In this document: positions 1 to 64,000 of the stretch, piece by piece
Layout: every line of letters begins with the position of its first letter
Position numbering within the stretch: position 1 is the stretch's first letter
Assembly: GCA_046290385.1 (NCBI GenBank)
Contig: JBKAGM010000004.1
Span: forward strand, 9,010 to 73,009
Source of the DNA: Gammaproteobacteria bacterium
Lineage (GTDB): Bacteria > Pseudomonadota > Gammaproteobacteria > JAGOUN01
Direction of reading: 5' to 3'
Length of the DNA: 64,000 nucleotides
The notes under the pieces: model-generated
Database searches by the model: none
Told to the model about the DNA's origin: nothing
What the model saw: the letters and a program-made list of their open reading frames with translations, nothing else
Program-made: the position numbers and the translations under genes

Positions 1-355
1 TTAACCCCTCGTAAAAACGTTGCATTACTTTCGACGAAACACCAGGCCAGCCTTTACCTTCAATAAACCTTGGTGTTGTGCCTATGGTAATACATTGGTT
101 AAATCGTTTAGGGTACTGTGATTGTAATTGCATCGCAACAAGTCCACCGAGAGACCAACCAACTAAAATAGATTCTTTAGGAATCAAAGCATAAAAATGT
201 TCTGCTAATGATTCAATTTCAACAACAGTTATATTCGGCAAATCACACGCGATAACATCATAATTTGATTGTAATGAAGCAACTTGCTCATCCCAGATAC
301 TTGCGCTAAATCCCCAACCTGGAAAAAATACTAATGGTTGTTTAAACACAGGCAT
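1..355 (-). CDS. bioH: BioH-like alpha/beta hydrolase (pimeloyl-ACP methyl ester esterase); the C-terminal part lies beyond the window edge
   Basis: Minus-strand translation from the ATG at 355-353 gives [25 protein letters not shown]..., an alpha/beta-hydrolase N-terminus resembling BioH. Its start overlaps the bioF stop, and it closes the bioB-bioF-bioH run. Confidence 0.6.
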   Translation of the reverse strand, partial: MPVFKQPLVFFPGWGFSASIWDEQVASLQSNYDVIACDLPNITVVEIESLAEHFYALIPKESILVGWSLGGLVAMQLQSQYPKRFNQCITIGTTPRFIEGKGWPGVSSKVMQRFYEGL

Positions 356-1526
356 CTAAACACTCCTTGATTTGTGCTTCTGTGTGAAAACAGTTGAGTG
401 AAAATCGTATCCTTGCTGTATTTGGTGGAACTGTGGGTGTCCGTATTGCGGAAGCTAAAAAACCCTTAGATTTTAAGTGCGCCTGTAATCGTAGTACACT
501 ATCATTACCACCAATCAATATAGATTTAATAGGCGTCAAATCATCACTAATCAACGGCAGGTTTAAGGATTTGGCATAATCAATAAAAAAACGTATGCGC
601 GCATGTAACTGTTCACGGCGCCATGTATCTTGGGATAACAACTTTAATGACTTCATGGTCGCATGTGCTATAGCAGGTGGAAATGCCGTAGAATACATAT
701 GTGATCGTGCAAATTGTCGTAGCATTTCAATCATCACAGCATCGCCTACAACAACGGCACCAAAACTTCCTATTGCCTTACCAAAAGGCAGCACCAACAA
801 CGGCACTTGTTCTGGAGATAATTTATAGTGTTCTACAATTCCCTTACCTTGTTTTCCTAAAACACCTATACCATGCGCATCATCGATCACGATTGTTGCT
901 TTTTGTTCTAACGCAACATCTATAATCTCCCTTGAAACGACATCACCCTCCATACTAAACACACCCTCAGTAATGAGAAGCTTTTCACGAGGATCTATTT
1001 CCATTCGCGTCATTAAGTGCACTTTATCATTATGAGCATAACGAAATCGTTCAGCTCGAGACAATAAAATGGCATCTATAATTGAGGCATGAGAAAGTTT
1101 ATCATAATAAATAGAAATTTCTTTTGATCCAAGTGTTGTGATAACACCCAAATTTGCATGATATCCTGAGTTAAATAATAATGCGTCCTCATAACCCAAA
1201 AAACCTGCAAATGCTTTTTCTAAAGCATAGTGTGCATCATAAAATCCAGACAAGTGAGGGGCAGATCCACTGCCCAGACCATATTTATCAATACCTTCTA
1301 CAAAGGATTTTTTCACTTCGGGATCGATGGATAAACCAAGATAATCATTATTAGAGAAATTAACAAAGCTATGTTGAGCATCAAATGCAACAGAAGTATT
1401 ATCACGTGAAAAAACAGGTGTTTTAACGCGTGTTAATCCTTTCGTTTTGTTTTCAGCTAAACGTGATCGGCATTGATCAAGAAGCATGGCAAGCGTCTTC
1501 TTGTCGGCATTGCTTTTTGATACCAA
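342..1526 (-). CDS. bioF: 8-amino-7-oxononanoate synthase (PLP-dependent)
   Basis: 394 aa ORF with class-II aminotransferase/BioF-like sequence. It sits between bioB and bioH. The likely true start is the internal Met at about 1487, which would leave only an 11-nt overlap with bioB. Confidence 0.8.
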
Positions 1527-2448
1527 GACGCTCTAACATTTGTGCATCCTGGTCTTCCTCAGGATTCGCAGCAGTCAATAGTTTTTCCCCATAAAAAATC
1601 GAATTCGCTCCTGCCATAAAACATAAGCACTGCATGGTTTCACTCATGGTTTCTCGCCCAGCCGACAAACGCACAACCGTTTTAGGCATCATAATACGCG
1701 CTACAGCAATTGTTTTAATAAACTCTAGATCATCTATTTTATCTGCATCACCCTGCGGCGTTCCTTTAATAGGAATTAATCGATTGATAGGAACACTTTC
1801 AGGATACTGAGGCAAATTAGCTAACTGCAATAATAAACCAATGCGATCTTCACGTGTTTCATTTTTAAAACCAACGATACCACCGCAGCATACTTTAATG
1901 TCTGATTTTCTAAGGTTTGCCAATGTGTCCAAACGATCTTGATAAGAGCGTGTTGTGATAATTTTTTCATACATTTCTGGTGAAGTATCAAGGTTATGGT
2001 TATAATAATCTAATCCTGCATCTTTCAACATTTGACTTTGTTCTTCATCAAGCATGCCTAAGGTCACACAACTTTCTAAACCTAAGTCTTTAACGCCTTT
2101 AATCATAGCGATAACTTTAGGAAACTCTTTTTTAGGTGGACTTCTCCATGCAGCGCCCATACAAAAACGCGTCGCCCCCTTTTCTTTTGCTGCTCTTGCT
2201 CGCGTTAATACATCCTCGACATCCATCAATCTTTCTTTTTCCAAACCGGTATTATAATGGCCGCTTTGCGGGCAATATTCACAATCTTCAGGACACGTTC
2301 CTGTCTTGATACTTAAGAGTGTGCTAATCTGCACTTCATTGCTATTAAAATGTTCACGATGCACAGTTTGTGCTTGGTAGACTAAGTCAATAAGTGGCAT
2401 TTCATAAAGTTTTTCGACTTCTTGATGCGTCCAAGTTTTTTGATCCAT
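1477..2448 (-). CDS. bioB: biotin synthase (radical SAM)
   Basis: [11 protein letters not shown] radical-SAM cysteine motif. There is near-collinear identity in pattern to E. coli BioB, including [10 protein letters not shown] and SGGIVG. Confidence 0.92.
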
Positions 2449-2534
2449 TGTGTAAGCCTTTCTAATTTGTAACGCGCCAAACTATATGATATTTTCCCTA
2501 CCTCGTCAACCAGATAAAAATTTGAGGTTTACTG

Positions 2535-3860
2535 ATGGTAGAGAAATCGATTATCGACATTGACTTAAAGCACATTTGGCACCCTTGCTCACAAATGAAA
2601 GATTACGAAACCTTCAAACCATTAGTCGTACAAAATGCGAAAGGTAGCGAAATTTTTCTAAAGAACGGCCAACCCATCATCGATGCTATCGCGAGCTGGT
2701 GGTGTAAATCACTCGGTCATCATCACCCCAGGTTAAAGCATGCACTACTCAAACAAGCAGAGCATTTTGAACATGTGATTTTAGCAAATACCACGAATGA
2801 GACAATCACAAAACTTTCACAGCGATTGGCAAGTTTAACAAAAACACTCGATAAAATAAGTTTTGCAAGCGATGGTTCTTGTGCTATCGAAATGGCACTA
2901 AAAATGAGTATTCATTCGCGTAAAATTTTAAACCAACAACACAAAAAAGCTTTTTTATCGCTACAAAACAGTTATCATGGCGAAACTATTGGGACACTTG
3001 CTGTAAGTGATTTAGGAATTTACAAGGCTCCTTATCAATCACTTTACTTTAAAGATGTTCAGTTCGTAAAAAACATCCCTTATGTCTCTGGGAAAGAAGA
3101 CCCTCTTTGGTCAGATTGCTCTGAAATTTGGCCTACAATCGAAAAACAGCTAGCACCATTTTCAGACGCAACGACAGCACTTATTGTAGAACCAATTATT
3201 CAAGGTGCTGGAGGCATGAAAATATATAGCCAGGACTTTTTAAAACGCTTGCGATGCTGGACAGAGCAACACGATATTCACCTTATCACGGATGAAATAT
3301 TGACAGGCATGGGGCGCACGGGAACGATGCTGGCTTGCGAGCATGCAAACATTGAGCCTGATTTTTTATGTTTATCGAAGGGTTTGACCGCTGGCTACTT
3401 ACCATTAAGCGTGATGCTTACAAATAAAAATATCTACAATTATTTTTATCATGACTATGACCCTGCAAAATCTTTTCTACATTCCCACACGCATTCTGGA
3501 AATGCGCTTGCTGCTGCTTGCGCTTTAGAAGTATTTAAAATTATAGATGATGAAAATATACTCGACCGTGCTCAAGAATTAGAAAATAAAATGAAACGTG
3601 CCTTTACAAATATTGCCAACAAAACAAGAAAACTTAAAAATATTCGAGGTATTGGTGGCATGGTAGCAGCAGATCTCATTACTGATCATCCAAATCGCCG
3701 TATTGGTTATGAAATATTTCAAAAAGCCGTTGAATACGGAGCTCTTCTACGCCCTTTGGGAAATACCGTTTATTGGCTACCTCCATTAAACATAGACGAT
3801 AAAACCCTAATACGTTTGGAAGACATTACCGTTAAAGCAATAAATGCGATTGATTTTTAG
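2535..3860 (+). CDS. bioA: adenosylmethionine-8-amino-7-oxononanoate aminotransferase
   Basis: 441 aa class-III aminotransferase with a BioA-like N-terminus (HIWHPCSQM). It is divergent from bioBFH. Confidence 0.88.
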   Translation: MVEKSIIDIDLKHIWHPCSQMKDYETFKPLVVQNAKGSEIFLKNGQPIIDAIASWWCKSLGHHHPRLKHALLKQAEHFEHVILANTTNETITKLSQRLASLTKTLDKISFASDGSCAIEMALKMSIHSRKILNQQHKKAFLSLQNSYHGETIGTLAVSDLGIYKAPYQSLYFKDVQFVKNIPYVSGKEDPLWSDCSEIWPTIEKQLAPFSDATTALIVEPIIQGAGGMKIYSQDFLKRLRCWTEQHDIHLITDEILTGMGRTGTMLACEHANIEPDFLCLSKGLTAGYLPLSVMLTNKNIYNYFYHDYDPAKSFLHSHTHSGNALAAACALEVFKIIDDENILDRAQELENKMKRAFTNIANKTRKLKNIRGIGGMVAADLITDHPNRRIGYEIFQKAVEYGALLRPLGNTVYWLPPLNIDDKTLIRLEDITVKAINAIDF

Positions 3861-3885
3861 TTATAATTTTTTGTAAACTGAAGGC

Positions 3886-4341
3886 ATGGATATCATTACT
3901 CAATTACATATCTGTGCCGAATTATTCTTAGCTTTTATTCTTGGTGGATTAATCGGTTTCGAACGTGAACGTGCAGGCATTCCTGCTGGTGTGCGCACGT
4001 TTAGTGCAGTAGCGGTAGGCGCTTGCCTGTTTAGCATAGTTTCATCGCATGCTCTCGGTCACTATGATTCTACTCGCATCGCAGCTCAAGTTGCATCGGG
4101 TATGGGTTTTCTTGGCGCTGGTGTTATTTTCAAACATGGTGATTTAATTCGCGGCCTTACTACCGCTGGCGTATTGTGGGCATCTTCTGCAGTCGGTATT
4201 TCAGTTGGTTTTCAACTATATATTGTTGCGGTGTTCACTACTTTTTTATTAGTCTTCATGTTGCATGTCTCAAAATATAAAGCGTGGCGACGTATGATGA
4301 AAAAATCTTATAGAACCACTTCAACCAAGAATGAATTTTAA
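3886..4341 (+). CDS. MgtC/SapB family membrane protein
   Basis: 151 aa, GFERERAG...AGVRTF N-terminal MgtC signature, 4-5 TM helices. Confidence 0.7.
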   Translation: MDIITQLHICAELFLAFILGGLIGFERERAGIPAGVRTFSAVAVGACLFSIVSSHALGHYDSTRIAAQVASGMGFLGAGVIFKHGDLIRGLTTAGVLWASSAVGISVGFQLYIVAVFTTFLLVFMLHVSKYKAWRRMMKKSYRTTSTKNEF

Positions 4342-4569
4342 TTTTGTTCTCTTTCTTCTAACTTAAACCTTCTCTTGCATTTGTAAGTAAATGCTCAACC
4401 TGGTGTAAGTTCTTCCAGATTTATTAAAAATAATGCAATAGGCCTAATATATCTAACCTCATGTTTACATTAGAAAAACTACTTGAATTGCTCGAAATGT
4501 TACAAATCTGTTTTTTAAGGGCACAAAAACCTTATTGAAACCTTAAGAGCTGCATTATAAAATAGCCAC

Positions 4570-4693
4570 ACGTGTTAAGGATAACACTTAGGAAAAGAAT
4601 CAAGGATGATTCGACAAGGACGTCACAAAGCAGGACGCGAATTTTGGGCAAGATGCCCGGGGTAGGGAAAGGAGCAGTTTTACTGCTCCTTTC
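4570..4693 (+). ncRNA. candidate Csr/Rsm-family (CsrB/RsmY/RsmZ-like) CsrA-sequestering small RNA
   Basis: TTGAAA (4535-4540) then N15-17 then TATAAA/TAAAAT (4556-4563) promoter-like hexamers. About 120 nt contain seven GGA motifs, several in ACAAGGAYG context (aaGGAt, taGGAa, caaGGAtg, acaaGGAcg, gcaGGAcg, gGGAaaGGAg). A 7-bp GC hairpin ggagcag-tttta-ctgctcc at 4671-4689 is followed by TTTC. No long ORF. csrA lies about 0.9 kb downstream. Confidence 0.4.
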
Positions 4694-4801
4694 AATAATC
4701 GAAGCAACTTTCAGCAAGTAAGACTGCTACAACTCTAAAATCCTTTCTTTCTCAACAACGCCGCACTATAATGGCTTTTTTAATTATTATAGGGCGCCTA
4801 C

Positions 4802-5410
4802 ATGTCAAGCTTGGTCGATCAGTTTAATAGTTTCGTACAATCCGTGCAAGACAATTTGCACTACTCACTAGGATTCATTGCTATTCTTTTTGCTGTACAA
4901 ATTGTTAATGTCATTTTAAATTATCGACTCAATATTTTTGGAATTTACCCAAGAAAAGTGCCTGGGCTCATCGGCATTCCCGCCTCTCCTTTTTTACATG
5001 GTAGTTTTTCACATTTAATATTTAACTCTATTCCTTTATTTATTCTCTCAACTTTTTTATTAACACGCGGATTTTTAGATTTTCTTTATATAACCGCGTT
5101 AATTATTGTTATTAGCGGTGCTGCCGTATGGCTTTTTGGACGCAAAGCATTACACGTTGGTGCAAGTGGCTTAATCATGGGTTACTGGGGTTATTTAGTC
5201 GTTGATGGAATCATGCATCCTTCATTACTGACTATCTTTTTGATTGTGATCTGCTTTTACTATTTCGGAGGATTTGTCACCAGCTTACTCCCTACGGAAG
5301 AAAAAACTTCTTGGGAAGGACATATCTTTGGACTACTCGCTGGAATCGCAGTAAACTTATACAACCTCGATGCTTGGCTTTATAGCGTAATAGGGAATGT
5401 GCTGAATTAA
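4802..5410 (+). CDS. rhomboid family intramembrane serine protease
   Basis: 202 aa polytopic protein with the GASG catalytic-serine motif (HVGASGLIMGYWGY) and a downstream His in a TM helix (HIFGLLAG). Confidence 0.7.
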   Translation: MSSLVDQFNSFVQSVQDNLHYSLGFIAILFAVQIVNVILNYRLNIFGIYPRKVPGLIGIPASPFLHGSFSHLIFNSIPLFILSTFLLTRGFLDFLYITALIIVISGAAVWLFGRKALHVGASGLIMGYWGYLVVDGIMHPSLLTIFLIVICFYYFGGFVTSLLPTEEKTSWEGHIFGLLAGIAVNLYNLDAWLYSVIGNVLN

Positions 5411-5524
5411 AAACGGTGTGTCGTTGTTGCGAAATTTACAAAAACCCCGCAACAACACAACACCTATCATCAGACTCATGTAGCAAACAACAAGTGATGA
5501 CATCAAAATGAAGTGCGCGATTTA

Positions 5525-5548
5525 AAGCAATTGGAAACTTTCCAATTG
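5525..5548 (-). terminator. hairpin downstream of csrA (possible terminator)
   Basis: Perfect inverted repeat gcaattggaaa/tttccaattgc about 30 nt past the csrA stop. The trailing T-run on the minus strand is weak (TTTAAAT). Confidence 0.35.
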
Positions 5549-5579
5549 CGGCCCGCCGGCACACTTCGCTTTGGCGAGT

Positions 5580-5774
5580 CTATTCTATTACAACCTTTTC
5601 TTTTTTTTCTTTTGGTAGTCGTTGCAATATTTCTTTTCTGAAGATAGGGATATTTCTTGGTGCCTGAATACCAATTTTTACCCATCCTCTTGATATACTC
5701 AATATTTTAATTTCTAAGTCGGCGCTTTCACCGCATACGATGGCTTCGCCGGTCTGTCTTGAGAGTACTAACAT
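5580..5774 (-). CDS. csrA: carbon storage regulator CsrA (RNA-binding post-transcriptional regulator)
   Basis: MLVLSRQTGEAIVCG...RGWVKIGIQAPRNIPIFRKEI matches the CsrA fold consensus. The ORF call 5580..5822 starts upstream; the internal Met at 5774 is taken as the true start. It has a Lys/Glu-rich C-terminal tail. Confidence 0.85.
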   Translation of the reverse strand: MLVLSRQTGEAIVCGESADLEIKILSISRGWVKIGIQAPRNIPIFRKEILQRLPKEKKEKVVIE

Positions 5775-5977
5775 CTTGTTCTCCTGAATTATATTTCTCT
5801 CTATTTCCCAGACAGATTTCAAATGACAACCAACAGCAGAATGTTAGGTTTTAAAGGAAGAATTTAGAATTATTATTTTTGTTACTTCCGTTTATGTTTC
5901 CTATGATCGCTCATTTTAATGTCACTTGTAAGATCTCATTTACTATGGTAATTTACTGGGGTAATTTACATTTTTTT

Positions 5978-7312
5978 ATGGAAAAAATCATGGAAAAAGT
6001 TATTTTTCAACAAGTTACATGGGAATCTGTAGCCAAGCGTGTTCGCACCGTCAACCCAGAACTCCATAAAATTATTTGCGACTTAAGCCCAGATGATAGC
6101 TACCGTCTATATACTGGTGAGTATCCTTTTGGCTGTGAGTTTGTGAAAGAAGGAAGATTTCAATTGCCTACAAAAGGTGATGAATTAAGACCGCTCACGG
6201 ATCCAAACATTCCAAAACAAATCCAAGAAGATTTAAGTTATAACGAGGGTACCAATCCTGCGTGTTTACTCTTGAAAAATAGCATTGAAATTTATATGCT
6301 TTCATCTTTATTTCACGTTATTGGTTGGACTATTCCAGAAGGAGGCATTCTTGGAATCTCTCGCGTGTTAGCTGAAAATCCTCAGCATCCACCATTTCTT
6401 TGGAACATCAGCTCTGGAGCACGTTCTTTAATCATGTTGCCAAAAATATCTCGTGCTCGGAATCATCAGCGATTGCGTTCTGAACTAGGTATCAACATTG
6501 AAAAACCTGATTCGATATTTAAACACTGGGAAGTATTTAAAAGTATCGCAAACTGTGGAAAATTTAAACCTTGGTCTTCTAAAATATTATTTTTTTCTAA
6601 AAAATGGTTTGAACGTTTAAAAGATCCCGCGTTTCAAAGTTTTAGATGTTACTTATTAGAAAATAACAGAAAAAGATTTGACTATATCGGCAATATGTAC
6701 ATTTGGGAAATGGTCTTTAGTTTAATATTAAAAAATCGTGATATCAGACCAAGTCTATATACAAACAACTGCGCCAAATATCTTTTTCAGCTTGCAATGG
6801 GAATGACACCAGGATTAGCGCCAGCAGTCAATAATGTTTCTGCCCCTATCAAGATGTTACAAAAAGCATATATAGATATTTACGGGCTGAAAGACTACGT
6901 GCCAACTATTATGCAACCTAATTATTTCAACCCTTATGAACCCTGTGATTCAATATATCATTCTTTACAAACTCCAACATTTTTTGATACTCCTAAAAAG
7001 CGGGACAACAGCAGTTTGATATCCGACCTTTATGACATATATGCTCTATTTAATAAGTATATTTCATACATTAGAACAATGAAACTGAATATTGAAGGAA
7101 GCGCATTACATCAATCAGCACTTAACACACAAGTTGATGCATTACATCCAAGTCCAGAACGATATACCCCCATTAAATCATCTAAAACTATATTAGCAAA
7201 TGATAAAAGATTTAGTCAGTGTCTTTATCCAACAAAATATAATGAAGTTGCTATTAACAGCACCTTACTCAAAGGGTGCTTTCGGTTTTGTTATTATGAA
7301 AACAAAAAATGA
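5978..7312 (+). CDS. hypothetical protein (about 440 aa, no recognisable domain)
   Basis: Long ORF 5879..7312. The start is probably MEKIMEKV at about 5978-5990. No motifs identified by eye. Confidence 0.45.
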   Translation: MEKIMEKVIFQQVTWESVAKRVRTVNPELHKIICDLSPDDSYRLYTGEYPFGCEFVKEGRFQLPTKGDELRPLTDPNIPKQIQEDLSYNEGTNPACLLLKNSIEIYMLSSLFHVIGWTIPEGGILGISRVLAENPQHPPFLWNISSGARSLIMLPKISRARNHQRLRSELGINIEKPDSIFKHWEVFKSIANCGKFKPWSSKILFFSKKWFERLKDPAFQSFRCYLLENNRKRFDYIGNMYIWEMVFSLILKNRDIRPSLYTNNCAKYLFQLAMGMTPGLAPAVNNVSAPIKMLQKAYIDIYGLKDYVPTIMQPNYFNPYEPCDSIYHSLQTPTFFDTPKKRDNSSLISDLYDIYALFNKYISYIRTMKLNIEGSALHQSALNTQVDALHPSPERYTPIKSSKTILANDKRFSQCLYPTKYNEVAINSTLLKGCFRFCYYENKK

Positions 7313-7976
7313 CGCGTTCTTCATTAGTGGAATTCTTGTAATTTATCGTTTTTAATGATATTAAATTTTTTCTTGCAAAAGTAATTAGTTCTTTTTTTCT
7401 GGGAATATACACATAATGATTTCCATATACTGACTTATACTCAACATTATTTTCAATAACTTTATTTGCATATACATGCTTACTCATTGGTTTCCATAGC
7501 TCTATAAAAATAACGCCCTTTGGTGTAATCTGACTTAATAAATAATTTAATAGCTTTCCTTGTTCATTCCTAGAAAACTCTCCGAACGTCGACCACATCA
7601 ACAAAATAACATCGTATTTTTGAGTAAAAGTAACGTTAAATATATTTTCATTGACTACATTAACCTCTGGATAAGTCTGTTTTAAATAATCAGCGTATTT
7701 AGTGATTCGTTCGATAGCAGTTATATTAGCTCTTGGATAATCAGCTAATAACTTTCGAATAACTCTCCCATACCCAGCACCAATTTCCAAAATGTTTTTC
7801 GCAGAATATAAATATCTCTGTATTTGATCGATATCCTCACCATGAGCTATACCAACTAGATGAGCACAATGCTCCAGATCATCGAGCGGCATATTTTCAT
7901 ATATAGTTTGATTATCTTCGTTGCACCAACATTTATTGATTGCAATATCTTCGAGAGATGACATGTGACTATCCAT
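7269..7976 (-). CDS. class I SAM-dependent methyltransferase
   Basis: 235 aa with an LEIGAGYGRV motif-I glycine-rich loop and a Rossmann-fold MTase layout. Confidence 0.7.
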   Translation of the reverse strand: MDSHMSSLEDIAINKCWCNEDNQTIYENMPLDDLEHCAHLVGIAHGEDIDQIQRYLYSAKNILEIGAGYGRVIRKLLADYPRANITAIERITKYADYLKQTYPEVNVVNENIFNVTFTQKYDVILLMWSTFGEFSRNEQGKLLNYLLSQITPKGVIFIELWKPMSKHVYANKVIENNVEYKSVYGNHYVYIPRKKELITFARKNLISLKTINYKNSTNEERVIFCFHNNKTESTL

Positions 7977-8169
7977 TGATTTAAATAGGTTTACAATCCG
8001 TAGGGAATTAGAGAAGTCCGTTGCGGTAATTTTTACTAGTCCTTATTTTAATGCAATATTGCCACTATCGCTATGTTTTTCTTAGCCATATCGGTATATT
8101 TTCAGTCATTTTGATCTTATTATGGACACAATTCTCGCTATTTCTCTCATATGTGCTAAATATTAATAT

Positions 8170-9483
8170 ATGGATACTATTGATACAATAATCAAAGGTC
8201 GCTGGCTGGCTACCTGCAATAAGGCGTTTGACGTTTTAGATCGTCATGCGCTCGCAATCAACCATGGCCAAATTATTGATATATTACCTAATGATAAAAT
8301 TGAAGATCTCTATCATGCGCATACGGTTGAAACATTAGATAATCATTGTATCTTGCCAGGTTTTATAAATGCGCATACACACGTTGGTATGAATTATTTG
8401 TGTGGTTTTGCCGATGATCTGCCACTTGATGAGTGGTTAACAAAACATATATGGCCTCTTGAAAAGAAATGGGTAAGCGAAGAATTCGTCCATGATAATG
8501 CCACACATGCTATCGCAGAAATGATTCGTAGTGGAATCACTTGCTTCAACGACATGTATTTTTTTCCAAATGCCACGATCAATGCTGTTGATACATCAGG
8601 TATGCGCGCCATTATTGGATTTGGATTAGTAAACTTTGCTACACGATGGGCAAATAATGTTAACGAAGCAATAGAAGATGGTGTGATGCTCGCAGAAAAA
8701 TACCATGATCATCCACGAATAGATGTTTCTATTGCGCCACATTCTGTCTACTTACTTACACATAAAGAACTTGAGAGAACACATGAAATCGCACTTAAGT
8801 ATAAGTTGAATGTTCATATACATGTTCAAGAAACGAAAAAAGAATTGTATGACCTGTTAGGTAAATATGGAAAAAGTGCGGTTCAAATTTTATATGAAAT
8901 CGGTTTTGGCGAATGTCATTTGCAAGCTGTACATGTCACACATTTGCTAGAAGAAGATTTTGATTTATTAAAAAAGATGAACGCACACATCATTCACTGC
9001 CCAGAGTCCAATATGAAACTCGCCAGTGGATATTGCCCTACTCAAGCGTTCCTCAAAAAAGGCATTAATGTTGGTTTAGGAACAGATTCAACAGCGAGCA
9101 ATAATAATCTTGATATGATGGAAGAAATGCGTTTTGCAAGTCTGTTGGCAAAACTCGAAGATATGAATCCCGTGGCACTAACAGCAAATGATACGCTAAA
9201 GATGGCGACTATAAATGGCGCGAAAGCATTGGGTTTAGAAAAACATATAGGGTCATTAGAAGTTGGGAAACAAGCTGATTTTATTGGCATCCATCTCAAC
9301 GACATCGAAACAACGCCATGCTATAATCCTATTTCACATATTGTTTACGCCGCATCAACAGAGCAGATTTCTGAAGTTTATGTGTCGGGAAAAGCATTAA
9401 TGAAACAACGAAAACTCACCACACTTGATGAAGAAAGCATAATAAAAAAAGCGCTCAACTGGCAAAAGAAACTGAAAAAATAA
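8170..9483 (+). CDS. amidohydrolase of the TRZ/ATZ / MTA-SAH deaminase (MtaD-like) family
   Basis: 437 aa; GFINAHTHVGMN metal-binding HxH motif; HxH...H...H...D amidohydrolase architecture similar to 5-methylthioadenosine/S-adenosylhomocysteine deaminases. Confidence 0.7.
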   Translation: MDTIDTIIKGRWLATCNKAFDVLDRHALAINHGQIIDILPNDKIEDLYHAHTVETLDNHCILPGFINAHTHVGMNYLCGFADDLPLDEWLTKHIWPLEKKWVSEEFVHDNATHAIAEMIRSGITCFNDMYFFPNATINAVDTSGMRAIIGFGLVNFATRWANNVNEAIEDGVMLAEKYHDHPRIDVSIAPHSVYLLTHKELERTHEIALKYKLNVHIHVQETKKELYDLLGKYGKSAVQILYEIGFGECHLQAVHVTHLLEEDFDLLKKMNAHIIHCPESNMKLASGYCPTQAFLKKGINVGLGTDSTASNNNLDMMEEMRFASLLAKLEDMNPVALTANDTLKMATINGAKALGLEKHIGSLEVGKQADFIGIHLNDIETTPCYNPISHIVYAASTEQISEVYVSGKALMKQRKLTTLDEESIIKKALNWQKKLKK

Positions 9484-9514
9484 TTTTTTCAGTTTCACCA
9501 AAAAAAACTGTGAG

Positions 9515-10435
9515 TTATCCAAAAACCGCTTCCAAATTCTTTTGCATCTTAACGTATTTTTCGGATGACATTTTTTGAATATTTTTTATTTTCCAAGATA
9601 AAGCTGGGAAATTTTTCAAATCGAAATCCATAAACTCCCAATCAGGCTGGCTTGCATTAACAGATAATAAAAATTCTTTATCTTTTCTAGAAATTTTTGT
9701 TTTAACTAAATTTACCAATGTCTTTCTCGTGGTATCCAAATCATGATAAGTTATCTCCATATTCGTCATTCCTGAAAACTCCTTAGCATAAGTTTTCGAC
9801 AAATCTAAAAAATTAGGATTAAGCAACTCATGTATGGGTCTTCCGCCACACGCAATATAAACAACAATGGCGCTTAACAAATCGGTACTAACTCCTTCAT
9901 TCTCTAACAGTAATTTAACATCAAATAAATCTCTTGGATGTTGCCTATCGAGTGCTGCGCATATTTTTCCAGCATATAGATCCTCATGCGAAACCACAGG
10001 CATATCTAACACGCTTAATCCAAATAAATTTTCAGCAGAAGAGCATAGTCGTTTATACTCAACTGGAATTAAAACACCACGTACAACATCATTAACCTCA
10101 ATCTTAATTTGCACATGATTAGCGATGATAAATAATTTAATAGCTGTCTTATGGTGTCGATGCTCTTGTATAAGAACTCTTACATTCGGTATATATTTTT
10201 CGACATCATGTTTTATAAGAAAAAGTGATTTTTCAATATTTAGCATTGCCTCTTCTCTTGACTTTTTTTCTAGATATACTAAATCAATATCGACAGACAA
10301 TCGTGGCATTTCTCTAACAAATAAATTAATCGCTGTACCGCCTTTTAAAGCAAAACAAGACTGTTTCGCTACAAATGGCAAGACGCGCAATAGTAACCTG
10401 ACTTGTTGGTAATAATATTCTTCAAATTCATGCAT
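9515..10435 (-). CDS. AbiEii/AbiGii-family nucleotidyltransferase toxin (type IV TA / abortive infection)
   Basis: LKGGTAINLF...RLSVDIDLV (GGTAL NTase motif I) and KICAALDRQHPRDLFDV (RDLYD motif III). The ORF call 9515..10501 begins upstream. The start taken here is the ATG at 10435, which overlaps the upstream gene stop as ATGCATGA. Confidence 0.75.
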   Translation of the reverse strand: MHEFEEYYYQQVRLLLRVLPFVAKQSCFALKGGTAINLFVREMPRLSVDIDLVYLEKKSREEAMLNIEKSLFLIKHDVEKYIPNVRVLIQEHRHHKTAIKLFIIANHVQIKIEVNDVVRGVLIPVEYKRLCSSAENLFGLSVLDMPVVSHEDLYAGKICAALDRQHPRDLFDVKLLLENEGVSTDLLSAIVVYIACGGRPIHELLNPNFLDLSKTYAKEFSGMTNMEITYHDLDTTRKTLVNLVKTKISRKDKEFLLSVNASQPDWEFMDFDLKNFPALSWKIKNIQKMSSEKYVKMQKNLEAVFG

Positions 10436-11234
10436 GAGACTCATCCTTAAATACATCTTCCGGCAAAGATAATTCATGTTTTGGATAATAAACTCCTCCA
10501 CCTGAGATCACGCGCTTTCCTTTGCCAAAGTTTATTTTTTCTAAATTTAAATACTTAAACCAATTATGTCGCTCATGCTCTGAAAAAAGTAAAAATAAAC
10601 GTTTTACTTTGACAGAAGTGCAATGCTCTAATAAATATTGAAAAACGTCAGATCGACAAGAATGTAATCCCTCAAATAATAATTTTGTTTGAGATAATGA
10701 AATTTCCTCAGGAACTAATGCCAATGTTTCTAAGATGGCCCGCTCAACACATGACATCTTGACATGGTATTCGCCGATGGCATGTCCAATCAATGTGTCA
10801 GATAAATACGAAGAAAATAATTTTTTATGCGTCACATAAATAGATGCGTTTTTTGAAAACATTTTTTTAAACCACTTAGGTAAGGTCATACCAACCTGTG
10901 GATGTTGAAAAAGATATAATGGCTCCTTCGCCTGCATCGGCACAAAGTGAGCAAAACCCAAACGCTCTAATGCAGACCGACCTCCTATATGTATAGGTAG
11001 TTGTAAATGCTGTTGTAGTGCATATAACGCACCTTCTGGGCGTATTTCATCACCTTCTCTGGCATAAACACCAGGCGCCAAACGCATTAGCCAGTGGTGC
11101 TTCACATAACTATCAGCAAGTTGACGATAAATACCTTGTTGATTTAATGCGTTTTGCACGGCAATTGTTCCTTTTGGCCAGTGTTTTAATAGATAGTTTA
11201 ATTTTCCATTTTTTTGTCTACTCATACTTGTCAT
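10428..11234 (-). CDS. AbiEi-family antitoxin/transcriptional regulator (type IV TA system)
   Basis: 268 aa; an N-terminal AbiEi_4-like segment (GIYRQL...WLMRLAPGVYA) sits immediately upstream of the AbiEii gene, which is the canonical order. The two genes are translationally coupled. Confidence 0.6.
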   Translation of the reverse strand: MTSMSRQKNGKLNYLLKHWPKGTIAVQNALNQQGIYRQLADSYVKHHWLMRLAPGVYAREGDEIRPEGALYALQQHLQLPIHIGGRSALERLGFAHFVPMQAKEPLYLFQHPQVGMTLPKWFKKMFSKNASIYVTHKKLFSSYLSDTLIGHAIGEYHVKMSCVERAILETLALVPEEISLSQTKLLFEGLHSCRSDVFQYLLEHCTSVKVKRLFLLFSEHERHNWFKYLNLEKINFGKGKRVISGGGVYYPKHELSLPEDVFKDESHA

Positions 11235-11247
11235 ATCTCATTTTAAA

Positions 11248-11270
11248 TAAACTACTTGATAGCAATAGTT
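11248..11270. promoter_or_regulatory. inverted repeat in abiEi promoter region (candidate autoregulatory operator)
   Basis: aaactacttgatagcaatagttt with outer arms aaacta/tagttt, 14-36 nt upstream of the abiEi start. AbiEi proteins are known to bind inverted repeats in their own promoters. Confidence 0.3.
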
Positions 11271-11652
11271 TATTATAATACTTTTTTGACAAGCATTAAT
11301 AGTCAAATTAAATGTTTTTTAAACTATGTCTTGGACTGTTGTTACAAGTATATTTATACCCTTTTTGTTCCCAATTGTCTAGTGATTTTTGTAAGGGTAT
11401 TGCTAAATGAAGGGATTAGAACTGGCCTATTGATTTTTAAAAGCCCCCCCCCGGATAAACAAAGTTTTAATGCAACAGACCCAAAATCGTTTTTTTCAGG
11501 TCCCACGTATAAAAGCAAAAAATAGGCTTGAGAATGAAAAAATCTAAATGATTTTTAATGCATCATTATTATTCTTTTAAACATCTCGCTATCAATATAT
11601 TGATATCTAAGATAGTATAAATATAAGAAAAATCGAATAGAGCTCTACCATA

Positions 11653-13188
11653 ATGGCCAATGCATTTACAGAAACAGTCATCACACCTATCAAAGCCATG
11701 CGACTACGCTATGTGCCATTATTAATGATTTATTTTGCATATGGCGCTTCTGTCTTTTCAGGTATAGCTGAAAGCTTTTTTATTAAGGAACGTTTAAATC
11801 TACCCGCACACGCACTTATGATGATTGCTGTTTGGATAAGTATTCCTTGGTCGATAAAAATGGTCTTTGGTCAATTTGTCGATTCCGTGCCTTTTTTAAA
11901 ATCCACACGACGAAGTTATGTGTTTTTTGCTGCAGGCTTGATGGCAATCGGAAGTCTATTGATGGCGGGATTAGCAGGAGAATGGACGTGGATCCTGGCA
12001 ATGGGTTCAGCCAATGCTATATTCATCGTTGCGAGTTTAATTACTGTTTTTGGCGCCGTATTACAAGATGTCGTCGCAGATGCGATCTCTGTCGAAGTCG
12101 TCGATCGTGAAAACCGTAGTGAAGAAGAGATTCGTCATGAACTCGCAATGGTGCAATTATTAGGACGTTTGTCGTTAAGCATCGCTATTTTTTTAGTATC
12201 GGGTCTTGGTGGATGGCTCGCTCAAATTTATTCTTATCAAACAATATTTTTACTGACGCTCATTGTGCCAATCATCTCTGTGACTGGGGCTCTATTCATC
12301 CAAATTGATATCCCACAAATCAAACCCATTAATCGTAAGGTGTTTTTAGGTGGTCTCGCATATGCTGCTTTCGTGACAAGCATGGCTTTTTCACAATTCC
12401 CTGGGCATCAAGAAATTATTCTTGTTGTAAGCTTAATTATCGTGAGCATTTTATTATTCTCAATTTTAGGTGATGTCGATCATGACACACTGAAGAAAAT
12501 CCTTTTTGCAGCTCTCGTAATCTTTATCTATCGAGCTATGCCACCTGTAGGACCTGGATTACAATGGTGGGAAATTGATGTGCTTGGTTTTAATAAGGCT
12601 TTTTTCGGAACGCTTGCGCAAATAGGCTCAGGACTTGCCATTGCTGGAATGTGGTTTTTTGCGAAATGGCTAACAGAAAAGCCTATCGGGTGGATTCTAT
12701 TAATTTTAACACTTGTTAGTTTTATTTTAAGTTTACCTGTGATTGGCATGTATTACGGTTTACACGAGTGGACACAGGCAAATTTCGGATTTGGAGCACA
12801 TACTATTGCACTAGTGGACACTGCGCTCGCTTCACCTTTCGCACAAATGAGCATGGTGCCTATGTTAACGCTTATTGCTATCCATGCACCTCGCGGAAAC
12901 GCAGCAACGTGGTTTGCCTTGATGGCCTCACTCATGAATTTAGCACTCACGACAGGCAACTTAGTTAGCAAATGGTTAAATCATATCTGGGTAGTCACAC
13001 GTGAAGTTAAGGACTCCGCTGGAAATATTGTCACACAAGCAGATTACACGTCCTTAGGTCATTTATTATGGAGTACAACTCTTGTTGGTTTAATTCTTCC
13101 TCTGATCGCTACTTTTCTTTTTCTCCGGCAGGATGTTTTCTCGATTCGCCAACAAACTTCTACGACGACGCCAGCGAATAACAGTTGA
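11653..13188 (+). CDS. BT1/folate-biopterin transporter family MFS membrane protein
   Basis: 511 aa, about 12 TM. IPWSIKMVFGQFVDS matches the PWxIKPxxGxxSD motif of the FBT/BT1 family. Confidence 0.55.
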   Translation: MANAFTETVITPIKAMRLRYVPLLMIYFAYGASVFSGIAESFFIKERLNLPAHALMMIAVWISIPWSIKMVFGQFVDSVPFLKSTRRSYVFFAAGLMAIGSLLMAGLAGEWTWILAMGSANAIFIVASLITVFGAVLQDVVADAISVEVVDRENRSEEEIRHELAMVQLLGRLSLSIAIFLVSGLGGWLAQIYSYQTIFLLTLIVPIISVTGALFIQIDIPQIKPINRKVFLGGLAYAAFVTSMAFSQFPGHQEIILVVSLIIVSILLFSILGDVDHDTLKKILFAALVIFIYRAMPPVGPGLQWWEIDVLGFNKAFFGTLAQIGSGLAIAGMWFFAKWLTEKPIGWILLILTLVSFILSLPVIGMYYGLHEWTQANFGFGAHTIALVDTALASPFAQMSMVPMLTLIAIHAPRGNAATWFALMASLMNLALTTGNLVSKWLNHIWVVTREVKDSAGNIVTQADYTSLGHLLWSTTLVGLILPLIATFLFLRQDVFSIRQQTSTTTPANNS

Positions 13189-13653
13189 AAGATACCACAC
13201 TATTCTCACCAACACATACCCTAATGCACCAGAAATAGCACCTACAACAAAACAGCCTAACAAAAATGGCATGGCAATATTACTAAAATTATTTGAAAAC
13301 CAACCAATCGTACCATCAAACGGGGTTGGTTGAATCTCCAAAAGAAAGCTTCCCACCTTATAAGCAAAGTAAAATAATGGCGCCGCCGTCAGTGGATTCG
13401 TTAATAAGGAGACAATAAAAGTCAATGGCAGATTACTATTAAAAATAATAGCGCATATCGAAGAAAGAACAATCTGTGGCGGAATAGGAATAAACGCGCA
13501 AAATAGCCCAATACCTATCGCTCGAGACACAGAAGCGCGATTTAGACGCCACAAATTAGGCTGATGCAAAGCACGTCCAAAAAACTTCATAAAAGGTTTT
13601 TGATTTATGGACTTATGATCTGGCAAGTATTTTTTTAAAAACTTAATTAACAT
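13090..13653 (-). CDS. DUF2062-family membrane protein
   Basis: RAIGIGLFCAFIPIPPQIVLSSICAIIF resembles the DUF2062 core. The start is taken at the ATG overlapping the upstream stop (TAATG); the ORF call extends to 13728. Its 3' end overlaps the convergent BT1 gene by about 99 nt. Confidence 0.5.
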   Translation of the reverse strand: MLIKFLKKYLPDHKSINQKPFMKFFGRALHQPNLWRLNRASVSRAIGIGLFCAFIPIPPQIVLSSICAIIFNSNLPLTFIVSLLTNPLTAAPLFYFAYKVGSFLLEIQPTPFDGTIGWFSNNFSNIAMPFLLGCFVVGAISGALGYVLVRIVWYLSTVIRWRRRRSLLANRENILPEKKKSSDQRKN

Positions 13654-15002
13654 TAAATGATTTCCAAGCCTCGAAGAAAAATAAATAAAATAGCTAGCGG
13701 CGCTAAAATTCTTATCAGCCAATACCACGTACGAAATTTCAGTGTTTTGGAAGAAAATTTTAGTTCATGAGCAATCAAACTCTTGGTCATAAACCAACCC
13801 ACCAACAACGCCAACAAAAAACCACTAATTGGTAATAAAATGCTAGATGTCACAAAATCTAGTGCTTCAAAAAAATTCTTCCCAAACCATTTCTCTTGTG
13901 CCCAGATATTAAAAGATAAGATTGTGCCCGTGCTTAAGAATAAAATCACAACGCCACAAATAATAGCAGCATGCATTTTTTTTATATGTAATGTTTCTTT
14001 TAGCCAGACAACTGGTGCTTCTAAGAAACCTAAACATGAAGTAAAAGCAGCAAAACCTAGCATGACAAAAAAAAGCGTCGCAAAAAAAGTACCAGAAGGC
14101 ATATGGCTAAAGGATAAAGGCAGTGCTTCAAAAATTAAACCCGCACCTGCCGCTGGTGAAATCCCTTGAGCGAAAACAATGGGAAAAATGATCATTCCTG
14201 CACATAGCGCAATAGTAGTATCCAACAAACAAATTATCACAGACGTACGTGTAATCGAAATATTTTCAGGAAGATAAGCCCCGTACATCGCTACAACACC
14301 TAATGCGATACCTAAACTAAAAAAAGCCTGTCCTAAGGCAACTAAAACTGTCTTACCTGAAACGTGCTGTAACGATGGTTTAAACAAATAGGCCAAGGCA
14401 TGAGAAAATTGACCCGTATGTCCCGCATAAAATAACAACAACAGCAATAACATCACAAAGACTGGAAAAATGAAGACAACAGCACGTTCTAACCCTTTTT
14501 TTACGCCTGCGCCAACGACAATAACCATCCCAATAACAACACAAAAATTAAAAATAAACATTAATCCAGGATGCTGCATTAACGTTTGATAATATCCCCG
14601 GGATTGCGCTTCGGTGATATGTTCAAAATGTCCTGCTGCTGCCAAGTATATATATTCCAATAACCAACCACTGATAACACTGTAGTACGACAAGATGAGA
14701 AAACCGGTTAATATGCCTAGAGCACCTGCACAATACCATAGAGGTCGCATCGGCTTTTTTGAGGCAAATGCGAATGATTTTGCAGGATTATGCCGACCAT
14801 ATCGTCCAACTAAGACTTCACCCATCATTAAAGGAATACCAAGCACTATGACACAAAGTAGATAAAAAAAGACAAAAGTACCGCCTCCATTGGTACCTGT
14901 GATATATGGAAATCGCCAAATATTACCAAGACCAACAGCAGCGCTACCAGCTGCCATAATATAACTTAGTTGAGATTTCCACTGTGGTTTCGTTCGTTCC
15001 AT
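13653..15002 (-). CDS. neurotransmitter:sodium symporter (NSS/SNF) family Na+-dependent transporter
   Basis: GLGNIWRFPY NSS signature near the N-terminus; 449 aa, about 12 TM. Confidence 0.85.
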   Translation of the reverse strand: MERTKPQWKSQLSYIMAAGSAAVGLGNIWRFPYITGTNGGGTFVFFYLLCVIVLGIPLMMGEVLVGRYGRHNPAKSFAFASKKPMRPLWYCAGALGILTGFLILSYYSVISGWLLEYIYLAAAGHFEHITEAQSRGYYQTLMQHPGLMFIFNFCVVIGMVIVVGAGVKKGLERAVVFIFPVFVMLLLLLLFYAGHTGQFSHALAYLFKPSLQHVSGKTVLVALGQAFFSLGIALGVVAMYGAYLPENISITRTSVIICLLDTTIALCAGMIIFPIVFAQGISPAAGAGLIFEALPLSFSHMPSGTFFATLFFVMLGFAAFTSCLGFLEAPVVWLKETLHIKKMHAAIICGVVILFLSTGTILSFNIWAQEKWFGKNFFEALDFVTSSILLPISGFLLALLVGWFMTKSLIAHELKFSSKTLKFRTWYWLIRILAPLAILFIFLRGLEII

Positions 15003-15014
15003 GATCGTCTATTT

Positions 15015-16412
15015 TTAAATATCCCTTTTTAGTCTAACCCCATGATAAATATAAAACAATATAACAGGTGCGATCATAATGACAATGCCACTAGTAAACG
15101 CGATAATGTAATGCATATGTCCACCAACATCTATGGAATCTGGAGGGAAAAATCCAACAATAAGTGTGACAACACAACCGAACAAACCTAACAAACCAAC
15201 CACACATGTTCCAAATTTCCCAAATGGTATAGCAAATGGGCGTTCTTGATCAGGATATTTAAACCGCAGACGAATCGCGCTAACGAACATTAAGAGATAC
15301 ATCAGCATGTATAACTGCGTGCTCAAGTCTGTAAGCAGCCAATATGATGCATTCACCGTTGGCATAAACAAAAAGGCAACACAAATTAAACTCACTAACA
15401 AAGCTTGTATAATAAGGACGTGGGCTGCGACACCATAACTATTTTCTTTGGCAAAATAGTCTGGCATGAAATGATATTTCGCCGCACGTAACAAACCTTT
15501 AGCTGGCGAAATAACCCAGTTAATCATTTCCCCAAAGCTACCTATTAATATCATTATCATTAAAACAGGTAATAAAAATTTCAAATGATATCCAGAGAAA
15601 AACACCCCAAAGGCTTGCATTACACCATCAACGATATTAATTTGATCACGAGGAATAACTATTGCAATAGCGAAAGCGCCCATAATCATGGTGATCAAAA
15701 TAATTAACACAGAATAGAACATTGCCTTTGGAAATGTTTTTTGAGGATTCTCAACCTGCCTTACATGAACGGTTGCCAACTCCATTCCTAAGAATGCTGT
15801 CATAATAGCCGTCAATGAAATCCAGCTTTCCGAATGGCCCATTTTTGGCAGTAATGTATCTAGTTGAAAATGTAAATGTATAGGTTTTCCCATGACTAAC
15901 CACGTCATTGAGAACCCAATAATCAGCAGAACGGGAATAATAAACCCTAAGACACAGCAAATACTGGCAAAGCGTGCCGAAGTCTTTATGCCATACAAAT
16001 TAATGATGGTGATAGCCCAAAATGAAATCAAAATGATGGACACTAGATAAACTCTATTCTCTACCAACGCAGGATCTATCAAAAAGGCAATAGTCCCTGC
16101 AATAAACGATAATATAGTAGGAAACCATACCATCGTATTGATCCACTGCAACCATATTGCTAAAAATCCCACCTTATTGCCAAAGGCCATACGCGTCCAA
16201 TCAAACACGCCGCCGTATTCTGTCCATGCAGAAGAAAGTTCTGCTGAGATAAGCGCAGCGGGAATAAGAAAAACAACCGATGCAAAAATAAAAAAGAAAA
16301 TTAATGTGTCGCCAAACAACGCCGTCGCCGGCAAATTACGAATACTATCGATGGAGACAACGATTAACATCACCAACGCGAATGTAGAGATTTTTTTGGT
16401 AGCAGTTGTCAT
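15015..16412 (-). CDS. APC-superfamily amino acid permease
   Basis: 465 aa, 12 TM, typical APC permease layout. Confidence 0.75.
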   Translation of the reverse strand: MTTATKKISTFALVMLIVVSIDSIRNLPATALFGDTLIFFFIFASVVFLIPAALISAELSSAWTEYGGVFDWTRMAFGNKVGFLAIWLQWINTMVWFPTILSFIAGTIAFLIDPALVENRVYLVSIILISFWAITIINLYGIKTSARFASICCVLGFIIPVLLIIGFSMTWLVMGKPIHLHFQLDTLLPKMGHSESWISLTAIMTAFLGMELATVHVRQVENPQKTFPKAMFYSVLIILITMIMGAFAIAIVIPRDQINIVDGVMQAFGVFFSGYHLKFLLPVLMIMILIGSFGEMINWVISPAKGLLRAAKYHFMPDYFAKENSYGVAAHVLIIQALLVSLICVAFLFMPTVNASYWLLTDLSTQLYMLMYLLMFVSAIRLRFKYPDQERPFAIPFGKFGTCVVGLLGLFGCVVTLIVGFFPPDSIDVGGHMHYIIAFTSGIVIMIAPVILFYIYHGVRLKRDI

Positions 16413-17581
16413 TCCCTTTCCTTTTTCATTGACGGCTTTTTAGGACTGTATGCAAAAGCTGGACTTTGCATAGCATAAAAACGCCGATATTCCTCGCCGA
16501 GCGGTCCCGACAAAAATGCTTGGCTGTTAACTAATTGTATAATACCTTTCGTTGTTAAATCTACATGATACGTATTACGAAAATCATACTCTAGCTGCCA
16601 ATGAGCCGCACTTCCTTTATGCAAAGGCAAATAATATACGCGAAAATCCTCAAGCACACCCGTAACCGGTTCGTAATCGTAAACTTTTATTCCTGGATTA
16701 TTTCTTACAACGGGACTAATTGATGGCGATGTAAATACAACTGATTGATGATTGTTTGGAAGTGATAAAATTGAAAATCCATCGGTATGCACGTGGCCAG
16801 CAAAAAGAGCCTGGATGTTATTTCTATGTTTTTCAATAATACGGAAAAATTCGCGCAAATAATCCTTTTGCCAAAACGTCTCTTTAATTGAGTATTTCGC
16901 ACGTTTGTATTCATTGATTGTTGGCGGAATATGCATAGCAACCCACGCAACTCGATGCAACTTTTTTGCTTCATCAAGAACTTCATTCAACCATTGCAAT
17001 TGGGCCTTTGCGTCTGTTACATGTTGCCTACGATCTGGATCTCTTATGCTAAATAAATTGGCATTCAGCGTGATTAATCTAATATTTGAATTTGGCAAGT
17101 CTCTGTAATAATATCCTGCGTGTTTAAAAGTTTCTATACTATCATGATCAAGAACATGATGTTTTATTTTTGCAGCATTTGATAAAAAATCACCATCAAC
17201 AACTGTCAATGTATTGCCGCCGTAATTATCATGATTACCCATAGTGATATAAATTGGCGTCTCCGGAAAAATGTTTTGAACCGAATTTATTAGTGATTTT
17301 AAAAGGTCATTTATGTAGGCTTTCGATTGATGAATGCCATGAGGATAATAATCACCCAATAATAAAATTTCACTTGGATGTAACTCTCCAGAAGTTTTTA
17401 AATGCCTTAACTCATTTAGTGTCGATTGCCATAAAAAGTTATTTGTTTCATAACGGTATCCTGGATAATGTTTTTCTAGATTAAGCGCATCATAATGAAT
17501 ATCTGTTAACGTTAATAATTGTGAGGCAGAAAATACTTGCGAAAAACAGAAAAAGCATATTATAAATATTATTTTTTTCAT
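16409..17581 (-). CDS. secreted calcineurin-like metallophosphoesterase, acid-sphingomyelinase-like phosphodiesterase type
   Basis: Signal peptide MKKIIFIICFFCFSQVFSAS. Metallophosphoesterase motifs DIHYD, GDYYPHG, GNHDNYG, HIPP and GHVHTDGF, the last resembling the GHTHxDEF of the ASM/SMPDL3 family. Confidence 0.65.
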   Translation of the reverse strand: MKKIIFIICFFCFSQVFSASQLLTLTDIHYDALNLEKHYPGYRYETNNFLWQSTLNELRHLKTSGELHPSEILLLGDYYPHGIHQSKAYINDLLKSLINSVQNIFPETPIYITMGNHDNYGGNTLTVVDGDFLSNAAKIKHHVLDHDSIETFKHAGYYYRDLPNSNIRLITLNANLFSIRDPDRRQHVTDAKAQLQWLNEVLDEAKKLHRVAWVAMHIPPTINEYKRAKYSIKETFWQKDYLREFFRIIEKHRNNIQALFAGHVHTDGFSILSLPNNHQSVVFTSPSISPVVRNNPGIKVYDYEPVTGVLEDFRVYYLPLHKGSAAHWQLEYDFRNTYHVDLTTKGIIQLVNSQAFLSGPLGEEYRRFYAMQSPAFAYSPKKPSMKKERE

Positions 17582-18711
17582 AAAATTTTAAACTCTATGG
17601 TTTCTTCAACATGCTTACGCAAGTATTCAATAAAAGGCGTTCCGCCAGTACCAACGCCAGTAGGATTAGCATCGGATGCTTGACTTTGTTTATGGATATA
17701 CTCGATAGCATAACTTAAATGCGTTTTTCGGAATCTTGCCAAAAGATCAATACAATCATTATAAATTTTTTTTAGCTTCAAATCTCCAGAAAGCACTTGT
17801 TCTCGTACATTCGTATTTTTTTCCACATACTCTAGTAACATTCGATGATTCTTTGGCATGTAACCACGCATTTCCTGCAAATATTTTTGCAACATATCTT
17901 TCTTATGCTCGATACCCAATAGCGCATCACACATAGGAATGATAGTACTTTGCGCGCCAGTTTCACCACGAAATTTTTGAGGCTTCCCTTGATATTCTTC
18001 AACTCCCTCATAAATTAAGCCTTCGGGTAATACGGGATTATTCAACCAACCATGAATATAAGGACGAACACGTTGATAATAAATATATGGGTCACAACGC
18101 TCGGGTATACGATCGAGCGCTTCACAAATAGCGTTAAGGGCGTTTACTATTGGTTGAAGTGCCTCTCCTAATCCTATTTTATTTTCAACAATGATCAATA
18201 CATTCTTTACCAAAGCTTCGGCTTTAGCTTCGATATCGACATGCACCAAAACAAACCATTCCTCATCCTGTCCACCTAAAAAATTTTGCAATAATGCGAT
18301 GTTGCCTAATTCAATTGGTCCTTGTGGGTTTAAGCGCATCCAATTATAAAGTGCGTAAGATGCATAAGATAACACAGGGGGACGCTCTAAATATTTCGCT
18401 ACTTGATACCAAGGCTGTGCTAACACTTTAGGTAGTACATCAACAGCCGGATTTTCACCCCAAACATATGCGTGCCCCAAATACGACAAAATTAGCATTG
18501 CGCGTTGATAATGAGATTTATCATTTAATTGATTAATAGGAAATTCTGGTAACGATTTTATCTTGTTACGTAAAGTCGTGCTCATTAACCATTTTGGTAA
18601 TGTGCGCGCAATATCTTCCCAGGGTTGAAAAATAGAAGGAAGTATTGGAATTGGATCTTGTTTTGGTAGGAATCCACGTGTTAATTCTTCGAATGCCATA
18701 TTGAGCTCCAT
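17578..18711 (-). CDS. indoleamine 2,3-dioxygenase (IDO) family haem dioxygenase homologue
   Basis: Collinear blocks match human IDO1: AYVWGE, PPVLSYASYALYNW, GLIYEG...GETGAQS (vs GGSAGQSS), YLQEMRGYMPKNHR (vs FLQDMRRYMPPAHR), VREQVL, a conserved proximal His in RFRKTHLSYAIEYI, and GTGGT near the C-terminus. Confidence 0.8.
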   Translation of the reverse strand: MELNMAFEELTRGFLPKQDPIPILPSIFQPWEDIARTLPKWLMSTTLRNKIKSLPEFPINQLNDKSHYQRAMLILSYLGHAYVWGENPAVDVLPKVLAQPWYQVAKYLERPPVLSYASYALYNWMRLNPQGPIELGNIALLQNFLGGQDEEWFVLVHVDIEAKAEALVKNVLIIVENKIGLGEALQPIVNALNAICEALDRIPERCDPYIYYQRVRPYIHGWLNNPVLPEGLIYEGVEEYQGKPQKFRGETGAQSTIIPMCDALLGIEHKKDMLQKYLQEMRGYMPKNHRMLLEYVEKNTNVREQVLSGDLKLKKIYNDCIDLLARFRKTHLSYAIEYIHKQSQASDANPTGVGTGGTPFIEYLRKHVEETIEFKIL

Positions 18712-18756
18712 CTTAGCCGATATTATAATACCCTTTTAGGCGCACAAGGAAAAGAC

Positions 18757-19275
18757 ATGCCCACAGAAATTACGATTAGCCAATCCGTTGCCATACTCGT
18801 CGATGGAAACAACTTAGAACGCAGTATTCATGATGAATGTGGTGATGAAAGTGCCATGCTAAATTTCGACACACTCATTCCAAAATTGCTCGATAATCGA
18901 TCGCTCAATCGCCTAGTATATTTCCGTGAAGGAAAACACATTTCATCCAAACTTGCTGAGCGTCTACATCAAAATTATCACGGCTCCGTCAGGCCTTGTC
19001 ACAAAAGCGCGGATATTCCATTAACTATTAAAGCCATGCAACTGTCGAGCAAAGTAGACACCATCATCATCATGTCCGGTGATTCCGATTATATTGAATT
19101 AGTGCGGCACTTAAAATCTGAGGGCGTACGTGTCGAAATCGCAGCGGTTGCGGCAACAACTTCAAATCTTCTGCTTAAAGACGCGGATTTTTTTCACAAA
19201 ATCACTTCGGAAGATTGGTTTACGTTACAACCAAAACACAAAACAACTCGACGCAAACGTTCTAGTTCAAATTAA
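18757..19275 (+). CDS. NYN/LabA-like domain protein (predicted RNase-fold protein)
   Basis: ILVDGNNL...MSGDSDY...G motif pattern of NYN/DUF88 domains. Confidence 0.6.
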   Translation: MPTEITISQSVAILVDGNNLERSIHDECGDESAMLNFDTLIPKLLDNRSLNRLVYFREGKHISSKLAERLHQNYHGSVRPCHKSADIPLTIKAMQLSSKVDTIIIMSGDSDYIELVRHLKSEGVRVEIAAVAATTSNLLLKDADFFHKITSEDWFTLQPKHKTTRRKRSSSN

Positions 19276-19451
19276 CTCAATTGCCAATATTGCTAATGGA
19301 TGATCTATCCCAGAACTTTCATATCGCTTCTAATGTAGAAAGCAAAATTGTTTTTGCCACGTTGTTTAACAGATGTATTCAACTAACACTGTTTAAATTT
19401 GAGTCTTTATCTATTCTCGGGTATGATATGCGTTTACTGTGAGGATGGGTT

Positions 19452-20072
19452 ATGGCCACTATTACTAAAGAACTTGATAAAATCATTAAAAAACAACCGG
19501 TTAACCGCCCGAGTCGTGAAGAGGCAAAAGCGGCCGTAAGAACATTGCTTGCCTACGTCGGCGATGATCCTAATCGTGAAGGTCTACTGGATACTCCCAA
19601 ACGCGTAATCGACGCTTACAGTGAATTATTCAAGGGTTATGACGAAGACCCTGAAGCAATTTTAAGCCGCACATTCGAAGAAATTCATAATTACGACGAG
19701 ATGGTGCTGCTCAAAAATATGCGTCTAGAATCGCATTGTGAGCACCACATGCTGCCGATTATCGGCGTGGCTCATGTGGCCTACATGCCTAGAAAACGCA
19801 TTGTGGGTATTAGCAAATTGGCACGTCTGGTAGACACATTCTCAAAACGCTTACAAACTCAGGAAATTATGACAGCTCAAATCGCCGATACAATTCAAAG
19901 CGTGCTTGATCCTATCGGTGTAGCAGTCGTTATTGAGGCTGACCATCAATGCATGACGATGCGCGGCGTTCACAAACATGAAACAACGACGGTAACGAGT
20001 CGAATGCTAGGCTTGTTCCGAGAAAACGCTAAAACACGTATGGAATTTTTGACGCTTATTGGTAAGGGTTAA
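19452..20072 (+). CDS. folE: GTP cyclohydrolase I
   Basis: [18 protein letters not shown] catalytic region; 206 aa. Confidence 0.9.
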
Positions 20073-20073
20073 A

Positions 20074-20484
20074 TTAGTTCTCTCTAAACTCTTTTTCCTT
20101 AATTTCCATAAACGTTTTGCTATCGACAGAAAAGCGCGCGGTCGGGCGTAGCAACAATCGTTCTATGCCGATCGGCTCACCTGTTTCCTCACAATAGCCA
20201 TAGTTTTCTTCACTAATTTGTTTCAAGGAATAACGTATTTTAGGAAGTAACTTCGTTTCACGTTCGATAATACGCAGTTTAATCATACGCTCTTCTTCAC
20301 GAGATGCTAAATCAACTTCATCAGCGGGTTCATTCGACAGCTCGCTCAATTCTTTGCGTACAACATCGATGTGTGCCATTGTTTCTTTTTCTAGCTCAAG
20401 CAATAGCGTCTTAAAGAACTCCAGTTGTTCTTTATTCATATATTTGCTCTTTGGCATTCTTTTTAATTTGGATATTGTTAACAT
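20074..20484 (-). CDS. DksA/TraR-family RNA-polymerase-binding regulator, cysteine-free variant
   Basis: Coiled-coil tip ADEVDLAS (DxxDxA) and a C-terminal ...IGIERLLLRPTARFSVDSK aligning to the DksA zinc ribbon, with the four Cys replaced. Confidence 0.65.
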   Translation of the reverse strand: MLTISKLKRMPKSKYMNKEQLEFFKTLLLELEKETMAHIDVVRKELSELSNEPADEVDLASREEERMIKLRIIERETKLLPKIRYSLKQISEENYGYCEETGEPIGIERLLLRPTARFSVDSKTFMEIKEKEFREN

Positions 20485-20660
20485 GACTAAACCCCTTTTG
20501 TAAGCCCCCTTTGCAGGGAATGCACTTTATCAATTCCCGGCATGCTATTCAATAGTATAGCACGTAATTTCTATTCGTATGGATCTTTTTAATACAAAAT
20601 GGGCTAGCCATTATCTTCTTGATTAATTTATAATAATGTGACGCAAAGGAGAAACCCACA

Positions 20661-21050
20661 ATGGAATATCTACATTATTTATTTTTAGGCCCCTGGCAAA
20701 GTATCGCATCAATACTTCTTATTATTATCGGCCTAATAGTCGTGACTCTTCCCTACCTCGTGCATCCAGTACATGGTTTTAAATTTAGAACATTATTTGG
20801 TTTAACATTGATTCTTGCTGGTGCTATCGGCATAGGCTGCGTTTTTATCTTGGGACATCAGGAAATTACACCAGAGCAGTATCATGTTTTAATTCAGGAA
20901 GCACGAACATCAGATGCCGCAAAAAAATTAATCGCATCACACGTAGAAAAACAACAAAAAATACGTCAACTTGATTTTTTTCTTCTACAAAAAAAATTAG
21001 CCAAGCAACGACATCAACAACTGATTAAAGAATTAAAGGATTCTGAATAA
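20661..21050 (+). CDS. hypothetical small membrane protein
   Basis: Two predicted TM helices then a charged coiled tail. Sits immediately upstream of the RND operon. Confidence 0.4.
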   Translation: MEYLHYLFLGPWQSIASILLIIIGLIVVTLPYLVHPVHGFKFRTLFGLTLILAGAIGIGCVFILGHQEITPEQYHVLIQEARTSDAAKKLIASHVEKQQKIRQLDFFLLQKKLAKQRHQQLIKELKDSE

Positions 21051-21060
21051 GGATATTAGC

Positions 21061-22311
21061 ATGTTAAGGCACACTCAAAAACGCAATGCGTTTATTATCC
21101 TCCTCATTGCTACTCTTCTTATAATATCGATACTCTTTATCACAAGTCCCTCGCAAAAAACACCAAAAGTGACTGAAAAAAGTTGGCGCGTTTCTGCTTA
21201 TACAATCAAACAAAATAGTTATCAACCTTCTGTGATGTTGTATGGCGAAATAACCTCACCTTATCATACCACTATCGAAGCAGCTATTACTGCTGATGTT
21301 AAAGCAACACCTGTACTGGATGGTGATCGAGTCAAGCATAATGAAGTGCTTGTCAAGCTTGATGATCGCGAAGCAAAAATTGTTTATCAACGCAATGCAT
21401 CTATTGCCAAGCAAATTGAAAATGAAATCAATATCGAAATTCAACAATATGAATCTGATAAAAATATTTACGAACATGAAGAGGAACTATTTGAAATTAA
21501 CAAACGTGATTTAGAACGTCTGAAAAAGCTCGGTCAAAAAAATTATGCCTCAAAATCAGAAATCGACAACAAAACAATTGAATTAAAGAAAAATGCGATT
21601 GACTTGAGGAAATTTGAATTTTCTGTTCAAAAACATGAGCACCAAATTGCGTTACTCAGGGCGAAGCTATCCGAAGCAAAAGCGAATTTGGATCAATCAG
21701 AATTAGACTTAAGTCGAACTGAAATACGCGCGCCTTTTGATGGGATTATCACAAAATTGCATGTGGCTGTAGGCAACCGCGTCAATATTGGCGAGCCTAT
21801 CATTACACTCTACGATCCAGCTAAAATCGAAATTAGCGCAGAAATCCCTGAAAAATACGTTAGTATTATCACTTCTGCTTTTGAGAAAAAGCAAAAAATT
21901 GTGGCAGAACTTGTCAAAGACAACTACCCCATGAAATTCAATTTAAATCGACTATCTAGCCAAGTAATCGAAGGACATAGTGGGTTAAATGCTTTCTTTA
22001 AACCCTTTGACAATACTTATGTTTTACCGTTTGGACTTAACGTTAAATTTACCATGTATCTCCCAGTACAAAGAAAAACTTATTTAATCCCTTTTGCTTC
22101 TTTATATGGGAAAAACACTATATACAAAATCGTTGATAATCACCTAGAACGAATTCCGGTAGAAAATTTCGGCAACTATACCGATAAAAATCAAAAAACA
22201 TTTATTATCATCAAAAGCGATCACTTAAAAACCGGGGATGAAATACTGTCAACTCATTTGCCAAATGCTATCCATGGATTATCAGTAACTATCGTAAAGG
22301 ATACAAATTGA
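21061..22311 (+). CDS. RND efflux periplasmic adaptor (HlyD/membrane fusion protein family)
   Basis: N-terminal TM anchor, long coiled-coil hairpin, beta-barrel C-terminus. Abuts the RND pump gene. Confidence 0.7.
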   Translation: MLRHTQKRNAFIILLIATLLIISILFITSPSQKTPKVTEKSWRVSAYTIKQNSYQPSVMLYGEITSPYHTTIEAAITADVKATPVLDGDRVKHNEVLVKLDDREAKIVYQRNASIAKQIENEINIEIQQYESDKNIYEHEEELFEINKRDLERLKKLGQKNYASKSEIDNKTIELKKNAIDLRKFEFSVQKHEHQIALLRAKLSEAKANLDQSELDLSRTEIRAPFDGIITKLHVAVGNRVNIGEPIITLYDPAKIEISAEIPEKYVSIITSAFEKKQKIVAELVKDNYPMKFNLNRLSSQVIEGHSGLNAFFKPFDNTYVLPFGLNVKFTMYLPVQRKTYLIPFASLYGKNTIYKIVDNHLERIPVENFGNYTDKNQKTFIIIKSDHLKTGDEILSTHLPNAIHGLSVTIVKDTN

Positions 22312-22312
22312 C

Positions 22313-25300
22313 GTGCATAAAAGTTTTATTCACTACTTTGTCAAACACCGTATTGTAGCAGATCTTTTAATGTTAATAATGGTACTAGGTGGTGTTTATT
22401 CTCTTAACGTTATTGATGTTAAATTTTTTCCTAGAATACAGCCCAAAATTATTAATATCACTATCAAATGGCCTGGATCAACTTCAGAAGATGTTGAAGA
22501 ACTGGTTACTACGCCAATTGAATCTAAACTTAAACAGCTCAATGATGTAAAACGCATTAAATCTACTTCCTCTGATGGCTACTCTCGAATTAGTATCAAT
22601 TTTAAATATGAAGCAGATATGTCAGAAGCTTTTGAACAAGTACGACAAGATATTAATCTTGTGAGAAATCTGCCAGCAGGTACAGAAAAACCTATTATCG
22701 AACGTATACATGCAAATGAGATGCTGTGTAAAATTATCGTTTGGTCAACAGAGGGAATTGAAGTCTTACGGCCATATGTAAAAAAGATAGAGGGTGATTT
22801 ATTACAATATGGAATCCCTAAAATTAAAATTTTTGGACTACCACGGAGAGAGCTGAATGTAGAAATTCCCAGCAAAACTTTGTTTTCTGAAGAACTCTCA
22901 CTCGCGGACATTGCGAACTTGTTAAAAAACAAAAGCTTTAATCAACCTATCGGCACATTGGGTGAAAATACTTTTGGGAAATCCTTAAGAATATATAACC
23001 AAAGTAAAGAAATAAAAACTTTAGCTGATATTCCTCTTATACACAACAAAAAAGCCCGTGTCGTTACTTTAGGAAATATTGCCTCTATTACCATGGGCTA
23101 TGCACCTAACGAAACACTCGTCTATTACAATACTCAACCTGCTGTAGAGCTAGAGCTTCTTGAAACAAAAACAGCAAATACATTCGAATCAGCTAAAAAA
23201 CTTCAAAGCTGGATTGAAAAAGAAGCCAAACAGTTTCCATCAACAATAAACATCAAAATATATAGCGAATTTTGGAAGTTTATTCAAGAACGTGTAAATC
23301 TATTAGTGAAAAACGGGTTGATAGGTATCATTCTCATTGCTGCCACATTAATCTTAATTCTTAACTGGCGAGCCACTATTTGGGTTGTTATAGGCATTCC
23401 TGTTGCTGTGCTTGCTTCATTTATTGCTCTATACCTTCTGGGTGGTACCATTGATATGGTGAGTCTCTTCGCCGTTGTTATGATGTTAGGAATTATTGTT
23501 GACGATAACGTGGTAGTTGCTGAGGAAATTGTTTCACTAGTAGAATCTGGTAAGCCTCCTGAATTTGCAGCAACCTATGGTGCCAAGCGTATGTTTACAC
23601 CAGTACTAGTTTCTTCGATCACAACTATTGCTGCATTTTGTCCATTATTGCTTTTAAAAACGGATTTAGGTGATACGTTAATTGAAATTCCACAAATGGC
23701 TGTTTGTATCGTCATTGCATCATTGATAGAGTGTTTTTTAGTCATGCCCGCTCATATTCATCATGCACTAAAAGGTAAAAAGCATAGCCGTCCATTGTTA
23801 GAAAAGCAATTTAATTATTTTGTTAAAGAAAAATTCGCTCCTTTGATCAAAGTGGCAATGCATTATCGTGAAGTTGTATTAGCAAGTGCAATCGCTATAT
23901 TTATTATCAGTCTCTCTTTAATATATACAAATCACGTTAAATTTGTTTTTTTTCCTTCTCCAGAAAGCCAATTACTTGTTGGTGAAGCCGCTTTTATTTC
24001 TGGCATATCAGACGCCGAAAAAATTTCCTTCATACACATGCTAAATCATTCTTTAAAAGAAACAGAAAAATATTTTTCAAAAGAAAAAAAATTAGTTGTA
24101 GCGAACGTTAATTATCTTAATCAATCAGGATATAACTTTATTACTCGAAACTTTAGCGACAATCTCGTTGGTTTCAACGTCGAATTAATCTCCTCGAATG
24201 AGCGCGAGGTAAGAAATTCTGAATTTATTAATGCTTGGAAAAAAAGAATCAAACTCCCAGCAGGCATTAGAAAATTTTCTATTACTGAAGAACGTACTAG
24301 TACTCCTGGAGAAGATATTGATATTCGTGTTTACGGTGACCAGCTAAACCAACTAAAAAAAATAGCGGAACATATTAAAAATTACCTCTCGAATATTGAT
24401 GGCGTTACTGATATTAAAGATAATTTGCCTTATAGTGGAGAACAGTTAATTTTTACCCTTACAGAAAAATCACACGCCCTTAATCTAACACTACGTGATA
24501 TTGGCGATCAAATTCTTCATGCATTTACTGGCTTTTTAACTCAAATTCACTATGATAATGACGATGAGGTTGAAGTGCGTGTGCGACTACCCGAGTCAGA
24601 ACGTAATAACTATAACTTATTGAATTATTATCCAATCAAAACTCCAACAGGAAAAACGTTACCACTTCAAGATCTAGTTAATATCAGACATACTCATGGA
24701 TATGATAATGTCCCTCATACCAGTGGAAAGCGTGCAGTTAACATCACAGCCTATGTGAACTACGATATTAACAACCCAAACTTAATTATTAAACAATTAA
24801 AATTAGACATACTAGATCGTTTATCTAGCGCAGGAATAAAATATGAAATTGCTGGCAAGCATGAAGAACAGGGTGAGATGTTCGCAGAAATGAAGCTTGG
24901 CTCAATACTCGCAATATTGATTATTTACATTGCTCTAGCATGGGTTTTTCATTCCTATATCTGGCCATTAGTTGTCTTAGCAATAGTGCCCATTGCTCTT
25001 TCTGGCGCTATTTTTGGTCATTTTATTATGGGCATGAACCTCAGCACGGTCTCTATTTTTGGATTCTTTGGTTTAGCAGGTATTATTATTAATGACAGCA
25101 TCATTCTTCTTAAACGCTTTCAAGAACTGTTACCAGAATACCACCACCATGCACAAGAAGCTATTTTACAAGCAGCTTGTCAACGTATTAGACCTATTTT
25201 AATTACAACTATCACCACTGTCATTGGTTTGATGCCTATGTTGTTTGAGCAGTCGACACAAACAAAATTTATAGTCCCTATGGCAGTTTCTATTAGTTTC

Positions 25301-25411
25301 GGCTTATTATTAGGCTCTGTTTTCTTGTTGATATTATTACCTTGTTTAATAAGTTATGTTGAGTCTATCAAATTGAAAATAAATACTGTAAGTATATTTA
25401 AGGGAGAGTAA
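22313..25411 (+). CDS. RND superfamily efflux transporter permease (AcrB-like)
   Basis: 1032 aa, 12 TM with two large periplasmic loops. Conserved AcrB-family TM4 region (GLIVDDNVVV). Confidence 0.85.
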   Translation: MHKSFIHYFVKHRIVADLLMLIMVLGGVYSLNVIDVKFFPRIQPKIINITIKWPGSTSEDVEELVTTPIESKLKQLNDVKRIKSTSSDGYSRISINFKYEADMSEAFEQVRQDINLVRNLPAGTEKPIIERIHANEMLCKIIVWSTEGIEVLRPYVKKIEGDLLQYGIPKIKIFGLPRRELNVEIPSKTLFSEELSLADIANLLKNKSFNQPIGTLGENTFGKSLRIYNQSKEIKTLADIPLIHNKKARVVTLGNIASITMGYAPNETLVYYNTQPAVELELLETKTANTFESAKKLQSWIEKEAKQFPSTINIKIYSEFWKFIQERVNLLVKNGLIGIILIAATLILILNWRATIWVVIGIPVAVLASFIALYLLGGTIDMVSLFAVVMMLGIIVDDNVVVAEEIVSLVESGKPPEFAATYGAKRMFTPVLVSSITTIAAFCPLLLLKTDLGDTLIEIPQMAVCIVIASLIECFLVMPAHIHHALKGKKHSRPLLEKQFNYFVKEKFAPLIKVAMHYREVVLASAIAIFIISLSLIYTNHVKFVFFPSPESQLLVGEAAFISGISDAEKISFIHMLNHSLKETEKYFSKEKKLVVANVNYLNQSGYNFITRNFSDNLVGFNVELISSNEREVRNSEFINAWKKRIKLPAGIRKFSITEERTSTPGEDIDIRVYGDQLNQLKKIAEHIKNYLSNIDGVTDIKDNLPYSGEQLIFTLTEKSHALNLTLRDIGDQILHAFTGFLTQIHYDNDDEVEVRVRLPESERNNYNLLNYYPIKTPTGKTLPLQDLVNIRHTHGYDNVPHTSGKRAVNITAYVNYDINNPNLIIKQLKLDILDRLSSAGIKYEIAGKHEEQGEMFAEMKLGSILAILIIYIALAWVFHSYIWPLVVLAIVPIALSGAIFGHFIMGMNLSTVSIFGFFGLAGIIINDSIILLKRFQELLPEYHHHAQEAILQAACQRIRPILITTITTVIGLMPMLFEQSTQTKFIVPMAVSISFGLLLGSVFLLILLPCLISYVESIKLKINTVSIFKGE

Positions 25412-25414
25412 AAT

Positions 25415-26119
25415 ATGCAACTTGATATTGATGATGTGCATGTATGGCATATTGAAAAAAAGCGTCACTTAGACGAAGTTGATTCTTTAAAAACACTTTT
25501 ATCTTCTGATGAAATAGAACGTGCTCAACGTTTTAAATTTGAACGCGATCAAACAGGCTTCATAATATTCCGTGGATATTTGCGAAAAATTCTTGCCCAT
25601 TACGAGAAATGCTATCCTGATCAATTGCGTTTTAAGTACAACACTCACGGAAAACCTATTATCGCAAACCCAAACGTTACAATTGAGTTTAACATATCAC
25701 ATACTAAAGAGCATGCTCTTCTAGCTGTAGCTTTGCATGCGCCTATAGGAATTGACATTGAAAAAATGGAAGATAAACATAATTACTATGGTATTGCAAA
25801 ACGCTTTTTTTCAGAAGAGGAGTATGATTATATTGTTGCGCAAAAAGAAAATGCTCTCCATTGCTTTTATCGTTATTGGACTTGCAAAGAAGCTTTTGTC
25901 AAAGCGCTTGGCGAAGGCATACATTATGGTTTAAATCGTTTCGCAATTGAGTTTGTTGACCATCAGGCTGCTAATTTGGTAAAAACTGATGACGACACAA
26001 TAGACATGGACCATTGGTTATTAATGACTTTAGAGGCTATTCCTGACCATGTCGCAAGCATTGCTTTAAGCCGACGTTTATTAAATATTAAATATTTTGG
26101 TGTCGATGACCTAAGCTAG
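25415..26119 (+). CDS. 4'-phosphopantetheinyl transferase (Sfp/EntD type)
   Basis: FNISHT...IGIDIE...W..KEA motifs of PPTases. Starts 3 nt after the RND permease stop. Confidence 0.75.
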   Translation: MQLDIDDVHVWHIEKKRHLDEVDSLKTLLSSDEIERAQRFKFERDQTGFIIFRGYLRKILAHYEKCYPDQLRFKYNTHGKPIIANPNVTIEFNISHTKEHALLAVALHAPIGIDIEKMEDKHNYYGIAKRFFSEEEYDYIVAQKENALHCFYRYWTCKEAFVKALGEGIHYGLNRFAIEFVDHQAANLVKTDDDTIDMDHWLLMTLEAIPDHVASIALSRRLLNIKYFGVDDLS

Positions 26120-26307
26120 CTGTAAAAGCAACTATTGCAATCTAAAATCTACGTCGCGCGTTTTACACGCGGGACCTATAAAAATTAATAACCTAGACCA
26201 ATTGATTTTTAGCAAAAACCCCGCTCGTAACACTCCCTAAAAGTGCCAATAAAAAAGCACTCATTTATCTTGCGGGATTTATATTTGGAGAACACTCAAA
26301 GAAACTA

Positions 26308-26327
26308 CCCCGCGGACGAACCGCGGG
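26308..26327. terminator. GC-rich hairpin between convergent PPTase and fis genes
   Basis: ccccgcgg-acgaa-ccgcggg perfect 7-8 bp stem. Confidence 0.35.
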
Positions 26328-26375
26328 ATAACAAACCCGATTGGATGGGGAATTAGAATTGTTTAACGACACATT

Positions 26376-26639
26376 TTAAAGCATGCCGTATTTTTTCATT
26401 TTCTTACGTAACGTACCGCGAGAAATACCAAGTAATTTAGCTGCGCGCACTTGGTTGTTACGCACAAATCGTAACACGCGACGTAACATTGGTTCTTCGA
26501 CTTCATCTAACACCAATTCATAGATATTCGCCGTCTCAGGGTTGCCTAAAATTTTTAAATATTGATCGACAGACTGTTCGACGCTTTCCATGAGATTGGA
26601 TGTTGCTTGCTGTTTTTCTTGCGTTTGAACATTTTCCAT
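26376..26639 (-). CDS. fis: DNA-binding protein Fis
   Basis: C-terminal HTH ...NQVRAAKLLGISRGTLRKKMKKYGM matches Fis. The ORF call 26376..26678 starts upstream; the start is taken at the internal Met at 26639. Confidence 0.8.
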   Translation of the reverse strand: MENVQTQEKQQATSNLMESVEQSVDQYLKILGNPETANIYELVLDEVEEPMLRRVLRFVRNNQVRAAKLLGISRGTLRKKMKKYGML

Positions 26640-26870
26640 TGTGAGTATTACTCCTTCTGTTGAATTAAAGTTCCTCATTCCTAACTAACATTAAGCCAGC
26701 CTGTAAGGAATCATCGCTAAGTTTCTTCTTCTCAGCATTGTCTTAATATCGAGCAACATTAGTCACAATACTGATACCGAGGTTATATTATTCACAAATT
26801 TCGACAAAAGTAAATGCATCAAGTACATTTTTTGGAAAAATAAATTCCTTGTTATCTAAATACATTTATG

Positions 26871-27476
26871 TTACGCCTGCTGAATTGGCGTGATTGTCAT
26901 CGATTTTAACCGCCCTTTTACAGCCTCATCCACCACAGATGAATTTTTGAGTATTTGAATACACTCTGATAAAGTAAACAATGAAATCACCTGCATATCA
27001 TGTTTTTCTAAATTTTCTTTACCACCCTGCTGACGATCTACAATAACACAAACATGCTTGACGACTAAGCCTTCCTCTTCCAAATATGACTTAGTTGTTA
27101 ACACACTACCTCCTGTAGTAATTACATCTTCAATAATGAGACATACATCGTTTTTACTAAAATGGCCTTCTATGCGTTTTTTAGTCCCATAATCTTTGAC
27201 TTCTTTGCGCTGCACCAACATAGGAATATCATATTGCAAAGAAATCCCTGTAGCTATCGGTAATGCGGTATAAGGCACGCCACAAATGACATCGCATTTC
27301 CCACCTTCAATTTTTTTCCATAAAAGTTCCACGATAGTTTTCAAAATATTTGGATGTGAAACAATACCTCGTAGGTCCATATATATAGGTGAAATTTCTC
27401 CGCTTTTTAATTTAAACTCTCCCAATTTAATCGCACTAATTTTATAAAGTTCCTCAACCAATTCATGAATTGTCAT
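26871..27476 (-). CDS. pyrE: orotate phosphoribosyltransferase
   Basis: PRPP-binding motif VCLIIEDVITTGGS; 201 aa. Confidence 0.85.
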   Translation of the reverse strand: MTIHELVEELYKISAIKLGEFKLKSGEISPIYMDLRGIVSHPNILKTIVELLWKKIEGGKCDVICGVPYTALPIATGISLQYDIPMLVQRKEVKDYGTKKRIEGHFSKNDVCLIIEDVITTGGSVLTTKSYLEEEGLVVKHVCVIVDRQQGGKENLEKHDMQVISLFTLSECIQILKNSSVVDEAVKGRLKSMTITPIQQA

Positions 27477-28699
27477 TATAATTTCTCCAAATCAAAAAGC
27501 TGTTCTTTTAAAAATGTGTATTTTGGCTTTCCTGTGAAAGTTTGGCCAACAAATGGCGACCAACCACACTTTGTCTGCAAGCTATCTTCAGAAAGTGTGT
27601 ATTTTTCATTTAGGTCGACAAGCACAAAATCGTTTTCCTCTTCAAGCCCAAACATGTTTCTAGCATTAAGTGAAGTTAATTTTACAATGTCCTCTAAAGA
27701 TAATAGTCCTTCATGACATGCTGTGAGCAACAATGGTAAAGTTGTCTCAATGCCTGGCACACCTGAAGGCGATTTCCCATAGGGTTGATCCTTTTCTTGA
27801 GGCGTGTGTGGCGCATGATCGGATCCCATAGTATCGATAACCCCTTTTTTTATAGCTTCGAAAAGCGCCTTATGATTGATTTTATCGCGCAGTGGGGGAT
27901 TCATTTGAGCGCGACCATGCAGTCGTTCATAGTCATCAATACTTAAAAACAAATGATGTGGGGTAGTTTCAGCGTAAACACGGACACCTCGACTTTTGGC
28001 GGCCTCTATTAAGTTGAGTTCCTCAATACAACTTACGTGTAAAATATATACGGCGGTATCGTACATTTCTGATAGGAAAATAGCTTTTTCGACCGCCTTG
28101 GCTGCCACCTCTGGGGTTCTTATACAAGAGTGAACAGCATGGTTCGTTTCATTCTTATATTGCCGAGCACGCTCTTGAATCATCTCTTCATCTTCAGCGT
28201 GTACCGCCACTAATAAATTATGTGAGTGCGCCAATGAAAAGATAGCATGCAAACTACTATCATCATCCATCATCAAATCACCAGTGCTCGATCCCATAAA
28301 GACTTTAATACCAACAACTTCATTACTGATTCTATGAATCTGTTCAAAATGATTTTTGTCTGCACCGAAATATAATTGATATCGTAGAGGAACGCCTGTT
28401 TCTTTTAATTGATTATCGATCAATGTTTTCTTTTCTATCAATCGCTCTTTTGTCACACACGGAGGAAATGTATTAGGCATATCGAAAACCGTGGTATACC
28501 CTCCTTTTATTGCAGCTCGCGCAGCACATTTCCAGTCTTCTTTATACTCATGTCCCGGCGTCCTAAAATGTACATGTGGATCAATTAACCCTGGCAGCAA
28601 CGTTAACTTCGTTGCATCGACTGTAATATTTTGAGAACTAGGTAATTCCATATTCGTACGTGATCCATCAAGTAAAGCAACATTTTCTATAGTAATCAT
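27476..28699 (-). CDS. pyrC: dihydroorotase (long, active type)
   Basis: DPHVHFRTPG metal-binding motif plus downstream His/Asp ligands; 407 aa. Confidence 0.85.
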   Translation of the reverse strand: MITIENVALLDGSRTNMELPSSQNITVDATKLTLLPGLIDPHVHFRTPGHEYKEDWKCAARAAIKGGYTTVFDMPNTFPPCVTKERLIEKKTLIDNQLKETGVPLRYQLYFGADKNHFEQIHRISNEVVGIKVFMGSSTGDLMMDDDSSLHAIFSLAHSHNLLVAVHAEDEEMIQERARQYKNETNHAVHSCIRTPEVAAKAVEKAIFLSEMYDTAVYILHVSCIEELNLIEAAKSRGVRVYAETTPHHLFLSIDDYERLHGRAQMNPPLRDKINHKALFEAIKKGVIDTMGSDHAPHTPQEKDQPYGKSPSGVPGIETTLPLLLTACHEGLLSLEDIVKLTSLNARNMFGLEEENDFVLVDLNEKYTLSEDSLQTKCGWSPFVGQTFTGKPKYTFLKEQLFDLEKL

Positions 28700-29652
28700 T
28701 CTGGCACCTTGACTGTTTCATTCAACAACAATGCTAATATCGCCTGGCGGACATACAAACCATTAGCTGCTTGTTGAAAATAATACGCATGTTTTGTTTC
28801 GTCAATGACCGTATCTATTTCGTCAACACGTGGCAATGGATGCATAATTTTAAGCTCTGGTTTAGCTCGTGCTAAATCATTTAATGTTAGTCTATAAGGA
28901 GCCTGCGAGTAACTTTCAGTCATACGCTCTCTTTGCAAGCGCGTCATATATAAAATATCTGCTACTTCAATTACCTCATCAAGTGACTTATGAAGGCTAT
29001 ATTCGATTTTTTTCTGCTGAAGAAATGCTAACAGCGACTCAGGTAATGCCAATGAATCATCTGAAACAAAATATAATCTCGCTCTCAATATACGTAATGC
29101 ATGCACTAATGAGTGTACCGTTCGACCGTAACGCAGATCACCCATAAAAACGATATTAATATTATCGCTGTCAGCATAACATTCACGAATCGTGAATAAA
29201 TCTAACAAGGCCTGTGTTGGGTGCTGATTGGCGCCGTCTCCAGCATTGACCACAGGAATATTCACAGCCTCTGAAACATTTTTTGCCGATCCTTCCTCAG
29301 GGTGCCTTAGTACAATTAAATCTGCGTAACCCTCTATAACTCTCATAGCATCTACAAGGCTTTCACCTTTTTTATGCGATACGGTATTTGCATCAGAAAA
29401 ACCAATAACCTTTGCGCCTAGACGAAGCGCTGCGGATTCAAACGATAGTCGTGTGCGCGTGGATGGTTCGTAGAAGCAATTCGCTGTGATTTTATTTTTT
29501 AATAACTCTGGTGCCGATTCTTGCTTAAACTGTTTTGCTAACTGAATAATTCGGCAAATTTCTTGATCAGATAAGTCGTTTATAGAAATCAAATGGCGTC
29601 GATAAAGTGTATTACTACCTGTTATTTTCAAGCCATTTGTTCGAGTTGCCAT
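28696..29652 (-). CDS. pyrB: aspartate carbamoyltransferase catalytic subunit
   Basis: STRTR carbamoyl-phosphate-binding motif, HPTQ, and LRYGRTVHS. No pyrI follows. Confidence 0.9.
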   Translation of the reverse strand: MATRTNGLKITGSNTLYRRHLISINDLSDQEICRIIQLAKQFKQESAPELLKNKITANCFYEPSTRTRLSFESAALRLGAKVIGFSDANTVSHKKGESLVDAMRVIEGYADLIVLRHPEEGSAKNVSEAVNIPVVNAGDGANQHPTQALLDLFTIRECYADSDNINIVFMGDLRYGRTVHSLVHALRILRARLYFVSDDSLALPESLLAFLQQKKIEYSLHKSLDEVIEVADILYMTRLQRERMTESYSQAPYRLTLNDLARAKPELKIMHPLPRVDEIDTVIDETKHAYYFQQAANGLYVRQAILALLLNETVKVPE

Positions 29653-32600
29653 TCTGCAATCCTCTTTTCTATGCGCTTCGCTTCATTCTGCTTGGCTTGT
29701 ATAAAATCACGATAAGATTTAACTGGAATACGTTTTTTATCAAATCCAGATAATGCTTTCAACATTATACTAGCTAATTGTATGTTAGTAATGAGAGGAA
29801 TATGATGATCAACAGCCAAACGACGCATGACGTAACCATCCGTAATATATTGCTCACTATAATCTGGTGAGGGTATTGTAACAATTAAATCAAGCTTTTG
29901 TTCCAAAATATGCGTACGAATATTAGGTTCTTCTTCATCGCTAGATTTATAAAGTAATGTGGAAGGGATGCCATGGCGTTCTAAAAAAGCATGTGTTTTT
30001 TCTGTAGCAAAAAACTTGAATCCCAAAAGGTTCAGTTTTTTAATAGGTTCTAAGAGTTTTACTTTGCTATTTTCGCCACCCAGGCTTAAAAACAAATTTT
30101 TCCCGCGAACAATTTGATCAGTCGCACGCCAAGATTGGTAAAAAGCTGCTGTCAAATCATCTCCGATCACACCGACTTCACCAGTTGAGGCCATTTCTAC
30201 GTGCGCAACAGGATCTGCGCCTTTTAAGCGATTATATGAAAACTGAGGCGTTTTAACACCGACGTAATCCAATTCTAGCGTTTCTACATCTTTGGATGCA
30301 TGTTGATTTAAAATAACCGCGGTTGCAGATTTGATAAAATTATGCTGTGTAACTTTTGAAACAAATGGAAATGATCGTGATGCGCGGACATTACATTCAA
30401 TCACGCGAATTGCATTATTCTTTGCAATAAATTGAATATTAAAAGGTCCTGTAATTTTGAGTGCTTTAACGACTTGCCGTGTAATTTTTTTTGTTCGACG
30501 AATGGTTTCTAAATACAATTGCTGTGGAGGCAATACGATAGTCGCATCCCCAGAGTGTACACCTGCGTTTTCAACGTGCTCCGATATAGCCTCAACTACG
30601 ATTTCACCATCATCTGCAACACCATCGATTTCTAGTTCTTTTGCGCCTTCTATAAAGTCAGATAAGACAACTGGATGATCAGGAGAAACAATGGATGCTT
30701 CTTTTAAGTAATGCTCTAATTCTGATTCATTACGAACAACCTTCATTGCGGCCCCGGAGAGAACATACGAAGGGCGAATTAATACTGGATAACCTACTTT
30801 TTTTGCAAACCTTTTTGCATGCGCGATCGTTGTAACTTCTGTCCATGCCGGCTGATCAATATCCAGCTGGTTAAGTAGCGTTGAAAACGTTTTTCTGTTT
30901 TCAGCCATATCAATATTGGCCGGTTTTGTACCAAGGATAGGATAACCAGCCTGATGTAATGGCATAACAAGGTTGTTTGCGATCTGGCCACCAACACCAA
31001 CAACAATACCTTTTGGATTTTCAAAGTCAGCAATATCTTGTGTGCGCTCTAAACTAAGTTGCTCGAAGTATAAACGATCAGACTCATCATAATCTGTCGA
31101 TACTGTCTCAGGATTCGAATTAATAATAATCGACTTTTCACCAAACTCTCGCAAAGTTCTGGATGTGATGACACCACACCAATCAAATTCTACCGAGGAA
31201 CCAATACTATAAGGACCGGATCCTAGTACAATCACAGGTGATTGCTCAGAGGGCTCAACATCGTGAGAAACACCATGATAGGTCATATACAAATAATTGG
31301 TTTGGGCATCAAATTCGCCAGCTAATGTATCAATTTGTTTTACAAAAGGAGTAATCCCCCATTCTTTACGCTGTTTTCGAATAGCTTGCTCATCTGTCTC
31401 ACGCAATGTTGCAATACGTTTATCAGAAAAACCATTTTTCTTAGCACGCAAGAGTAATTCTTCTGTTAATTCTTTGCGTTTTAATTGATTTTCTAACATG
31501 ACAATTTGATATATATGATTTAAAAACCATGGGTGAATGTTCGAAAGTGCCTGTGCTTTTTCAACGTTACCACCCTGTTTGAAAAATTCTGCAATAGCAA
31601 ATAATCGTCTATCCGTAGGAAAGTGAATTTCATGTTCTGGATTCTCAATCGTATAAGGATAATCACAGATACTACTCGCGCCAATATTAAGCATAGCAGC
31701 CGCTTTTTGTAAGGCCTCTGGAAAACTGCGCCCAATGGACATAACTTCGCCCACACTTTTCATTTCTGTACCAATGCTGCGATCAGAATTTTTTAACTTT
31801 TGCGTATCCCAGCGAGGAATTTTAACCACAACATAATCGAGTGCTGGCTCGAAAAATGCGCAAGTTTTTTGTGTAATACTATTTTTAATCTCATGTAATG
31901 GATAACGTAATGCCAGTTTTGCTGCAACAAATGCTAGTGGATAACCTGTCGCCTTAGATGCTAAGGCACTCGAGCGTGACAAACGCGCATTCATTTCAAT
32001 AACACGATAATCGCCGTTTTCGGGGTTTAGTGCATACTGAATATTACATTCGCCTAATATTTTAAAATGCCTTGCCGCTTTAATAGCAATACGCCGTAGG
32101 AAGTGATATTCGTTATTCGTTAAGGTTTGTGACGGCGCAACGACAATGCTCTCACCTGTATGAACACCCATGGGGTCCATATTTTCCATGTTACAAATAG
32201 TTAATGCACTATCATTACAATCACGCACGATCTCATATTCCAACTCTTTCCAACCGATGAGATATTCTTCAATTAAAACATGCGGTGCGACAGCAAGAAT
32301 TTCTGTAGCGCGTTCTCGTAGTTGCGCCTCAGATTCAATTTTACCCGAGCCAAGACCGCCCAAAGTAAAACCGGAACGCATCATTACAGGATAGCCTATA
32401 CTTTCTGCAGCTTCTAATACCTCTTCAAGCGTACTGCAGCAATAGCTTTCTGGTGTTTTAACACCTATTTTTAGCAATTCTGATTTAAACGCATTACGAT
32501 CTTCAGTCAAACGGATAGCATCTAATGATGTTCCGAGAACTTCTATATTGTGTTTTTCCAATATGCCCTGATCAGATAATTCCAACCCTAAATTTAAAGC

Positions 32601-32906
32601 GGTTTGACCGCCAAAACCGAGCATGATGCCATCAGGTTTTTCTCTTTCGATAATTTGTTTGACTGTTTCGACATTTAAAGGTTGTAAGTAAAGCTCATCG
32701 ACTAATCCGGGTTCGGTCTGGACGGTAGCAATATTAGGATTAACTAAAACAACACGGATTCCTTCCTCTTTCAATGCCTTAATGGCTTGTGAACCAGAGT
32801 AATCAAACTCTCCAGCTTGCCCAATACGCAATCCTCCTGATCCAAGCAGTAAAACTTTTTTATTCTTAAACCCTTTTTTATCAAAGAAGCTCATAAAATC
32901 TCTCAA
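29628..32906 (-). CDS. carB: carbamoyl-phosphate synthase large subunit
   Basis: 1092 aa with duplicated ATP-grasp halves. The GQAGEFDYSG N-terminal motif occurs twice. Confidence 0.95.
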   Translation of the reverse strand: MRDFMSFFDKKGFKNKKVLLLGSGGLRIGQAGEFDYSGSQAIKALKEEGIRVVLVNPNIATVQTEPGLVDELYLQPLNVETVKQIIEREKPDGIMLGFGGQTALNLGLELSDQGILEKHNIEVLGTSLDAIRLTEDRNAFKSELLKIGVKTPESYCCSTLEEVLEAAESIGYPVMMRSGFTLGGLGSGKIESEAQLRERATEILAVAPHVLIEEYLIGWKELEYEIVRDCNDSALTICNMENMDPMGVHTGESIVVAPSQTLTNNEYHFLRRIAIKAARHFKILGECNIQYALNPENGDYRVIEMNARLSRSSALASKATGYPLAFVAAKLALRYPLHEIKNSITQKTCAFFEPALDYVVVKIPRWDTQKLKNSDRSIGTEMKSVGEVMSIGRSFPEALQKAAAMLNIGASSICDYPYTIENPEHEIHFPTDRRLFAIAEFFKQGGNVEKAQALSNIHPWFLNHIYQIVMLENQLKRKELTEELLLRAKKNGFSDKRIATLRETDEQAIRKQRKEWGITPFVKQIDTLAGEFDAQTNYLYMTYHGVSHDVEPSEQSPVIVLGSGPYSIGSSVEFDWCGVITSRTLREFGEKSIIINSNPETVSTDYDESDRLYFEQLSLERTQDIADFENPKGIVVGVGGQIANNLVMPLHQAGYPILGTKPANIDMAENRKTFSTLLNQLDIDQPAWTEVTTIAHAKRFAKKVGYPVLIRPSYVLSGAAMKVVRNESELEHYLKEASIVSPDHPVVLSDFIEGAKELEIDGVADDGEIVVEAISEHVENAGVHSGDATIVLPPQQLYLETIRRTKKITRQVVKALKITGPFNIQFIAKNNAIRVIECNVRASRSFPFVSKVTQHNFIKSATAVILNQHASKDVETLELDYVGVKTPQFSYNRLKGADPVAHVEMASTGEVGVIGDDLTAAFYQSWRATDQIVRGKNLFLSLGGENSKVKLLEPIKKLNLLGFKFFATEKTHAFLERHGIPSTLLYKSSDEEEPNIRTHILEQKLDLIVTIPSPDYSEQYITDGYVMRRLAVDHHIPLITNIQLASIMLKALSGFDKKRIPVKSYRDFIQAKQNEAKRIEKRIAEWQLEQMA

Positions 32907-33924
32907 ATAGTTGCTCTGTATCTATTGGACCTGGTGATGCTTCTGGGTGAAATTGCACAGCAAAAAATGGCTTTTCTGTATGCGCAATGCCCTGTACTGT
33001 ACCATCGTTTAAATTTTTATAGGTGACTTTCCAACCTTTTGGTAAACTTTTTTCATCAACCGCATAACCGTGATTTTGAGATGTTAAAAAACACTTATTT
33101 GTCTCTAATTCAATACAAGGATGATTTTGAGCACGATGACCAAAAGGCAATTTATATGTTTTTGCGCCAACTGCAAGCGCCAAAATTTGAGAACCCAAGC
33201 ATATACCAAACATAGGTTTATTTTGTTTTAATACCTTCTTTAATATAGAAATTGTCTTGGTACATTGAGCAGGATCGCCGGGACCATTTGAAATAAAAAC
33301 TCCGTCGAAATTGTCTTGGCTATAGTCATAGTCGTAAGGCACACGGATAATTTCAACGGGCAACTTCTGTAAATGGCGTAATATATTTTGCTTGATACCA
33401 CAATCGACAACCACAACTTTTTTGTTACCCTTCCCAAGCTTTTCTACTTCTGAGCAGGTCACTTGGCCTACCAAGTCTTCCTGGTTGACATCCAAAAATT
33501 GTTTCGGTCTTTTGGGTGTTGAGGTAATAGCGCCTAGAACAACTCCTTTAGAACGTAAAGTTTTGACAAGAGCTCGAGTATCGACACCTGTTAACATAGG
33601 TATATTTTGTGTTTTTAGCCAATTGCTTAGCGACTGCTCTGCCTCGTGATGATAATAAAAATCTGCTAACTCAGAGCAGATCATTCCAGCAGCTTGGACT
33701 TGTCGAGATTCCCAATGTTCCGGAGCAGGAACGCCATAATTACCGATAAGTGGGTAGCTAAACGTTAAGATTTGTCCTTTGTAAGAAGGATCGGTAAGTG
33801 ATTCAACATAACCGACCATGCCTGTATTAAAAACTATTTCGCCAGAAAAGGTATCATCTTGCCACTCTGGAGAGCGGCCCTCGAAAATTTCCCCTGTTTC
33901 AAGCACCAAATACGACGGTTTCAT
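32881..33924 (-). CDS. carA: carbamoyl-phosphate synthase small (glutaminase) subunit
   Basis: GICLGSQIL catalytic Cys motif and a class-I GATase domain. Overlaps the carB start. Confidence 0.9.
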   Translation of the reverse strand: MKPSYLVLETGEIFEGRSPEWQDDTFSGEIVFNTGMVGYVESLTDPSYKGQILTFSYPLIGNYGVPAPEHWESRQVQAAGMICSELADFYYHHEAEQSLSNWLKTQNIPMLTGVDTRALVKTLRSKGVVLGAITSTPKRPKQFLDVNQEDLVGQVTCSEVEKLGKGNKKVVVVDCGIKQNILRHLQKLPVEIIRVPYDYDYSQDNFDGVFISNGPGDPAQCTKTISILKKVLKQNKPMFGICLGSQILALAVGAKTYKLPFGHRAQNHPCIELETNKCFLTSQNHGYAVDEKSLPKGWKVTYKNLNDGTVQGIAHTEKPFFAVQFHPEASPGPIDTEQLFERFYELL

Positions 33925-34179
33925 TTACTACACATTTTGATAGACATAAACTCTTTCATCTTACCTAATAGTTTAAAGTTCTGCAAACAAAAATCACTCT
34001 CATTTTGGTGCTATTTGCTTTTCTATCTGAGAGTTCTACAAACGGTTTTTTACTAAAAATCAATACTGATAGGTTCTTGATTTTTATAGATCCCGCAAAT
34101 AAACCGAAGGATAACAGCTGCAGAATACAACAGGTCCTGTCTGTAATTCACATTTCATTCTTGCACTAATAAGCTATAA

Positions 34180-34962
34180 TTAAAGACGATGGTTATAAAG
34201 AAAATCTTCGATCAATTTTTTAGCAATGCTGGCCGAAACATCATGATATTTTGGGAAGTTATCAACCCCATACCAGTCTGCTGATTCAATTTCAGCATCA
34301 TTTAGCTGAATATGTCCCCCCTCATATTCTGCAGTAAAACCAAGCATGAGTGAGTCTGGAAATGGCCAAGGTTGTGATTCAATATAACATATATTTTTAA
34401 TTTCTATTCCTACCTCTTCCCTTACTTCACGACGGACAGTTTCTTCAATCGTTTCGCCAATTTCAACAAAGCCTGCAATAAGGCTATAAATACCCTTGGG
34501 AAAGTGAGGTGCTCGTGCTAACAGTATTTGATCTTCTTTATGTATACGCACAATAATTGAAGGTGAAATACGGGGATAAAAATGTAAATTACATACGGTG
34601 CAGTGCCTTTCCATACTGGTTTGCGTGAGCTGCGTTTTTCCGCCACAACGACCACAATATTGATGATTATTATTCCAGCGAATTATCTGGTGCGCTTTAA
34701 CAATCGCGTTAAACCAGTCTCGGGAAACAAGATGCAGCGCTGATTTTAATGGGACCCAAATGAACGGTGCATCTAGCTCAACATATTTCTGTAATTCATA
34801 ACAGAAACATTTAGACTCAGCTTGATCAAATGTAAAAAAGGTATCTACCTCTTCAACCCTTTCAACGAACCGCTGCAAAGTATTGGCTGGAGGAATATGA
34901 TAGGCATCTCCGTTTTTTTCTAGACACAAAAGCTCGTGCGAAAAAATAAAAACATGGTCCAT
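34180..34962 (-). CDS. nudC: NAD(+) diphosphatase (NADH pyrophosphatase) NudC
   Basis: Zinc ribbon CGRCGG...CTVCN plus Nudix box GFVEIGETIEETVRREVREEVGI. Confidence 0.8.
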   Translation of the reverse strand: MDHVFIFSHELLCLEKNGDAYHIPPANTLQRFVERVEEVDTFFTFDQAESKCFCYELQKYVELDAPFIWVPLKSALHLVSRDWFNAIVKAHQIIRWNNNHQYCGRCGGKTQLTQTSMERHCTVCNLHFYPRISPSIIVRIHKEDQILLARAPHFPKGIYSLIAGFVEIGETIEETVRREVREEVGIEIKNICYIESQPWPFPDSLMLGFTAEYEGGHIQLNDAEIESADWYGVDNFPKYHDVSASIAKKLIEDFLYNHRL

Positions 34963-34995
34963 ATCATTTACTATTTCACTTGAGCTATCTACTTA

Positions 34996-35796
34996 TTAAC
35001 TAAACACATAAGAAACACCAAGCAATGCTGTTGAAGAATAGCGACGTTCAACAATAGGGCTATCAGCAATCTCATCACCATATCGTGTAATCACATAACC
35101 CGCACGTGCATTCCAATGATCGGTAATACGATAAATAGCCAAGAGTGCTGCCGATAAATTAACAGTATCATCTGCACTGTATGCTGGTCGGCTCGACGTA
35201 GCCTCACTCGATTTAACTCCATAATAATAATCAACAATATTGTGATTGGCATAAACAGCCGCAAGCGTTGGTATAAAAATGAGCGTTTTTTGAAATAGCG
35301 GAAGAGCTGTAGAGACTTTCACTCCCACCGCGGAACCGTTTGTTCTTCCTGTGATGTCATGCACTGCATAAGCACCTAACACGATGGGTTTTAGTCGCAC
35401 TGCCACTTCACCACCTGCGTTGAGTGATAAATCGCGATCGTCCATACCACTCAAGTCATCACTTAAACTGGAATCAAAATGAGTAAAGTATGGTTTAACA
35501 ACCACTGCTGCATTCCAATTTTCGTGCTGTACAACTCGATAACCCGCTTCAAAACCACGCCAAAACAGACCTTTCCAATAAAGGTTAATCATTGGCATTG
35601 GTCGAATAACATTATCAACACCAGAATAAATAGATTGGCTATAGACTCCAGCGACACCAACACTATTAGGAATGGGGTCCACCATAGGAGGAGCCATCTT
35701 CGCAAGACTGTTAAGGTACGTACCATCATCCTTTGCAAAAACATTTGAAGATATAAAGAACAATAGTAAAAAAGCAATAATCCATTTAAATTTCAT
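34996..35796 (-). CDS. MipA/OmpV-family outer membrane protein
   Basis: Signal peptide, beta-strand-rich, a C-terminal aromatic residue (…YVFS), and a MipA-like conserved N-terminal segment. Confidence 0.6.
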   Translation of the reverse strand: MKFKWIIAFLLLFFISSNVFAKDDGTYLNSLAKMAPPMVDPIPNSVGVAGVYSQSIYSGVDNVIRPMPMINLYWKGLFWRGFEAGYRVVQHENWNAAVVVKPYFTHFDSSLSDDLSGMDDRDLSLNAGGEVAVRLKPIVLGAYAVHDITGRTNGSAVGVKVSTALPLFQKTLIFIPTLAAVYANHNIVDYYYGVKSSEATSSRPAYSADDTVNLSAALLAIYRITDHWNARAGYVITRYGDEIADSPIVERRYSSTALLGVSYVFS

Positions 35797-35828
35797 CTGT
35801 ATTTCCCTTAGTGTTGGACATTTACAGT

Positions 35829-36071
35829 TTAATTGATTTTATGTTGGCTGTCATTATCTTTTTTATCATCCAATAATTTCTTTAAGTTACGGAGTATTTG
35901 TTGATTTAACCTCTCATCTTCAAACATTTGTTGAGACTCTAGTAGTTCATTAATGGTGCCTACTGTTACTCCTACAGCATTGGCAATATCCAATTTCGAG
36001 TACCCCTCATCGAGTAATAAATATTGTAATACTGTATCAATACTAATTTTATTTTTTCTTGGTAATAACAT
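35829..36071 (-). CDS. small hypothetical protein with predicted HTH
   Basis: 80 aa. The SKLDIANAVGVTVGTINEL segment looks like a helix-turn-helix. Confidence 0.3.
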   Translation of the reverse strand: MLLPRKNKISIDTVLQYLLLDEGYSKLDIANAVGVTVGTINELLESQQMFEDERLNQQILRNLKKLLDDKKDNDSQHKIN

Positions 36072-36400
36072 CTGAAAACTCCTTCGTGAATTTCATTATG
36101 ATCACTTAACTTATATTTTGAGTTGGTTTGATCTGATAAGGTGATAAGAAATAGTGATTAAGGGCAGATTTCGATTCAGCATGATAACTTCTCCATTTGT
36201 TTTTGTTCTCATAAAATATTAGCTAATCTCTGAGGTTGGAAATATAATCATATCTATAATAGGCTTACAAGCACTCTAAAACGCCCTAAATTCAGCTCCC
36301 AAATTCATGACTGTAAAATTAGATATCTAATTTGAGCGCTTTATTTTACAGTGAAAATAAAGTAGGATTCGTTTTATAAAAATGCTCAGGAGAGAACTGA

Positions 36401-36802
36401 ATGTTCAAGCAAACTTTTGAAGTACGTGACAACGAAATTGATGCGCAAGGAGTAGTGAATAATGCAAATTACTTTATTTACATGGCGCATACACGGCATA
36501 AATTCTTACATAGTATAGGTGTTAATTTCGACGATTATGCTAAAAACAACCAAAACCTATTCTTGCTCTCAACACAAATCAACTTTAAAAAGGCACTGGT
36601 TGCAAACGATAATTTTTATGTAACATGCGAAATCGTACGTGAAGGTAAACTGAAAATCGCGTTTGAGCAAGAAGTAATAAGATCGTCAGACGAACAACTC
36701 ATGGCGCATGCTCGAAATATTGGCGTTTGTGTCGATGGAAATAATCGCAATCGGCCTTATATTCCTGAAGCTTTTGAACGTGTCTTTTGTGCGTCTGAAT
36801 AA
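36401..36802 (+). CDS. acyl-CoA thioesterase, hotdog fold (YbgC/FadM-like 4HBT family)
   Basis: EVRDNEIDAQGVVNNANYFIYMAHTRHKFL matches the 4HBT thioesterase N-terminal catalytic region. Confidence 0.75.
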   Translation: MFKQTFEVRDNEIDAQGVVNNANYFIYMAHTRHKFLHSIGVNFDDYAKNNQNLFLLSTQINFKKALVANDNFYVTCEIVREGKLKIAFEQEVIRSSDEQLMAHARNIGVCVDGNNRNRPYIPEAFERVFCASE

Positions 36803-37690
36803 ATTAGATGTGTATTAAAACTAAAAAAAGAACCACTGGCAGGGATGTAACAACAAGGACTCGTCATAATAACTTGACCTACATGCCCGACTTTAGCTAG
36901 GAGATGATTTGAGCCAAGCACCTCTACCTTCGCCAAATCATCGAAGAGGAAAAAGTCAGGCCTATTATTACAACGAAGTTGGCCCTGCCAATGATTCTAT
37001 ACACGATATAAAAACAGTTGAGGTGAAATTAAAACTCTAGGTCAAGAGAAGATGGTTAGGAATTTATATTAAAAAAATTTTTAATGCAAGCGGTTTTTTT
37101 AATTTTTACTAATTAAATAAATACATTATCAAAAAAGCCCCCTAAAATATCTTGCTAATTATTACCCTAAATTCTGCTGCAAAATACGAGCTTCTACTTT
37201 CAATATTGAGAATATTAGAAAACAAGCTCTTCAGCAAAGTTTTCTCAACCCTCTTTCCAATCAGATAATAGGATAAACAAGCTACGCCAAGGGCGCATCA
37301 AAAGACTATTATTTATGCATTTTTATTCTAAAAAATAAAACTCAGCCGATAATTTGTGAGATATATCTCAAAATAATGTGGCTTATATCGCTATTTTTGG
37401 GTTAAAAAAATTTACAATTCCTATGTTTATTAAGAAGTTAGCTGTTTCGGGAACAAAGAATGTATTATTTTTGTATATATTCGCTTGTTTGAGTTCATAA
37501 AAAACGCATAATAGATAGTGTTCAGGGAAGACAGCGCACAGCAAAGGATTGCCGCAAAAGGACAGGCAACAAAGGAACGGAAACTGTGCACCCCACACAG
37601 CAATGTGAGGAAAGGAAGCCGATTTATCGACAGGGATAGTCTCCTTTTTTTTGGAGGCTTATCCCCTGGGGACCAACGGTGATAATTTTT

Positions 37691-39016
37691 TCATAAACTT
37701 TCAAATTGCTCCTTGGACAATAATCCATTTACCAGCACAGGATAATGTTCCCTGATATAACCACGAAAAACACTCCGAACAATGCTATGTTCTAATCCAT
37801 TACGATGATATAAGTTCAACATCATTTGATTGTTCTTCTCTTCTAAACTTGAAATAAAACTCCTTTCCATAACTCGCTTTTCTGTATCTGGTAATAATCG
37901 ATATGCTTTCTCTATAAAATCGACAACATAATGCTGATAACGATTCTTTAATGCTTCATCATGCTTTCGTTTCTGTTGAAGCTTCAACATCTCTTTTTCT
38001 TTTTCAAGATATTGTGACTCTAAATGCTGTCGGCTCGATTTCGCTTGATAATCACCGCGTAATGCACTTAGAAAATAAGCCGCGAGATTATTGATTTCTC
38101 CCTTCTTAAAGCTTGATGATTGCTCAACAAATGAAATTTTTTCAGCAATACGCTCTTCTCCAAAGTCATTAAGAAGATCAGCAGCCTGTGTCTTGGTAAA
38201 ACCAAAGGTTTTGAGTTTTGCAATATATGCTATTTGATCTTCAGTGAGTGCGTAGCTCTCCAATTCAGTTTGTCCTATACGATTACGTTTTTCTCGAGCA
38301 CTGAGTTTAAATCGAATTTGTTTAACTTGTCGGCGCTCTTTTTTAATTTCGGGTTCAACAATCAAATCTGAAAACGCATTTACCTCCTCTATTGATTTGT
38401 CGAGAACACGTCTTTTGAAATCTCTAAAAATATCGTATTTACCGGAAGGCACTCCCATTAATTTGCGAAAAACATCGAGTTCAAACCATTTCGTTGACGA
38501 CAACCCTTTGTAGCGAACACAATTTTCATAAAGTGCGAGTCCATAACTAGATTTAAATTTAGACTGAATGATGAGATTAATTTTACCGTATACGGAAGGC
38601 GAGTAAAGCAACTCTTTCATTCTTGGACTATACGCATAATAGCAATTAGGCCCTTTTATGCTTACGCTGGCAATAATTGTACTTGCTGTCCAATCTTCTT
38701 CAGAACAATTATCATTGACTACGTTCCATTCAACAATCGTTGATACAAGCCCACGTAATGCATCTTTTATGACGCCGTGATTATTTCCTCTATACCCAAT
38801 AATCTGACATAATTCCCGGATGGTTATTTGATGCTCTTCAACGTTTTTCAATTCTGGGTAGGCATGGAACAGCAGCGCATTATTAATTTTGCGTTGTAGC
38901 AAAGTCAACATGCCAGAACTATGTATCGCAGCAGTATGTTTTTTTAACTCACCGTTCTTGCGTGCGATCTGGCCTTGCTTACTTTGTGTTGATTTTATCA
39001 TTCCTTGATCCTGCAT
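37691..39016 (-). CDS. iteron-type plasmid replication initiator protein (Rep_3-like)
   Basis: 441 aa. The N-terminal region resembles Rep_3 initiators, and the gene lies immediately downstream of five iterons. The C-terminus is a Lys/Glu-rich coiled region. Confidence 0.55.
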   Translation of the reverse strand: MQDQGMIKSTQSKQGQIARKNGELKKHTAAIHSSGMLTLLQRKINNALLFHAYPELKNVEEHQITIRELCQIIGYRGNNHGVIKDALRGLVSTIVEWNVVNDNCSEEDWTASTIIASVSIKGPNCYYAYSPRMKELLYSPSVYGKINLIIQSKFKSSYGLALYENCVRYKGLSSTKWFELDVFRKLMGVPSGKYDIFRDFKRRVLDKSIEEVNAFSDLIVEPEIKKERRQVKQIRFKLSAREKRNRIGQTELESYALTEDQIAYIAKLKTFGFTKTQAADLLNDFGEERIAEKISFVEQSSSFKKGEINNLAAYFLSALRGDYQAKSSRQHLESQYLEKEKEMLKLQQKRKHDEALKNRYQHYVVDFIEKAYRLLPDTEKRVMERSFISSLEEKNNQMMLNLYHRNGLEHSIVRSVFRGYIREHYPVLVNGLLSKEQFESL

Positions 39017-39024
39017 TGACTACT

Positions 39025-39132
39025 CCCACAAACGTCACATCTTGTCCCATAAGTGTCACACGACTATCCCATAAGTGTCACACTTTTTTCCCATAAGTGT
39101 CACAAAACATCCCACAGATGTCACACTTAACA
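39025..39132. repeat. five direct 21-22 bp iterons (candidate plasmid-type origin / Rep binding sites)
   Basis: Units start at 39025, 39046, 39068, 39090 and 39111, with core cccaYaaRtgtcaca. Three units are identical (cccataagtgtcaca). They are followed by an AT-rich stretch at 39133-39300. Confidence 0.7.
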
Positions 39133-39305
39133 TAATTTTATCTTCTATTTTCAACAGCTTAGCTTCCCTAAAACTATTAAAACATTTAAAAACATTACAC
39201 AACATCAAGTGTTGTTATTTATTTGTAATATCATTTATCATAACTTTGATTTTATTAGAATTCAAGGTATATAATATATCATGCTATATGGTAATACATT
39301 AAGGA

Positions 39306-40178
39306 TTGTGTCATATGAAAGTTATTGCTGCAGTAAGTAATAAGGGAGGCGTTGGAAAAACAAAACTCAGCGCATTATTAACAGAATATTTAGCGAAGTA
39401 TACAAAGAAAAAAGTTTTAGCTATCGATTTTGATCCGCAATGTAATTTTTCTTTGCGTTACTTGCCTATGGAGATGGATCCAGCAGCCCCGGAAGGTTTA
39501 ATGCCACCTATTCATCCCGATTACAACCCAGACGAAGATGAAGAGTGGGATGGCCGCAGCAGTATTGCAGATATTTTCTTTGGACAAGGTGTTGTTCCAT
39601 ATCCAACTTTTATCAAAAATGTAGATATTGCGCCTGGACATGCTGAACGTTTGTTAGCCGCAGAAATGGTGCGCAGAAGTGAAGTTGCTGAAAGAATTCA
39701 CAGGCAGCTTAAAATATTTTTAAATTCCCCAGATTTGCAAGAAGCGTATGATGTCGTTATTGTGGACACCGCTCCTTCAAAAGGACCATTGACTGTAAGC
39801 GTAATTAAGGCGGCCACCGATATTGTTATTCCTTCAGTAATGGAAGAACAACCTATTCAGGGGATATACGGTATGTTACAACTTTGGATGCAGGAATCAT
39901 TTAATCGAAAATCCGATAACCCATTGAATTTAGTAGGAATATTGCCAAACATGTTTAAAAACACAACGCTACATCGCGATATGTATGAGTCGTTGTTGAG
40001 TAATGAGGGTATTGGTAAGTATATGATGCCAATGAAAATAAGCCAGCGGATTGTATATGCTGAAATTGATTCAGAGGATGCAAGCCCAAGAACGATTTTT
40101 GATTTACCTGATAATCACATTGCGAAACGTGAAGCGGTAACTGTTTGTGAATACATCATGAAGGAGGTGTTTGGATGA
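39306..40178 (+). CDS. parA: ParA/Soj-family partition ATPase (plasmid type)
   Basis: Deviant Walker A KGGVGKT; the start is probably MKVIAAV at 39318; insertion-bearing relative to chromosomal Soj. Confidence 0.85.
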   Translation: MCHMKVIAAVSNKGGVGKTKLSALLTEYLAKYTKKKVLAIDFDPQCNFSLRYLPMEMDPAAPEGLMPPIHPDYNPDEDEEWDGRSSIADIFFGQGVVPYPTFIKNVDIAPGHAERLLAAEMVRRSEVAERIHRQLKIFLNSPDLQEAYDVVIVDTAPSKGPLTVSVIKAATDIVIPSVMEEQPIQGIYGMLQLWMQESFNRKSDNPLNLVGILPNMFKNTTLHRDMYESLLSNEGIGKYMMPMKISQRIVYAEIDSEDASPRTIFDLPDNHIAKREAVTVCEYIMKEVFG

Positions 40179-41194
40179 GTAAGAAAAAACGTTTTGGAAT
40201 TTCCCAAGCAATGGGACGAGGGCTGACGGATACCGTTAATCTGGTTGAACGTAATCCTGGAAAATTTAGAAGCGGCATGATTCCGATGTCGCGCATTGAG
40301 ACAGATCCTGACAACCCAAGGCAACTATCATTAAATATTCATGATATTCAGCAGGGCCTTAATAAAAATGATCCGGATTATGAGCGCAAACGAACAGAAT
40401 TTGAAATGTTAGAGGAGCTTGCCGAGACCATTAGAAAAAGTGGCATCATTAATCCTATTGTTGTATATAAGCGCGATCAAAATTATCGAATTGTTGCTGG
40501 TGAAAGGCGTTTCTTAGCTTCAATGATTGCCGGAAAAACAGAGATTGATGCCAGAATTTATAATGAAAAACCAATTGGATTAGACTTAAAGTTAGTGCAA
40601 TGGTATGAAAATACTGCAAGGGCAGACTTGTCATTACATGAGCGTGTGCAGAATGTAGAGGAGCTTATCAAGGCCTATGTTAAACGTTTTTCAGATCAAT
40701 CTATTAATGACGCGAAAGATTTAAAAGAACTCGTTGGGCTTTCACTAAACCAAGCACGCTATTACCTTAACGTCATAAAAGCTCCAGAAGATGTAAAGAA
40801 CGCAATCGCGAATGGACAAATCAATAGCCTGGACAAGGCGGCTGCCATAGCGAATGTGGGATCAAATGATATTCGCACGAAAGCATTATTCGCTTGTCTC
40901 AATGGTGCTTCTTTGAAAGACATTCGGGCAGTTATTGCTAGAGAGAAGGAAAATCAATCAAGTTTAGCCACATCGCTCAAGTCTGAGTCTCGTGGACGAG
41001 CACCCCAATATATTCAGTTGGGAAAAACGAAACACTTCGCGGTAGTGAGGGAGATTATTGAGGCAGTTTTGCGCGATGCAAAATATTCACATCATTCTAA
41101 GGCTTTTGCCAATGCTGAATGGGATGATTATGCTAATGTCAGCACGACATTCAAAGAATTTCTTAAGATAGTAGAATTAGAGACAATGGAGTAA
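40175..41194 (+). CDS. parB: ParB/RepB/Spo0J-family partition protein (plasmid type)
   Basis: ParB N-domain PIVVYKRDQNYRIVAGERRFLAS; the start overlaps the parA stop by 4 nt. Confidence 0.8.
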   Translation: MSKKKRFGISQAMGRGLTDTVNLVERNPGKFRSGMIPMSRIETDPDNPRQLSLNIHDIQQGLNKNDPDYERKRTEFEMLEELAETIRKSGIINPIVVYKRDQNYRIVAGERRFLASMIAGKTEIDARIYNEKPIGLDLKLVQWYENTARADLSLHERVQNVEELIKAYVKRFSDQSINDAKDLKELVGLSLNQARYYLNVIKAPEDVKNAIANGQINSLDKAAAIANVGSNDIRTKALFACLNGASLKDIRAVIAREKENQSSLATSLKSESRGRAPQYIQLGKTKHFAVVREIIEAVLRDAKYSHHSKAFANAEWDDYANVSTTFKEFLKIVELETME

Positions 41195-41197
41195 ATA

Positions 41198-41551
41198 ATG
41201 ACTAAACAACATACCACCACAGTAAAGCTCCCTAAATCACTTCATCAGAAAATGATGGAGCAAGTGATATGTGACGGCTATGGTATGCGTGGCAAAAGTA
41301 AATGGATGGGTGAAGCCATCGAAGATTTTTTGTCTTTAAGTAATTTCCCTGAGCTAGTGGATATCGCTGATGATCTTGAAAACCTTAGTGAAATTGTGAG
41401 TTTGCGGTTGTCAGATCCTCTGGCTCGAGATTTGGACCAAGCCGTTGTTCGAGTGCGAGCAGAATATCCTGTTTTAGAGGGTGTAAAAAGCAACATTATT
41501 CGAGCAAGCATTCTCCAACGTTTAATACACCCATCTTCCACTATTTCATAG
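41198..41551 (+). CDS. hypothetical protein downstream of parB
   Basis: 117 aa ORF 4 nt after the parB stop. No recognisable motif. Confidence 0.35.
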   Translation: MTKQHTTTVKLPKSLHQKMMEQVICDGYGMRGKSKWMGEAIEDFLSLSNFPELVDIADDLENLSEIVSLRLSDPLARDLDQAVVRVRAEYPVLEGVKSNIIRASILQRLIHPSSTIS

Positions 41552-41704
41552 TCCCGACACGGGCACCGTGCACATCAGTAACGGCATGAAAATTATAGAA
41601 ATTTTTTAAAATTAATTATATTTTTTAAACAGATTTTCTTGTCGCTTGTAATGGATATAGTTTAAGTTTTATGTGACATTTATGGGAGTCACAAGATGCT
41701 TTAA

Positions 41705-41720
41705 TGTTCTACGTGGAACA
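41705..41720. promoter_or_regulatory. parS-like palindrome
   Basis: tgttctacgtggaaca matches 13 of 16 positions of the chromosomal parS consensus TGTTTCACGTGAAACA, and sits directly at the stop codon of the Spo0J-type parB. Confidence 0.4.
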
Positions 41721-42524
41721 TTATTTTCCTTTATCTTCGACATTGGCCGTGAAACCCATTTTAGAGAATACGCCATCAAGGATGTCGATATTGTGAAAGT
41801 GGATTTTAATCATACCATCGCCCTCATCGAATTCGATATCCGTTTTACAACCTATATGATCAGAAAAAGCTTTTTCCAAGTTTTTAATATCAGGGTCTTT
41901 TTTGGTGATTAGTTTTTGTTTTGCAGTTTGTATTTTCTTTATTTCTTGTTCGATTTTACGAACACTCCATCCTCGGGCAATGGCTCGTTTTGCTAAGTCT
42001 ATCTGTTGTTTATGTGCGAGCACGGCGAGTACTTTGCCGTGACCTTCGCTTAGTCGGCCCTCAATAATGAGCTCTTGTACGGAATTATCGAGTTTTAAGA
42101 GTCTTAATGAGTTGGTAATTTTAACGCGTGATTTACCTACGGCTGCAGCGACCTCGTCATGGGAGTAATCGAATTCATTGATTAATCGCTGATATGCATT
42201 GGCCACTTCAATAGGGTTTAAATCCACTCGATTGATATTCTCAATCATGGCCGCCTCAGCCGCTTGTTCATCACTATAGTGTTTAATAATGCAGTTAATA
42301 GTATCTATGCCAGCTCGTTGAGAGGCACGCCAGCGTCGCTCACCAGCAATAATTTCATAATGACCGCCCTTTATAGGTCTGACGACGATAGGTTGTAATA
42401 AACCTGCTGATTTAATAGAGGCCGCTAGCTCTTCTAGAGCTTCTTGATCAAATTCGTAACGTGGTTGATAACGGCCACGTTGAATTTGATCAATAGGGAT
42501 TTGACGTAAGTCTAGTTTTGTCAT
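41721..42524 (-). CDS. parB: chromosomal-type ParB/Spo0J partition protein (orphan, no adjacent soj)
   Basis: Canonical Spo0J motifs: GERRWRASQ, IENINRVDLNPIEVA, a SLRLLKL HTH, and LSEGHGKVL. Confidence 0.85.
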   Translation of the reverse strand: MTKLDLRQIPIDQIQRGRYQPRYEFDQEALEELAASIKSAGLLQPIVVRPIKGGHYEIIAGERRWRASQRAGIDTINCIIKHYSDEQAAEAAMIENINRVDLNPIEVANAYQRLINEFDYSHDEVAAAVGKSRVKITNSLRLLKLDNSVQELIIEGRLSEGHGKVLAVLAHKQQIDLAKRAIARGWSVRKIEQEIKKIQTAKQKLITKKDPDIKNLEKAFSDHIGCKTDIEFDEGDGMIKIHFHNIDILDGVFSKMGFTANVEDKGK

Positions 42525-42530
42525 GCTTGT

Positions 42531-43256
42531 TTATTCATCTGAAGTTGCAGGTGTCACTTTACCACGGCCATGAATAGTTTGTGAAATGTGTGGATGGCCA
42601 GCATAGCGGACGGAACCGTTACCATTTATAGTTACATTTAGTGTTTTTTTCGCATCGATATAAACATCACCATTACCGTTAATTTCGACGCGCGCGTTTT
42701 TTATAACCATATTCATAGCATTGATGCCACCTTTGCCTTTAAGTACGAATAGCGATTGATTTGCTGAACCAGTCAGTTGGCAAGAGCCTTTTCCATTGAT
42801 TTCAACGGTTAACTCTTTTATGTGCCCTTTGACATAGCAGCTGCCCGTACCGTAATGTGCAACCCGCAGTTTATTTGCTCGAATGCTGTGAATATCAACG
42901 CTGCCTTTCCCGCGGTAATTTACATCGTCGATATTCCTATGATTGATATCAATATGCATAGGTTGAGAGGGTTTTAACGTTGTTTTGTGGCGATTGCGAA
43001 TAAATAACGTATCGTGTTTTACTGTGGTATGTATGAATGGAAATAGGTTGTTATCTGCCTCAAGCTTGATTTTATCGGAATTATCATTTGCATAAATGTT
43101 AACTCTATAAAGGCCGCTGATATTTAACTTTGTGTATTGATCTTTTAATGTTCGCTTTTCTGTGGATATTCTCTCGTTACCTGATACTACTTTTTGATCA
43201 CATCCTGAAAGAAAAATGCTGAAAATAATCAGCGTTCCAATAATTGAATTGCGCAT
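42531..43256 (-). CDS. DUF2807/GIN-domain lipoprotein (putative adhesin head-like beta-helix)
   Basis: Lipobox LSGC; repeated I-x-G-x-G-x-V/C beta-helix units (INGKGSC, INGNGDV, INGNGSV). Confidence 0.55.
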   Translation of the reverse strand: MRNSIIGTLIIFSIFLSGCDQKVVSGNERISTEKRTLKDQYTKLNISGLYRVNIYANDNSDKIKLEADNNLFPFIHTTVKHDTLFIRNRHKTTLKPSQPMHIDINHRNIDDVNYRGKGSVDIHSIRANKLRVAHYGTGSCYVKGHIKELTVEINGKGSCQLTGSANQSLFVLKGKGGINAMNMVIKNARVEINGNGDVYIDAKKTLNVTINGNGSVRYAGHPHISQTIHGRGKVTPATSDE

Positions 43257-43301
43257 GTTGTTCTCCTTGAGGCAATAGGTTTATTATAGGTTTAGACTTA
43301 A

Positions 43302-43973
43302 TTGAAAGCAAAAATCATGTCAACAATACTTATTCTGGATTTTGATAGCACTTTTGTGCAAGTGGAAACGTTAGATGTTCTCGCAGAATTATCTAAAGAT
43401 GGGCGCACAGCAAAGAAAATCGCATCATTGACTAATGCTGCTATGCAAGGAGAGATATCTTTCCATGAAGCATTGTTAGCGCGGTTGACCTGTCTTTCCT
43501 TAACGCGCCAAACTATCGTGGAGGCGACTAAAGCGCTACAGTCAAAAATTACTCAGTCGTTTGAGCGTCAAAAAGCTTATATACAAAAATGCGCGAGTAG
43601 TACTTATATTATTTCCGGTGGGTTTAAAGAAATAATATTACCCATCGTTAAGCCTTTTAACATTTTTCCTGAAAATGTGTTTGCTAATACCTTATTGTAT
43701 GAAGGCGATAAAGTATGTGGCTTGGATTTAGAAAATCCTCTTGCGCATGATCATGGAAAAGTAAAGTTAGTTAAATCATTGTCATTATCCCAGCCAGTTC
43801 ATTTGATTGGAGATGGTTATACGGATTATGAGCTTAAAGCCCAAGGGCTAGTTGCAACTTTTTTTGTATTAACTGAAAATGTTAGAAGGCAAGCGGTTAT
43901 TGCTAAGGCAGATCGAGTGATTAACACCTTCGAAGAATATATTGAGATTACACATGAAAACTTCATATCCTAA
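43302..43973 (+). CDS. serB: phosphoserine phosphatase (HAD family, short form)
   Basis: DFDSTFV motif I (DxDST) and GDGYTDYE motif III, in a SerB-like arrangement. Overlaps the serA start. Confidence 0.7.
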   Translation: MKAKIMSTILILDFDSTFVQVETLDVLAELSKDGRTAKKIASLTNAAMQGEISFHEALLARLTCLSLTRQTIVEATKALQSKITQSFERQKAYIQKCASSTYIISGGFKEIILPIVKPFNIFPENVFANTLLYEGDKVCGLDLENPLAHDHGKVKLVKSLSLSQPVHLIGDGYTDYELKAQGLVATFFVLTENVRRQAVIAKADRVINTFEEYIEITHENFIS

Positions 43974-45177
43974 AAGCAAAATTAATGTATTATTGCTTGA
44001 AAATATTCACGACGAAGCGGTTAGTCAATTCAAATCTGAAAAATATAATGTCATACATTTGAGTCATAGCCTTTCTGAAGATGAGTTATGCGAAAAAATT
44101 AAAGATATACATATTCTAGGTATACGATCTAAAACGACTATTTCTGAAAAAATACTAAGATCAGCAAATCACTTGTGGGCGATCGGCGCATTTTGTGTTG
44201 GGACAAAACAAATCGATTTAATGAGCTGTTCTGATCATGGAGTGATTGTTTTTAATGCCCCATATAGTAATACACGCAGTGTTGTTGAGTTAGCAATTTC
44301 CGAAATTATATTTTTGATGCGACAAATTTTTCCAAGAAGTATGGAAATGCATCAAGGGCAATGGCGTAAAGTGGCTAGTCGAAGTTTTGAAGTTAGAGGA
44401 AAAAAGTTAGGAATTGTTGGGTATGGCAATATTGGCTCTCAACTTTCTGTCCTGGCTGAAAATTTAGGTATGGAAGTATATTATTACGATCCTGTTGAAA
44501 AACTTGCATTAGGTAATGCTAAAAAATGTAGTGCCTTAAAAGAATTGCTCAAAACGGTTGATGTGGTGAGTTTGCATGTAGATGATAATCCTTCAAATCA
44601 CGAATTAATGGGAAAGCGAGAGTTTGCTCATATGAATCAGGGCAGTTATTTTATGAATTTAAGCAGGGGCTTTGTTGTTGATGTTAATGCATTGGCAGAC
44701 GCACTGCAGTCTGGGCATCTTGCTGGCGCTGCTATCGACGTTTTTCCAGAGGAGCCTAAAGCAAACACGGATGAGTTTGATACAATACTACAAAATATAC
44801 CTAATGTGATTTTGACACCCCATGTAGGTGGTAGTACCGAAGAGGCGCAATGCAATATTGCTAAATTTGTTCCTTCCAATATTATTCATTACATTAATAT
44901 GGGTGATTCTTTTATGAGTGTGAATTTCCCCCAAATACAACTATCAAGTTTTGAGAATAGCCATCGTTTAATCCATATTCACAAAAATGCACCGGGCGTG
45001 TTAGCAAACATTAATAAATTATTTGCTAAGCATCACATTAATATTTTGGGACAGTATTTGAAAACAAATGAACGTATTGGTTATGTAATTACAGATGTAG
45101 ATAAACATTATGATGAGGGTTTGATTGCTGAGCTACGCGAAGTGCCCTACACGTTAAAATTTAGAGTTCTCTACTAA
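43942..45177 (+). CDS. serA: D-3-phosphoglycerate dehydrogenase with C-terminal ACT domain
   Basis: NAD-binding GIVGYGNIGSQ and a 2-hydroxyacid dehydrogenase catalytic region, followed by a C-terminal regulatory domain. The start is probably the Met at 43954. Confidence 0.85.
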   Translation: MRLHMKTSYPKSKINVLLLENIHDEAVSQFKSEKYNVIHLSHSLSEDELCEKIKDIHILGIRSKTTISEKILRSANHLWAIGAFCVGTKQIDLMSCSDHGVIVFNAPYSNTRSVVELAISEIIFLMRQIFPRSMEMHQGQWRKVASRSFEVRGKKLGIVGYGNIGSQLSVLAENLGMEVYYYDPVEKLALGNAKKCSALKELLKTVDVVSLHVDDNPSNHELMGKREFAHMNQGSYFMNLSRGFVVDVNALADALQSGHLAGAAIDVFPEEPKANTDEFDTILQNIPNVILTPHVGGSTEEAQCNIAKFVPSNIIHYINMGDSFMSVNFPQIQLSSFENSHRLIHIHKNAPGVLANINKLFAKHHINILGQYLKTNERIGYVITDVDKHYDEGLIAELREVPYTLKFRVLY

Positions 45178-45248
45178 TTTCAAAAAACCCTTGCATGTTA
45201 CCATTTTATACCCTATGATAAGAATATGGAGAACAAAAGGGGTCCAAA

Positions 45249-45836
45249 ATGTTAACAGAAAGCCAGTTTAAAACACTTCAGGTGATAAAACGGTTTGTCC
45301 TGGAACATGGATATGCGCCGACAATAGCTCAAATCACTTCAATATTGGGTTTAAAATCACGTAGTGCGATCCATCGTAACCTACATCGTATCGCAGAAGC
45401 TGGCCATATACGGCTTATCCCAAATAAACGACGTAATATAGAATTACTAGATGCAAATACAACATCACTGCCTTTATTGGGAAAAATTGCTGCAGGAAGA
45501 CCAATAGAAGCAGTAGAGGATCAGCGTGTATTAAACGTCGCAGATCGATTGCTTGGTGCAAATCGTTTTGTCTTAGAAGTTTGTGGCGACTCAATGATCG
45601 AAGATAATATTTGTGATGGCGATTATGTGATTTGCGAACAAGCAAACACTGCAGCGAATGGCGCTATCGTTGTCGCGCTTGTGGATAATCAGGAAGCGAC
45701 ATTAAAACGGTTCTACAATAATGCTGATGGTACGGTAACACTTATGCCAGCGAATGCATCGATGAAGCCAATGAAGTTTCCTGGAGATAACGTACAAATT
45801 CAAGGATTATTCGTAGGGCTATTAAGATTTCAATAA
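45249..45836 (+). CDS. lexA: LexA repressor
   Basis: N-terminal winged HTH; AG cleavage site in KIAAGRPI; catalytic Ser in GDSM and Lys in ATLKRF, collinear with E. coli LexA. Confidence 0.9.
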   Translation: MLTESQFKTLQVIKRFVLEHGYAPTIAQITSILGLKSRSAIHRNLHRIAEAGHIRLIPNKRRNIELLDANTTSLPLLGKIAAGRPIEAVEDQRVLNVADRLLGANRFVLEVCGDSMIEDNICDGDYVICEQANTAANGAIVVALVDNQEATLKRFYNNADGTVTLMPANASMKPMKFPGDNVQIQGLFVGLLRFQ

Positions 45837-45872
45837 AGTAATAAATGAATGATAAGTGACAAGGAGCACCTC

Positions 45873-46058
45873 ATGAAACATGTAAAACAGTCTATAACAC
45901 AAGTCGTCGAAAAGTTAAAATCATCGAGAGATCATATCTCTCCTGCTGAGCGATTAAATTTATTTAGAGGAAATTCACCACGTCAAACGCCTTCTGTTTT
46001 TTTAAAAACGATGTGTTTGAGTTCTCAAACAGGTCGAGGATTTTATCGTTCGCTGTAA
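45873..46058 (+). CDS. small hypothetical ORF downstream of lexA
   Basis: 61 aa from the MKHVKQ start. No homolog recognisable. Confidence 0.2.
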   Translation: MKHVKQSITQVVEKLKSSRDHISPAERLNLFRGNSPRQTPSVFLKTMCLSSQTGRGFYRSL

Positions 46059-46323
46059 TATCCTTTCATATTTTATAAAAATACTATAAGAAGGAATTAC
46101 TCAACGGAGCAAGGGTTTCTACTAATAAAAATTAAAAATTATGAGCTCTTTTCCAAAAAAGCTTGCTAAATCAAAAGAAAATTAAAGAAATCTGTTATTT
46201 TTTTTAATTTTTTGGCCAAAATATTTGATTAATGAATAAAAAGTATATTAATATTCATAATTGACTACTAGTATTTTTTATTAGTAGTTATTTTTATTTT
46301 TGTTAGGTTACAAGGAGAGAATC

Positions 46324-46683
46324 ATGCCAGCAAAAAAACGAGCTACAAAACGCAAAACAACGACAAAGCGTAAAACGACACGTACATTGTCTGCTAAGCA
46401 GCTTAGTACACGTTTGAAAGCTTTGGACAAAAAACTGAAGAAAGTAGAAGCAGACGCAAAGAAAAAAGTTGCGAAAGCAAAAGCAGAGCATAAGAAAAAA
46501 GTTGCTCAGCTTAAAAAGCTTGCAGCAGCTTCTGCTAAGAAAAGTACTGCGAAAAAGCGTACAACAGCTAAAAAACGTACGCCAGCTAAAAAACGCACAA
46601 CGACTAAAAAACGTGCGCCAGCTAAAAAGCGTACAACAGTTAAAAAGCGTACTACGAAACGTAGAACAGCTAAAAAAAAGTAA
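46324..46683 (+). CDS. histone H1-like / Hc1-Hq1-like lysine-rich nucleoid protein
   Basis: MPAKKRATKRKTT... with about 35% Lys/Arg. The C-terminal half is tandem (A/T)KKRTT hexapeptide repeats. A GGAGA RBS lies 8 nt upstream. Confidence 0.75.
   Translation: MPAKKRATKRKTTTKRKTTRTLSAKQLSTRLKALDKKLKKVEADAKKKVAKAKAEHKKKVAQLKKLAAASAKKSTAKKRTTAKKRTPAKKRTTTKKRAPAKKRTTVKKRTTKRRTAKKK
46546..46680 (+). repeat. tandem 18-nt (hexapeptide AKKRTT) repeats inside histone-like gene
   Basis: aaaaaacgtac[a/g]...gctaaaaaacg units recur about 7 times. This region also generates the spurious alternate-frame ORFs on both strands. Confidence 0.6.
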
Positions 46684-46691
46684 GCCTCAAA

Positions 46692-46745
46692 AGGGCGTAA
46701 CGCGTTACCCCGCAGAATGGTTTTTCTCCACTGCGGGGAGTTTTT
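46692..46745 (+). terminator. rho-independent terminator after histone-like gene
   Basis: Palindrome gtaacgcgttac followed by stem ccccgcag...ctgcgggg and then agTTTTT. Confidence 0.7.
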
Positions 46746-46755
46746 AAGGCACACC

Positions 46756-47547
46756 ATGAAACGCATAACTCTTACTCTTCTTATATTATTTTTATTACCC
46801 GCTTATAGTTTTGCAATTGAAGATGACACTTCAAAAGCACAGAAGTTGGTCCAAACTATTACCAAAGATCAGTTATCTATCGTCAAAGAATTTCCAGGGC
46901 CTGATAATTTGCAAGGTTTTGTCTTAAAGCCAAAAGTAGGTACGCCGATTATTATGTTTGCAGATAAAGAAGGTAAATATGCCATTTTTGGCAATGTATT
47001 TAATCCTAATGGTAATAGCATTACTTCACAGGCGCATGATAAATATGTGCAGCCACTTATTGCAAAAACAATATTTAATAATTTACCCAAGACCACTCAG
47101 TTTTTACAAGGTAACAACGATGCGAAATATAAAATGGTAGTTGTTGCTGATCCAAATTGTATTGCGTGTCATATGCTTTATGATGCCATGCAGACCCATA
47201 TTCAAAAAGGTGAGCTCCAAGTCAAATGGGTATTGGTTGATTATGTTAAACCTTCAAGTCCTGGAAAAGCTGCAGCAATTTTAACAGCAAAAGATCCAGC
47301 TAAGGCTATGGCAGATAATGAGGCGGGTTATCAGGCAAAAACAGAAGAAGGTGGAATTAAACCATTAAATCCAATTCCTGAAGAGATCAAAAAACAATTA
47401 AAAGCGAATATGCAATTTTTCTCAGAGAGTGGATTAAATGCAACTCCTACAATTATTTATAAAGATCAGAATGGACAGTATCAGTTTATCTCAGGTGTGC
47501 CACGAGATGTGAGTGTGTTTTTGCAGAAGGTGCGGCCAAATATTTAG
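46756..47547 (+). CDS. periplasmic thiol:disulfide interchange protein, DsbC/DsbG-like
   Basis: Signal peptide, N-terminal dimerisation region, and a thioredoxin fold with CIAC active site (ADPNCIACH). Confidence 0.65.
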   Translation: MKRITLTLLILFLLPAYSFAIEDDTSKAQKLVQTITKDQLSIVKEFPGPDNLQGFVLKPKVGTPIIMFADKEGKYAIFGNVFNPNGNSITSQAHDKYVQPLIAKTIFNNLPKTTQFLQGNNDAKYKMVVVADPNCIACHMLYDAMQTHIQKGELQVKWVLVDYVKPSSPGKAAAILTAKDPAKAMADNEAGYQAKTEEGGIKPLNPIPEEIKKQLKANMQFFSESGLNATPTIIYKDQNGQYQFISGVPRDVSVFLQKVRPNI

Positions 47548-47605
47548 ATAAACTACCGGTTGTATCTCACCATTATTGCCAATCGCTTTATATGTAAACA
47601 TTCAA

Positions 47606-49594
47606 CTAAGTAGAAAATGTGAGACTACTGTCTATTGAACCACATTCAATATCAAAGTTATTTGATCGTGATTCTTGATTGCAACATTTGATATTCGAAT
47701 ACACCTTTTTCATTGTTGATACTGAAAAATTAATTATCTCTTCTTTAGTTGATATAAAAAGAAAAGCGACCATGGAAGTAGCAAGCATAATGCCCACAGT
47801 CATACCGACAGGCATACCCCATTCATGCATTGGTTCGTAGGAGCTGATAGCGCTAAAAGCGTTGAATCCCCAAACCAAGTTATCAACGATAGTTGTAGCC
47901 CATACTATTGTATTTAACCAAGCTGGAACATCGACTTCGGTTTGGCTTTTATTTTTTTGACCCCAATTGAATCCGCCGGCACCAAAACAGGTAGGCATAT
48001 TTGGATCCCATTTTATTTTTTTCATAATATTGTAGCTGGATGTGCCTTGAGTTGCCGCTCCTAGCAGCCCATTACAAAAGCCTAAAAACCCGATCATTGG
48101 CGCAGGTATTAAATCGTCTTGTAAAGTTGTGCTGAAAAAATTATTATCGCAATAATAATACATCCCGGTCGCTAAAGCAAAAACAACCGCAAGGATGAAA
48201 GCTCCGGCATGTTCGTTACTATCACCTAATACTTCCCTCCATTTTCCTTGAGATATTAAATGAAGGTCGTCAATAAATCCATCTATTGTCTTCAAACTCT
48301 TAAGACGCCAATTGATATTAGATTTAAGGATACCAATTATAGCTGTGAGAAAGTAAACCCAGAATTTAACTGAAATACTACTGTTGGGCGTTGCGCCAAT
48401 AGAATTTTGGATAGAAGAGTATGCTTTTATCATCGAACAAACCCATGGCATATACCCGAGTGTTATAACTAAAAAAAGTGATGGAATATAATTTAATATC
48501 TTAATTCTGAGTTTATTATCCGGATTGTCGAAGCATGCTGTTGGTTTGGGTAATAAATAAAATAGCCAACTCATAAAATTATTTTCAAAATAGTGTAATT
48601 CTAGAGGAGAGTACCCTTTGTCTCGTAAGCTTTTTAATTTTCTTTCTTCTGCGCCATACGTAATGATTAATTTTCTAGTGGCGTCGCTTGTATTTTGATC
48701 GTCTTCAGAGCCTCGGAAATTCTCTTCACTTCTAGCTGGTAGAAAGGGTTCCTTCTGCTCTTCTTCTTGGTCGAATGTGTTATAATAGTAGTTGTTGGGA
48801 TGCAGTGGTAGCATATTAAACTGTTCTAGCGGCTCATAATTAAAGCAAGATGTTTCATTATCTTCTTCATCCTTGAATGAAGGAGCAGGGCTTATGAGAG
48901 TTTCATTAAGTTGTTCAATAGAAGTGATTATTCTAAGGCCTTTGTTTTTAATATTAGCATCACACTTTCTATCTCTAGCCTTCATATCCAAAATGTGCAG
49001 TTGTTCTTTAAAGAGATCGTCATTCTCAAGTGTAAGATTACGCCACACAAGAGGGTCCACATACACATTAACATAGAGTGAGTCATTTACGGGTTCATTT
49101 GACTGACGTATCTGTCTGATCGCACGTTCTATAGCATATAAAAAGTCTAATTGCTTTGAGTTTAACTCTTGGTTCCATGTGTTGAGTGTATTGTTCACCT
49201 TGGTTGTTAAATTTGAAATGCCAGTACAAATCTGAGTAATGATTTTTATTATTAGAGGAAGACAGCCAGTATTTTCTAATTCATCTGTACTTGAAATATA
49301 TGAAAGGTTTCCTAAAATATTGTAAGAGGTAAAAGCTACCCCGGGAATAAAATAAAAAATAAAAAACGCCGTCCATAAGATTTTTTCTCTGTGAATACCA
49401 ATATTTTTTTCGATATTAGTTCTTAAAGATAATGTGGTTGCTTTGGGGTGAGGGTTTGGATTGTAGTAACCGTTCTCTATATCTATACTTTCAAATGAGC
49501 AACCATCATCGAGGTTATCACTTTGTTCAGAGTGGGTGCCTGGAGTTTGTGGGTCACTTGTCCCTTGAGTTTCTAGAAAAGTTCTAGGAGTCAT
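47606..49594 (-). CDS. large hypothetical membrane protein (candidate secreted effector)
   Basis: 662 aa. Acidic N-terminal region, one early TM, an about 230 aa soluble middle, then 6 or more TM helices. No known motif. Confidence 0.5.
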   Translation of the reverse strand: MTPRTFLETQGTSDPQTPGTHSEQSDNLDDGCSFESIDIENGYYNPNPHPKATTLSLRTNIEKNIGIHREKILWTAFFIFYFIPGVAFTSYNILGNLSYISSTDELENTGCLPLIIKIITQICTGISNLTTKVNNTLNTWNQELNSKQLDFLYAIERAIRQIRQSNEPVNDSLYVNVYVDPLVWRNLTLENDDLFKEQLHILDMKARDRKCDANIKNKGLRIITSIEQLNETLISPAPSFKDEEDNETSCFNYEPLEQFNMLPLHPNNYYYNTFDQEEEQKEPFLPARSEENFRGSEDDQNTSDATRKLIITYGAEERKLKSLRDKGYSPLELHYFENNFMSWLFYLLPKPTACFDNPDNKLRIKILNYIPSLFLVITLGYMPWVCSMIKAYSSIQNSIGATPNSSISVKFWVYFLTAIIGILKSNINWRLKSLKTIDGFIDDLHLISQGKWREVLGDSNEHAGAFILAVVFALATGMYYYCDNNFFSTTLQDDLIPAPMIGFLGFCNGLLGAATQGTSSYNIMKKIKWDPNMPTCFGAGGFNWGQKNKSQTEVDVPAWLNTIVWATTIVDNLVWGFNAFSAISSYEPMHEWGMPVGMTVGIMLATSMVAFLFISTKEEIINFSVSTMKKVYSNIKCCNQESRSNNFDIECGSIDSSLTFST

Positions 49595-49825
49595 AGCAGC
49601 CTCATAATTGTTATTATGTTCGTTTCTCCGGTTATTTTTTTAAAATCACTTACTTTGGTAGAATTGATTTATAAGTTATCCGGAAGAATCAATGTCATTT
49701 TTATGATCAAATACTAACCTATTAAGCTTAAGGTAATATTAAGACGAAAGAAAAAAATAAGCGAATTTGGCAGAATTATCGTCAAAACTGGTAGTTTTGC
49801 GAGGCTTCTGTTCTTATTTTCACAC

Positions 49826-50536
49826 TCATAGTGTGACCTCTTCCAAAAAAGAGGCCATAGCACCCCAGGAGCGCTTGTCAGCAACCGCATTATATATTGT
49901 GCCAAGCTTTATATCCTTCGCTTGAGGGTTAGTAAAAGCATGTTGTGTATTACCATATGCGTGGCATTGCCAATCAGCTCCCGCTTTGGTCATCTCATCC
50001 AAAAAGGAAGTTAGTTGTTTGGGTGGTACCATAGGATCATCATAGCCGTGTAGTACGAGAATTTTCGCTTTAATGGGGTTTGCGGCTAACTCTTCAGGGG
50101 CATCCAACAAACCATGAAAACTGATAACGCCTTGAATATCTGTTCCTGAGCGCGCTAAATCGAGGGCACACAAGCCGCCGAAACAAAACCCCATGACGAC
50201 AATCTTATCTGTATCAGCGTTCTTAAGGCTTTTAGCGGCGTTTAGCGCTATTATCATTCTATCGCGCAATAGCGAGCGATCCTTCATAAAGGGACTCATA
50301 AGTGTTGAGTTTTCTTCAACGCTATTGCCCACGATACCTTTTCCATACATGTCGAGAGCAAAGCCAATATAACCTAGCTCTGCGATACTTTTTGCTTTCT
50401 CACAAGCGAAATCATCTCGACCTGCCCAGGCATGAGCGATGAGAACTACCGGTTTTTTCCCTGGATTGCCGTCATCAGCGATAAATGCTTCTAAGGTTGT
50501 TCCCTGGTGTTCGTAGTCGAGAGTATATGTCTTCAT
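49826..50536 (-). CDS. dienelactone hydrolase family protein
   Basis: alpha/beta hydrolase with nucleophile motif GFCFGG and a DLH-like N-terminus. Confidence 0.8.
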   Translation of the reverse strand: MKTYTLDYEHQGTTLEAFIADDGNPGKKPVVLIAHAWAGRDDFACEKAKSIAELGYIGFALDMYGKGIVGNSVEENSTLMSPFMKDRSLLRDRMIIALNAAKSLKNADTDKIVVMGFCFGGLCALDLARSGTDIQGVISFHGLLDAPEELAANPIKAKILVLHGYDDPMVPPKQLTSFLDEMTKAGADWQCHAYGNTQHAFTNPQAKDIKLGTIYNAVADKRSWGAMASFLEEVTL

Positions 50537-50580
50537 GATAAATTCCTTATGGCGTTTTTTGTGCTAAAATATCGCACTAT

Positions 50581-52840
50581 GAACGATGATATCCAAAACC
50601 AAATGCGACAGCAAGCGATTGAACTGGCTGCACAAATGCAACACCGTTTTGTGACGGTAGAACATTTGTTATTAACGATTGTAGAGGATGAGTATGGGGA
50701 TGCTTGCCAGGCTTTATTACATAATGCGCGTGCCGAGTTTAATGCCAATATACTAAAAACAGATTTACAGTTGTTTCTTGAGCGACAGTCACCGAAACGA
50801 AAAAATGGTGAGGCACCTAAACCCACCATGGGTTTTGAGCGTGTACTAGAGCGTGCACGACGTATCGTACGTGATCACGGACGATTACGATTAACTGCAG
50901 CAGATATGCTGATATCAATTTTTTACGAACAAGAAAGTAAGGCAACGCACTTGATGAATAAGCAAGGTGTTACACGCCACGATATTAATGATTATTTAAC
51001 CCGAACAAAACAAGAAGCTGCAGCTGAACCTCAAGCTGAATCGAAGCAACAATTTGTGGTGCAGGTTATTGAAAAAACACAAGAGCAAAAAAAGGCAACG
51101 GCACACGATAATACCTTGTTAGAAAATTTAAATGAAAAATATCGCCAAGGGCGCTTATCGCCATTAGTAGGCCGTACGCAAGAAATACAGGCAATGATGC
51201 GAGTGTTATCACAAAGCCGAAAGAGTAATCCAATATTAGTAGGAGATCCTGGGACAGGAAAAACGACGTTGGCAGCAGGGTTGGCACAAATTATTGAAGA
51301 CGGAAACGCACCGCCTTTGTTACAATCTGCTACCGTCTATGCCTTGAATGTAACAGCCTTACTAGCGGGTACTCAATATCGTGGTGATTTTGAACAGCGA
51401 TTAAAGCGCGTTATGGATATATTGCAGCGTGATCCGCATGCGATTTTATTTATTGATGAAATACATATTATCATTGGAGCGGGTAGTACAACTGGATCGA
51501 CTATGGATGTCGCAAATATGTTAAAACCTGCGCTCGCATCGGGTGAACTACGTTGTATTGGCGCAACTACCTACAAAGAGTATCGAAACATTTTTGAAAA
51601 AGATGAAGCTCTTGCTAGGCGATTTCAAAAAATTGATATTTTAGAACCAACAGAAGAAGAGGCCATACATATCATACAAGGTTTGAAATCACGTTTTGAA
51701 AACCATCATCATTTAACGATTTCTGATGAAGTCATTAAGTCAGCCGTACAACTTTCAAAGAAATACATTAAGAAACGCTGCTTGCCAGATATTGCAATAG
51801 ATTTAATTGATGAAGCAGGTGCTGAAAAAAACTTATCAAACCAACATGATACTGCATTAAGTATTTCAGATGTAGAAGCTGTAGTTGCTGCAAAAACTCG
51901 TGTTCCGATTGAAAAAATGACTCTGAATGAACAAGATGTGTTAAAACACTTAGCGCAGAACTTAAAAACCCATATTTATGGACAAGATGTGGCTGTAGAT
52001 ACACTAGTTTCAGCTGTACGTACCGCACGAGCGGGATTACGTGATCCTGATAAGCCTATAGGATCGTTTTTATTTGCAGGTCCAACTGGCGTGGGTAAAA
52101 CTGAATTAAGTAAACAGTTGGCCGAGCATTTAGGACTAAAACTTATTCGCTTTGATATGTCAGAATATAACGAAAAGCATCAAGTCTCGAAGCTGATTGG
52201 ATCACCGCCTGGCTATGTAGGGCACGAAGAGGGTGGATTATTGACGGAGGCTGTTAATAAAGACCCAAATGCGGTGGTGTTGTTAGATGAAATCGAAAAA
52301 GCACATTCTGATATTTATAATTTACTTCTGCAAGTCATGGATCATGGTACATTGACAGACAGTCATGGCCGAAAATCAGATTTTCGACATGTGATTTTGA
52401 TTATGACAACCAATGCTGGCGCAGAGTTTTTGGGAAAACGCAGCATTGGCTTTATAGAATCAGACAATAAAAATGATTCTAAATTAGAACTCGCACGTGT
52501 TTTCACACCAGAATTTCGTAATCGTTTCGATGAAATTGTATCGTTTAATTCGTTGCCTAAGGAAGTCATGCATGACATTGTGCGTAAACATGTGAAGCAG
52601 TTACAGCATATGTTAGAATCACGCGGAGTTAGCCTTTCTTTGACTGAAGACGCTTTCGTTTGGTTTGCAAATCATGGATATGATTCACAGATGGGCGCGC
52701 GTCCAATGGGCCGATTGGTTACTAACCAATTAAAAAAACCACTTGCTGAAGAACTATTATATGGAAAATTATCGCAAGGCGGCTATGTGATTGTGGATGC
52801 CATAGGTAATGAGCTGATATTTCAATACGAAGAAGGGTAG
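50581..52840 (+). CDS. clpA: ATP-dependent Clp protease ATP-binding subunit ClpA
   Basis: Clp N-domain, two AAA+ modules (GDPGTGKT and GPTGVGKT), and a C-terminal D2-small domain. The ORF call 50507..52840 begins upstream; the start is taken at MNDDIQ. Confidence 0.9.
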
Positions 52841-52901
52841 GCCGGGCATGGCGCACCACACCCGCTTTTTTTATGGCTCCCAAGGGATCAGTTGAAAAAC
52901 A

Positions 52902-54950
52902 TTATGCGGCTGTTTGTGTGATACGCTGCTCTTCTTCCGGATTCATTTCTAAAAATCTAGAAGTTTGTTGGTGTATTGATTTATACATCTCCTCGATAAT
53001 AGGGTTTCGTTTGCCACACGCTGCGGCAAGGTGAAATTGGTTCAGTCGCGAGTCAACAATGCGATGAACTTTTATTAATTTTTGAAGAATTATATCTTCA
53101 TTGTTATCTGTTTCGCTTGGTAAATCTTGTAAGACAATACGTAATTGATGACAACCCTCTGGTGTTTTGCCACTTGAATCAAAAAGTCTTAGCTTAAATC
53201 CTAGTGAATCCAACTCTTCATTATCTACACTTATTTTTGTGCTATGTAAAAACTCTAATATACCACTTGTCGAACTAGATTGAGCCTCAAAATGGAGGTC
53301 ATTTGACGCTATATCATGAGAATCATTTATTATTTCATTTGATGGAGTGAGCGATTTGAATCTAAGCATTAATTTTTCTGCCACGGAGTTTAATGTTTTT
53401 TTGTATGGTGTTGAGAATCCGTCGGTAACGGTTTCGACGTTATAAGCTTGATTTTCATCAATGAATCGAAGAATTGATGACAGGCTGGCAGTTTTTAGAA
53501 CAATAGTCCCAGCGTTTAATGGAAGTTTTAATTGTTCTGTAATTTGGAGAGCATAAAGTAGAAAAGTAGTTTTAGAAATTGAGTTGGTTTGTTCGTTATC
53601 TATTTTTAGTTTTATGTTAGAAACTAAGAGATCCAAGTCAAGATTCATTATGTTATACACGGATTTCTCATACTCATGACGAAGCTGCTCGGGTTGATTA
53701 TTATAGTATTCATCACGAGCTTCCGATGGGAATGAAAAAACCCTATTGTTCAATGTGAATTCTTGTTGAGAAATTTCAACATTTCTCTCAAGCAGTATGT
53801 TTTCAATTTGAGCAAATAAGTCGTCATTAAGTTTATTCAACATGAATGCTGCATTTGTTGCTTGTTGGTATGGGATTTGTTGCATATCAAAGAGAGAACA
53901 CACTTCAAGCTCAAGATTAACGAATAATATACTTATGTTATTTTTGATGTCAGAAAATGAGCCATTAGATAGAGCATTATAGAGTTTAATCAGCGTTTCA
54001 TTCGTTTGTTCTGTGAGGAATTGGTTCACAGCTTGTATATAAAATCGAATAATAAGTGAAAAAAAGATATCGAAGCTTTCGCTTAAAAAATATTTTTTAC
54101 GAAAACTGAGATTAATGTTGAGACTTTTTTCTATAATAAAAAGTAAATGAATTAAACTATCTAAATATTCGGGTAAATTTTGTTTGTCAATATTTGTAAT
54201 TATGCTATCAAACATTTCATTGAATTCTGTTTTATAGGTATCTATCACATATTGATAAATGAGATTGTAGTCGATAGCATTGTTTCCATCACCCGCATTT
54301 TTGGATAGCCTTTTGAGAAGCGCATCCATCATATCCACCCAGTTACGAAGTTGGTTGATATAATCTGGATCATTAACAACTTTCTTTGCTAGTCTTGGTG
54401 ACGCTGGAACATTATCTGTAGATTTTACTGCATTAACAGTTGATTGTAACGGTTCGACAAGATTGTCCATTTGTTGCGATAGGCGTCTATGAAGAGATCC
54501 TTTTCGATTTCTGGGTGTTTCAGAAGAATCAAGTTGCTTGATCAGTTCTCTGATATCTTGCAATGTTTGAGACAGTTGAAGAATATCAAAACTTGCTTTG
54601 ATATTAGGGGTTAGTGGCTCATCGCTGTTTTCCGTTTCTGTGTCATAGCTCTCGTCAAAAACTTCATAATATCCTTGATATGTTAGTTCAGCCGTCTCAT
54701 CAGATTTTGCGCTTCGTTGAGAATCAGGACATTTCTCTTCGAGTATATTTTCTTCACTAAAGGTGAACTTAAGTTTTGACATTCCTGTGGGAGTTATTTT
54801 GGGCTCACTTGTTGGTGTTGTGATGACACTCAAGTTTGGTCGCTTGCGTGGAGGCGTATGTAGCAATCGATTTTGCTCGTTATGAGCTGCTAAATTTTCA
54901 ATACTTAACGTCAATGGCAGTCTATTTTTTTCATTTCGTGATGTAGTCAT
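52902..54950 (-). CDS. large hypothetical soluble protein (candidate secreted effector)
   Basis: 682 aa, Ser/Thr/Pro-rich N-terminus, Asn/Leu-rich helical body, no TM, no recognisable enzymatic motif. Confidence 0.5.
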   Translation of the reverse strand: MTTSRNEKNRLPLTLSIENLAAHNEQNRLLHTPPRKRPNLSVITTPTSEPKITPTGMSKLKFTFSEENILEEKCPDSQRSAKSDETAELTYQGYYEVFDESYDTETENSDEPLTPNIKASFDILQLSQTLQDIRELIKQLDSSETPRNRKGSLHRRLSQQMDNLVEPLQSTVNAVKSTDNVPASPRLAKKVVNDPDYINQLRNWVDMMDALLKRLSKNAGDGNNAIDYNLIYQYVIDTYKTEFNEMFDSIITNIDKQNLPEYLDSLIHLLFIIEKSLNINLSFRKKYFLSESFDIFFSLIIRFYIQAVNQFLTEQTNETLIKLYNALSNGSFSDIKNNISILFVNLELEVCSLFDMQQIPYQQATNAAFMLNKLNDDLFAQIENILLERNVEISQQEFTLNNRVFSFPSEARDEYYNNQPEQLRHEYEKSVYNIMNLDLDLLVSNIKLKIDNEQTNSISKTTFLLYALQITEQLKLPLNAGTIVLKTASLSSILRFIDENQAYNVETVTDGFSTPYKKTLNSVAEKLMLRFKSLTPSNEIINDSHDIASNDLHFEAQSSSTSGILEFLHSTKISVDNEELDSLGFKLRLFDSSGKTPEGCHQLRIVLQDLPSETDNNEDIILQKLIKVHRIVDSRLNQFHLAAACGKRNPIIEEMYKSIHQQTSRFLEMNPEEEQRITQTAA

Positions 54951-55311
54951 TATGAATCTCCTTATACAACCGCAATACTTAATATAGTATTCAGTCTTAC
55001 TTAGCTCTATGCTCTAACTTATTAAAGCTAATGTTAAACAATACCCTGATATAACTATTCAGGATGTTCTTCCATGTTTTATGTCCAACAATACAACGTA
55101 TATACAACTCTTAAGAAAAAACAAAAATACACGCGGTACTACACAAAACAGCAGTCGTATGCCAACGAAGGCGCATACTTGGTAGGAGTATGCAGATTTC
55201 TTGTAGATCGGCTGTCGAAAGGAGATCGACTAGAAGCCAATGTCAATATTATTCTATTTGAAAATTGATAGCAAGCGGTTTTTTGAAAAAAAATTATCGT
55301 ATAATGAAGTT

Positions 55312-56481
55312 ATGCAAAAATTATTGTTACAGAATCTAAATATTCACACTCAAACGCGATCGATAAGCGATGCTGCAGTTTATATTGAAAATGGCACCAT
55401 TCGTGAAATTTGCCACATGAAGAAAGCTTCTCAATTTAAAGATTGTAAAACTGTAAATTTTCCAAGCAATTATCATATAATTCCAGGAATGATCGATATG
55501 CACATTCATGGTTGTCATGGTGTAGATGTGATGGATGCAACACCAGAGGCTATAGAGCATATAAGTCGACAATTACCTCAACAAGGCACAACAGCCTTTT
55601 TGGCGACAACGATGACGCAAACTGAGGCAAATATCGCACAAGCGATTCAGAATATTGCGAAGCATCGACGCCTACAATTTTCGGATGGTGCAGAAGTTGT
55701 TGGAATACATTTAGAAGGGCCTTTTATTTCTCCCAAAAAAGTGGGGGCTCATAAAAAAGACTTAGTGCGTCATCCAGATATTCAGTTATTTAATGAGTGG
55801 CAAACTCACGCGGAAGGTGCGATTCGATGCGTGACTGTGGCGCCCGAAGTTTCTAATGCTTTAGAGTTTATTTGTCACTTAAAAGAGCGTGGTGTTATCG
55901 CGTCTATTGGGCATACGAATGCGACGTATCAACAAACACTCGCAGGGATACGCGCGGGCGCTACACATGCAACTCATTTGTTTAATGCTATGAGCGGTTT
56001 ACATCACCGTTCACCTGGAGCAGTATTGGCGATATTAGAGCAGCAGGATATTCTTGCAGAATTGATTGCCGACGGGTTGCACGTCTCGGCCGAGATGCTG
56101 GCTTTTGCGTTGCAATGCAAATCAGTATCGCATTGCTGTTTAGTGACTGATAGTATGCGCGCAGCCTGTATGGGAGAAGGGGAGTACGAATTAAGTGGCC
56201 AAAAAGTCATTGTGAAAGAGGGTGTTCCGCGACTTGCTGATGGAACCATTGCAGGTAGTGTGCTCACCATGATCGAGGCTTTTCAAAATATCATGCGGTT
56301 AACATCTTGCTCTATACATGATGCCATCTCTTTAACGTCTTATAATCCAGCGAGACAGTTAGGTTTGCTTAATCGAAAAGGAAGCCTAGCTATAGGCAAG
56401 GAAGCAGATCTAGTCATTTTAGATAATGACTACAATGTTGTTTCTACTTATTGTTGTGGGAAACTAGCCTACCAAATGTGA
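55312..56481 (+). CDS. nagA: N-acetylglucosamine-6-phosphate deacetylase
   Basis: GMIDMHIHG metal-binding HxH motif; NagA-like amidohydrolase. The ORF call 55240..56481 starts upstream; the start is probably MQKLLLQ. Confidence 0.85.
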   Translation: MQKLLLQNLNIHTQTRSISDAAVYIENGTIREICHMKKASQFKDCKTVNFPSNYHIIPGMIDMHIHGCHGVDVMDATPEAIEHISRQLPQQGTTAFLATTMTQTEANIAQAIQNIAKHRRLQFSDGAEVVGIHLEGPFISPKKVGAHKKDLVRHPDIQLFNEWQTHAEGAIRCVTVAPEVSNALEFICHLKERGVIASIGHTNATYQQTLAGIRAGATHATHLFNAMSGLHHRSPGAVLAILEQQDILAELIADGLHVSAEMLAFALQCKSVSHCCLVTDSMRAACMGEGEYELSGQKVIVKEGVPRLADGTIAGSVLTMIEAFQNIMRLTSCSIHDAISLTSYNPARQLGLLNRKGSLAIGKEADLVILDNDYNVVSTYCCGKLAYQM

Positions 56482-56572
56482 TAAGTAGTGAGCGCAACCT
56501 TCAATTGTGCCATACACTAATAGTGCAGCAAAATATAATCCAATAAACCATAACAAGGGTTTATATTTTGAA

Positions 56573-57574
56573 TTAATACGAAATGACATCTTTCACTTTG
56601 CCTCTGAAAATATGATAAGAATAACCTGTATAAAACAATAAGACAGGCAGCATGACGCATGCTCCGATAAACATAAACTTTAATGATCCCTCTGGAGCAG
56701 CTGCCTGTAAAATAGTTAATTGATGTGGAACGATGTAAGGAAAAACGCTATAACCAAATCCTGCATAGCCAAACAAAAATAGTGCTGTTGCTAAATAAAA
56801 TGGGACTTTTTCATTTTTAAAAAATAATGCGGTGAGACACCAAAAGAAAGCTACGGTCGATAATAAAGGTAAGATAGCCAAGTAGCGAGTGTTGTCTGAC
56901 AAAAACCATTTTTCTTTGATAATGTTTGAAAGGAAGGGCATCCATAAACTAACGATCGCCATGCATACTCCAACCGTGATCAGGGCGATGATAGCAATAC
57001 GATAGAAACAATCTTGTAATTCTCTTTCTGTTTTCATGATCAAACGTGTAGAGCCAAGTAATGTATAACCAAACACGAGAGCAACACCAGTGAATAAGCT
57101 AAATGGTGATAACCAGTGATAGGCAGGGATAACAAGATCAGTGATTTTTGCATCAAACCCTATAACATATGTGCCCAATAACATTCCTTGGATAAAAACG
57201 ACAATAAAAGAGGCGACGAAAAAAAGTGTTTCCCATTTTTCGGCTTCGTTTTCAGTAGCTTTTAATCGGAATTCAAAAACGACTCCGCGAAAGAGCAGTG
57301 CTACGACCATTAATATAAGTGGAAAATAAAGTGTTGGTAGCATGATGCTAAATGCAACCGGAAATGCGCCATATAAGGAAGCCCCTGCCAATACCAACCA
57401 TGTTTGGTTTCCATCCCATGTCGGAAGAATAGCACTGAACATTATGTCACGATGTCTCCTATCCTTGATAAAAGGCAGACATAATCCTGTGCCGAGTGTA
57501 AATCCATCTAAAATGACATACATGATAATGCAGAATGCAATAATAATAGCCCAAGCTGTAGGAAAAAATTCCAT
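56573..57574 (-). CDS. cydB: cytochrome bd ubiquinol oxidase subunit II
   Basis: 333 aa, 8-9 TM, CydB-like. Immediately downstream of cydA. Confidence 0.9.
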   Translation of the reverse strand: MEFFPTAWAIIIAFCIIMYVILDGFTLGTGLCLPFIKDRRHRDIMFSAILPTWDGNQTWLVLAGASLYGAFPVAFSIMLPTLYFPLILMVVALLFRGVVFEFRLKATENEAEKWETLFFVASFIVVFIQGMLLGTYVIGFDAKITDLVIPAYHWLSPFSLFTGVALVFGYTLLGSTRLIMKTERELQDCFYRIAIIALITVGVCMAIVSLWMPFLSNIIKEKWFLSDNTRYLAILPLLSTVAFFWCLTALFFKNEKVPFYLATALFLFGYAGFGYSVFPYIVPHQLTILQAAAPEGSLKFMFIGACVMLPVLLFYTGYSYHIFRGKVKDVISY

Positions 57575-57577
57575 GTA

Positions 57578-58933
57578 TTATCCTCCCAGGTATTGGAATG
57601 GTTGATCTTGTTTTTCTGGCTCTAATGTTGGCCCCGCTTTTAAGAGTTTGAGCAGGTATTTGAAGTAGAAATATCCGAACATAATTCCATAAACAATGAC
57701 AATTAATGCAAACGACACGATGACGTGTAAGAGATTAACGTGAGACGCGGCATCCATCGTGCGAATGAAATTATATACAATCCACGGTTGGCGACCTGTT
57801 TCTGCAGTGATCCACCCGAACCATAACGCAATAAATCCAATTGGTGTTGTCAGCATGCAAAGGTTTAAAAACCATTTTGTATCAAACAAGCGTTTTCGCA
57901 ACCATAAAATCAAACCGACCAATACAACGGCTAACATGATTAGACCCATTCCGACCATGATGCGAAAGCCATAGAAAGGAAAGATAACAAAGGGTCTGTC
58001 TTGTGGTGGTACAGACGTTAATCCAACCAATTCACCGTCGAGTTTGTGTGTGTTTAATAATGACGCGCCATAGGGGATTTTCAATTCCCAATAATTACGT
58101 GCTTGTTTTTGGTCTGGAATGGCAAACAATAGCAAAGGAGCTCCTTTTGTCGTATTCCATACACCTTCCATGGCGGCAGTTTTAATCGGTTGATCTCTGT
58201 GTACCTCTAGACCGACAGTATCACCAATGTAACCCTGCAATGGGACTAAAATAATGAGCGCGCCTAATATAAAAGAAAAGCACTTTTGTGAGAATTCTAA
58301 ATGCAATTTGTTTTTCAGATAATAGGCACAAATACCTAAAATGACAAAACCAGTCGTGATCCAGGCAGCAAGAATCATATGCAAATAGCGGATGACAGTT
58401 GAATGATTCAAGATAACGTGAATCCAACTCGTTACTTGAAATTGACCATTGGTAAATGAAACGCCATCAGGTGTTTGCATCCAAGAATTGGCAGCAAGAA
58501 TCCAGAATGCTGAGAAGGTGACGCCAATAAAGACTAAACACGTAGCTAAATAATGTAGTTTGGGGCCTACTTTTTCCCAGCCAAAAAGCATGACGCCTAA
58601 AAAGCCTGCCTCGATAAAGAAAGCGGTTAAGACTTCGTAGGTAAATAGCGAACCTAATACGCCGCCGACAGCATAAGTAAATTCATTCCAGTTAGTTCCA
58701 AATTGGAATTCCATGACAATACCGGAGACAATTCCCATACCAAACGTTAGCGCAAAGACTTTTGTCCAAAATTTACATATATTGCGATAAAGCAGCTTGC
58801 CGGTTTTTAAATACATGCCTTCCATCACGGTGAGAAAAGTGACCATGCCTATGCTAAAGGCAGGAAATAAAATGTGAAAACTAATGGTAAAAGCGAATTG
58901 AATCCTAGAAATTAGCGCGGTATCGATAGTCAT
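57578..58933 (-). CDS. cydA: cytochrome bd ubiquinol oxidase subunit I
   Basis: 451 aa, CydA-like with Q-loop and conserved haem ligands region. Confidence 0.9.
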   Translation of the reverse strand: MTIDTALISRIQFAFTISFHILFPAFSIGMVTFLTVMEGMYLKTGKLLYRNICKFWTKVFALTFGMGIVSGIVMEFQFGTNWNEFTYAVGGVLGSLFTYEVLTAFFIEAGFLGVMLFGWEKVGPKLHYLATCLVFIGVTFSAFWILAANSWMQTPDGVSFTNGQFQVTSWIHVILNHSTVIRYLHMILAAWITTGFVILGICAYYLKNKLHLEFSQKCFSFILGALIILVPLQGYIGDTVGLEVHRDQPIKTAAMEGVWNTTKGAPLLLFAIPDQKQARNYWELKIPYGASLLNTHKLDGELVGLTSVPPQDRPFVIFPFYGFRIMVGMGLIMLAVVLVGLILWLRKRLFDTKWFLNLCMLTTPIGFIALWFGWITAETGRQPWIVYNFIRTMDAASHVNLLHVIVSFALIVIVYGIMFGYFYFKYLLKLLKAGPTLEPEKQDQPFQYLGG

Positions 58934-59035
58934 GGTTCCCTCTGTGCTTATCGGCCGAAAACAATTGTCATTCTAACACCCTGTTTTTTTAAGAGTAAAG
59001 GTATTTTTTTCAAAAAAAAATAGTATACTTGGCTG

Positions 59036-59680
59036 ATGAGTGAACATAATTTTGGAAATATTCGTCGAACTTATACCCATCCAGCATTATCTCTGGAAAA
59101 CATTTCCCGCAATCCGTTTGAACAATTTAATCAATGGTTTCAAGCTATTTTAAAAATCCCAGAAATTTTAGATCCTACAGCAATGGTTCTAGCTACTGTT
59201 GACAAAAACAACCAACCCGAAACTCGGATTGTGTTACTTAAAGAAATTTATGAAGAACAATTCTTGTTTTATACCAATTATCAGAGCCAGAAAGGAGACG
59301 CTTTGGCACAGCATCCAGTAGCAGCGCTTAATTTTTATTGGCCGCAGGCTTGCAGACAAGTTCGTGTTAGAGGAAAGGTGGCAAAAGCGCCTGAGCATTT
59401 GTCTGACCAGTATTTTCATGAAAGACCGCATGCGAGTCAAATTGCAGCTGTTGCTTCACCGCAAAGCACTGTCATTGAAAAAAAGACATTGATTAAACAA
59501 TTTAAAGAAATCGCAGAGAAATATAAAGGTAAAGAAGTGCCACGTCCTAAACATTGGGGAGGATATTTAGTTTCGCCTTTTGAATTCGAATTCTGGCAAG
59601 GGGGGGAAGATAGACTTCATGATCGTATTAGATATATTTTACAAAAAGGGGAATGGGGGCGTCAAAGACTAGCACCCTAG
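59036..59680 (+). CDS. pdxH: pyridoxamine 5'-phosphate oxidase
   Basis: FMN-binding split-barrel. Conserved RIVLLK and a C-terminal HWGGY...FEFWQG...RLHDR motif. Confidence 0.9.
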   Translation: MSEHNFGNIRRTYTHPALSLENISRNPFEQFNQWFQAILKIPEILDPTAMVLATVDKNNQPETRIVLLKEIYEEQFLFYTNYQSQKGDALAQHPVAALNFYWPQACRQVRVRGKVAKAPEHLSDQYFHERPHASQIAAVASPQSTVIEKKTLIKQFKEIAEKYKGKEVPRPKHWGGYLVSPFEFEFWQGGEDRLHDRIRYILQKGEWGRQRLAP

Positions 59681-59706
59681 CTTTTTTCTTATTCCTGATG
59701 ATGAGC

Positions 59707-61191
59707 CTAATCTCCACCAACATCGTGCGATAAGCGTTTAAGGAGCGGCACAAAGAATGCCATCAGAATACTCACAGCAACGGTGATCAAACCAATCTCG
59801 AGAAATAAGTGTATATAAATGGGCAGTGTTTTTAAGGGGTCAGTGATATTACGTGGAACGCTTGCCAGACTAGCAACTTTACCTGCGATGATGCCCGCGA
59901 TGGAAGTACATAAGAACCAAGCGCCCATTGTAAATCCCATTAAACGTTGCGGCACAAAGCGAGAGACCATTGCCAAACCTAAAGCACTAACAAGCAATTC
60001 ACCGAGACATTCTAAGAAGTAAAAAAGCACTAACCAGCCAGCTGACATAATGCCTTGAGGGTGATTGGTAATCATTGCCCCTAGTGGGATGGATAAGAAT
60101 CCTAACCCTGTTAATAATGTGCCTAATGTAAATTTGCTGGGCATAGATAAATCTTTGTCGTGATAGGCCAACTTGCTATACAACATGGCAAGCAGAGGAC
60201 TTAGAACGATAATCCAGAAAGGATTAAGCGATTGAAACGAGGCAGGTTCAATAGGAAGACCAATTAAGGAATGCTGTATATTTCTTAAGGTAAATAAGTT
60301 AATGGAGGTCGGCATTTGGAAATATAAAACAAAAAAGACGATCGCTTGAAACATTAATACTAGGCACAATATTAGAGATTTTCTCTCCTGGCCCTTCGTT
60401 TTCAAAATTTCATAAATGAATACACCAAATATGATGACTCCACCGATGAGAATTAACCAGCCTGAAAATTTGTAGTGCATTAATAACCAAGAGCATAGTG
60501 CAGTTAATGCGATCACGATTGCAATGACATAGAGAAAAATTCTCATATTAAAAGATAAAAAATCAGGTCGTGACCCAAATTCATCGACGGTGTGTCGCAT
60601 CGCGATATAAAATATCAACGCCAGTACTAAACCAATCGCACAGATAGCAAAGGCAAAATGCCACCCATATATCGCGCTGAAAACAGGTGTGAGCGCCATA
60701 GAAAAAAATGACCCAAGATTAACCGCCATGTAATAGAGTGTAAACCCTCCATCGATTTTTGCTTCATCACCTTCATATATTTTAGATAACAAACTGGAAG
60801 GGTTTGCCTTAAATAGACCTACCCCAACAGCGATAATGGCTAATGGGATATTGATGTCATCAACACCAGGAATAGCGAGTGCACTGTAACCTATGATTAA
60901 TATCACTGTTCCAAGAATAATAGTGCGTTTTGTTCCGAGGAGATGATCACCAACATATCCGCCAGCTGCTGGCAGCAAATAAACTAATGCAGAAAAAGCG
61001 GCAAACAGATTGTCGGCGTGTGTGTCAGAATAACCAAGGTGCTTGACGAAGAACAGCACGATCAAGGCTTGCATGCCATAATAACCAAAGCGTTCCCACA
61101 GTTCGATGAAGAAAATTAAATAAAAAGCACGTGGTTGCTTGAGCGTTGCTAGTGCCGACATTATTCCTGAACTCCTGCAGCTGTAAAGCAT
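59707..61191 (-). CDS. proton-dependent oligopeptide transporter (POT/PTR2 family)
   Basis: ELWERFGYYGMQALIVLFF PTR2 signature. The start is probably the Met at 61161. Confidence 0.85.
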   Translation of the reverse strand: MLYSCRSSGIMSALATLKQPRAFYLIFFIELWERFGYYGMQALIVLFFVKHLGYSDTHADNLFAAFSALVYLLPAAGGYVGDHLLGTKRTIILGTVILIIGYSALAIPGVDDINIPLAIIAVGVGLFKANPSSLLSKIYEGDEAKIDGGFTLYYMAVNLGSFFSMALTPVFSAIYGWHFAFAICAIGLVLALIFYIAMRHTVDEFGSRPDFLSFNMRIFLYVIAIVIALTALCSWLLMHYKFSGWLILIGGVIIFGVFIYEILKTKGQERKSLILCLVLMFQAIVFFVLYFQMPTSINLFTLRNIQHSLIGLPIEPASFQSLNPFWIIVLSPLLAMLYSKLAYHDKDLSMPSKFTLGTLLTGLGFLSIPLGAMITNHPQGIMSAGWLVLFYFLECLGELLVSALGLAMVSRFVPQRLMGFTMGAWFLCTSIAGIIAGKVASLASVPRNITDPLKTLPIYIHLFLEIGLITVAVSILMAFFVPLLKRLSHDVGGD

Positions 61192-61303
61192 TAGTTATAT
61201 TTTTGGTGCAAACTTCATAATAAGTGAATGTAGTAATTTTATCAAGCAAAAATGATTTATTAATAGCCAAAGATCTAGTACTATTAGTGTATTAGGAGTC
61301 AAA

Positions 61304-62251
61304 ATGGTCTATCTATTCGCATTGTTAGGTTTTTTATGCCTTTTTATAGGAGGCGCATGGTATGTGCGCAGTCTAATCAAATATGCAGGATTATTTCATG
61401 TTTCCACAAGTGTAACGGGCGCTGTATTAGGAGGTTTTGGAACATCTATGCCTGAGTTGCTCGTTAGTATCAGCGCGGCCATGAAACACCAAACAGGCCT
61501 AGTGCTTGGGAATGTTGTGGGCAGTAACATTACTAACATTTTATTGATAATGGGTTTGTCATCGCTTGTTGCAACATTGATTTTCAATAAAAAATCGATG
61601 ATGTTTGATACGGTATTTTTATTTTTTATTACCTTGTTTTTTTTGTTGCTAAGTTTTATTAATCAACTTAATTTTGTGACAGGTATTATTTTACTTATAT
61701 TACTTTTAGGTTACTTATATTGGTCTTTTAAAAAGCCTGTTCACGAAAATTCTGTTGAAACAATCATGAAAATTGATGATCAGCACTGGCGGAAGCAATT
61801 TTTTATCAGTGCAATATTGTTTATTTTGGGGTTAGGATTGCTGATTGTAGGAGCGGAATTAATCGTAAACAATGCAATTAAGATTGCCGCAATTTGGCAT
61901 ATTCCTCCAGCAGTTGTAGGCTTGACTCTTGTTGCTGTTGGTACATCATTACCTGAGATAGCTACTTCTGTAATGGCTGCGATAAAAGGACATGCAGAAA
62001 TCGCCATTGCTAACATTTTTGGAAGTAATATTTTTAATATGCTAGGTGTGATAGGTGTTTCTGCATTAATTAGCCCTTTGCAACCAAGTTGGAGAATTGT
62101 AGCCATCGATAATATTGTTATGATGTTTTCAACTTTAGTTTTATGCGGGCTTATTTTTCGGGGGAAATCGGTCACTTGGCGTTCCGGGCTGTTGTTATTA
62201 TTGGCGTATTCGGTATATTTGTATATCATATGGGTAACACGTGCGCTATAA
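61304..62251 (+). CDS. Ca2+/cation antiporter (CaCA, YrbG-like) family protein
   Basis: Two alpha-repeats GTSMPEL...GSNITN and GTSLPEIATS...GSNIFN. Confidence 0.8.
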   Translation: MVYLFALLGFLCLFIGGAWYVRSLIKYAGLFHVSTSVTGAVLGGFGTSMPELLVSISAAMKHQTGLVLGNVVGSNITNILLIMGLSSLVATLIFNKKSMMFDTVFLFFITLFFLLLSFINQLNFVTGIILLILLLGYLYWSFKKPVHENSVETIMKIDDQHWRKQFFISAILFILGLGLLIVGAELIVNNAIKIAAIWHIPPAVVGLTLVAVGTSLPEIATSVMAAIKGHAEIAIANIFGSNIFNMLGVIGVSALISPLQPSWRIVAIDNIVMMFSTLVLCGLIFRGKSVTWRSGLLLLLAYSVYLYIIWVTRAL

Positions 62252-62274
62252 CGTATTACACTAAGGAGAGAAAG

Positions 62275-62904
62275 ATGAAAAAAATCATGACATTGATTGT
62301 TTTATGTTGTTTACCGATAGCTGCATTTTCTATCACATTACCTGTGTCAGCATATACTGCCACGTATACCTTCGAAGGGGATGGCGCAAAAGGAACCGTA
62401 ACCCGTTCGTTGGATTTCCCAGAAAAAAACAAATATACAATACAATCTATTTTGGAAGCGCATAAGGCGATATTTTCAAATACTATCACCCGAACGGCAG
62501 ACGGAGTGGTGCAAGGTTATAAATTGCGCCCAATAAGTTTGGTAACACACAATGCAAAAACCGATCATGAAGTCACGCAAAATATTCCTAATGGAGCCGT
62601 AGATCAACTGAGTGCAATATTACAAATGCGATTGGATTTGATTCATCGTAAAACGAGTTTTACATTTAATATTATAGAAAATAATAAAGTCTTAGAAATA
62701 CCGTTTAAAGTGATTAATCGTCATGCCAATCTAAAAACACCAATGGGAGTTTTGGATACCATTCAAGTTGGTGGAAATAATAAAGGACATATTGAATTAT
62801 ATTGGTTTTCTAAAAAATATGATTATCTTATGGTGGGAGCACAAGTGTCTGAAAATCAAAAAGTTACGATGAAATCTATGCTAAGCGAATATACTGCTAA
62901 ATAA
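62275..62904 (+). CDS. hypothetical secreted protein
   Basis: The start is taken at MKKIMTLIVL (signal peptide); the ORF call 62143..62904 begins upstream. Beta-rich, no assignable family (possibly DUF3108-like). Confidence 0.4.
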   Translation: MKKIMTLIVLCCLPIAAFSITLPVSAYTATYTFEGDGAKGTVTRSLDFPEKNKYTIQSILEAHKAIFSNTITRTADGVVQGYKLRPISLVTHNAKTDHEVTQNIPNGAVDQLSAILQMRLDLIHRKTSFTFNIIENNKVLEIPFKVINRHANLKTPMGVLDTIQVGGNNKGHIELYWFSKKYDYLMVGAQVSENQKVTMKSMLSEYTAK

Positions 62905-63080
62905 TGTTTATTATTGGGTGATAGTGAGATTTTCTCTTACTATCATCCACTTAAAATTTTTTTAAAAAAACCTCTTCACATTTCAATAATTTTTGTCTAG
63001 AATACTCAAATACCGCAAGGGGCGGTATGACATCTCTTCTAGGAGATGTACCGAGACAAGGATCAGTCGGAGGTGCTATA

Positions 63081-63514
63081 TGAGCATGGAACGCGAAAAT
63101 ACTTTTCAAGGCTTTACGCCATATCAATTAAATTCTAATGAAACCTACATGAATGACTCACAGTGCGAGCATTTTCGTAGTATTCTCCTTAACTGGAAAG
63201 CAGAGCTCTTACAGAGCGTCGCAGCCACGTTAGAGGAAATTAAGCAGAATCAGCAATATTGCCCAGATGAAGCTGATATGGCAGCAAATTCAATTCTATT
63301 TAATTGGGAGATGGTTAGTCGTGATCGTGATCGTCGATTGATGAAAAAAATTGAAGAATCACTCGAGCGCATCAAACAAGGTGAATATGGTTATTGTGAG
63401 GAATGTGGGATCGAAATAGGCATTCCACGTTTGGAAGCGCGTCCAACAGCATCAAAATGCTTTGATTGCAAAACAGTTGAGGAAATAAAAGACAAGCATC
63501 GTGAGTGCGCATAG
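63081..63514 (+). CDS. dksA: RNA polymerase-binding transcription factor DksA (canonical, C4 zinc finger)
   Basis: Tip DEADMAA, then GYCEECGIEIGIPRLEARPTASKCFDCK four-Cys zinc ribbon. The ORF call 62993..63514 begins upstream; the start is probably MSMERE. Confidence 0.85.
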
Positions 63515-63538
63515 CCCACATGCATAGAAATCAAAAAC

Positions 63539-63567
63539 ACCCCTGCATAAGCGGGGGTTGTTTTTTA
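63539..63567 (+). terminator. rho-independent terminator after dksA
   Basis: cccctgc-ataa-gcggggg stem followed by ttgTTTTTT. Confidence 0.7.
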
Positions 63568-63574
63568 ACTAGAT

Positions 63575-63730
63575 CTACTTGGCTTCGTCTTCGTACCAAT
63601 CAGCAAAAAGGTCATCTTCATAGTAGCTTAAGCAAGGCTTTTTGTTAGCCTGAGTCTTAACCTTAGCACTTTGTGCTACTGTAGCATCTTGAGGACGAGA
63701 GTCTTGTTCTTGTTCGTTTCTAATAATCAT
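63575..63730 (-). CDS. small hypothetical ORF (51 aa)
   Basis: MIIRNEQEQDSRPQDATVAQSAKVKTQANKKPCLSYYEDDLFADWYEDEAK. Below the 60-aa cutoff of the ORF track. Convergent with dksA. Confidence 0.2.
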   Translation of the reverse strand: MIIRNEQEQDSRPQDATVAQSAKVKTQANKKPCLSYYEDDLFADWYEDEAK

Positions 63731-63906
63731 AATGCTCGTTTAGTTTGTTCTAGCCAATGTCCGTATTGTACAAATTTTTTACTAAAAAAGCTAGGGTTTC
63801 AAGGAAAATTAATAAAAAATAATTTTACCCAATCACTACTTGCCTGCTCATCCTGAGCATCACTATAATGGTACATGAATCTTGAAAAAAAGAAAAGGGT
63901 ATCTTA

Positions 63907-64000
63907 ATGAAAAATAGGAAGAAATTTTTCATCGGATTGGTTATTTTTTTGTTAGTAAAATTACCAGCCGCTTATGCGTTTGGCGCTAGAGAATTGTATA
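63907..64000 (+). CDS. N-terminus of a signal-peptide protein; the remainder lies beyond the window edge
   Basis: MKNRKKFFIGLVIFLLVKLPAAYAFG... is a typical Sec signal peptide. The ORF runs off the window. Confidence 0.3.
   Translation, partial: MKNRKKFFIGLVIFLLVKLPAAYAFGARELY

Follow-up and report, generated by a model that had tools for sequence, protein, structure and literature searches.

We found that positions 4570-4696 on the plus strand of the window (the whole 64,000-nucleotide stretch of DNA that was analysed) probably form a stand-alone gene for a predicted Csr/Rsm-type sRNA of about 125 nt, i.e., a sponge for CsrA. The ends are approximate, and the prediction draws on the fold, on the comparison with a homologue and on matches to one Rfam clan. 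An earlier note on this DNA had read the region as a CsrB/RsmY/RsmZ-type sRNA, and this reading was supported by the density of the motifs, the fold, the homologue, sub-threshold matches to the Rfam clan, and a palindromic box located upstream. The candidate, hereafter candidate 1, is intergenic: it lies in the 460 bp between the stop of mgtC (3886-4341; Pfam MgtC) at position 4341 and the start of a rhomboid-family gene (4802-5410) at position 4802. The gap had been described as ORF-free, with csrA as the next-but-one gene, and both statements held, csrA being located at 5580-5774 on the minus strand (Pfam CsrA, 68 bits). An element in the same position was found in L019, a JGI contig that encodes the sole close relative of this MgtC found (66% identical; the next-best MgtC, in a search among 5.8 billion proteins, was 51% identical). 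The ORF of 61 aa on the minus strand (4532-4717), previously taken for a shadow, indeed behaved as one, and so did an ORF of 49 aa also present in the gap on the plus strand. Since the ORFs found locally in L019 are unrelated, and the alignment of the two loci contains indels of 1, 2 and 4 nt that break the frame, there is no conserved coding frame in the sRNA stretch.

The sigma-70-like hexamers reported upstream of the candidate were found as TTGAAA (4535), 17 nt and TAAAAT (4563), on the plus strand, and this predicted promoter agreed with the consensus at 10 of 12 positions. Shuffled sequences yielded about equally many such sites, and by itself the match is therefore no proof of a promoter. 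In L019, the sequence AACCTTRTTG, which covers the -35 hexamer, was kept. All seven of the GGA motifs counted before were present, with starts at 4579, 4591, 4604, 4618, 4633, 4666 and 4671, and they included the two near-consensus CsrA sites, caaGGAtga and acaaGGAcgu. In the predicted fold of the plus strand, the GGA motifs were located in hairpin loops or linkers. Hairpin H1 (4572-4587) carries an AGGA loop and is separated from H2 (4597-4612; loop AGGA) by a single-stranded linker with the GGA at 4591; then come H3 (4613-4624; loop AAGGAC), the weak H4 (4630-4638; loop AGGAC) and H5 (4641-4663), whose loop is AGA, with GGA in L019. The GGA at 4666 follows H5 and precedes the terminator hairpin (4667-4693; GGAGCAG-UUUUA-CUGCUCC, with an extended stem of -19.8 kcal/mol). 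The minimum free energy of candidate 1 was -45.4 kcal/mol, with a z-score of -6.4 when compared with shuffled sequences. As for the expectation that the GGA motifs would fold into loops, it was borne out for four of the seven, with unpaired probabilities of at least 0.89, but the remaining three were engaged in pairing, in part or in full, and one of these belongs to the terminator stem.

The abundance of GGA was then compared with randomised sequence and with the rest of the window. The stretch contains seven GGA, against 3.2 ± 1.5 in mononucleotide shuffles (P = 0.016) and 4.4 ± 1.5 in dinucleotide shuffles (P = 0.06). When the stretch itself is shuffled, the excess is marginal. At the scale of the window, the GGA and ARGGA density made candidate 1 a strong outlier. 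Its 130 nt contained six AGGA and five ARGGA, whereas the window means were 0.41 and 0.19, respectively. When both strands (128 kb) were scanned for AGGA, ARGGA, ANGGA and AAGGA, the top two peaks were candidate 1 and a stretch at about 37.5 kb, with five and six ARGGA, respectively, and the next-best stretch showed two to three.

The GGA-rich, sRNA-like element of L019 lies directly downstream of mgtC. The MTA/SAH deaminase of the window (8170-9483) is just 49% identical to its L019 orthologue, indicating that the two genomes are distant. Between the two loci, the identity was 72% in the upstream box, 69% in the -35 area (AACCTTRTTG) and 55% in the sRNA body, and it fell to 25-37% in the surrounding spacer. 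Hairpins H1 to H5 and the terminator hairpin fold equivalently in both copies, with the terminator placed after H5 in each. H1 is GUGUUA-AGGA-UAACAC in the window and CGUCA-AGGA-UGACG in L019, and the linker is UUAGGA and UUAUGGA, respectively. For H2, the sequences are GAAUCA-AGGA-UGAUUC and GGUAAC-AAGGAUC-GUUAUC; for H3, GAC-AAGGAC-GUC and CGACAU-GGA-AUGUUG; for H4, GC-AGGAC-GC and GGCCA-GGA-UGGCU; and for H5, GGGCA-AGA-UGCCC and GAACA-GGA-UGUUC. Therefore, GGA occupies the loops of H1 to H4 in both copies, and that of H5 in L019 only. RNAalifold returned four shared helices, in which 21 of 21 consensus pairs were standard in both sequences and six pairs had changed on both sides, figures that come from two sequences and from a structure derived from those same two. 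Control alignments in which the 3' partners were slid gave zero to two two-sided changes and 33-52% pairing. Two more swaps were seen in H2, which MAFFT had misaligned (GAAUC/GAUUC against GUAAC/GUUAU). These compensatory changes are good but not decisive evidence that the predicted hairpins are conserved. It was also observed that the H5 loop reads AGA in the window (4651-4653) and GGA in L019 (4781-4783), and that the stem is kept by exchanged pairs (GGGC/GCCC and GAAC/GUUC); one CsrA site seems to have decayed in the window while its stem remained.

The stretch had been said to end in a GC hairpin plus a short U-tract. The hairpin was confirmed, but the U-tract is weak, as just UUUC follows the stem, and for this reason the window copy fails the terminator rule of the scanner. 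The L019 element, on the other hand, has a canonical intrinsic terminator at its end, GGGGUGGC-UUUU-GCUACCCC plus UUUAUUUUUU, with the U-rich tail given as TATTTTTT. After it comes the MTA/SAH deaminase gene in convergent orientation, with no co-oriented gene downstream; in the window only, a block of rhomboid, csrA, hypothetical and methyltransferase genes separates the sRNA from the deaminase. The canonical terminator and the convergent neighbour suggest that the L019 element is an independent transcript. This bears on the possibility that candidate 1 instead belongs to the rhomboid gene (4802-5410) as a 5' leader responsive to CsrA, in which a weak terminator would be read through and the GGA hairpins would control rhomboid expression. 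The failed terminator scan, with UUUC alone after the stem, is in keeping with such a leader, and so is the co-oriented rhomboid gene, which starts 105 nt downstream. However, no gene is available to be led by the terminated element of L019, the rhomboid start is preceded, downstream of the hairpin, by a perfect TATAAT (4767-4772), and such an upstream element was found in none of 17 rhomboid-anchored relatives. We therefore consider the leader very unlikely and a stand-alone sRNA gene the better reading.

A LetA/GacA-type palindrome had been proposed as something to look for upstream, and one was found, TGTAAG-N6-CTCAAC, a predicted regulator-binding site some 180 bp upstream and away from the promoter. 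This box, TGTAAGTAAATGCTCAAC, lies at 4382-4399 on the plus strand, with its centre at about -180 from the predicted start. The box of L019, TGTACGTTATTTCTCAAA (L019 positions 4521-4538), is centred at about -168 from the predicted start, and the GGA-rich stretch at 37.5 kb, hereafter candidate 2, is preceded on the plus strand by TGTGAGATATATCTCAAA (37355-37372), a near-perfect palindrome (inverted repeat I16) centred at about -156. The three upstream regions have TGTRNG-N6-CTCAAM in common, which is a putative regulator site. The shorter form TGTNNG-N6-CTCAA occurs exactly twice in the window when both strands are counted (0.45 expected), each time preceding a GGA-rich candidate by 155-180 bp on the strand of that candidate, and once at the corresponding place in L019, although the pattern was derived post hoc from the same three sequences on which it was counted. 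In E. coli MG1655, the centre of the UvrY box of csrB, TGTGAGAGATCTCTTACA, lies 183 bp before the 5' end annotated for csrB. Taken in the opposite orientation (TGTAAG..CTCACA), this box is matched by each of the three boxes at 10 of 12 half-site positions, and the candidate 2 box is identical to it at 14 of 18 positions. The sites upstream of rsmY and rsmZ in Pseudomonas are TGTAAGCATTCTCTTACA and TGTAAGCATTCGCTTACT (PMC4353343). In addition, a third half-site was observed 0-4 nt downstream of each 18-bp box: TGTAAG at 4404-4409 and TGTGGC at 37377-37382 in the window, and TGTACG at 4539-4544 in L019. This extra half-site suggests that more than one regulator dimer may bind, or that the site is an extended one. 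Among the window ORFs scanned, no gene for a LetA/GacA-type regulator was found.

Candidate 2 is a GGA-rich sRNA candidate at about 37519-37665 on the plus strand, with nine GGA and the upstream box TGTGAG-N6-CTCAAA. It lies in an ORF-free gap of 890 bp, is the top ARGGA peak of the window, and is preceded by a weak predicted promoter on the same strand (TTGTTT-16-CATAAT, 37485-37512). Six of its nine GGA were accessible, and none of 300 shuffles reached six. A hairpin whose loop is U8 lies in its 3' region (37633-37665), and the end of the RNA is approximate. Candidate 2 had no match in Rfam, no sequence similarity to candidate 1 and no match to the covariance model R1. Iterons were considered as an explanation of candidate 2 and rejected, as no repeat family was found. 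By analogy, two candidate sponges unrelated in sequence and placed under one box correspond to the RsmY/RsmZ pattern. As a separate observation, candidate 2 converges on the rep gene of a plasmid-type replication and partition module (37691-41194) composed of a Rep3 initiator, ParA and a ParB-like gene. The initiator is 44% identical to CBUA0039 of the Coxiella burnetii plasmid QpH1. The remainder of the window looks chromosomal, with carAB, pyrBC, serA, lexA, clpB and cydAB, and possible identities of the contig are a chromid, an integrated plasmid and a very large plasmid.

No family reached its gathering score when the whole window was scanned with Rfam. Covariance models of the Csr/Rsm clan, which had been suggested as a check, did align with both copies over their full length, but all scores were below the curated cut-offs of 44-56. 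The window copy matched rsmX (RF02144) with 24.1 bits (E = 5e-3; gathering score 56) and PrrB_RsmZ (RF00166) with 15.5 bits (E = 0.29; gathering score 44), and the L019 copy matched PrrB_RsmZ (RF00166) with 24.4 bits (E = 5.6e-4; gathering score 44). The three matches were full-length global alignments, and further models of clan CL00106 overlapped them. Both copies independently picked models of the Csr/Rsm clan, and of that clan only, out of 4227 Rfam families. Neither copy reached the gathering score of RF00166 or RF02144; the predicted design of candidate 1 is that of the Rsm RNAs, without demonstrable membership in the Pseudomonas families. The criteria proposed by Kulkarni et al. 2006 for such RNAs are an intergenic location, richness in AGGA/ARGGA, a Rho-independent terminator, unpaired GGA and a conserved upstream site of the GacA/UvrY type (PMC1488887). 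These five sequence features were found here, except that the terminator is complete in L019 only, the window copy having the strong hairpin with just a UUUC tail.

A real sRNA could also work mainly by base-pairing with mRNAs, either with a dual function like that of CbsR12 or in a role tied to mgtC, and it would then titrate CsrA little or not at all. Two otherwise distant genomes keep the linkage to mgtC, and CbsR12 provides a precedent, as it binds CsrA-2 and targets carA, metK and cvpD (bioRxiv 10.1101/679134). Nevertheless, the conserved positions are the GGA loops and the stems, with no long single-stranded seed, and the upstream box and the Rfam clan matches point specifically to the Gac/Csr circuit. 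We regard this alternative as improbable, to about the same degree as the rhomboid leader. That the stretch is a chance GGA- and hairpin-rich spacer, or one of the two small ORFs, is largely refuted and scarcely probable: the dinucleotide shuffles leave room for the former and both ORFs exist mechanically, but the homologue has kept the GGA positions and shows compensatory changes, the stretch stands out in the motif scan of the whole window, and the frame-breaking indels and unrelated L019 ORFs speak against coding. A CsrA sponge remains the preferred reading.

The genome carries a CsrA-family gene near candidate 1, the csrA paralogue at 5580-5774 on the minus strand, which scored 68.6 bits with TIGR00202 (cut-off 70.1). 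Aligned with solved CsrA/RsmA structures, its product showed a 2-aa insertion and the replacement of R7 by Q, and retained L2, L4, R6 and the arginine of the HREEI motif. The paralogue is thus divergent, although its product genuinely belongs to the CsrA fold. Besides the query itself, no relatives were found among 5.8 billion proteins at E <= 1e-8, a strict limit, so that this result speaks to close relatives only. Several CsrA paralogues are usual in Legionella (PMC4471563, PMC5338858). The earlier note had counted the proximity of csrA (about 0.9 kb) in favour of the sRNA; the location is correct, but it is not conserved, as the 4 kb or so flanking the L019 sRNA on each side contain no called csrA. 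Because of this, and because the neighbouring csrA is a divergent paralogue, we take the proximity as weak evidence, and the paralogue is a possible but unproven protein partner of the candidate 1 sRNA. One can also conceive of a more elaborate arrangement, in which the sRNA and the orphan paralogue would be a dedicated pair, with the paralogue titrated in preference to the housekeeping CsrA. Candidate 2, beside its QpH1-like replication module, would be part of that accessory circuit, and the whole would amount to a Csr sub-network, mobile or specific to the lineage, with a single GacA-type box in common; we think this arrangement unlikely.

With the steps drawn from established Gac/Csr biology, we infer that candidate 1 would work as follows. 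A response regulator of the GacA/UvrY/LetA family would bind the TGTAAG-N6-CTCAAC box about 180 bp upstream, and the bound regulator would activate the TTGAAA/TAAAAT promoter. In the resulting transcript, short hairpins would form one after another, with A(N)GGA in their loops and more GGA in the single-stranded linkers. Each CsrA dimer would clamp two sites, and five to seven A(N)GGA sites would thus accommodate roughly two to three dimers per RNA. Sequestration of CsrA would then relieve its repression, or activation, of target mRNAs.

When compared with known systems, candidate 1 is like the Coxiella burnetii RNAs CbsR12 and CbsR1, proposed RsmY/Z equivalents in the Coxiellaceae with four to five ANGGA sites, a likeness that was drawn by description only (bioRxiv 10.1101/679134). 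A putative LetA site has been reported for cbsR1, and the classical RsmY/Z were described as not readily discernible in Coxiella (bioRxiv 10.1101/679134). Unlike candidate 1, CbsR12 is about 200 nt long, undergoes processing by RNase III and pairs with mRNAs as well (bioRxiv 10.1101/679134). The LetAS-RsmYZ-CsrA cascade of Legionella pneumophila, likened here by description, also employs small sponges, RsmY and RsmZ (and RsmX), with two or more per genome; the hosts are related, with Coxiellaceae and Berkiella as relatives of the present one at the level of the order, several CsrA paralogues are present in Legionella (PMC5338858, PMC4471563), and control by the GacA family would be expected. 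The RsmZ, RsmX and RsmY of Pseudomonas (RF00166, RF02144 and RF00195; clan CL00106) are similar in size (about 110-135 nt) and share the series of small hairpins that carry A(N)GGA in their loops, the single-stranded GGA and, after these, the terminator hairpin; candidate 1 can be aligned globally, over its entire length, to RF00166 and RF02144, and rsmY and rsmZ also have an upstream palindrome of the TGTAAG-N6 type (PMC4353343). The differences are the scores of 15-24 bits, far under the gathering values of 44-56, the right half of the box, which is CTCAAM here and CTTACA in Pseudomonas, and the host, here a low-GC, Legionellales-like uncultured bacterium. With E. coli CsrB, candidate 1 has in common the sponge logic and a palindromic box far upstream (-183 there, and about -156 to -180 here), but CsrB is 369 nt long with about 18-22 GGA sites, whereas about 125 nt and five to seven sites are predicted here.

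Csr/Rsm sponges evolve too fast for homology searches to catch. Further relatives were looked for by synteny and by pattern. Anchoring on the rhomboid gene in 185,579 species genomes gave 17 loci with 40-57% identity (Coxiellaceae, Berkiella and other MAGs); the element was present in none of them, and the GGA-rich peaks at these loci were coding. In the MgtC homologues with 49-58% identity (L020-L034), mgtC was operonic and had no downstream gap. With the MTA/SAH deaminase as the anchor, the best non-self match was 52% identical, and the element was absent from the two contigs inspected. A metagenome scan with a pattern of 20 specified bases common to the window and L019 gave 10 matches, all of them coding, leader or unrelated. 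The covariance model R1, run over 302 kb of DNA, recovered its two input sequences only, and blastn of the locus against plasmids gave no match. One unrelated, GC-rich metagenome contig (L038), which came up solely through its match to the 20-base pattern, showed four AAGGA in about 55 nt followed by a T-run (267-330, plus strand), with coding-like flanks; another organism may encode an Rsm-like RNA here.

The nearest rhomboid homologues, 40-57% identical, belong to Coxiellaceae, Berkiella and Legionellales MAGs, and the best non-self matches of the deaminase (52%) and MgtC (66%) show that the lineage is poorly sampled. Judged from these protein similarities, the host appears to be an uncultured Legionella/Coxiella-like bacterium of a Legionellales-like lineage. 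Elsewhere in the window, the region 11653-18711 encodes a BT1 folate/biopterin transporter, an SNF sodium:neurotransmitter symporter, an amino-acid permease, a metallophosphoesterase and a homologue of indoleamine 2,3-dioxygenase, a cluster of eukaryote-like or host-interaction type that is consistent with an intracellular, Legionellales-like lifestyle. Three large ORFs, at 5879-7312, 47606-49594 and 52902-54950 (477, 662 and 682 aa, respectively), had no Pfam match, and the first had no NCBIfam match either; their products may be lineage-specific or effector proteins. At 9515-11234 on the minus strand there is an AbiEi/AbiEii type IV toxin-antitoxin pair, and two DksA paralogues were encoded within the same 64 kb, at 20074-20484 (minus strand) and 62993-63514 (plus strand).

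The understanding of the Gac-Rsm-CsrA circuit is unchanged by this work, since candidate 1 would be another example of the well-known CsrB/RsmZ kind and is not conceptually new. Its value lies in being a sponge candidate that has an upstream box and is backed by a distant relative, from a Legionellales-like lineage that is deep and uncultured. The window and L019 copies give a starting alignment and a covariance model, and these may serve as a seed for Rsm RNAs in Coxiellaceae-like bacteria. Moreover, the csrB-style layout, with a predicted UvrY/GacA site far upstream at about -180, would extend to this Legionellales-like group.

Follow-up and report, generated by a model that had tools for sequence, protein, structure and literature searches.

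Two overlapping genes on the minus strand of a 64-kb stretch of DNA (the window) were read in a first-pass annotation as an AbiEi/AbiEii module with an inverted repeat in its promoter. The locus raises two questions: whether the pair is an intact AbiE cassette, and whether the repeat may be the operator of its antitoxin.

Identity of the Locus

The module is borne out by Pfam, PADLOC, NCBI names and fold searches: a gene for an AbiEi-family antitoxin (10428–11225, minus strand) overlaps one for an AbiEii/DUF1814 nucleotidyltransferase toxin (9515–10435, minus strand). Profile E-values for the two proteins range from 1e-26 to 1e-112 (Pfam, PADLOC), and the NCBI records of both identical proteins already carry AbiE-type names; an NCBIfam search yielded no match for either the toxin or the antitoxin. 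Homologues with the same domains number 8000+ for the toxin and 404 for the antitoxin, the nearest being approximately 50 and 47% identical, respectively.

The DUF1814 domain, motifs I–IV, the predicted phospho-acceptor residue, the gene order and the antitoxin fold expected of an AbiE system are all present. Judging from the sequence and the predicted models, the locus is very probably an intact bicistronic AbiE-type toxin–antitoxin/abortive-infection cassette of the AbiEi_3–AbiEii subtype. For the source genome this is of little consequence, as it adds one more AbiE cassette, for which the automatic annotation was already right. The cassette is an ordinary AbiE module, and the only fresh element is the family-wide operator architecture described below.

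Toxin

The abiEii gene encodes a 306-aa DUF1814/Pol-beta-type nucleotidyltransferase. The search against PF08843 (COG2253), suggested with the first-pass annotation, gives a match at 9e-34 (117.9 bits, cut-off 22.5), the PADLOC AbiEii profile is matched over the full length (7e-112, profile positions 2–289 of 290), and the protein is identical to NCBI P0001, “nucleotidyl transferase AbiEii/AbiGii toxin family protein.”

DUF1814 proteins are defined by the motif hG[G/S]-x15-DhD with an arginine four residues before the first aspartate (Dy et al., 2014, PMC3985639), followed by the family-specific motifs III, K-x6-R (KLxAaxxR-like), and IV, +DxxD. All published catalytic motifs are found in the toxin: motifs I/II correspond to G32-G33, x15 and D49-I-D51, with R45 four residues ahead of D49, motif III to K157-ICAALD-R164, and motif IV to R168-D169-L-F-D172, the latter two being invariant in the family. 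The RDLFD motif noticed earlier is thus in place (residues 168–172), and the reported “GGTAL” is in fact GGTAI (residues 32–36). The key residues, which also include S47 and E113, are invariant across the 25 aligned homologues, and all 51 invariant columns of the family alignment are retained.

The family-invariant S47 (R45-L-S47-V-D49) lies two residues before D49 and so aligns with T65, the phospho-acceptor of AbiEii (D67 minus 2); in Rv1045, the phospho-acceptor is S78, in the motif I region. By this analogy S47 is the predicted phospho-acceptor of the toxin.

The AF2 model of the toxin is confident (pLDDT 93.6), and its best Foldseek matches are MenT4 (6Y56, E 1e-7), TglT/MenT3 (6J7x) and JHP933 (4OK0), with MenT1 also found. 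PDB sequence searches with the single toxin or its family profile gave nothing significant, the best match being JHP933 (E 0.17).

Antitoxin

Starting from the first ATG (11234), the antitoxin ORF spans 10428–11234 and encodes 268 aa; from the second ATG it spans 10428–11225 and encodes 265 aa. NCBI protein P0121 starts at 11225, and we prefer this start because it keeps the 22-nt spacing from the candidate operator that is conserved in the family.

The protein matches AbiEi_3_N (PF17194; 2e-26, residues 9–100, 92.1 bits, cut-off 26), AbiEi_3 (PF11459; 1e-36, residues 114–258, 126.3 bits, cut-off 26) and the PADLOC AbiEi profile (2e-75). The PF17194 and PF11459 pair is found in all 120 antitoxin homologues listed, one of which additionally contains PF13338. 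The latter domain (AbiEi_4/COG5340), named as a check for the antitoxin, has no match in the window protein at E <= 0.01; PF17194 and PF11459 are the only Pfam domains there, and the antitoxin is assigned to AbiEi_3 instead. It keeps all 15 invariant columns of its family alignment, in which the N-terminal domain, with the GIYRQLA..Y...GWL motif, is the more conserved part.

In Foldseek, the antitoxin model (AF2, pLDDT 88.5) is closest to Rv2827c (1ZEL, E 1.4e-7, TM 0.62/0.58 over 285 columns), followed by S. agalactiae AbiEi (6Y8Q, E 4.8e-7), the next match having E 0.2. Hence the best fold matches of the two window proteins, MenT4 and Rv2827c, are partners of each other. PDB sequence searches with the single antitoxin and the family profile gave only noise. 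As sequence searches lead to no solved structure for either protein, residue equivalences are drawn from motif register and predicted folds.

Gene Junction and Downstream Palindrome

At the gene junction (10428–10448, minus strand) the genes share an 8-nt stop/start overlap, ATGCATGA (10428–10435), in agreement with the first-pass reading; the toxin ATG occupies 10435–10433, the antitoxin TGA 10430–10428, and a Shine–Dalgarno-like AAGGA (10444–10448) lies 8 nt 5′ of the toxin ATG. Read from the sequence, this geometry is as expected for translational coupling. Among homologous two-gene loci, a 4-nt ATGA-type overlap is seen in 35 of 66, and the intergenic distance is from –38 to +20 nt in 62 of 66.

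Downstream, between abiEii (end 9515) and the convergent amidohydrolase gene (end 9483), a palindrome with perfect 14-bp arms is found at 9468–9496. The arms are 100% complementary, the predicted RNA fold has –16.1 kcal/mol (z = –3.0), and a U-run follows on the minus strand; the palindrome is probably a bidirectional intrinsic terminator. A scan with a consensus terminator model missed it because the stem is A+T-rich. Since this hairpin 3′ of the toxin gene contains AAACT..AGTTT, it was also considered as a second operator; it was rejected as a family feature (2 of 46 loci), and the terminator reading was kept.

Inverted Repeat and Promoter

The inverted repeat noted in the promoter is indeed present. 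On the minus strand TAAACTA-N11-TAGTTTA occupies 11248–11272, with 22 nt between the end of its right arm and the ATG at 11225; the plus strand reads aaactacttgatagcaatagttt at 11249–11271. The arms match in 14 of 14 positions, with exact 22-nt spacing, and are extendable to 9 nt (AATAAACTA-N11-TAGTTTATT, 11246–11274). S. agalactiae AbiE and Rv2827c have 23-bp repeats, a different architecture.

Taken alone, the repeat is barely above chance: the best inverted-repeat score in the 100-nt upstream region has p = 0.045 against dinucleotide shuffles, and the 7+7 pattern with up to two mismatches, expected 0.8 times per 64 kb, occurs once in the window, at 11248–11272. Its real support therefore comes from conservation across loci. 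The AAACT..AGTTT pattern is found in 24 of 76 homologue upstream regions, compared to none of 68 control regions and 0.8 in shuffles; matches to TAAACTA-N11-TAGTTTA in at least 12 of 14 positions are found in 38 of 76 loci (3.1 in shuffles), and in 24 of 34 loci the repeat is followed by an in-frame ATG at a distance of exactly 22 nt. The repeat recurs 5′ of AbiEi_3 genes whose products share only 35–45% identity, in many phyla, and when metagenomes were searched by the DNA pattern alone, 27 of 115 assessable exact matches started an AbiEi_3 ORF. We consider the repeat to be a real, functional-looking candidate operator of the antitoxin.

In the family consensus, the repeat straddles a –35-like TTGACA, with TTGAC(A/T) in the spacer, and a TAnnnT-like hexamer follows approximately 10–16 nt past the right arm, 6–7 nt before the ATG. 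No Shine–Dalgarno-like sequence is seen between the repeat and the ATG in any of 24 loci, nor in the corresponding 22-nt stretch of the window (11226–11247, minus strand), and the antitoxin mRNA is predicted to carry no leader or only a very short one. The window hexamers are weak, with an off-register –35 (TTGCTA) and a weak extended –10-like element (TGA, 11238–11240; GATATG, 11232–11237), which makes the promoter a putative one. Another candidate –10 is the perfect TATAAT directly next to the left arm (11272–11277). A consensus promoter scan was uninformative (nine promoter-like sites, 10.7 expected; no terminators). Loci of the Legionellales type clearly show a palindrome, X-ATG-rc(X), with the ATG at its center; the window has none.

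Family-Wide Layout of the Control Region

A second kind of repeat is formed by two 19-nt boxes. In the family, the box covering positions –8 to +11 around the start codon is repeated exactly 72 bp upstream, with mean identity 10.5/19, compared to approximately 5.5 at 70 other shifts; the shift of 72 is the best one in 27 of 50 loci. The box sequences are locus-specific and co-vary with the locus. The resulting layout, Box1(19)–14–arm(7)–11–arm(7)–14–Box2(19), is symmetric about position –35.

In the window, Box2 (TGACAAGTATGAGTAGACA, 11215–11233, minus strand) surrounds the start codon and Box1 (TGACTATTAATGCTTGTCA, 11287–11305, minus strand) is centered 72 bp upstream of it. They match in 11 of 19 positions, tied with one other shift, so that the box signal is weak here; together with the weak –35 and –10 this means that expression could be low. 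Box1 is contained in a palindrome TTTGAC-N11-GTCAAA (11285–11307) and lies partly beyond position 11290, where the first-pass annotation ended the locus.

We give about even chances to the suggestion that AbiEi_3 antitoxins share one phylum-spanning, 91-bp control region of two-fold symmetry, Box(19)–14–TAAACTA–11–TAGTTTA–14–Box(19), with the invariant arms flanking the –35 of a leaderless promoter and the second box spanning the start and the first three codons. If so, the window would hold a slightly degenerate version of it. Antitoxin binding to the invariant arms would make them a universal AbiEi_3 operator, so that paralogous or incoming modules could repress one another, and would provide a simple DNA signature for discovery, and the variable boxes would confer locus specificity, possibly via looping over 72 bp. 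Both the conserved inverted repeat and the locus-specific boxes are candidate antitoxin sites. Such an architecture was not found described for AbiEi_3 in the literature searched.

It is unlikely, in our estimate, that the inverted repeat is something else than the antitoxin operator, be it a chance A+T-rich palindrome, a leader RNA hairpin or a host-factor site, with autoregulation absent or exerted via the boxes. This explanation draws on the marginal score of the window repeat on its own and on the boxes 72 bp apart, whose co-variation with the locus is typical of repressor-specific operators; also, the AbiEi homologue Rv1044 fails to bind upstream of its own gene, and transcription from the perfect TATAAT would place the repeat inside the transcribed leader. 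However, chance is excluded at the family level, and the spread of the hosts over many phyla (those of related loci include Acidobacteria, Nitrospirae, Bacteroidetes, Elusimicrobia, Legionellales, and Rickettsiales) makes a host factor unlikely. Moreover, the AbiEi_3 gene is the sole constant partner of the repeat, and conservation within the family is higher in the N-terminal domain of its product. We retain the repeat as the candidate operator.

More broadly, the result provides a precise and testable model of the operator and promoter in AbiEi_3, a subfamily in which a single member has been studied experimentally and for which the literature searched yielded no described operator. The model pins down the true start codon, predicts leaderless expression, and defines a 25-bp site that serves as a DNA-only signature for finding AbiEi_3 modules in metagenomes.

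Comparison With Known Systems and Possible Mechanism

The experimentally studied pair is AbiE-2 (AbiE-A2/AbiE-T2) of Serratia sp. ATCC 39006, a validated toxin–antitoxin system whose toxin, when expressed, perturbs tRNA pools (PMC7725324). Like the window locus, it combines an AbiEi_3 antitoxin with an AbiEii/DUF1814 toxin, the likeness being by Pfam subfamily; its host is a free-living enterobacterium, and its operator is undescribed.

The best structural matches, M. tuberculosis MenAT4 (Rv2827c/Rv2826c MenT4) and MenAT3 (Rv1044/Rv1045 TglT; 1ZEL, 6Y56/6J7x), share with the window a two-domain antitoxin and a toxin serine phospho-acceptor in the motif I region, but are only 11–17% identical to the window proteins and have an antitoxin of another Pfam family. 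Rv2827c autoregulates via inverted repeats located over the promoter and extending as far as the start codon (PMC7319586). These are four 23-bp repeats in two pairs with 13-bp gaps, whereas the window has a single pair with 7–9-bp arms and an 11-bp gap, plus the two 19-nt boxes 72 bp apart.

In the founding members, AbiE of S. agalactiae and L. lactis, the antitoxin gene is also the first in a bicistronic operon, the toxin has motifs I–IV, and AbiEi has a winged-helix N-terminal and an antitoxic C-terminal domain, with negative autoregulation through promoter inverted repeats. Their AbiEi proteins are of the COG5340/DUF4095 type and 195 aa long, compared to 265 aa in the window. The S. agalactiae operator consists of two 23-bp repeats 3 bp apart, and S. 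agalactiae AbiEi is 14% identical to the window antitoxin in the structural alignment. H. pylori JHP933 (4O8S/4OK0), a DUF1814 nucleotidyltransferase, is the only PDB sequence approached, non-significantly, by the toxin family profile; the alignment covers the K...RDLFD region (motifs III and IV), and the Foldseek E-value is 8e-6. It is shorter than the window toxin (232–260 aa), and the search results describe no AbiEi-type partner for it.

The mechanism we propose is extrapolated from S. agalactiae AbiE, M. tuberculosis MenAT1/3/4 and Serratia AbiE-2. The toxin would be a Mg-dependent nucleotidyltransferase adding nucleotides to tRNA 3′ ends, and this tailing would stop translation, with a bacteriostatic effect. 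According to a 2026 preprint, S. agalactiae AbiEii in its unphosphorylated form has a preference for UTP/CTP and adds tails to tRNAs, and the antitoxin works by inducing toxin auto-phosphorylation; the system is there reclassified as type VII (10.64898/2026.01.19.700257). Two labels of the first-pass annotation, “GTP-type” (following Dy et al., 2014) and “type IV,” are accordingly superseded by pyrimidine tRNA tailing and type VII. In the window, the antitoxin C-terminal domain may dock on the toxin and make it auto-phosphorylate its active-site serine (S47 by prediction), thereby turning the toxin off. The N-terminal winged helix may bind TAAACTA-N11-TAGTTTA across the –35 of the probably leaderless promoter and repress the operon. 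Lost antitoxin supply or reversed phosphorylation, upon phage infection or locus loss, would free the toxin.

Genomic Context and Possible Role

The cassette had been placed between orphan genes and a transporter cluster. The transporters stand: BT1, SNF and amino-acid permease genes lie on one side. The orphan genes do not, as on the other side the downstream neighbor is a Pfam Amidohydro_1 enzyme (8170–9483), followed by a methyltransferase, and the ORF at 5879–7312 is the only neighboring one without Pfam matches. The neighbors are ordinary metabolic and transport genes, and no mobile-element genes are adjacent.

The suggested accessory island is not supported. The window contains no tRNA genes that could mark an integration site and no Rfam family, and the GC3 of the cassette is within the host range, the composition being host-like. 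A PADLOC search of the neighbors and large Pfam-less ORFs yielded no defense island and no dedicated defense-protein match, only weak generic methyltransferase matches of the methyltransferase. The window neighbors recur in none of the 80 related loci, which suggests that the cassette moves as a two-gene unit.

The role in the host may be phage defense or stabilization of the cassette's own locus. It is possible, at somewhat below even odds, that the cassette is not a defense system but a selfish addiction/stabilization module, a relic of a mobile element that persists since locus loss frees the toxin. The two-gene mobility fits this, as does the distribution of AbiEi_3 homologues, which occur on 326 plasmid records, of which 251 are of conjugative or mobilizable plasmids, and on none of the phage records. 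In the best plasmid match, Aquicella lusitana, the module adjoins the replication initiator. Further, AbiE stabilizes plasmids and ICEs (PMC3985639; PMC11062541), and S. agalactiae AbiE failed to protect against any of 32 coliphages, so that a defense role should not be assumed. On the other hand, L. lactis AbiE and other DUF1814 pairs confer phage resistance, the window cassette resides among housekeeping genes with host-like composition and without adjacent mobile-element genes, and the two roles are not mutually exclusive.

The host lineage is probably Legionellales-like and host-associated. The best named matches of its CarB, with 66–71% identity, are from Chlamydiae, Verrucomicrobia and Gammaproteobacteria.

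Relaxed selection is common in host-associated bacteria, and the genes might look intact while the promoter or proteins are inactive. The weak core promoter hexamers, the degenerate boxes (11/19) and the Aquicella lusitana homologue, in which a group II intron interrupts the toxin gene, all point this way. Still, a decaying, non-functional remnant seems highly improbable, as both ORFs are full length with all 51 toxin and 15 antitoxin invariant columns kept, the models fold confidently, and the repeat has perfect arms (14/14, extendable to 9+9) at the exact 22-nt spacing. An intact cassette is the reading we keep.

Finally, the statement that such modules are rare in intracellular bacteria holds only in weakened form: the 80 best GTDB loci include seven from Legionellales/Coxiellaceae/Legionella MAGs and one from Rickettsiales, the Aquicella plasmid carries a module, and AbiE has been reported in Ca. 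Centrionella and Ca. Paracoxiella, so that intracellular Legionellales were already known to have AbiE.

The abiEi-abiEii gene pair

Two overlapping minus-strand ORFs, 10428–11234 (upstream, from its first ATG) and 9515–10435 (downstream, 306 aa), encode an AbiEi/AbiEii pair, as the first-pass annotation had proposed. In Pfam, the upstream product matches AbiEi_3_N (PF17194, 2e-26, residues 9–100) and AbiEi_3 (PF11459, 1e-36, residues 114–258), and the downstream product, AbiEii (PF08843, 9e-34); the PADLOC defence-system models AbiEi (2e-75) and AbiEii (7e-112) each match near full length. Hence the antitoxin is of the AbiEi_3 subfamily, and not of the PF13338 (AbiEi_4)/COG5340 type initially expected. 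A search of NCBIfam yielded no model for either protein. Both are on public record under AbiEi/AbiEii names (the NCBI MAG “Gammaproteobacteria bacterium” and the Logan assembly of SRR22269038), the nearest homologues after these identical entries showing approximately 50% identity for the toxin and 47% for the antitoxin. The reported stop/start overlap ATGCATGA is present, with the toxin ATG at 10435–10433 and the antitoxin TGA at 10430–10428, and a Shine-Dalgarno-like AAGGA is located 8 nt 5' of the toxin ATG. The AbiE protein family is very large and taxonomically widespread, and the module looks like an intact further example of a well-known kind; its main interest is that its palindrome led to a conserved operator and promoter architecture of the AbiEi_3 subfamily.

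Catalytic motifs, fold and proposed mechanism

AbiEii/DUF1814 proteins are characterized by motifs I and II, hG[G/S]-x15-DhD with Arg four residues ahead of the first Asp, motif III, Lys followed by Arg seven residues on, and motif IV, +DxxD (PMC3985639). The toxin features G32-G33, exactly 15 residues, D49-I-D51 with R45, then K157…R164 and R168-D-L-F-D172, and in an alignment of 25 homologues the residues of motifs I–IV and E113 are invariant. Of the two motifs named earlier, RDLFD (residues 168–172) stands, while “GGTAL” reads GGTAI (residues 32–36).

Sequence searches of PDB with the toxin gave no significant match. Its AlphaFold model (pLDDT 93.6) is closest, in this order, to MenT4/Rv2826c (6Y56, E 1e-7), TglT/MenT3 (6J7x), JHP933 and MenT1, with generic terminal uridylyl transferases matching far lower. 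The antitoxin model has only two significant structural neighbours, Rv2827c (1ZEL, E 1.4e-7, TM 0.62) and S. agalactiae AbiEi (6Y8Q, E 4.8e-7), the third-ranked match having E 0.2. MenT4 and Rv2827c being cognate partners, both proteins point to one characterized pair. The sole studied AbiEi_3 member, Serratia AbiE-A2/T2, has been validated as a toxin-antitoxin pair (PMC7725324).

DUF1814 toxins halt translation by adding nucleotides to the 3' ends of tRNA (MenT toxins; MenT3; Serratia RNA-seq, PMC7725324). S. agalactiae AbiEii, when unphosphorylated, uses UTP in preference to CTP and labels tRNA, the previous GTP result having come from phosphorylated protein; AbiEi binds the toxin and causes it to auto-phosphorylate at T65 (10.64898/2026.01.19.700257), and AbiE has been reclassified as type VII on this ground. 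S47 of the toxin, two residues ahead of the first catalytic Asp, is in the same register as T65, and S78 in the motif I region of Rv1045 is the corresponding phospho-acceptor. By analogy, the toxin would modify tRNA 3' ends and block translation, and the antitoxin would trigger its auto-phosphorylation at S47. The family, fold, motifs and operon structure are documented here for this very pair; from its relatives we infer its target, nucleotide preference, S47 phosphorylation, DNA binding and biological role.

A conserved inverted repeat upstream of AbiEi_3 genes

The promoter inverted repeat described previously was found at 11249–11271 and, when extended, has perfect 9-nt arms (11246–11274). 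On its own this palindrome barely exceeds chance (p=0.045; for the 7+7 pattern with at most two mismatches, 0.8 occurrences are expected per 64 kb and one is found), and therefore the loci of relatives were compared. The set comprised 80 loci from GTDB species representatives, encoding AbiEi_3 relatives with 35–43% identity to the antitoxin, in Acidobacteria, Nitrospirae, Omnitrophota, Oligoflexia, Elusimicrobia, Bacteroidetes, Legionellales, Rickettsiales and others; the region scored was the 100 nt preceding the antitoxin start.

AAACT…AGTTT occurs in 24 of 76 loci, whereas 0 of 68 control segments have it and shuffles give 0.8 ± 0.9; the 7-mer TAAACTA is found in 47% of the upstream regions but in 0% of the controls. 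TAAACTA-N6–13-TAGTTTA scoring at least 12/14 is present in 38 of 76 loci (3.1 in shuffles), and four loci, including the one studied here, score 14/14, as no shuffle does. Rescanning with spacers limited to 9–13 nt retained 34 loci at 12/14 or above; 24 of them have an in-frame ATG exactly 22 nt past the right arm, and in none of these 24 does the 22-nt interval contain a Shine-Dalgarno-like sequence. The same spacing points to the second ATG, 11225, as the antitoxin start, identical to the NCBI start (265 aa).

Scanning metagenomes for exact TAAACTA-N11-TAGTTTA-N22-ATG gave at least 120 matches, 115 of them with enough downstream DNA. An ORF matching the AbiEi_3 profile (E 1e-17 to 1e-111) begins at 27 of these 115 assessable matches listed, and most of the others open ORFs of only a few codons, as expected from chance in A+T-rich DNA. 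That a 17-base pattern foretells one gene family in 23% of the matches listed cannot be a coincidence. Across phyla, the site is consistently paired with the AbiEi_3 gene and with nothing else, so the antitoxin is most likely its binder.

Promoter and control-region layout

In AbiEi_3 loci, the spacer has TTGAC(A/T) in its consensus, and approximately 10–16 nt past the right arm, 6–7 nt before the ATG, comes a TAnnnT-like hexamer that often has TG in front of it. This arrangement suggests that the repeat would bracket the –35 element of a promoter, with the transcript beginning at or beside the ATG. The window has only weak hexamers (TTGCTA, off register; –10 candidate TGA-GATATG) and a perfect TATAAT at 11272–11277, abutting the left arm, is an alternative –10, so that here we can only infer the promoter assignment.

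With 50 loci anchored at that 22-nt spacing, the 19-nt segment spanning the antitoxin start codon (–8 to +11) recurs exactly 72 bp upstream. The mean identity at offset 72 is 10.5/19, while each of the 70 other offsets compared gives approximately 5.5; this offset is the single best in 27 of the 50 loci, and several others differ by 1–2 nt. The boxes vary from locus to locus and are often palindromic, X-AT(N)-rc(X), e.g., AATCTAGTATAACTAGATT and ATTCTAGTATGACTAGATT. Boxes and TAAACTA/TAGTTTA arms make up a 91-bp control region, Box(19)-14-arm(7)-11-arm(7)-14-Box(19), two-fold symmetric about position –35. The window instance is weak, its boxes (11287–11305 and 11215–11233) being identical at 11 of 19 positions, tied with one other offset. 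Either the invariant arms or the variable boxes may confer antitoxin specificity. The S. agalactiae AbiE operator has two 23-bp repeats with 3 bp between them, and that of Rv2827c, two pairs of 23-bp repeats with 13-bp gaps, extending to the start codon (PMC7319586); the principle is similar, but the geometry of the AbiEi_3 region differs.

The closest plasmid homologue, on Aquicella lusitana plasmid 4 (NZ_LR699117.1, 2380–5771), has the full layout in its promoter: a palindromic box, TAAACTA-N11-TACTTTA, TATAAT, then tctagtATGactaga. It lies directly 3' of the plasmid replication initiator gene, and its antitoxin and toxin genes are separated by an inserted group II intron (ltrA).

Genomic context and mobility

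The module is surrounded by genes for an Amidohydro_1 enzyme, a methyltransferase, a BT1 transporter, DUF2062, an SNF symporter and an amino-acid permease. The accessory island suggested earlier finds no support as a recent event: there are no tRNA genes in the 64-kb window, no integrase or transposase domains in the 22 ORFs scanned with Pfam, and no dedicated defence-system proteins among the neighbours, the methyltransferase alone giving weak generic methyltransferase matches in PADLOC. GC3 of both genes is 0.26–0.28 (host range 0.26–0.41). AbiEi_3 homologues are found in 326 plasmid records (best match, the plasmid of Aquicella lusitana, Coxiellaceae) and in no phage records, and none of the window neighbours recur beside the module in the 80 other loci. 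Plasmid homologues and non-recurring neighbours indicate a cassette mobile over evolutionary time, and there is no sign of a recent island here.

A perfect A+T-rich palindrome with 14-bp arms at 9468–9496 lies where the amidohydrolase and abiEii genes converge and probably serves both as a bidirectional terminator, which the consensus scan missed. Approximately 27 kb from the cassette, amid otherwise chromosomal-looking DNA, an ORF with Rep3_N and Rep3_C domains (37691–39016, minus strand) marks a plasmid-type replication initiator and may be what is left of an integrated plasmid; alternatively, the contig itself may be a large replicon.

Host lineage and other genes

Such modules had been considered rare in reduced genomes of intracellular bacteria. 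This view is weakened by reports of AbiE in obligate intracellular Legionellales, with two loci among 1,180 CDS in Ca. Centrionella and one in Ca. Paracoxiella, and seven of the best 80 GTDB loci are from Legionellales, Coxiellaceae or Legionella MAGs. Genes for CarB, a ClpA/B-type ATPase, cytochrome bd, a SerA-like dehydrogenase and biotin synthesis are also present in the window, so the genome is probably not extremely reduced.

The nearest homologues of CarB (29628–32906, minus strand) are only 66–71% identical. Those with a name include several Chlamydiae (Chlamydiales, Simkaniaceae, Rhabdochlamydiaceae), Verrucomicrobia and Gammaproteobacteria, a pattern that could stem from genes exchanged between amoeba-associated bacteria, from deep branching of the lineage, or from faulty binning. 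A gene of the indoleamine 2,3-dioxygenase family (17578–18711, minus strand) adjoins Metallophos and NYN-domain genes (16409–19275), with BT1, SNF, POT and amino-acid transporters and MgtC nearby, a set reminiscent of host-associated Legionellales. Three orphan ORFs with no Pfam or PADLOC match, 5879–7312 (plus strand, 477 aa), 47606–49594 (minus, 662 aa) and 52902–54950 (minus, 682 aa), may be lineage-specific effectors. Between a rhomboid gene and the 477-aa orphan ORF lies a small CsrA-family gene (5580–5774, minus strand, 64 aa), too short for the minimum ORF size applied here but called in the matching Logan contig.

Follow-up and report, generated by a model that had tools for sequence, protein, structure and literature searches.

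An IDO homologue, an SMPDL3-like phosphoesterase and two putative amino-acid transporters in a tightly packed gene cluster on a Coxiella-plasmid-like replicon

Results

Layout of the cluster and its replicon

The window (the whole 64-kb stretch of DNA that was analysed) carries five tightly packed genes on its minus strand. A mechanical list of its open reading frames recovers all five at the coordinates given by an earlier, sequence-only reading of this DNA, and an independent gene call on another assembly of the same contig (Logan SRR22269038_74) gives identical gene lengths and junctions, the DUF2062 call included. The genes and two promoter-like features are as follows:

17578..18711, minus strand: indoleamine 2,3-dioxygenase (IDO) homologue, 377 aa from ATG 18711 or 373 aa from ATG 18699
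16409..17581, minus strand: metallophosphoesterase (MPE), ASM/SMPDL3-like, 390 aa
15015..16412, minus strand: APC permease, GadC/TyrP family, 465 aa
13653..15002, minus strand: NSS symporter, MhsT-like, 449 aa
13090..13653, minus strand: DUF2062 membrane protein, 187 aa
18722..18727, minus strand: TATAAT, a -10-like hexamer read from the sequence, candidate promoter of the cluster
15058..15085, minus strand: promoter-like TTGTCA-16-TATATT with TG, 10/12 matches, possible internal promoter

The IDO/MPE and MPE/APC junctions are both 4-nt ATGA overlaps, APC and NSS are separated by a 12-nt gap, and NSS and DUF2062 share 1 nt in a TAATG overlap, the DUF2062 frame that ends at 13090 having its ATG at 13653 (187 aa). 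At the other end of the DUF2062 gene there is a 99-nt overlap between its 3′ end and a convergent gene for a BT1 transporter. The operon-like spacing described earlier, with three overlaps (4, 4 and 1 nt) and one 12-nt gap, is thus borne out. The IDO frame also exists as described, although its start is more likely ATG 18699, which has GGAG 6 nt upstream and yields the 373-aa protein of the NCBI annotation (P0001); no Shine-Dalgarno sequence was found before ATG 18711.

GC content (0.35-0.385) and GC3 (0.27-0.38) of the five genes are the same as in the remainder of the window and hence do not indicate a recent foreign insertion. The cluster lies about 20 kb from a Rep3/iteron origin of the Coxiella-plasmid type, and the contig's Rep protein is closest to the QpH1-type plasmid Rep of Coxiella burnetii (43.8% identity, E 1e-94), which lends indirect support to the earlier guess of Legionellales. 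We regard the replicon as a Coxiella-plasmid-like one of an uncultivated AT-rich gammaproteobacterium.

The five proteins belong to known families

Profile and structure-database matches agree with all five family assignments made earlier. The IDO homologue matches PF01231 with 324.6 bits (E 1.1e-96) over profile positions 10-410 of 412, matches IDO2 and IDO1 in the PDB with E 3e-56 to 1e-52, and has a predicted fold (AF2 pLDDT 89.2) that superposes on IDO1/IDO2 with a Foldseek TM of 0.9. Its haem-pocket alignment retains the proximal His (H331, equivalent to H346 of human IDO1), the equivalents of Arg231, Tyr126 and Phe163, and the GTGGT loop; the conserved set comprises H331, R216, Y116, F153, R328, D262 and G354-T358. 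The confidence of the earlier IDO assignment was therefore justified, with the haem and Trp ligands intact. Its description as the eukaryotic enzyme was not: there are at least 7,568 bacterial homologues, the best 120 of which are 54-62% identical to the window protein and span Actinomycetota, Myxococcota, Chlamydiota, Acidobacteriota and Proteobacteria, while identity to human IDO1 is about 33%. The protein is a cytoplasmic haem dioxygenase of this large bacterial clade.

Compared with human IDO1 and IDO2, it shares the fold, the haem ligand and the substrate-anchoring residues, but it is merely 31-33% identical and about 25 residues shorter. Its distal pocket differs from IDO1 by S167H (S167 corresponding to H157), C129Y, F226Y and GSAG to ETGA. 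The distal His in place of Ser167 of IDO1 (Thr in IDO2) is a feature of this bacterial clade; in TDO the corresponding position is also His.

The phosphoesterase matches Metallophos (E 3.9e-11) and, at 22.3 bits, falls slightly below the 23.7 cut-off of ASMase_C. Among solved structures, SMPDL3B (6e-32), SMPDL3A (9e-29) and ASM (2e-16) come closest to it, and its N-terminus resembles a signal peptide (MKKIIFIICFFCFSQVFSAS/Q), as had been claimed. The motifs D27-x-H29, G76-D..H81, G115-N-H-D118 and G262-H-V-H265 are present, and a saposin domain is absent. In these respects it resembles RsASML of Ralstonia solanacearum and animal SMPDL3A/3B (PMC4140839; PDB 5kar, 5fc1), which share the metallophosphoesterase core with all metal-binding motifs, the ASM-type C-terminal region, the N-terminal export signal and the lack of a saposin domain, although identity to the SMPDL3 proteins is merely about 30%. 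The sequence is isolated: its nearest relatives among 1.84 billion cluster representatives are 34-39% identical and the nearest among 5.8 billion proteins 36%, with none above about 39% in either set. We take it to be a putatively exported, binuclear SMPDL3-type metallophosphoesterase. It is more likely a nucleotide or phosphodiester hydrolase than a sphingomyelinase; the characterised bacterial ASM-like protein hydrolyses ATP and ADP but not sphingomyelin (PMC4140839).

The APC protein, whose ATG is preceded by a strong Shine-Dalgarno sequence (AAGGAAAGGGA), matches AA_permease_2 (E 2.9e-70) and E. coli GadC (4dji, E 2.8e-59). Its top scores are against Glu/Gln-GABA antiporter models rather than aromatic ones, and every score is below cut-off (418 and 401 bits against the NCBIfam GadC models, cut-offs 650 and 640; 298 bits against TyrP, cut-off 630). 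It is probably an exchanger of the glutamate/GABA-antiporter (GadC/TyrP) family within the APC superfamily.

The NSS protein matches SNF (E 3.7e-44), exceeds the cut-off of NF037979 (113 bits against 50) and aligns with MhsT (4us3) over residues 5-448 at E 1.2e-82. Its TM1 motif is AVGLGNIWRFPY, the signature noted before, and its unwound TM6 motif is A-L-G where the alignment shows G-M-G in MhsT; A-L-G fits the rule (G/A/C)-hydrophobic-G (bioRxiv 10.1101/2020.04.03.022970). It is predicted to be a Na+-coupled MhsT-like symporter for hydrophobic or aromatic amino acids. The fifth protein matches PF09835 (DUF2062; E 1.9e-40) and only weakly the Brucella BspA model (23 bits, cut-off 300).

One or two transcripts

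The spacing makes co-transcription of all five genes likely. A promoter in the divergent intergenic region of 45-57 nt upstream of IDO would yield a polycistronic mRNA, and the ATGA and TAATG overlaps would couple translation of neighbouring genes. The candidate hexamer at 18722..18727 lies within this region and overlaps the -10 element that the divergent NYN gene has on the plus strand, in a promoter-like site of its own (TTGAGC-17-TATAAT); on the minus strand upstream of IDO, a good -35 partner was not found.

Alternatively, the cluster may consist of two transcription units, IDO-MPE-APC and NSS-DUF2062, the latter with its own internal promoter, so that NSS would not be co-regulated with IDO. 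The APC/NSS junction is indeed the sole one without an overlap and has a weak Shine-Dalgarno sequence, and the strongest promoter-like match on the minus strand of the cluster (15085-15058, 10/12 with the TG extension) falls within the 3′-terminal part of APC, 56 nt ahead of the NSS start codon. However, promoter-like sites in the cluster region number 22 against a shuffled expectation of 24 +/- 5.7, so this site may have arisen by chance; a terminator-free 12-nt gap is typical operon spacing, and read-through is compatible with an internal promoter. Terminator-like sites within the cluster likewise number 4 against a shuffled expectation of 6.0 +/- 2.5. We consider the two-unit reading improbable; the cluster is very probably transcribed either as one unit or as these two.

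The arrangement is absent from other IDO and NSS loci

Loci with an IDO homologue were compared across 80 genomes, 7 metagenome contigs and 2 plasmids. MPE, NSS, DUF2062 or a GadC-like APC was found near the IDO homologue in 0 of about 90 loci: tblastn searches of 85 of them gave no match to SNF, Metallophos, DUF2062 or a GadC-like permease, and the gene lists of 3 further contigs and 2 plasmids contained no cluster partner. The neighbourhoods are heterogeneous, and the top 25 Pfam families among first and second neighbours include neither a cluster partner nor a kynurenine-pathway gene. At four loci with an NSS homologue, the cluster partners are also absent and NSS stands alone. The lack of a conserved neighbourhood, which the sequence-only reading had named as an outcome that would count against its proposal, thus holds for every relative that could be found, all of them distant (identity at most 62%). 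In one further gammaproteobacterial MAG, L083, an amino-acid permease does lie directly downstream of IDO, hinting at a recurrent link between IDO and transport.

Discussion

The five genes do not make up a conserved functional module. We judge it slightly better than an even chance that the cluster is real and lineage-specific, very probably transcribed as one or two mRNAs from the Coxiella-plasmid-like replicon, with each gene a typical representative of a known family. Since the arrangement occurs in no other examined sequence, it is best read as a one-off operon of such typical genes. In its most likely working, APC and NSS would import amino acids, the phosphoesterase would act in the periplasm or extracellularly, and IDO would bind haem through His331 and oxidise an indole substrate, either L-Trp or a Trp derivative. 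Against this reading, genes packed so closely on one strand are in most, but not all, cases functionally related, and an NSS of a Trp-carrying type together with an APC of an exchanger family matches the needs of a system that takes in Trp and releases a product.

Such a dedicated tryptophan module, catabolic or kynurenine-secreting, would import Trp with Na+ through NSS, convert it to N-formylkynurenine by IDO and exchange external Trp for the internal product through APC. We regard this as a minority possibility, and the cluster is not a demonstrated tryptophan module. A dedicated transporter-IDO link is possible, and functional coupling of Trp entry, oxidation and kynurenine exit is plausible only by analogy. 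The residues for binding haem and the Trp carboxylate and ammonium groups are all retained, the stop/start overlaps join the genes, and the IDO-permease adjacency recurs in L083. TnaT, an NSS Trp transporter, is encoded next to tryptophanase, and the operons gadBC, tyrDC-tyrP and adiAC pair an APC antiporter with a decarboxylase. These layouts likewise put a transporter and an amino-acid-modifying enzyme next to each other on the same strand; their enzymes are PLP enzymes, however, whereas the window has a haem dioxygenase, no decarboxylase or glutaminase nearby, an APC below all equivalog cut-offs and an arrangement that is not conserved. The closest solved NSS, MhsT, was crystallised with Trp (bioRxiv 10.1101/2020.04.03.022970), and the homologue TnaT carries Trp (PMC2494555), but carriers of the MhsT type have a broad range, which leaves Trp as one among many candidate substrates. 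The family to which the APC belongs consists of precursor/product antiporters, and in mammals a carrier of the APC superfamily is documented to exchange Trp and kynurenine (PMC1988858). That IDO1-LAT1 cycle of Trp influx and kynurenine efflux is a conceptual parallel and an analogy only; LAT1 is a member of another APC family.

Several observations weigh against the tryptophan module. The arrangement is unrepeated, the APC scores favour Glu/Gln-GABA antiporters, and the distal pocket of this IDO clade differs from that of IDO1. The bacterial kynurenine pathway operon kynA-kynB-kynU starts from TDO; an IDO active on Trp would carry out the identical first step here, but its dioxygenase family is another one, and no formamidase, kynureninase or other kynurenine-pathway gene lies within the 64 kb. 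A 2011 paper described bacterial IDOs (Yuasa, Ushigoe & Ball, Gene 485:22, as cited in PMC4191572 and PMC4217691), and the two that are named outside the mammal/fungus/Gemmatimonas branch are reported to have very low Trp turnover (PMC4217691). The window IDO shares with bacterial IDOs the full-length PF01231 match, the proximal His, the Arg/Tyr/Phe contacts and the GTGGT loop, as well as a gene unlinked to other kynurenine-pathway genes; unlike any other examined member, it opens a cluster that contains transporter genes. The earlier proposal of Trp uptake coupled to IDO oxidation thus keeps its five gene identities and their spacing, but finds neither conservation nor a pathway gene. With the arrangement unrepeated and formamidase and kynureninase missing from the window, both this coupling and a role in a host depend on the genes being neighbours in one genome.

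The host role, which we consider highly improbable, would have a Coxiella/Legionella-like intracellular bacterium secrete the phosphoesterase against host sphingomyelin or nucleotides and modulate its host through IDO-derived kynurenines, with the transporters supplying this system. The Coxiella-type Rep is in keeping with this, and some of the nearest IDO homologues come from Parachlamydiaceae or share their contig with a Dot/Icm gene, a Fic gene or ankyrin-repeat genes. The signal-peptide-like N-terminus of the phosphoesterase, and animal SMPDL3 proteins as its best solved relatives, fit as well. On the other hand, IDO has no export signal, the window has no secretion-system gene, the sole bacterial ASM-like protein to have been characterised leaves sphingomyelin uncleaved, and the IDO clade consists mostly of free-living freshwater and soil bacteria (Nanopelagicales, Bryobacteraceae, Myxococcota).

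Organization and transcription of the five-gene cluster

The five minus-strand open reading frames delineated by the sequence-only reading are present, and their ends lie exactly where it had placed them:

18711-17578, minus strand, indoleamine 2,3-dioxygenase (IDO) homologue
17581-16409, minus strand, acid-sphingomyelinase-like metallophosphoesterase (MPE)
16412-15015, minus strand, GadC-family permease (APC)
15002-13653, minus strand, MhsT-like symporter (NSS)
13653-13090, minus strand, DUF2062 protein

Genes called independently on this contig in a different assembly (L086, Logan SRR22269038_74) encode proteins of 377, 390, 465, 449 and 187 aa with identical junctions. On the minus strand, an ATGA joins the IDO stop to the MPE start and a second ATGA the MPE stop to the APC start; APC and NSS are separated by 12 nt, and the NSS stop and DUF2062 start share a TAATG. 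The intergenic distances are -4, -4, +12 and -1 nt, all on the same strand, and short or negative same-strand distances are associated with co-transcription in established operon-prediction work. This spacing makes it likely that at least IDO, MPE and APC are co-transcribed and translationally coupled; co-transcription of all five genes is also probable, if less firmly so. The base composition of the five genes (GC, GC3) is the same as that of the rest of the window.

Within the IDO reading frame, a GGAG lies 6 nt 5' of the second ATG (18699), while nothing comparable precedes 18711, and the NCBI annotation gives the 373-aa form (P0001). Hence, 18699 is the likelier start. Scans of the cluster region returned 22 promoter-like sites, compared with 24 ± 5.7 in shuffled sequence, and 4 terminator-like sites, compared with 6.0 ± 2.5; there is no excess of either, and the scan speaks neither for nor against a single transcript. 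Two individual matches are as follows:

18727-18722, minus strand, TATAAT, just 5' of the IDO start
15085-15058, minus strand, best internal promoter-like match (10/12, with TG), 56 nt 5' of the NSS start

Since the best internal match sits at the only junction without an overlap (APC/NSS), a split into two transcription units, IDO-MPE-APC and NSS-DUF2062, is a possible alternative to the single five-gene transcript. The whole window was also scanned for Rfam families and tRNAs; there were no matches, and hence no sign of a riboswitch or leader preceding the cluster. Upstream, the cluster is bordered by a divergent NYN-domain gene at a distance of 45-57 nt, and downstream by a convergent gene of the BT1 (folate/biopterin transporter) family. 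The 3' ends of DUF2062 (ending at 13090) and BT1 (ending at 13188) overlap by 99 nt (13090-13188), on which both gene callers concur.

The IDO homologue belongs to a conserved bacterial clade

The assignment of the first gene to the IDO family was upheld by a profile search against PF01231 (324.6 bits against a cut-off of 26, E 1.1e-96, profile positions 10-410 of 412). Among solved structures, IDO2 and IDO1 are matched at E 3e-56 to 1e-52, and an AlphaFold2 model built from 53 homologues (pLDDT 89.2) retrieves the same two proteins from the PDB by Foldseek, with TM-scores of 0.88-0.91, E 4e-24 and about 31% identity.

The residues of the active site were compared in an alignment of human IDO1 with 119 bacterial homologues. 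As the sequence-only reading had proposed, the proximal haem-ligand histidine (His346 of human IDO1) is retained; it is His331 here and is invariant in 120 of 120 aligned homologues. Arg231, Tyr126 and Phe163, which anchor the substrate, are kept as R216, Y116 and F153 and are essentially invariant in the alignment, as are the equivalents of Arg343 and Asp274, both present in the window's protein. The JK-loop GTGGT (Thr379 of human IDO1) is likewise kept, as G354-T-G-G-T358. The distal pocket of IDO1 (Ser167, Cys129, Phe226 and Gly262-Ser-Ala-Gly265), in contrast, is absent, the window's protein having His157, Tyr119, Tyr211 and Glu-Thr-Gly-Ala at these positions. These substitutions are common to 119-120 of the 120 homologues and to the more distant Sphingobium and Methylocystis plasmid IDOs. 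The distal Ser167 of human IDO1 is replaced by histidine across the whole bacterial clade. Tryptophan 2,3-dioxygenase (TDO) also has a histidine at the corresponding distal position. Furthermore, the bacterial clade is unusually conserved across phyla, with a mean column identity of 62%, and this degree of conservation argues for a specific, selected function. We expect, with somewhat better than even confidence, that the window's IDO binds haem and oxygenates tryptophan or a tryptophan-like indole.

The sequence-only reading had taken IDO to be a eukaryotic enzyme, which is not borne out: the protein is 54-62% identical to bacterial homologues, as opposed to 31-33% to human IDO1 and IDO2 (33% for IDO1). 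At least 7,568 significant homologues came from a word-indexed search; the 54-62% identity is that of the top 120, which derive from metagenomes and MAGs. A genome scan identified 187 loci encoding IDO homologues; the best 80 of these derive from Nanopelagicales and other Actinomycetota, Myxococcota, 'Deltaproteobacteria', Bryobacteraceae and Binatia, as well as Verrucomicrobiota, Fimbriimonadia, Bacteroidota and Parachlamydiaceae. A recent transfer from a eukaryote to a bacterium was rejected on the basis of these identities (54-62% to over 7,500 bacterial proteins, compared with 31-33%) and of GC and GC3 values that match those of the adjoining genes.

In the literature, bacterial IDOs go back to Yuasa et al. 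2011, as cited in PMC4191572. According to the summary by Ternes and Schoenknecht, efficient tryptophan degradation is confined to one of the three branches of the IDO tree, namely that of mammals, fungi, Gemmatimonas aurantiaca and Streptomyces scabiei, and the IDOs of Erythrobacter litoralis and the gammaproteobacterium Neptuniibacter caesariensis have very low rates with tryptophan (PMC4217691). Conserved low-efficiency IDOs are also discussed by Ball et al., with other substrates or reactions being proposed. Whether the window's IDO would catabolize tryptophan efficiently is uncertain. A literature search for IDO described as a eukaryote-like gene in Legionella found no paper. The premise that a bacterial IDO means a eukaryote-like or host-mimicking function is to be corrected.

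The phosphoesterase

The second gene encodes a metallophosphoesterase of the ASM/SMPDL3 type, in agreement with the sequence-only reading (PF00149, E 3.9e-11; best solved relatives SMPDL3B, SMPDL3A and ASM, 6e-32 to 2e-16). The motifs DxH, GDxxxH, GNHD and GHxH are all present (D27-I-H29, G76-D-Y-Y-P-H81, G115-N-H-D118 and G262-H-V-H265). The match to ASMase_C (PF19272) is borderline, at 22.3 bits, just below the cut-off of 23.7, and the phmmer alignment to SMPDL3A extends to residue 369 of 390. Unlike acid sphingomyelinase proper (SMPD1), which has an N-terminal saposin domain, the 390-aa MPE has no saposin match, and its match to ASM is confined to the catalytic domain of the latter. The N-terminus is Sec-signal-like (MKK, 14 hydrophobic residues, then SAS/Q) and has no lipobox. 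Among 1.84 billion cluster representatives, no relative exceeds about 39% identity, and 57 are found at E <= 1e-30; within its known family, MPE is a new and rather divergent member. RsASML, a bacterial homologue, does not hydrolyse sphingomyelin (PMC4140839), and by analogy with RsASML and SMPDL3A, MPE is more probably a periplasmic or extracellular nucleotide or phosphodiester hydrolase than a sphingomyelinase (PMC4140839).

The transporters and DUF2062

The membership of the fourth gene in the NSS family is well supported by PF00209 (SNF, E 3.7e-44), by NF037979 (113 bits against a cut-off of 50) and by the TM1 motif GLGNxWRFPY, which reads AVGLGNIWRFPY. MhsT is by far the closest solved relative (E 1.2e-82). 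In TM6 the symporter has A-L-G where MhsT has G-M-G, which fits the (G/A/C)-hydrophobic-G rule for amino-acid-carrying members of the SLC6/NSS family. Carriers of the MhsT type accept many hydrophobic amino acids as substrates.

The third gene was likewise correctly read as an APC permease, with E. coli GadC as the nearest solved structure (4dji, E 2.8e-59) and GadC and TyrP antiporters as the nearest NCBIfam models. Its scores against the GadC equivalog models, 418 and 401 bits, fall below the cut-offs of 650 and 640; it is a member of the family of GadC, a Glu/Gln:GABA antiporter, but not an equivalog. An acid-resistance pair of the gadBC type was considered for this gene and rejected, given the scores below the equivalog cut-offs and the absence of a decarboxylase or glutaminase from the window. 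The fifth protein was identified by profile search as DUF2062, again as first read. By sequence, each component of the cluster is a new member of a known family.

The arrangement is not conserved among detectable relatives

The sequence-only reading had named conservation of the neighbourhood in related genomes as a check, and none was detected, with the arrangement recurring in 0 of 85 IDO loci by tblastn and in 0 of 4 NSS loci. In a tblastn search of the window's eight other local proteins against 80 genome IDO loci (8 kb on each side), nothing was found at E 1e-5; with five more contig loci, at E 1e-2, only a 22%-identical permease (at the IDO locus L083) and a spurious 58-residue match were returned. 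Gene lists likewise place the arrangement in 0 of 3 further IDO contigs and 0 of 2 plasmids carrying IDO, the neighbours of the two plasmid-borne IDOs being unrelated. This census covers the database relatives of the window's IDO, all of which are distant (<= 62% identity).

A Pfam census of 141 immediate neighbours of IDO homologues gave mixed families, led by oligopeptide ABC ATPases (11), aldehyde dehydrogenases (9) and M13 peptidases (8); the 119 second neighbours are likewise mixed. SNF, AA_permease, Metallophos, DUF2062, kynureninase and cyclase-type formamidase appear in neither of the two top-25 family lists. Five of the nearest IDO homologues (58-61%) on usable contigs were looked up, and their contexts are as follows:

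L081, IDO beside a TolC/MacAB-like exporter
L082, IDO beside OmpA/Fic
L091, IDO beside an ABC2 exporter and OsmC
L092, IDO beside DLH and a nucleoside hydrolase
L093, IDO beside DJ-1

In L081 (1186-7451), the IDO homologue (about 60%) adjoins, on the same strand, an OEP, a membrane-fusion protein, an ABC protein and an FtsX-type permease; in L091 (4076-8143), the homologue (about 60%) similarly adjoins a membrane-fusion protein, an ABC protein and an ABC2 membrane protein. The L082 contig carries a DotI/IcmL gene and a Fic gene along with its IDO homologue (58% identity). This locus and L088, which holds an NSS homologue (49%), come from the same sample (SRR33375185) but from separate contigs whose gene contexts are unrelated; should the two belong to one Legionellales-like organism, IDO and NSS are unlinked there. 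The closest NSS homologues (<= 50% identity) occur without the partner genes in each of four different contexts, and MPE gives no route by which to trace conservation, since it has no close homologue.

The only partial parallel is L083, from the gammaproteobacterial MAG GCA_033763845.1, where IDO is followed by a PF00324 amino-acid permease different from APC. The two genes close a same-strand run (4219-10750) of saccharopine dehydrogenase, aldehyde dehydrogenase, acyl-CoA dehydrogenase, IDO and amino-acid permease, which suggests an amino-acid catabolic context. It should also be noted that aldehyde dehydrogenases are among the commonest neighbours of IDO overall (9/141). The combination in the window, unique but unconserved, is best treated as a putative lineage-specific operon and not as a new kind of system.

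The replicon

About 20 kb from the cluster lies a plasmid-type replication and partition region:

37691-39016, minus strand, Rep3-type initiator (PF01051 + PF21205)
39044-39128, iterons directly upstream of rep, four 22-bp direct repeats with the core TCCCATAAGTGTCACA
39306-40178, parA, after rep and the iterons
40175-41194, parB-like gene, after parA
41721-42524, minus strand, second, complete ParB of chromosomal type (ParB_N + HTH_ParB + ParB_C), adjoining the plasmid-type parAB pair

The minimum of the cumulative GC skew and a switch in gene orientation coincide with this iteron origin (37691-41194). The same contig (92-96.5 kb) carries housekeeping genes, among them carAB, pyrB, a dihydroorotase-like gene, biotin synthesis genes, cytochrome bd, ClpB, LexA and a SerA-like gene. 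With a plasmid-type origin and housekeeping genes on one contig, the cluster would therefore lie on a plasmid-type replicon or chromid, and the housekeeping genes suggest a chromid or large plasmid. The nearest relative of Rep is that of the Coxiella burnetii plasmids QpH1/QpRS/QpDG (43.8% identity over 96%, E 1e-94); further matches to it are found in 27 Legionella plasmids. The host of the replicon seems to be a Coxiellales/Legionellales-like organism; the Coxiella-type Rep thus lends some indirect support to the earlier guess of Legionellales, without showing that the organism lives in association with a host.

Functional interpretation

The sequence-only reading had proposed a module coupling tryptophan uptake to IDO-type oxidation, perhaps with a role in host interaction. 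What it observed is confirmed, and its interpretation is supported in part: the gene identities stand, whereas the view of IDO as a eukaryotic enzyme does not, and the arrangement was not seen in the distant relatives compared. Bacterial kynurenine-pathway clusters have the dioxygenase adjoining a formamidase or kynureninase, which is not the case for the window's IDO. Pfam families of kynurenine formamidase or kynureninase are absent both from the cluster and from the remainder of the 64-kb window, in which no kynurenine-pathway gene was found, and a kynurenine-pathway operon was rejected on this ground.

A dedicated module that would import tryptophan, oxidize it and export the product is in keeping with the fact that MhsT and TnaT carry tryptophan and that GadC-family members are exchangers; LAT1, moreover, swaps tryptophan for kynurenine (PMC1988858). 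Nevertheless, the support consists of adjacency in a single genome, and we consider such a module unlikely for that reason. A more elaborate version would be a plasmid- or chromid-borne cycle of tryptophan in and kynurenine out in a Coxiella/Legionella-like bacterium, in which NSS and APC would supply IDO and carry its product out of the cell, as a counterpart of the IDO1-LAT1 cycle of mammals, and the co-expressed, secreted MPE might act on host molecules. We regard this cycle as a long shot, and manipulation of a host as more improbable still.

If the cycle were true, it would for the first time give a physiological context, and transporters as partners, to a large bacterial IDO clade whose function is unexplained. 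A highly conserved IDO homologue occurs in thousands of bacteria (54-62% across phyla); few have been assayed, and most of these are very poor at turning over tryptophan. Any gene neighbourhood that hints at the substrate would help, and an aromatic-amino-acid symporter and an exchanger beside IDO offer a cheap, testable hypothesis. Being a singleton, the arrangement is weak evidence for the substrate of IDO, and the value of the cluster lies mainly in constructs to assay rather than in a discovered system.

Other genes in the vicinity

At E 1e-4, no Pfam family is matched by three large open reading frames elsewhere in the window, at 5879-7312 (plus strand, 477 aa), 47606-49594 (minus strand, 662 aa) and 52902-54950 (minus strand, 682 aa). 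Pterin-related genes flank the cluster on both sides, with BT1 (11653-13188) downstream and, about 740 nt upstream and on the opposite strand, FolE (GTP cyclohydrolase I, 19452-20072); a 4a-hydroxytetrahydrobiopterin dehydratase also lies about 5 kb from the Methylocystis plasmid IDO. The pterin genes around IDO may be a coincidence. An AbiEi/AbiEii type IV toxin-antitoxin pair (9515-11234, minus strand) is separated by about 400 nt from the BT1 5' end, and an AbiEii pair lies near the IDO homologue of comparison locus L084 too. Finally, the 64-kb window encodes two DksA-family paralogues, at 20074-20484 (minus strand) and 62993-63514 (plus strand).

Follow-up and report, generated by a model that had tools for sequence, protein, structure and literature searches.

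A minus-strand gene in the window (the whole 64-kb stretch of DNA analyzed) encodes a protein that, judged by its sequence and its structural model, is a very divergent bacterial member of the two-metal phosphodiesterases of the ASM/SMPDL3 family. It probably represents a minimal ASM-like phosphodiesterase that is exported via the Sec pathway and acts on nucleotides or small phosphodiesters, and whose location in an operon with a homolog of indoleamine 2,3-dioxygenase (IDO) would reflect shared regulation rather than a shared pathway. The gene, its domains, and its neighbors are arranged as follows.

17578..18711, minus strand: IDO homolog, the upstream gene (ORF of 377 aa)
16409..17581, minus strand: CDS of the ASM-like (SMPDL3-type) phosphodiesterase (ORF list; ATG start, 390 aa plus stop)
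17522..17581, minus strand: predicted Sec (SPase I) signal peptide MKKIIFIICFFCFSQVFSAS, codons 1-20 (hydropathy, -3/-1 rule)
16583..17521, minus strand: calcineurin-like catalytic domain, codons 21-333 (invariant columns, alignment to SMPDL3A/B)
16475..16582, minus strand: shortened helical ASM-type C-terminal domain, codons 334-369 (Pfam ASMase_C, DSSP, alignment)
16412..16474, minus strand: lysine-rich hydrophilic tail …SPKKPSMKKERE, codons 370-390 (low confidence; pLDDT down to 47 in the last block)
15015..16412, minus strand: amino-acid antiporter of the APC superfamily (GadC/TyrP-like), the downstream gene (Pfam AA_permease_2, 2.9e-70)
13653..15002, minus strand: sodium-dependent transporter of the NSS/SNF family (Pfam SNF, 3.7e-44), 12 bp past the APC gene
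13090..13653, minus strand: DUF2062 membrane protein, the final gene of the tight cluster (187-aa gene call and Pfam DUF2062 match on an identical Logan contig; ORF list)

Affiliation with the ASM/SMPDL3 family

The best matches in both sequence and structure are SMPDL3A and SMPDL3B (PDB 5FC1, 5EBB, 8W6P; 5KAR, 9K2E), with TM values of about 0.8. A phmmer search of the PDB recovers SMPDL3B (6e-32), SMPDL3A (9e-29), and, much more weakly, ASM (SMPD1; 2e-16), and no further PDB family reaches an E value under 0.1; the alignments, including that to SMPDL3A, extend to query residue 369. The AlphaFold (AF2) model is of high confidence (pLDDT 91.9, pTM 0.91), and the top 18 Foldseek matches are all SMPDL3 or ASM structures (E 5e-32 to 3e-25, TMq 0.75-0.81; for ASM, E 1e-27 and TMq 0.79), aligned over about 390 columns with a TMt of 0.75-0.78. 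The next class (GpdQ, Lmo2642, purple acid phosphatase, and Rv0805) follows only at E 1e-10 or weaker, with a TMq of <=0.5. Ordinary bacterial calcineurin-like phosphoesterases (CpdA, SpdA, YfcE, GpdQ, Rv0805, LpxH) were rejected as an alternative affiliation (TMq of GpdQ, Rv0805, and LpxH, 0.30-0.45), and the NCBIfam models for SpdA (30.1 bits; cut-off, 400) and acc_ester (20.2 bits; cut-off, 148) failed.

A sequence-only reading had already proposed an ASM/SMPDL3-type identity, which is now supported in agreement by phmmer, Foldseek, and the shortened ASM-type C-terminal region. The comparison to profiles suggested in that reading returned Metallophos at E 3.9e-11 and ASMase_C at 1.5e-4 (profile positions 19-94 of 143), the latter with 22.3 bits and thus just below the cut-off of 23.7. 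The contrary picture, with exclusively ordinary bacterial matches and no ASM-type C-terminal region, was looked for and did not emerge. The emphasis on GHVHTDGF as a marker of the family was misplaced, as GHxH is a generic motif of metallophosphoesterases; the assignment is based on the similarity of the whole protein and not on this string.

A complete active site in a shortened protein

The full set of dimetal phosphoesterase motifs described from the sequence is present residue by residue, in exactly the ORF that had been proposed: D27-x-H29 (DIHYD), G76-D77-x3-H81 (GDYYPH), G115-N116-H117-D118 (GNHD), H217 (MHIPP), and G262-H263-x-H265-x-D267 (GHVHTDGF), all of them in invariant or near-invariant columns of the family alignments. 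They comprise all seven metal ligands (D27, H29, D77, N116, H217, H263, and H265), which in human ASM are D206, H208, D278, N318, H425, H457, and H459 (PMC5062611). The roles of individual residues were transferred from the structures of ASM (PMC4961792, PMC5062611), where His280 and Asp249 (mouse numbering) act as proton donor and acidic partner and His317 binds the substrate (PMC4961792). By analogy with these counterparts, H81 and E45 are the putative leaving-group pair and H117 is the putative substrate-binding histidine. The column of H81 is occupied by His in all 263 aligned residues; its partner is Asp in at least 90% of the homologs, and E45 is a conservative change. The presence of E45 instead of the near-invariant Asp partner of the catalytic His was counted against the explanation favored here. 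At the position of H117, His occurs in only 10 of 272 aligned sequences, including animal SMPDL3A/B, Heterostelium, and the bacterial homolog P0048, whereas 234 of the 272 carry Asn, the residue typical of a bacterial 'GNND' clade.

The ASM-like protein shares with SMPDL3A/B all seven metal ligands and the histidines of GDxxxH and GNH, but the identity is only about 23-29%, and in length the protein falls short of them by about 40-60 residues. Two elements are missing: the Cys-bearing loop that separates motif I from motif II, and the final helix of the C-terminus along with the Cys pair. SMPDL3B is GPI-anchored, whereas the C-terminus of the ASM-like protein (…AYSPKKPSMKKERE) is hydrophilic and shows neither a GPI-type nor a transmembrane anchor. 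ASM has the same catalytic fold and active-site residues but also possesses a saposin domain and a proline-rich linker, both of which are absent here; the Pfam scan produced no saposin match, and motif I is located at residue 27, right behind the leader. Members of the bacterial 'GNND' clade (P0002, P0036, and P0010 of SCGC AG-212-F23) resemble the ASM-like protein in their metal ligands, their signal peptide, and their occurrence as stand-alone genes. They differ by the Asn after the GN motif (His in the ASM-like protein), by insertions of ~24 residues after motif I and ~13 residues after GDxxxH, and by a C-terminus that is longer and carries a Cys pair, none of which are present in the ASM-like protein.

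The C-terminal domain consists of four helices in the AF2 model (DSSP; residues 334-338, 344-352, 354-358, and 360-369) and, in the alignment, lacks the block in which longer homologs carry their final helix and Cys pair. Because this domain is truncated and braces the metal-binding histidines in ASM, the activity could be altered. It is hardly credible, however, that the protein is a relic, inactive or in decay, and owes its survival as a pseudoenzyme solely to its location in the operon. Its singleton status and very long branches, the truncation, the loss of all disulfide cysteines, and the replacement of the Asp partner by Glu would fit such a relic, but the metal ligands and both catalytic histidines are intact, the reading frame is unbroken, the AF2 model is confident, and short C-termini occur also in other bacterial members of the family (P0048 and P0108).

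Distribution and evolutionary origin

The family is large, with 2670 representatives at 50% identity. Among the sources of named members are Verrucomicrobiota, Acidobacteriota, Bacteroidota, relatives of Desulfovibrio, and other MAGs, and the four loci of relatives that were inspected all have a plainly bacterial context. The clusters contain also protist members (Trichomonas, Tritrichomonas, and Heterostelium). The ASM-like protein itself is a singleton without any relative above about 39% identity among 15 billion proteins; an identical MAG protein at NCBI bears the annotation 'metallophosphoesterase [Gammaproteobacteria bacterium]'. The highest raw scores are obtained with the bacterial 'GNND' clade (34-39% identity, up to 161 bits); when a genome collection was scanned with P0010, the sole genome matched was that of Gammaproteobacteria bacterium SCGC AG-212-F23. 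Published bacterial members are LegS1 of Legionella (PMC4256840) and RsASML of Ralstonia (PMC4140839). Because the family is already known in bacteria, the label 'eukaryote-like', given to the protein in the sequence-only reading, needs qualification: it overstates the rarity of a family with many plainly bacterial representatives.

A phylogenetic comparison, also suggested in that reading, gave a divided answer. In a neighbor-joining tree, the sister clade comprises Trichomonas, Tritrichomonas, Heterostelium, mammalian SMPDL3A/B, and metagenomic sequences (58 of 100 bootstraps), but a profile contest provides no backing: the eukaryotic clade scores 238.8 bits, the nearest bacterial set 274.5, and random bacterial sets 227-248, on a scale on which genuine members of a clade are set apart by 50-300 bits. 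The claim that a eukaryotic origin is demonstrated was therefore rejected, given the low bootstrap value and a profile test that is neutral to slightly bacterial, although such an origin is compatible with the data. The GC3 of the gene (0.269) is similar to that of carB (0.287) and serA (0.274), which indicates that the gene is compositionally native; with the housekeeping genes at 0.26-0.31, a recent horizontal transfer was rejected. The DNA stems from the MAG of a gammaproteobacterium, recovered from a culture of a diatom, which is the eukaryote present in the sample.

It is distinctly unlikely that an SMPDL3-type gene with a Cys-free core was independently acquired from a protist by a Coxiella- or Legionella-like associate of the diatom and is expressed, in an operon with IDO and two amino-acid transporters, for the host-directed removal of ATP or cyclic dinucleotides as extracellular signals and consumption of tryptophan. 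The bootstrap value of 58/100, the rare eukaryote-type GNH histidine, and the absence of the insertions of the bacterial clade were counted for such an acquisition; the profile test, the native codon composition, and a pairing with IDO that is unique among the sampled loci were counted against it.

Predicted export of the protein

The cleavable signal peptide proposed earlier is supported by visual inspection of the N-terminus, which has an MKK n-region, a hydrophobic h-region (I4-F13; Kyte-Doolittle mean 3.42), and small residues at positions -3 and -1 of two candidate cleavage sites (VFS|A and SAS|Q). Elsewhere in the protein, hydropathy reaches a maximum of 1.27 (10-residue windows past residue 25). 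The AF2 model has low confidence in residues 1-20, with a helix at 3-13 and the first strand at 20-26, and the alignments show an equivalent N-terminal hydrophobic segment in nearly all homologs. Export as a lipoprotein or via the Tat pathway was rejected, as both a lipobox and an RR motif are absent. The leader contains both cysteines of the whole protein, leaving the mature part free of Cys. The protein would be exported by the Sec pathway, cut by signal peptidase I near residue 18-20, and folded without disulfides in the periplasm; further release by a type II secretion system is possible, as in the case of LegS1 of L. pneumophila.

LegS1 (lpg2588) is likened to the ASM-like protein by its description as an ASM-like phosphoesterase with a signal peptide from a low-GC gammaproteobacterium. 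It is 26.8-fold more abundant in the supernatants of the wild type than in those of a type II secretion mutant (PMC12239567) and counts as eukaryotic-like in the literature (PMC4256840, PMC6712060). However, LegS1 also belongs to a set of 24 Dot/Icm substrates that five Legionella species have in common (PMC4256840), whereas the ASM-like protein is a singleton in a different genomic context. The conserved Dot/Icm listing of LegS1 is one of several observations that would agree with a LegS1-type effector delivered by the Dot/Icm-like type IVB system of an intracellular bacterium related to Legionellales or Coxiellales. The others are the GC content of the window (about 37.5%), a Rep3 initiator in the window whose best plasmid match is the Rep of Coxiella burnetii QpH1 (43.8% identity, 96% length), three large ORFs of the window without a Pfam family, and the eukaryote in the sample. 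We nevertheless consider such an effector very unlikely, because the 64-kb window contains no secretion-system genes, those of type IV systems included, a Sec leader at the N-terminus suggests a periplasmic location or type II secretion, the source is classified just as 'Gammaproteobacteria bacterium', and the closest relatives are so distant.

Operon structure and the link to IDO

The co-transcription with IDO noted in the sequence-only reading agrees with the gene order, which forms one tightly packed operon with ATGA overlaps of 4 bp at both junctions: between the stop of IDO and the start of the ASM-like gene (17578-17581) and between the stop of the latter and the start of the APC gene (16409-16412, with AAGGAAAGGGA just before). 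IDO, the ASM-like gene, the APC antiporter, the NSS transporter, and DUF2062 would be transcribed together. A scan for promoters and terminators gave no signal above shuffled expectation, and searching the window for Rfam families and tRNAs produced no matches; there is no leader or riboswitch, the gap upstream of IDO being 45 bp.

The IDO homolog (373 aa in the NCBI call, starting with the ATG at 18699, with GGAG ahead of the start) covers the Pfam IDO profile in full length (1.1e-96; positions 10-410 of 412) and matches IDO2 and IDO1 in the PDB (3e-56 to 1e-52). The His of its FRKTHLSY motif, which we take to be the proximal heme ligand, aligns with the His of LRSYHITM in IDO2, so that the His of the R-x-x-H-L/I helix is kept relative to IDO2 and IDO1. 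There are 7568 homologs, the best of which are from bacterial MAGs (55-61% identity). Among the transporters, the APC antiporter scores 418 bits with the NCBIfam model for a Gln/GABA antiporter and 298 bits with that for TyrP, each short of the equivalog cut-off, and the NSS/SNF transporter exceeds the cut-off of Na_transp (113 versus 50 bits).

The pairing of the two genes is absent from all other loci inspected, which comprise five loci of IDO homologs (out of thousands) and four ASM-like loci. The five IDO loci give no sign of a conserved functional pair, and a conserved module of IDO and ASM-like genes was rejected on the basis of both sets. At one IDO locus (L007), an APC permease gene adjoins IDO, but with only 22% identity to the permease of the window it was rejected as being the same gene. 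The literature provided nothing usable on the biology of bacterial IDO or on the nucleotide-binding residues of SMPDL3A.

NAD is a product of the kynurenine pathway, and nucleotide-diphosphate derivatives are among the compounds accepted by SMPDL3A. This background, together with the coding overlaps on both sides of the ASM-like gene, the equal composition across the operon, and its two amino-acid transporters, is compatible with a functional coupling, in which the phosphodiesterase, as an extracytoplasmic pyrophosphatase of NAD or nucleotides, would supply the salvage of pyridine nucleotides and IDO would initiate the synthesis of NAD from tryptophan, or in which the two would form a joint immunomodulatory pair. 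However, the phosphodiesterase carries a leader and IDO does not, which places the two proteins in different compartments; with the missing pairing at the other loci and no further kynurenine-pathway gene seen in the window, such a coupling is highly improbable. The arrangement in one operon most likely reflects shared regulation.

Putative substrates and role

The only biochemically characterized bacterial member of the family is RsASML (RSp1609), which at neutral pH forms AMP from ATP and ADP, with a preference for Ni or Mn, but does not cleave sphingomyelin or other phosphocholine lipids (PMC4140839). [quoted passage not shown] By the same description, RsASML has kept the C-terminal Cys pair and its expression requires disulfide formation, neither of which applies to the ASM-like protein. 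Among the animal enzymes, SMPDL3A and SMPDL3B have been reported to hydrolyze cGAMP (PMC13157387). In ASM, the saposin domain presents the lipid; together with the linker, it defines the enzyme and enables lipid hydrolysis (PMC5062611).

The absence of a saposin domain, a membrane anchor, and cysteines in the mature part points to a soluble periplasmic or secreted hydrolase of nucleotides or small phosphodiesters. These are the most likely substrates, because the protein would be soluble and lacks a lipid-presenting module, and because both RsASML and SMPDL3A act on nucleotides. Of the two candidate roles envisaged in the sequence-only reading, the modification of nucleotides is therefore favored over that of host lipids. 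A true lipid phosphodiesterase that resembles sphingomyelinase C or acts on lyso-phospholipids or host membrane lipids, secreted against the membranes of a host or neighboring eukaryote (for instance the diatom or a protist), is unlikely. The membership in the ASM family and the conservation of H117 would agree with such an activity, the more so as this type of His is kept in just 10 of 272 sequences and its counterpart in ASM, His317, is needed for activity on liposomes but almost dispensable with bis-pNPP as substrate (PMC4961792); moreover, reviews treat the homolog of L. pneumophila as a sphingomyelinase mimic (PMC6712060). By contrast, the saposin domain, the proline linker, and an anchor are all absent, RsASML is inactive on sphingomyelin and other phosphocholine lipids, sequence homology to ASM has explicitly been shown to be no predictor of substrate, and no sphingomyelinase activity has ever been shown for LegS1. 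Lipid substrates and delivery into host cells retain some probability, given the action of SMPDL3B on membranes and the listing of LegS1 among the Dot/Icm substrates.

In the favored explanation, a nucleotide or small-phosphodiester hydrolase, two divalent metals would activate a water molecule for attack on a phosphodiester or phosphoanhydride, and H81 would donate a proton to the leaving group. The predicted substrates are extracytoplasmic ATP and ADP (converted to AMP), nucleotide-diphosphate alcohols, and possibly cyclic dinucleotides, and the role of the enzyme may be nutrient scavenging or the removal of extracellular nucleotide signals.

Implications

The family as such, its occurrence in bacteria, and the secretion of bacterial members have already been documented, and the current understanding is not overturned. 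If active, the protein would rank as the smallest ASM-like phosphodiesterase without disulfides known so far. As the eukaryotic enzymes are glycosylated, rich in disulfides, and hard to produce, it may provide a convenient scaffold for the study of the ASM/SMPDL3 active site. It would also add a data point to the question of whether bacterial ASM-like proteins such as LegS1 act on lipids or nucleotides, and its eukaryote-type GNH histidine in a bacterial setting bears on the frequency of transfers of the family between protists and bacteria.

Family assignment and fold

Sequence comparison and modelling place the product of the acid sphingomyelinase (ASM)-like gene, which lies between genes for an indoleamine 2,3-dioxygenase (IDO) homologue and an amino-acid permease of the APC type, among the ASM/SMPDL3-type enzymes with an ASM-type helical C-terminal domain.

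Open reading frames at the ASM-like gene (ORF list)
15015..16412, minus strand, APC permease, downstream of the ASM-like gene
16409..17581, minus strand, ASM-like phosphodiesterase, 390 codons, ATG start
17578..18711, minus strand, IDO family, upstream of the ASM-like gene

Pfam recognizes a Metallophos domain (3.9e-11) and, below threshold, ASMase_C (22.3 bits; cut-off 23.7). The only significant matches in a sequence search of the entire PDB are SMPDL3B (6e-32), SMPDL3A (9e-29), and acid sphingomyelinase (2e-16), in alignments that reach query residue 341-369. With an AlphaFold2 model built from a 70-sequence alignment (pLDDT 91.9, pTM 0.91), the top 18 Foldseek matches in the PDB are all SMPDL3B, SMPDL3A, or ASM (E 5e-32 to 3e-25; TM ~0.8 over ~390 columns), followed after a sharp fall by GpdQ, Lmo2642, purple acid phosphatases, Rv0805, and LpxH (E 1e-10 or weaker; TM <=0.5). 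Because these searches lead to SMPDL3 and ASM, and because NCBIfam models of ordinary bacterial phosphoesterases score far under their cut-offs (SpdA, 30 bits vs 400), the possibility that the protein has only such ordinary relatives and no ASM-type C-terminal region, which the sequence-only reading had allowed for, can be set aside.

The C-terminal domain is short, with helices at 334-369, and the final helix and cysteine pair of longer homologues are absent. Unlike ASM, the protein has neither saposin domain nor linker and is therefore not ASM proper; its hydrophilic C-terminus, in contrast to the membrane-anchored SMPDL3B, argues against a comparable anchor.

Active-site residues and leader

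The sequence-only reading had described a dimetal motif set ending in GHVHTDGF and a signal peptide. The motifs are all present (DIHYD, GDYYPH, GNHD, MHIPP, GHVHTDGF), and residues D27, H29, D77, H81, N116, H217, H263, and H265 occupy invariant or nearly invariant columns in three independent family alignments. A signal peptide is likewise predicted: the N-terminus (MKK-IIFIICFFCF-SQVFSAS) combines charge, a hydrophobic core, and small -3/-1 residues as in signal peptidase I substrates, and its 10-residue hydropathy is 3.42 vs a maximum of 1.27 across the remaining protein. Inspection of the leader revealed no lipobox and no twin arginine; AlphaFold confidence is low over this region, and the model has its first beta strand from residue 20. 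Since both cysteines of the protein fall within the leader, the mature part is predicted to be cysteine-free, whereas the eukaryotic enzymes are disulfide-rich. Expression of RsASML, an ASM-like protein of Ralstonia solanacearum, requires disulfide formation (PMC4140839).

Eukaryotic or bacterial origin

The protein resembles the eukaryotic enzymes in three respects. The first is a His after GN (H117, the counterpart of His317 in mouse ASM), which is present in 10 of the 272 aligned ASM-like sequences in which this column was read (P0001-P0175 and P0296-P0390); carriers include animal SMPDL3A/B, Heterostelium album, and the family member P0118. As 234 of the 272 have Asn at this position (GNND, not GNHD), most of the sampled, largely bacterial, family has no counterpart of His317, which ASM requires for lipid hydrolysis (PMC4961792). 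The clades may differ systematically in substrate, with the choice between His and Asn as the marker. The second is the absence of two insertions typical of a large bacterial clade, and the third is the position in a neighbour-joining tree, beside a clade with Trichomonas vaginalis, Tritrichomonas foetus, Heterostelium, and mammalian SMPDL3A/B.

These likenesses fall short of demonstrating a eukaryotic origin. Bootstrap support for the tree position is 58/100, another GNHD protein (P0048) is encoded within a bona fide bacterial locus (gidAB-parAB), and other bacterial sub-clades likewise are without the two insertions. Profile comparison reveals no eukaryotic preference: for this protein the HMM of the eukaryotic clade gives 238.8 bits, that of the nearest bacterial relatives 274.5, and those of random bacterial sets 227-248, whereas genuine members of either clade show preferences of 50-300 bits. 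The third-position GC of the gene (0.269) is native, like that of carB, serA, and an RND pump (0.26-0.29). We regard the protein as a deep, isolated lineage for which a eukaryotic source is possible; it is improbable that this is an SMPDL3 enzyme acquired independently from a protist and acting with IDO in a host-directed module.

Mechanism and substrate

In ASM structures, seven residues bind two metal ions, and a metal-bound water attacks the phosphorus; His280, with help from Asp249, protonates the leaving group, and His317 aids substrate binding (PMC4961792, PMC5062611). Counterparts of these catalytic residues are H81, H117, and E45, the last a conservative Asp-to-Glu change. Sequence and model together show the fold and leader, the set of metal ligands, and the lack of lipid-presenting or anchoring modules; the identity of the metals is a step that we infer.

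Nucleotides or small phosphodiesters are favoured as substrates by analogy, because RsASML converts ATP and ADP to AMP but does not act on sphingomyelin or other phosphocholine lipids (PMC4140839), cGAMP hydrolysis is reported for SMPDL3A and SMPDL3B (PMC13157387), and lipid hydrolysis by ASM needs its own saposin domain (PMC5062611). The enzyme would be exported by the Sec pathway, with subsequent cleavage of the leader. LegS1 of Legionella pneumophila makes further release through type II secretion plausible by analogy: this signal-peptide protein is 26.8-fold enriched in wild-type vs type II secretion mutant supernatants (PMC12239567) and also figures in the set of Dot/Icm substrates conserved in Legionella (PMC4256840). 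The 64-kb window contains no secretion genes.

Linkage to the IDO homologue

The ASM-like gene shares a four-base ATGA overlap with each neighbour, and a purine-rich AAGGAAAGGGA lies ahead of the permease start. With an NSS/SNF (sodium-dependent) transporter gene 12 bp past the permease and a DUF2062 gene directly after that transporter gene, the genes form a tightly packed five-gene cluster on one strand, within which a promoter and terminator scan gave no signal above shuffled expectation.

Pfam recognizes a full-length IDO homologue (1.1e-96), which matches IDO2/IDO1 in the PDB (3e-56 to 1e-52); a histidine conserved in their alignment is presumably the proximal haem ligand. Its bacterial family is very large: a sequence search gave 7568 matches, the best of them (55-61% identity) in MAGs. 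Five loci of IDO homologues elsewhere represent five different neighbourhoods:

IDO-homologue loci
Outer-membrane factor and MacB
L007 (GCA_033763845.1, Gammaproteobacteria MAG), 6001-8750, saccharopine, aldehyde, and acyl-CoA dehydrogenase genes before IDO, APC-type permease after
RRM protein and DEAD helicase
ABC-2 exporter
OmpA and Fic

The permease of L007 is an unrelated one, only 22% identical to that of the window, and IDO and permease genes may therefore have become neighbours on two occasions.

The co-transcription with IDO proposed earlier stands insofar as the packed pairing is real; it is probably old, because there are overlaps on both sides and the composition is equal. The pairing does not extend to the other loci read: the ASM-like gene is absent at the five loci of IDO homologues, and IDO at four loci of ASM-like genes. 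Although the overlaps could suggest that the two enzymes are coupled in one pathway, this has a low probability, given that recurrent absence and the predicted leader on the phosphodiesterase but not on IDO, which would put them in different compartments. We read the pairing instead as shared regulation within a cluster for uptake and catabolism of tryptophan/aromatic amino acids.

A gene for an NYN-domain protein (predicted RNase; 18757-19275, plus strand) diverges from IDO with start codons 45 bp apart, and the best sigma-70-like match in this gap points toward the NYN gene. The operon is flanked by a BT1 folate/biopterin-transporter-family gene (11653-13188, plus strand), which converges on the DUF2062 gene so that their 3' ends overlap by ~99 bp, and by GTP cyclohydrolase I (FolE; 19452-20072, plus strand). 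An AbiEi/AbiEii toxin-antitoxin pair (9515-11234, minus strand) adjoins the BT1 gene; AbiEii fragments also occur close to the IDO homologue in L008, another such locus.

Organism and genomic context

The contig, part of a MAG from a diatom culture (NCBI locus-tag prefix ACE365), is also present in the Logan assembly of SRR22269038. The window has 37.5% GC and, apart from the genes described, carries housekeeping genes (bioBFA, carAB, pyrB, serA, lexA, clpB-like, cydAB, pdxH).

Replication and partition genes
37691-39016, minus strand, Rep3 initiator
39306-40178, plus strand, ParA
40175-41194, plus strand, ParB-like
41721-42524, minus strand, ParB

The best plasmid match of Rep3 is the Rep of Coxiella burnetii plasmid QpH1 (43.8% identity, 96% of query), a sequence likeness that only hints at a Coxiellales/Legionellales-like lineage. 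The plasmid-type Rep3 and parAB region (37691-42524) lies exactly at the GC-skew sign change (~40 kb), with carAB, pyrB, serA, and lexA on both sides; it could be the origin of a chromid or large plasmid with core genes, or an integrated plasmid. Two DksA-family paralogues (20074-20484, minus strand; 62993-63514, plus strand) occur within 43 kb. Three large ORFs (5879-7312, plus strand, 477 aa; 47606-49594, minus strand, 662 aa; 52902-54950, minus strand, 682 aa) match no Pfam family at E <=1e-3 and are candidates for lineage-specific or effector-like proteins.

Family breadth in bacteria

When 1.84 billion cluster representatives were searched exhaustively with HMMER, 2670 relatives of the ASM-like protein were recovered (E <=1e-3), none above ~39% identity apart from the protein itself; an NCBI MAG protein with the identical sequence carries the annotation 'metallophosphoesterase [Gammaproteobacteria bacterium]'. 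Named members include Solidesulfovibrio, Terrimicrobiaceae, Candidatus Tyrphobacter, Candidatus Cybelea, Candidatus Sulfotelmatobacter, and Chitinophagaceae, and homologues are known from Legionella longbeachae, Fluoribacter, Geobacter, Desulfovibrio, and Ralstonia (PMC4140839). Four homologue loci are plainly bacterial by their neighbours:

ASM-like homologue loci
LexA and polymerase IV
pilBCD-coaE-zapD-yacG … secA-lpxC-ftsZ
gidAB-parAB
uvrD and tyrosyl-tRNA synthetase

The earlier label "eukaryote-like" thus survives as historical usage for a family that is not rare in bacteria. Bacterial members, their secretion, and a likely nucleotide activity have already been published; the protein described here is a new, unusually divergent, and minimal member of this family.
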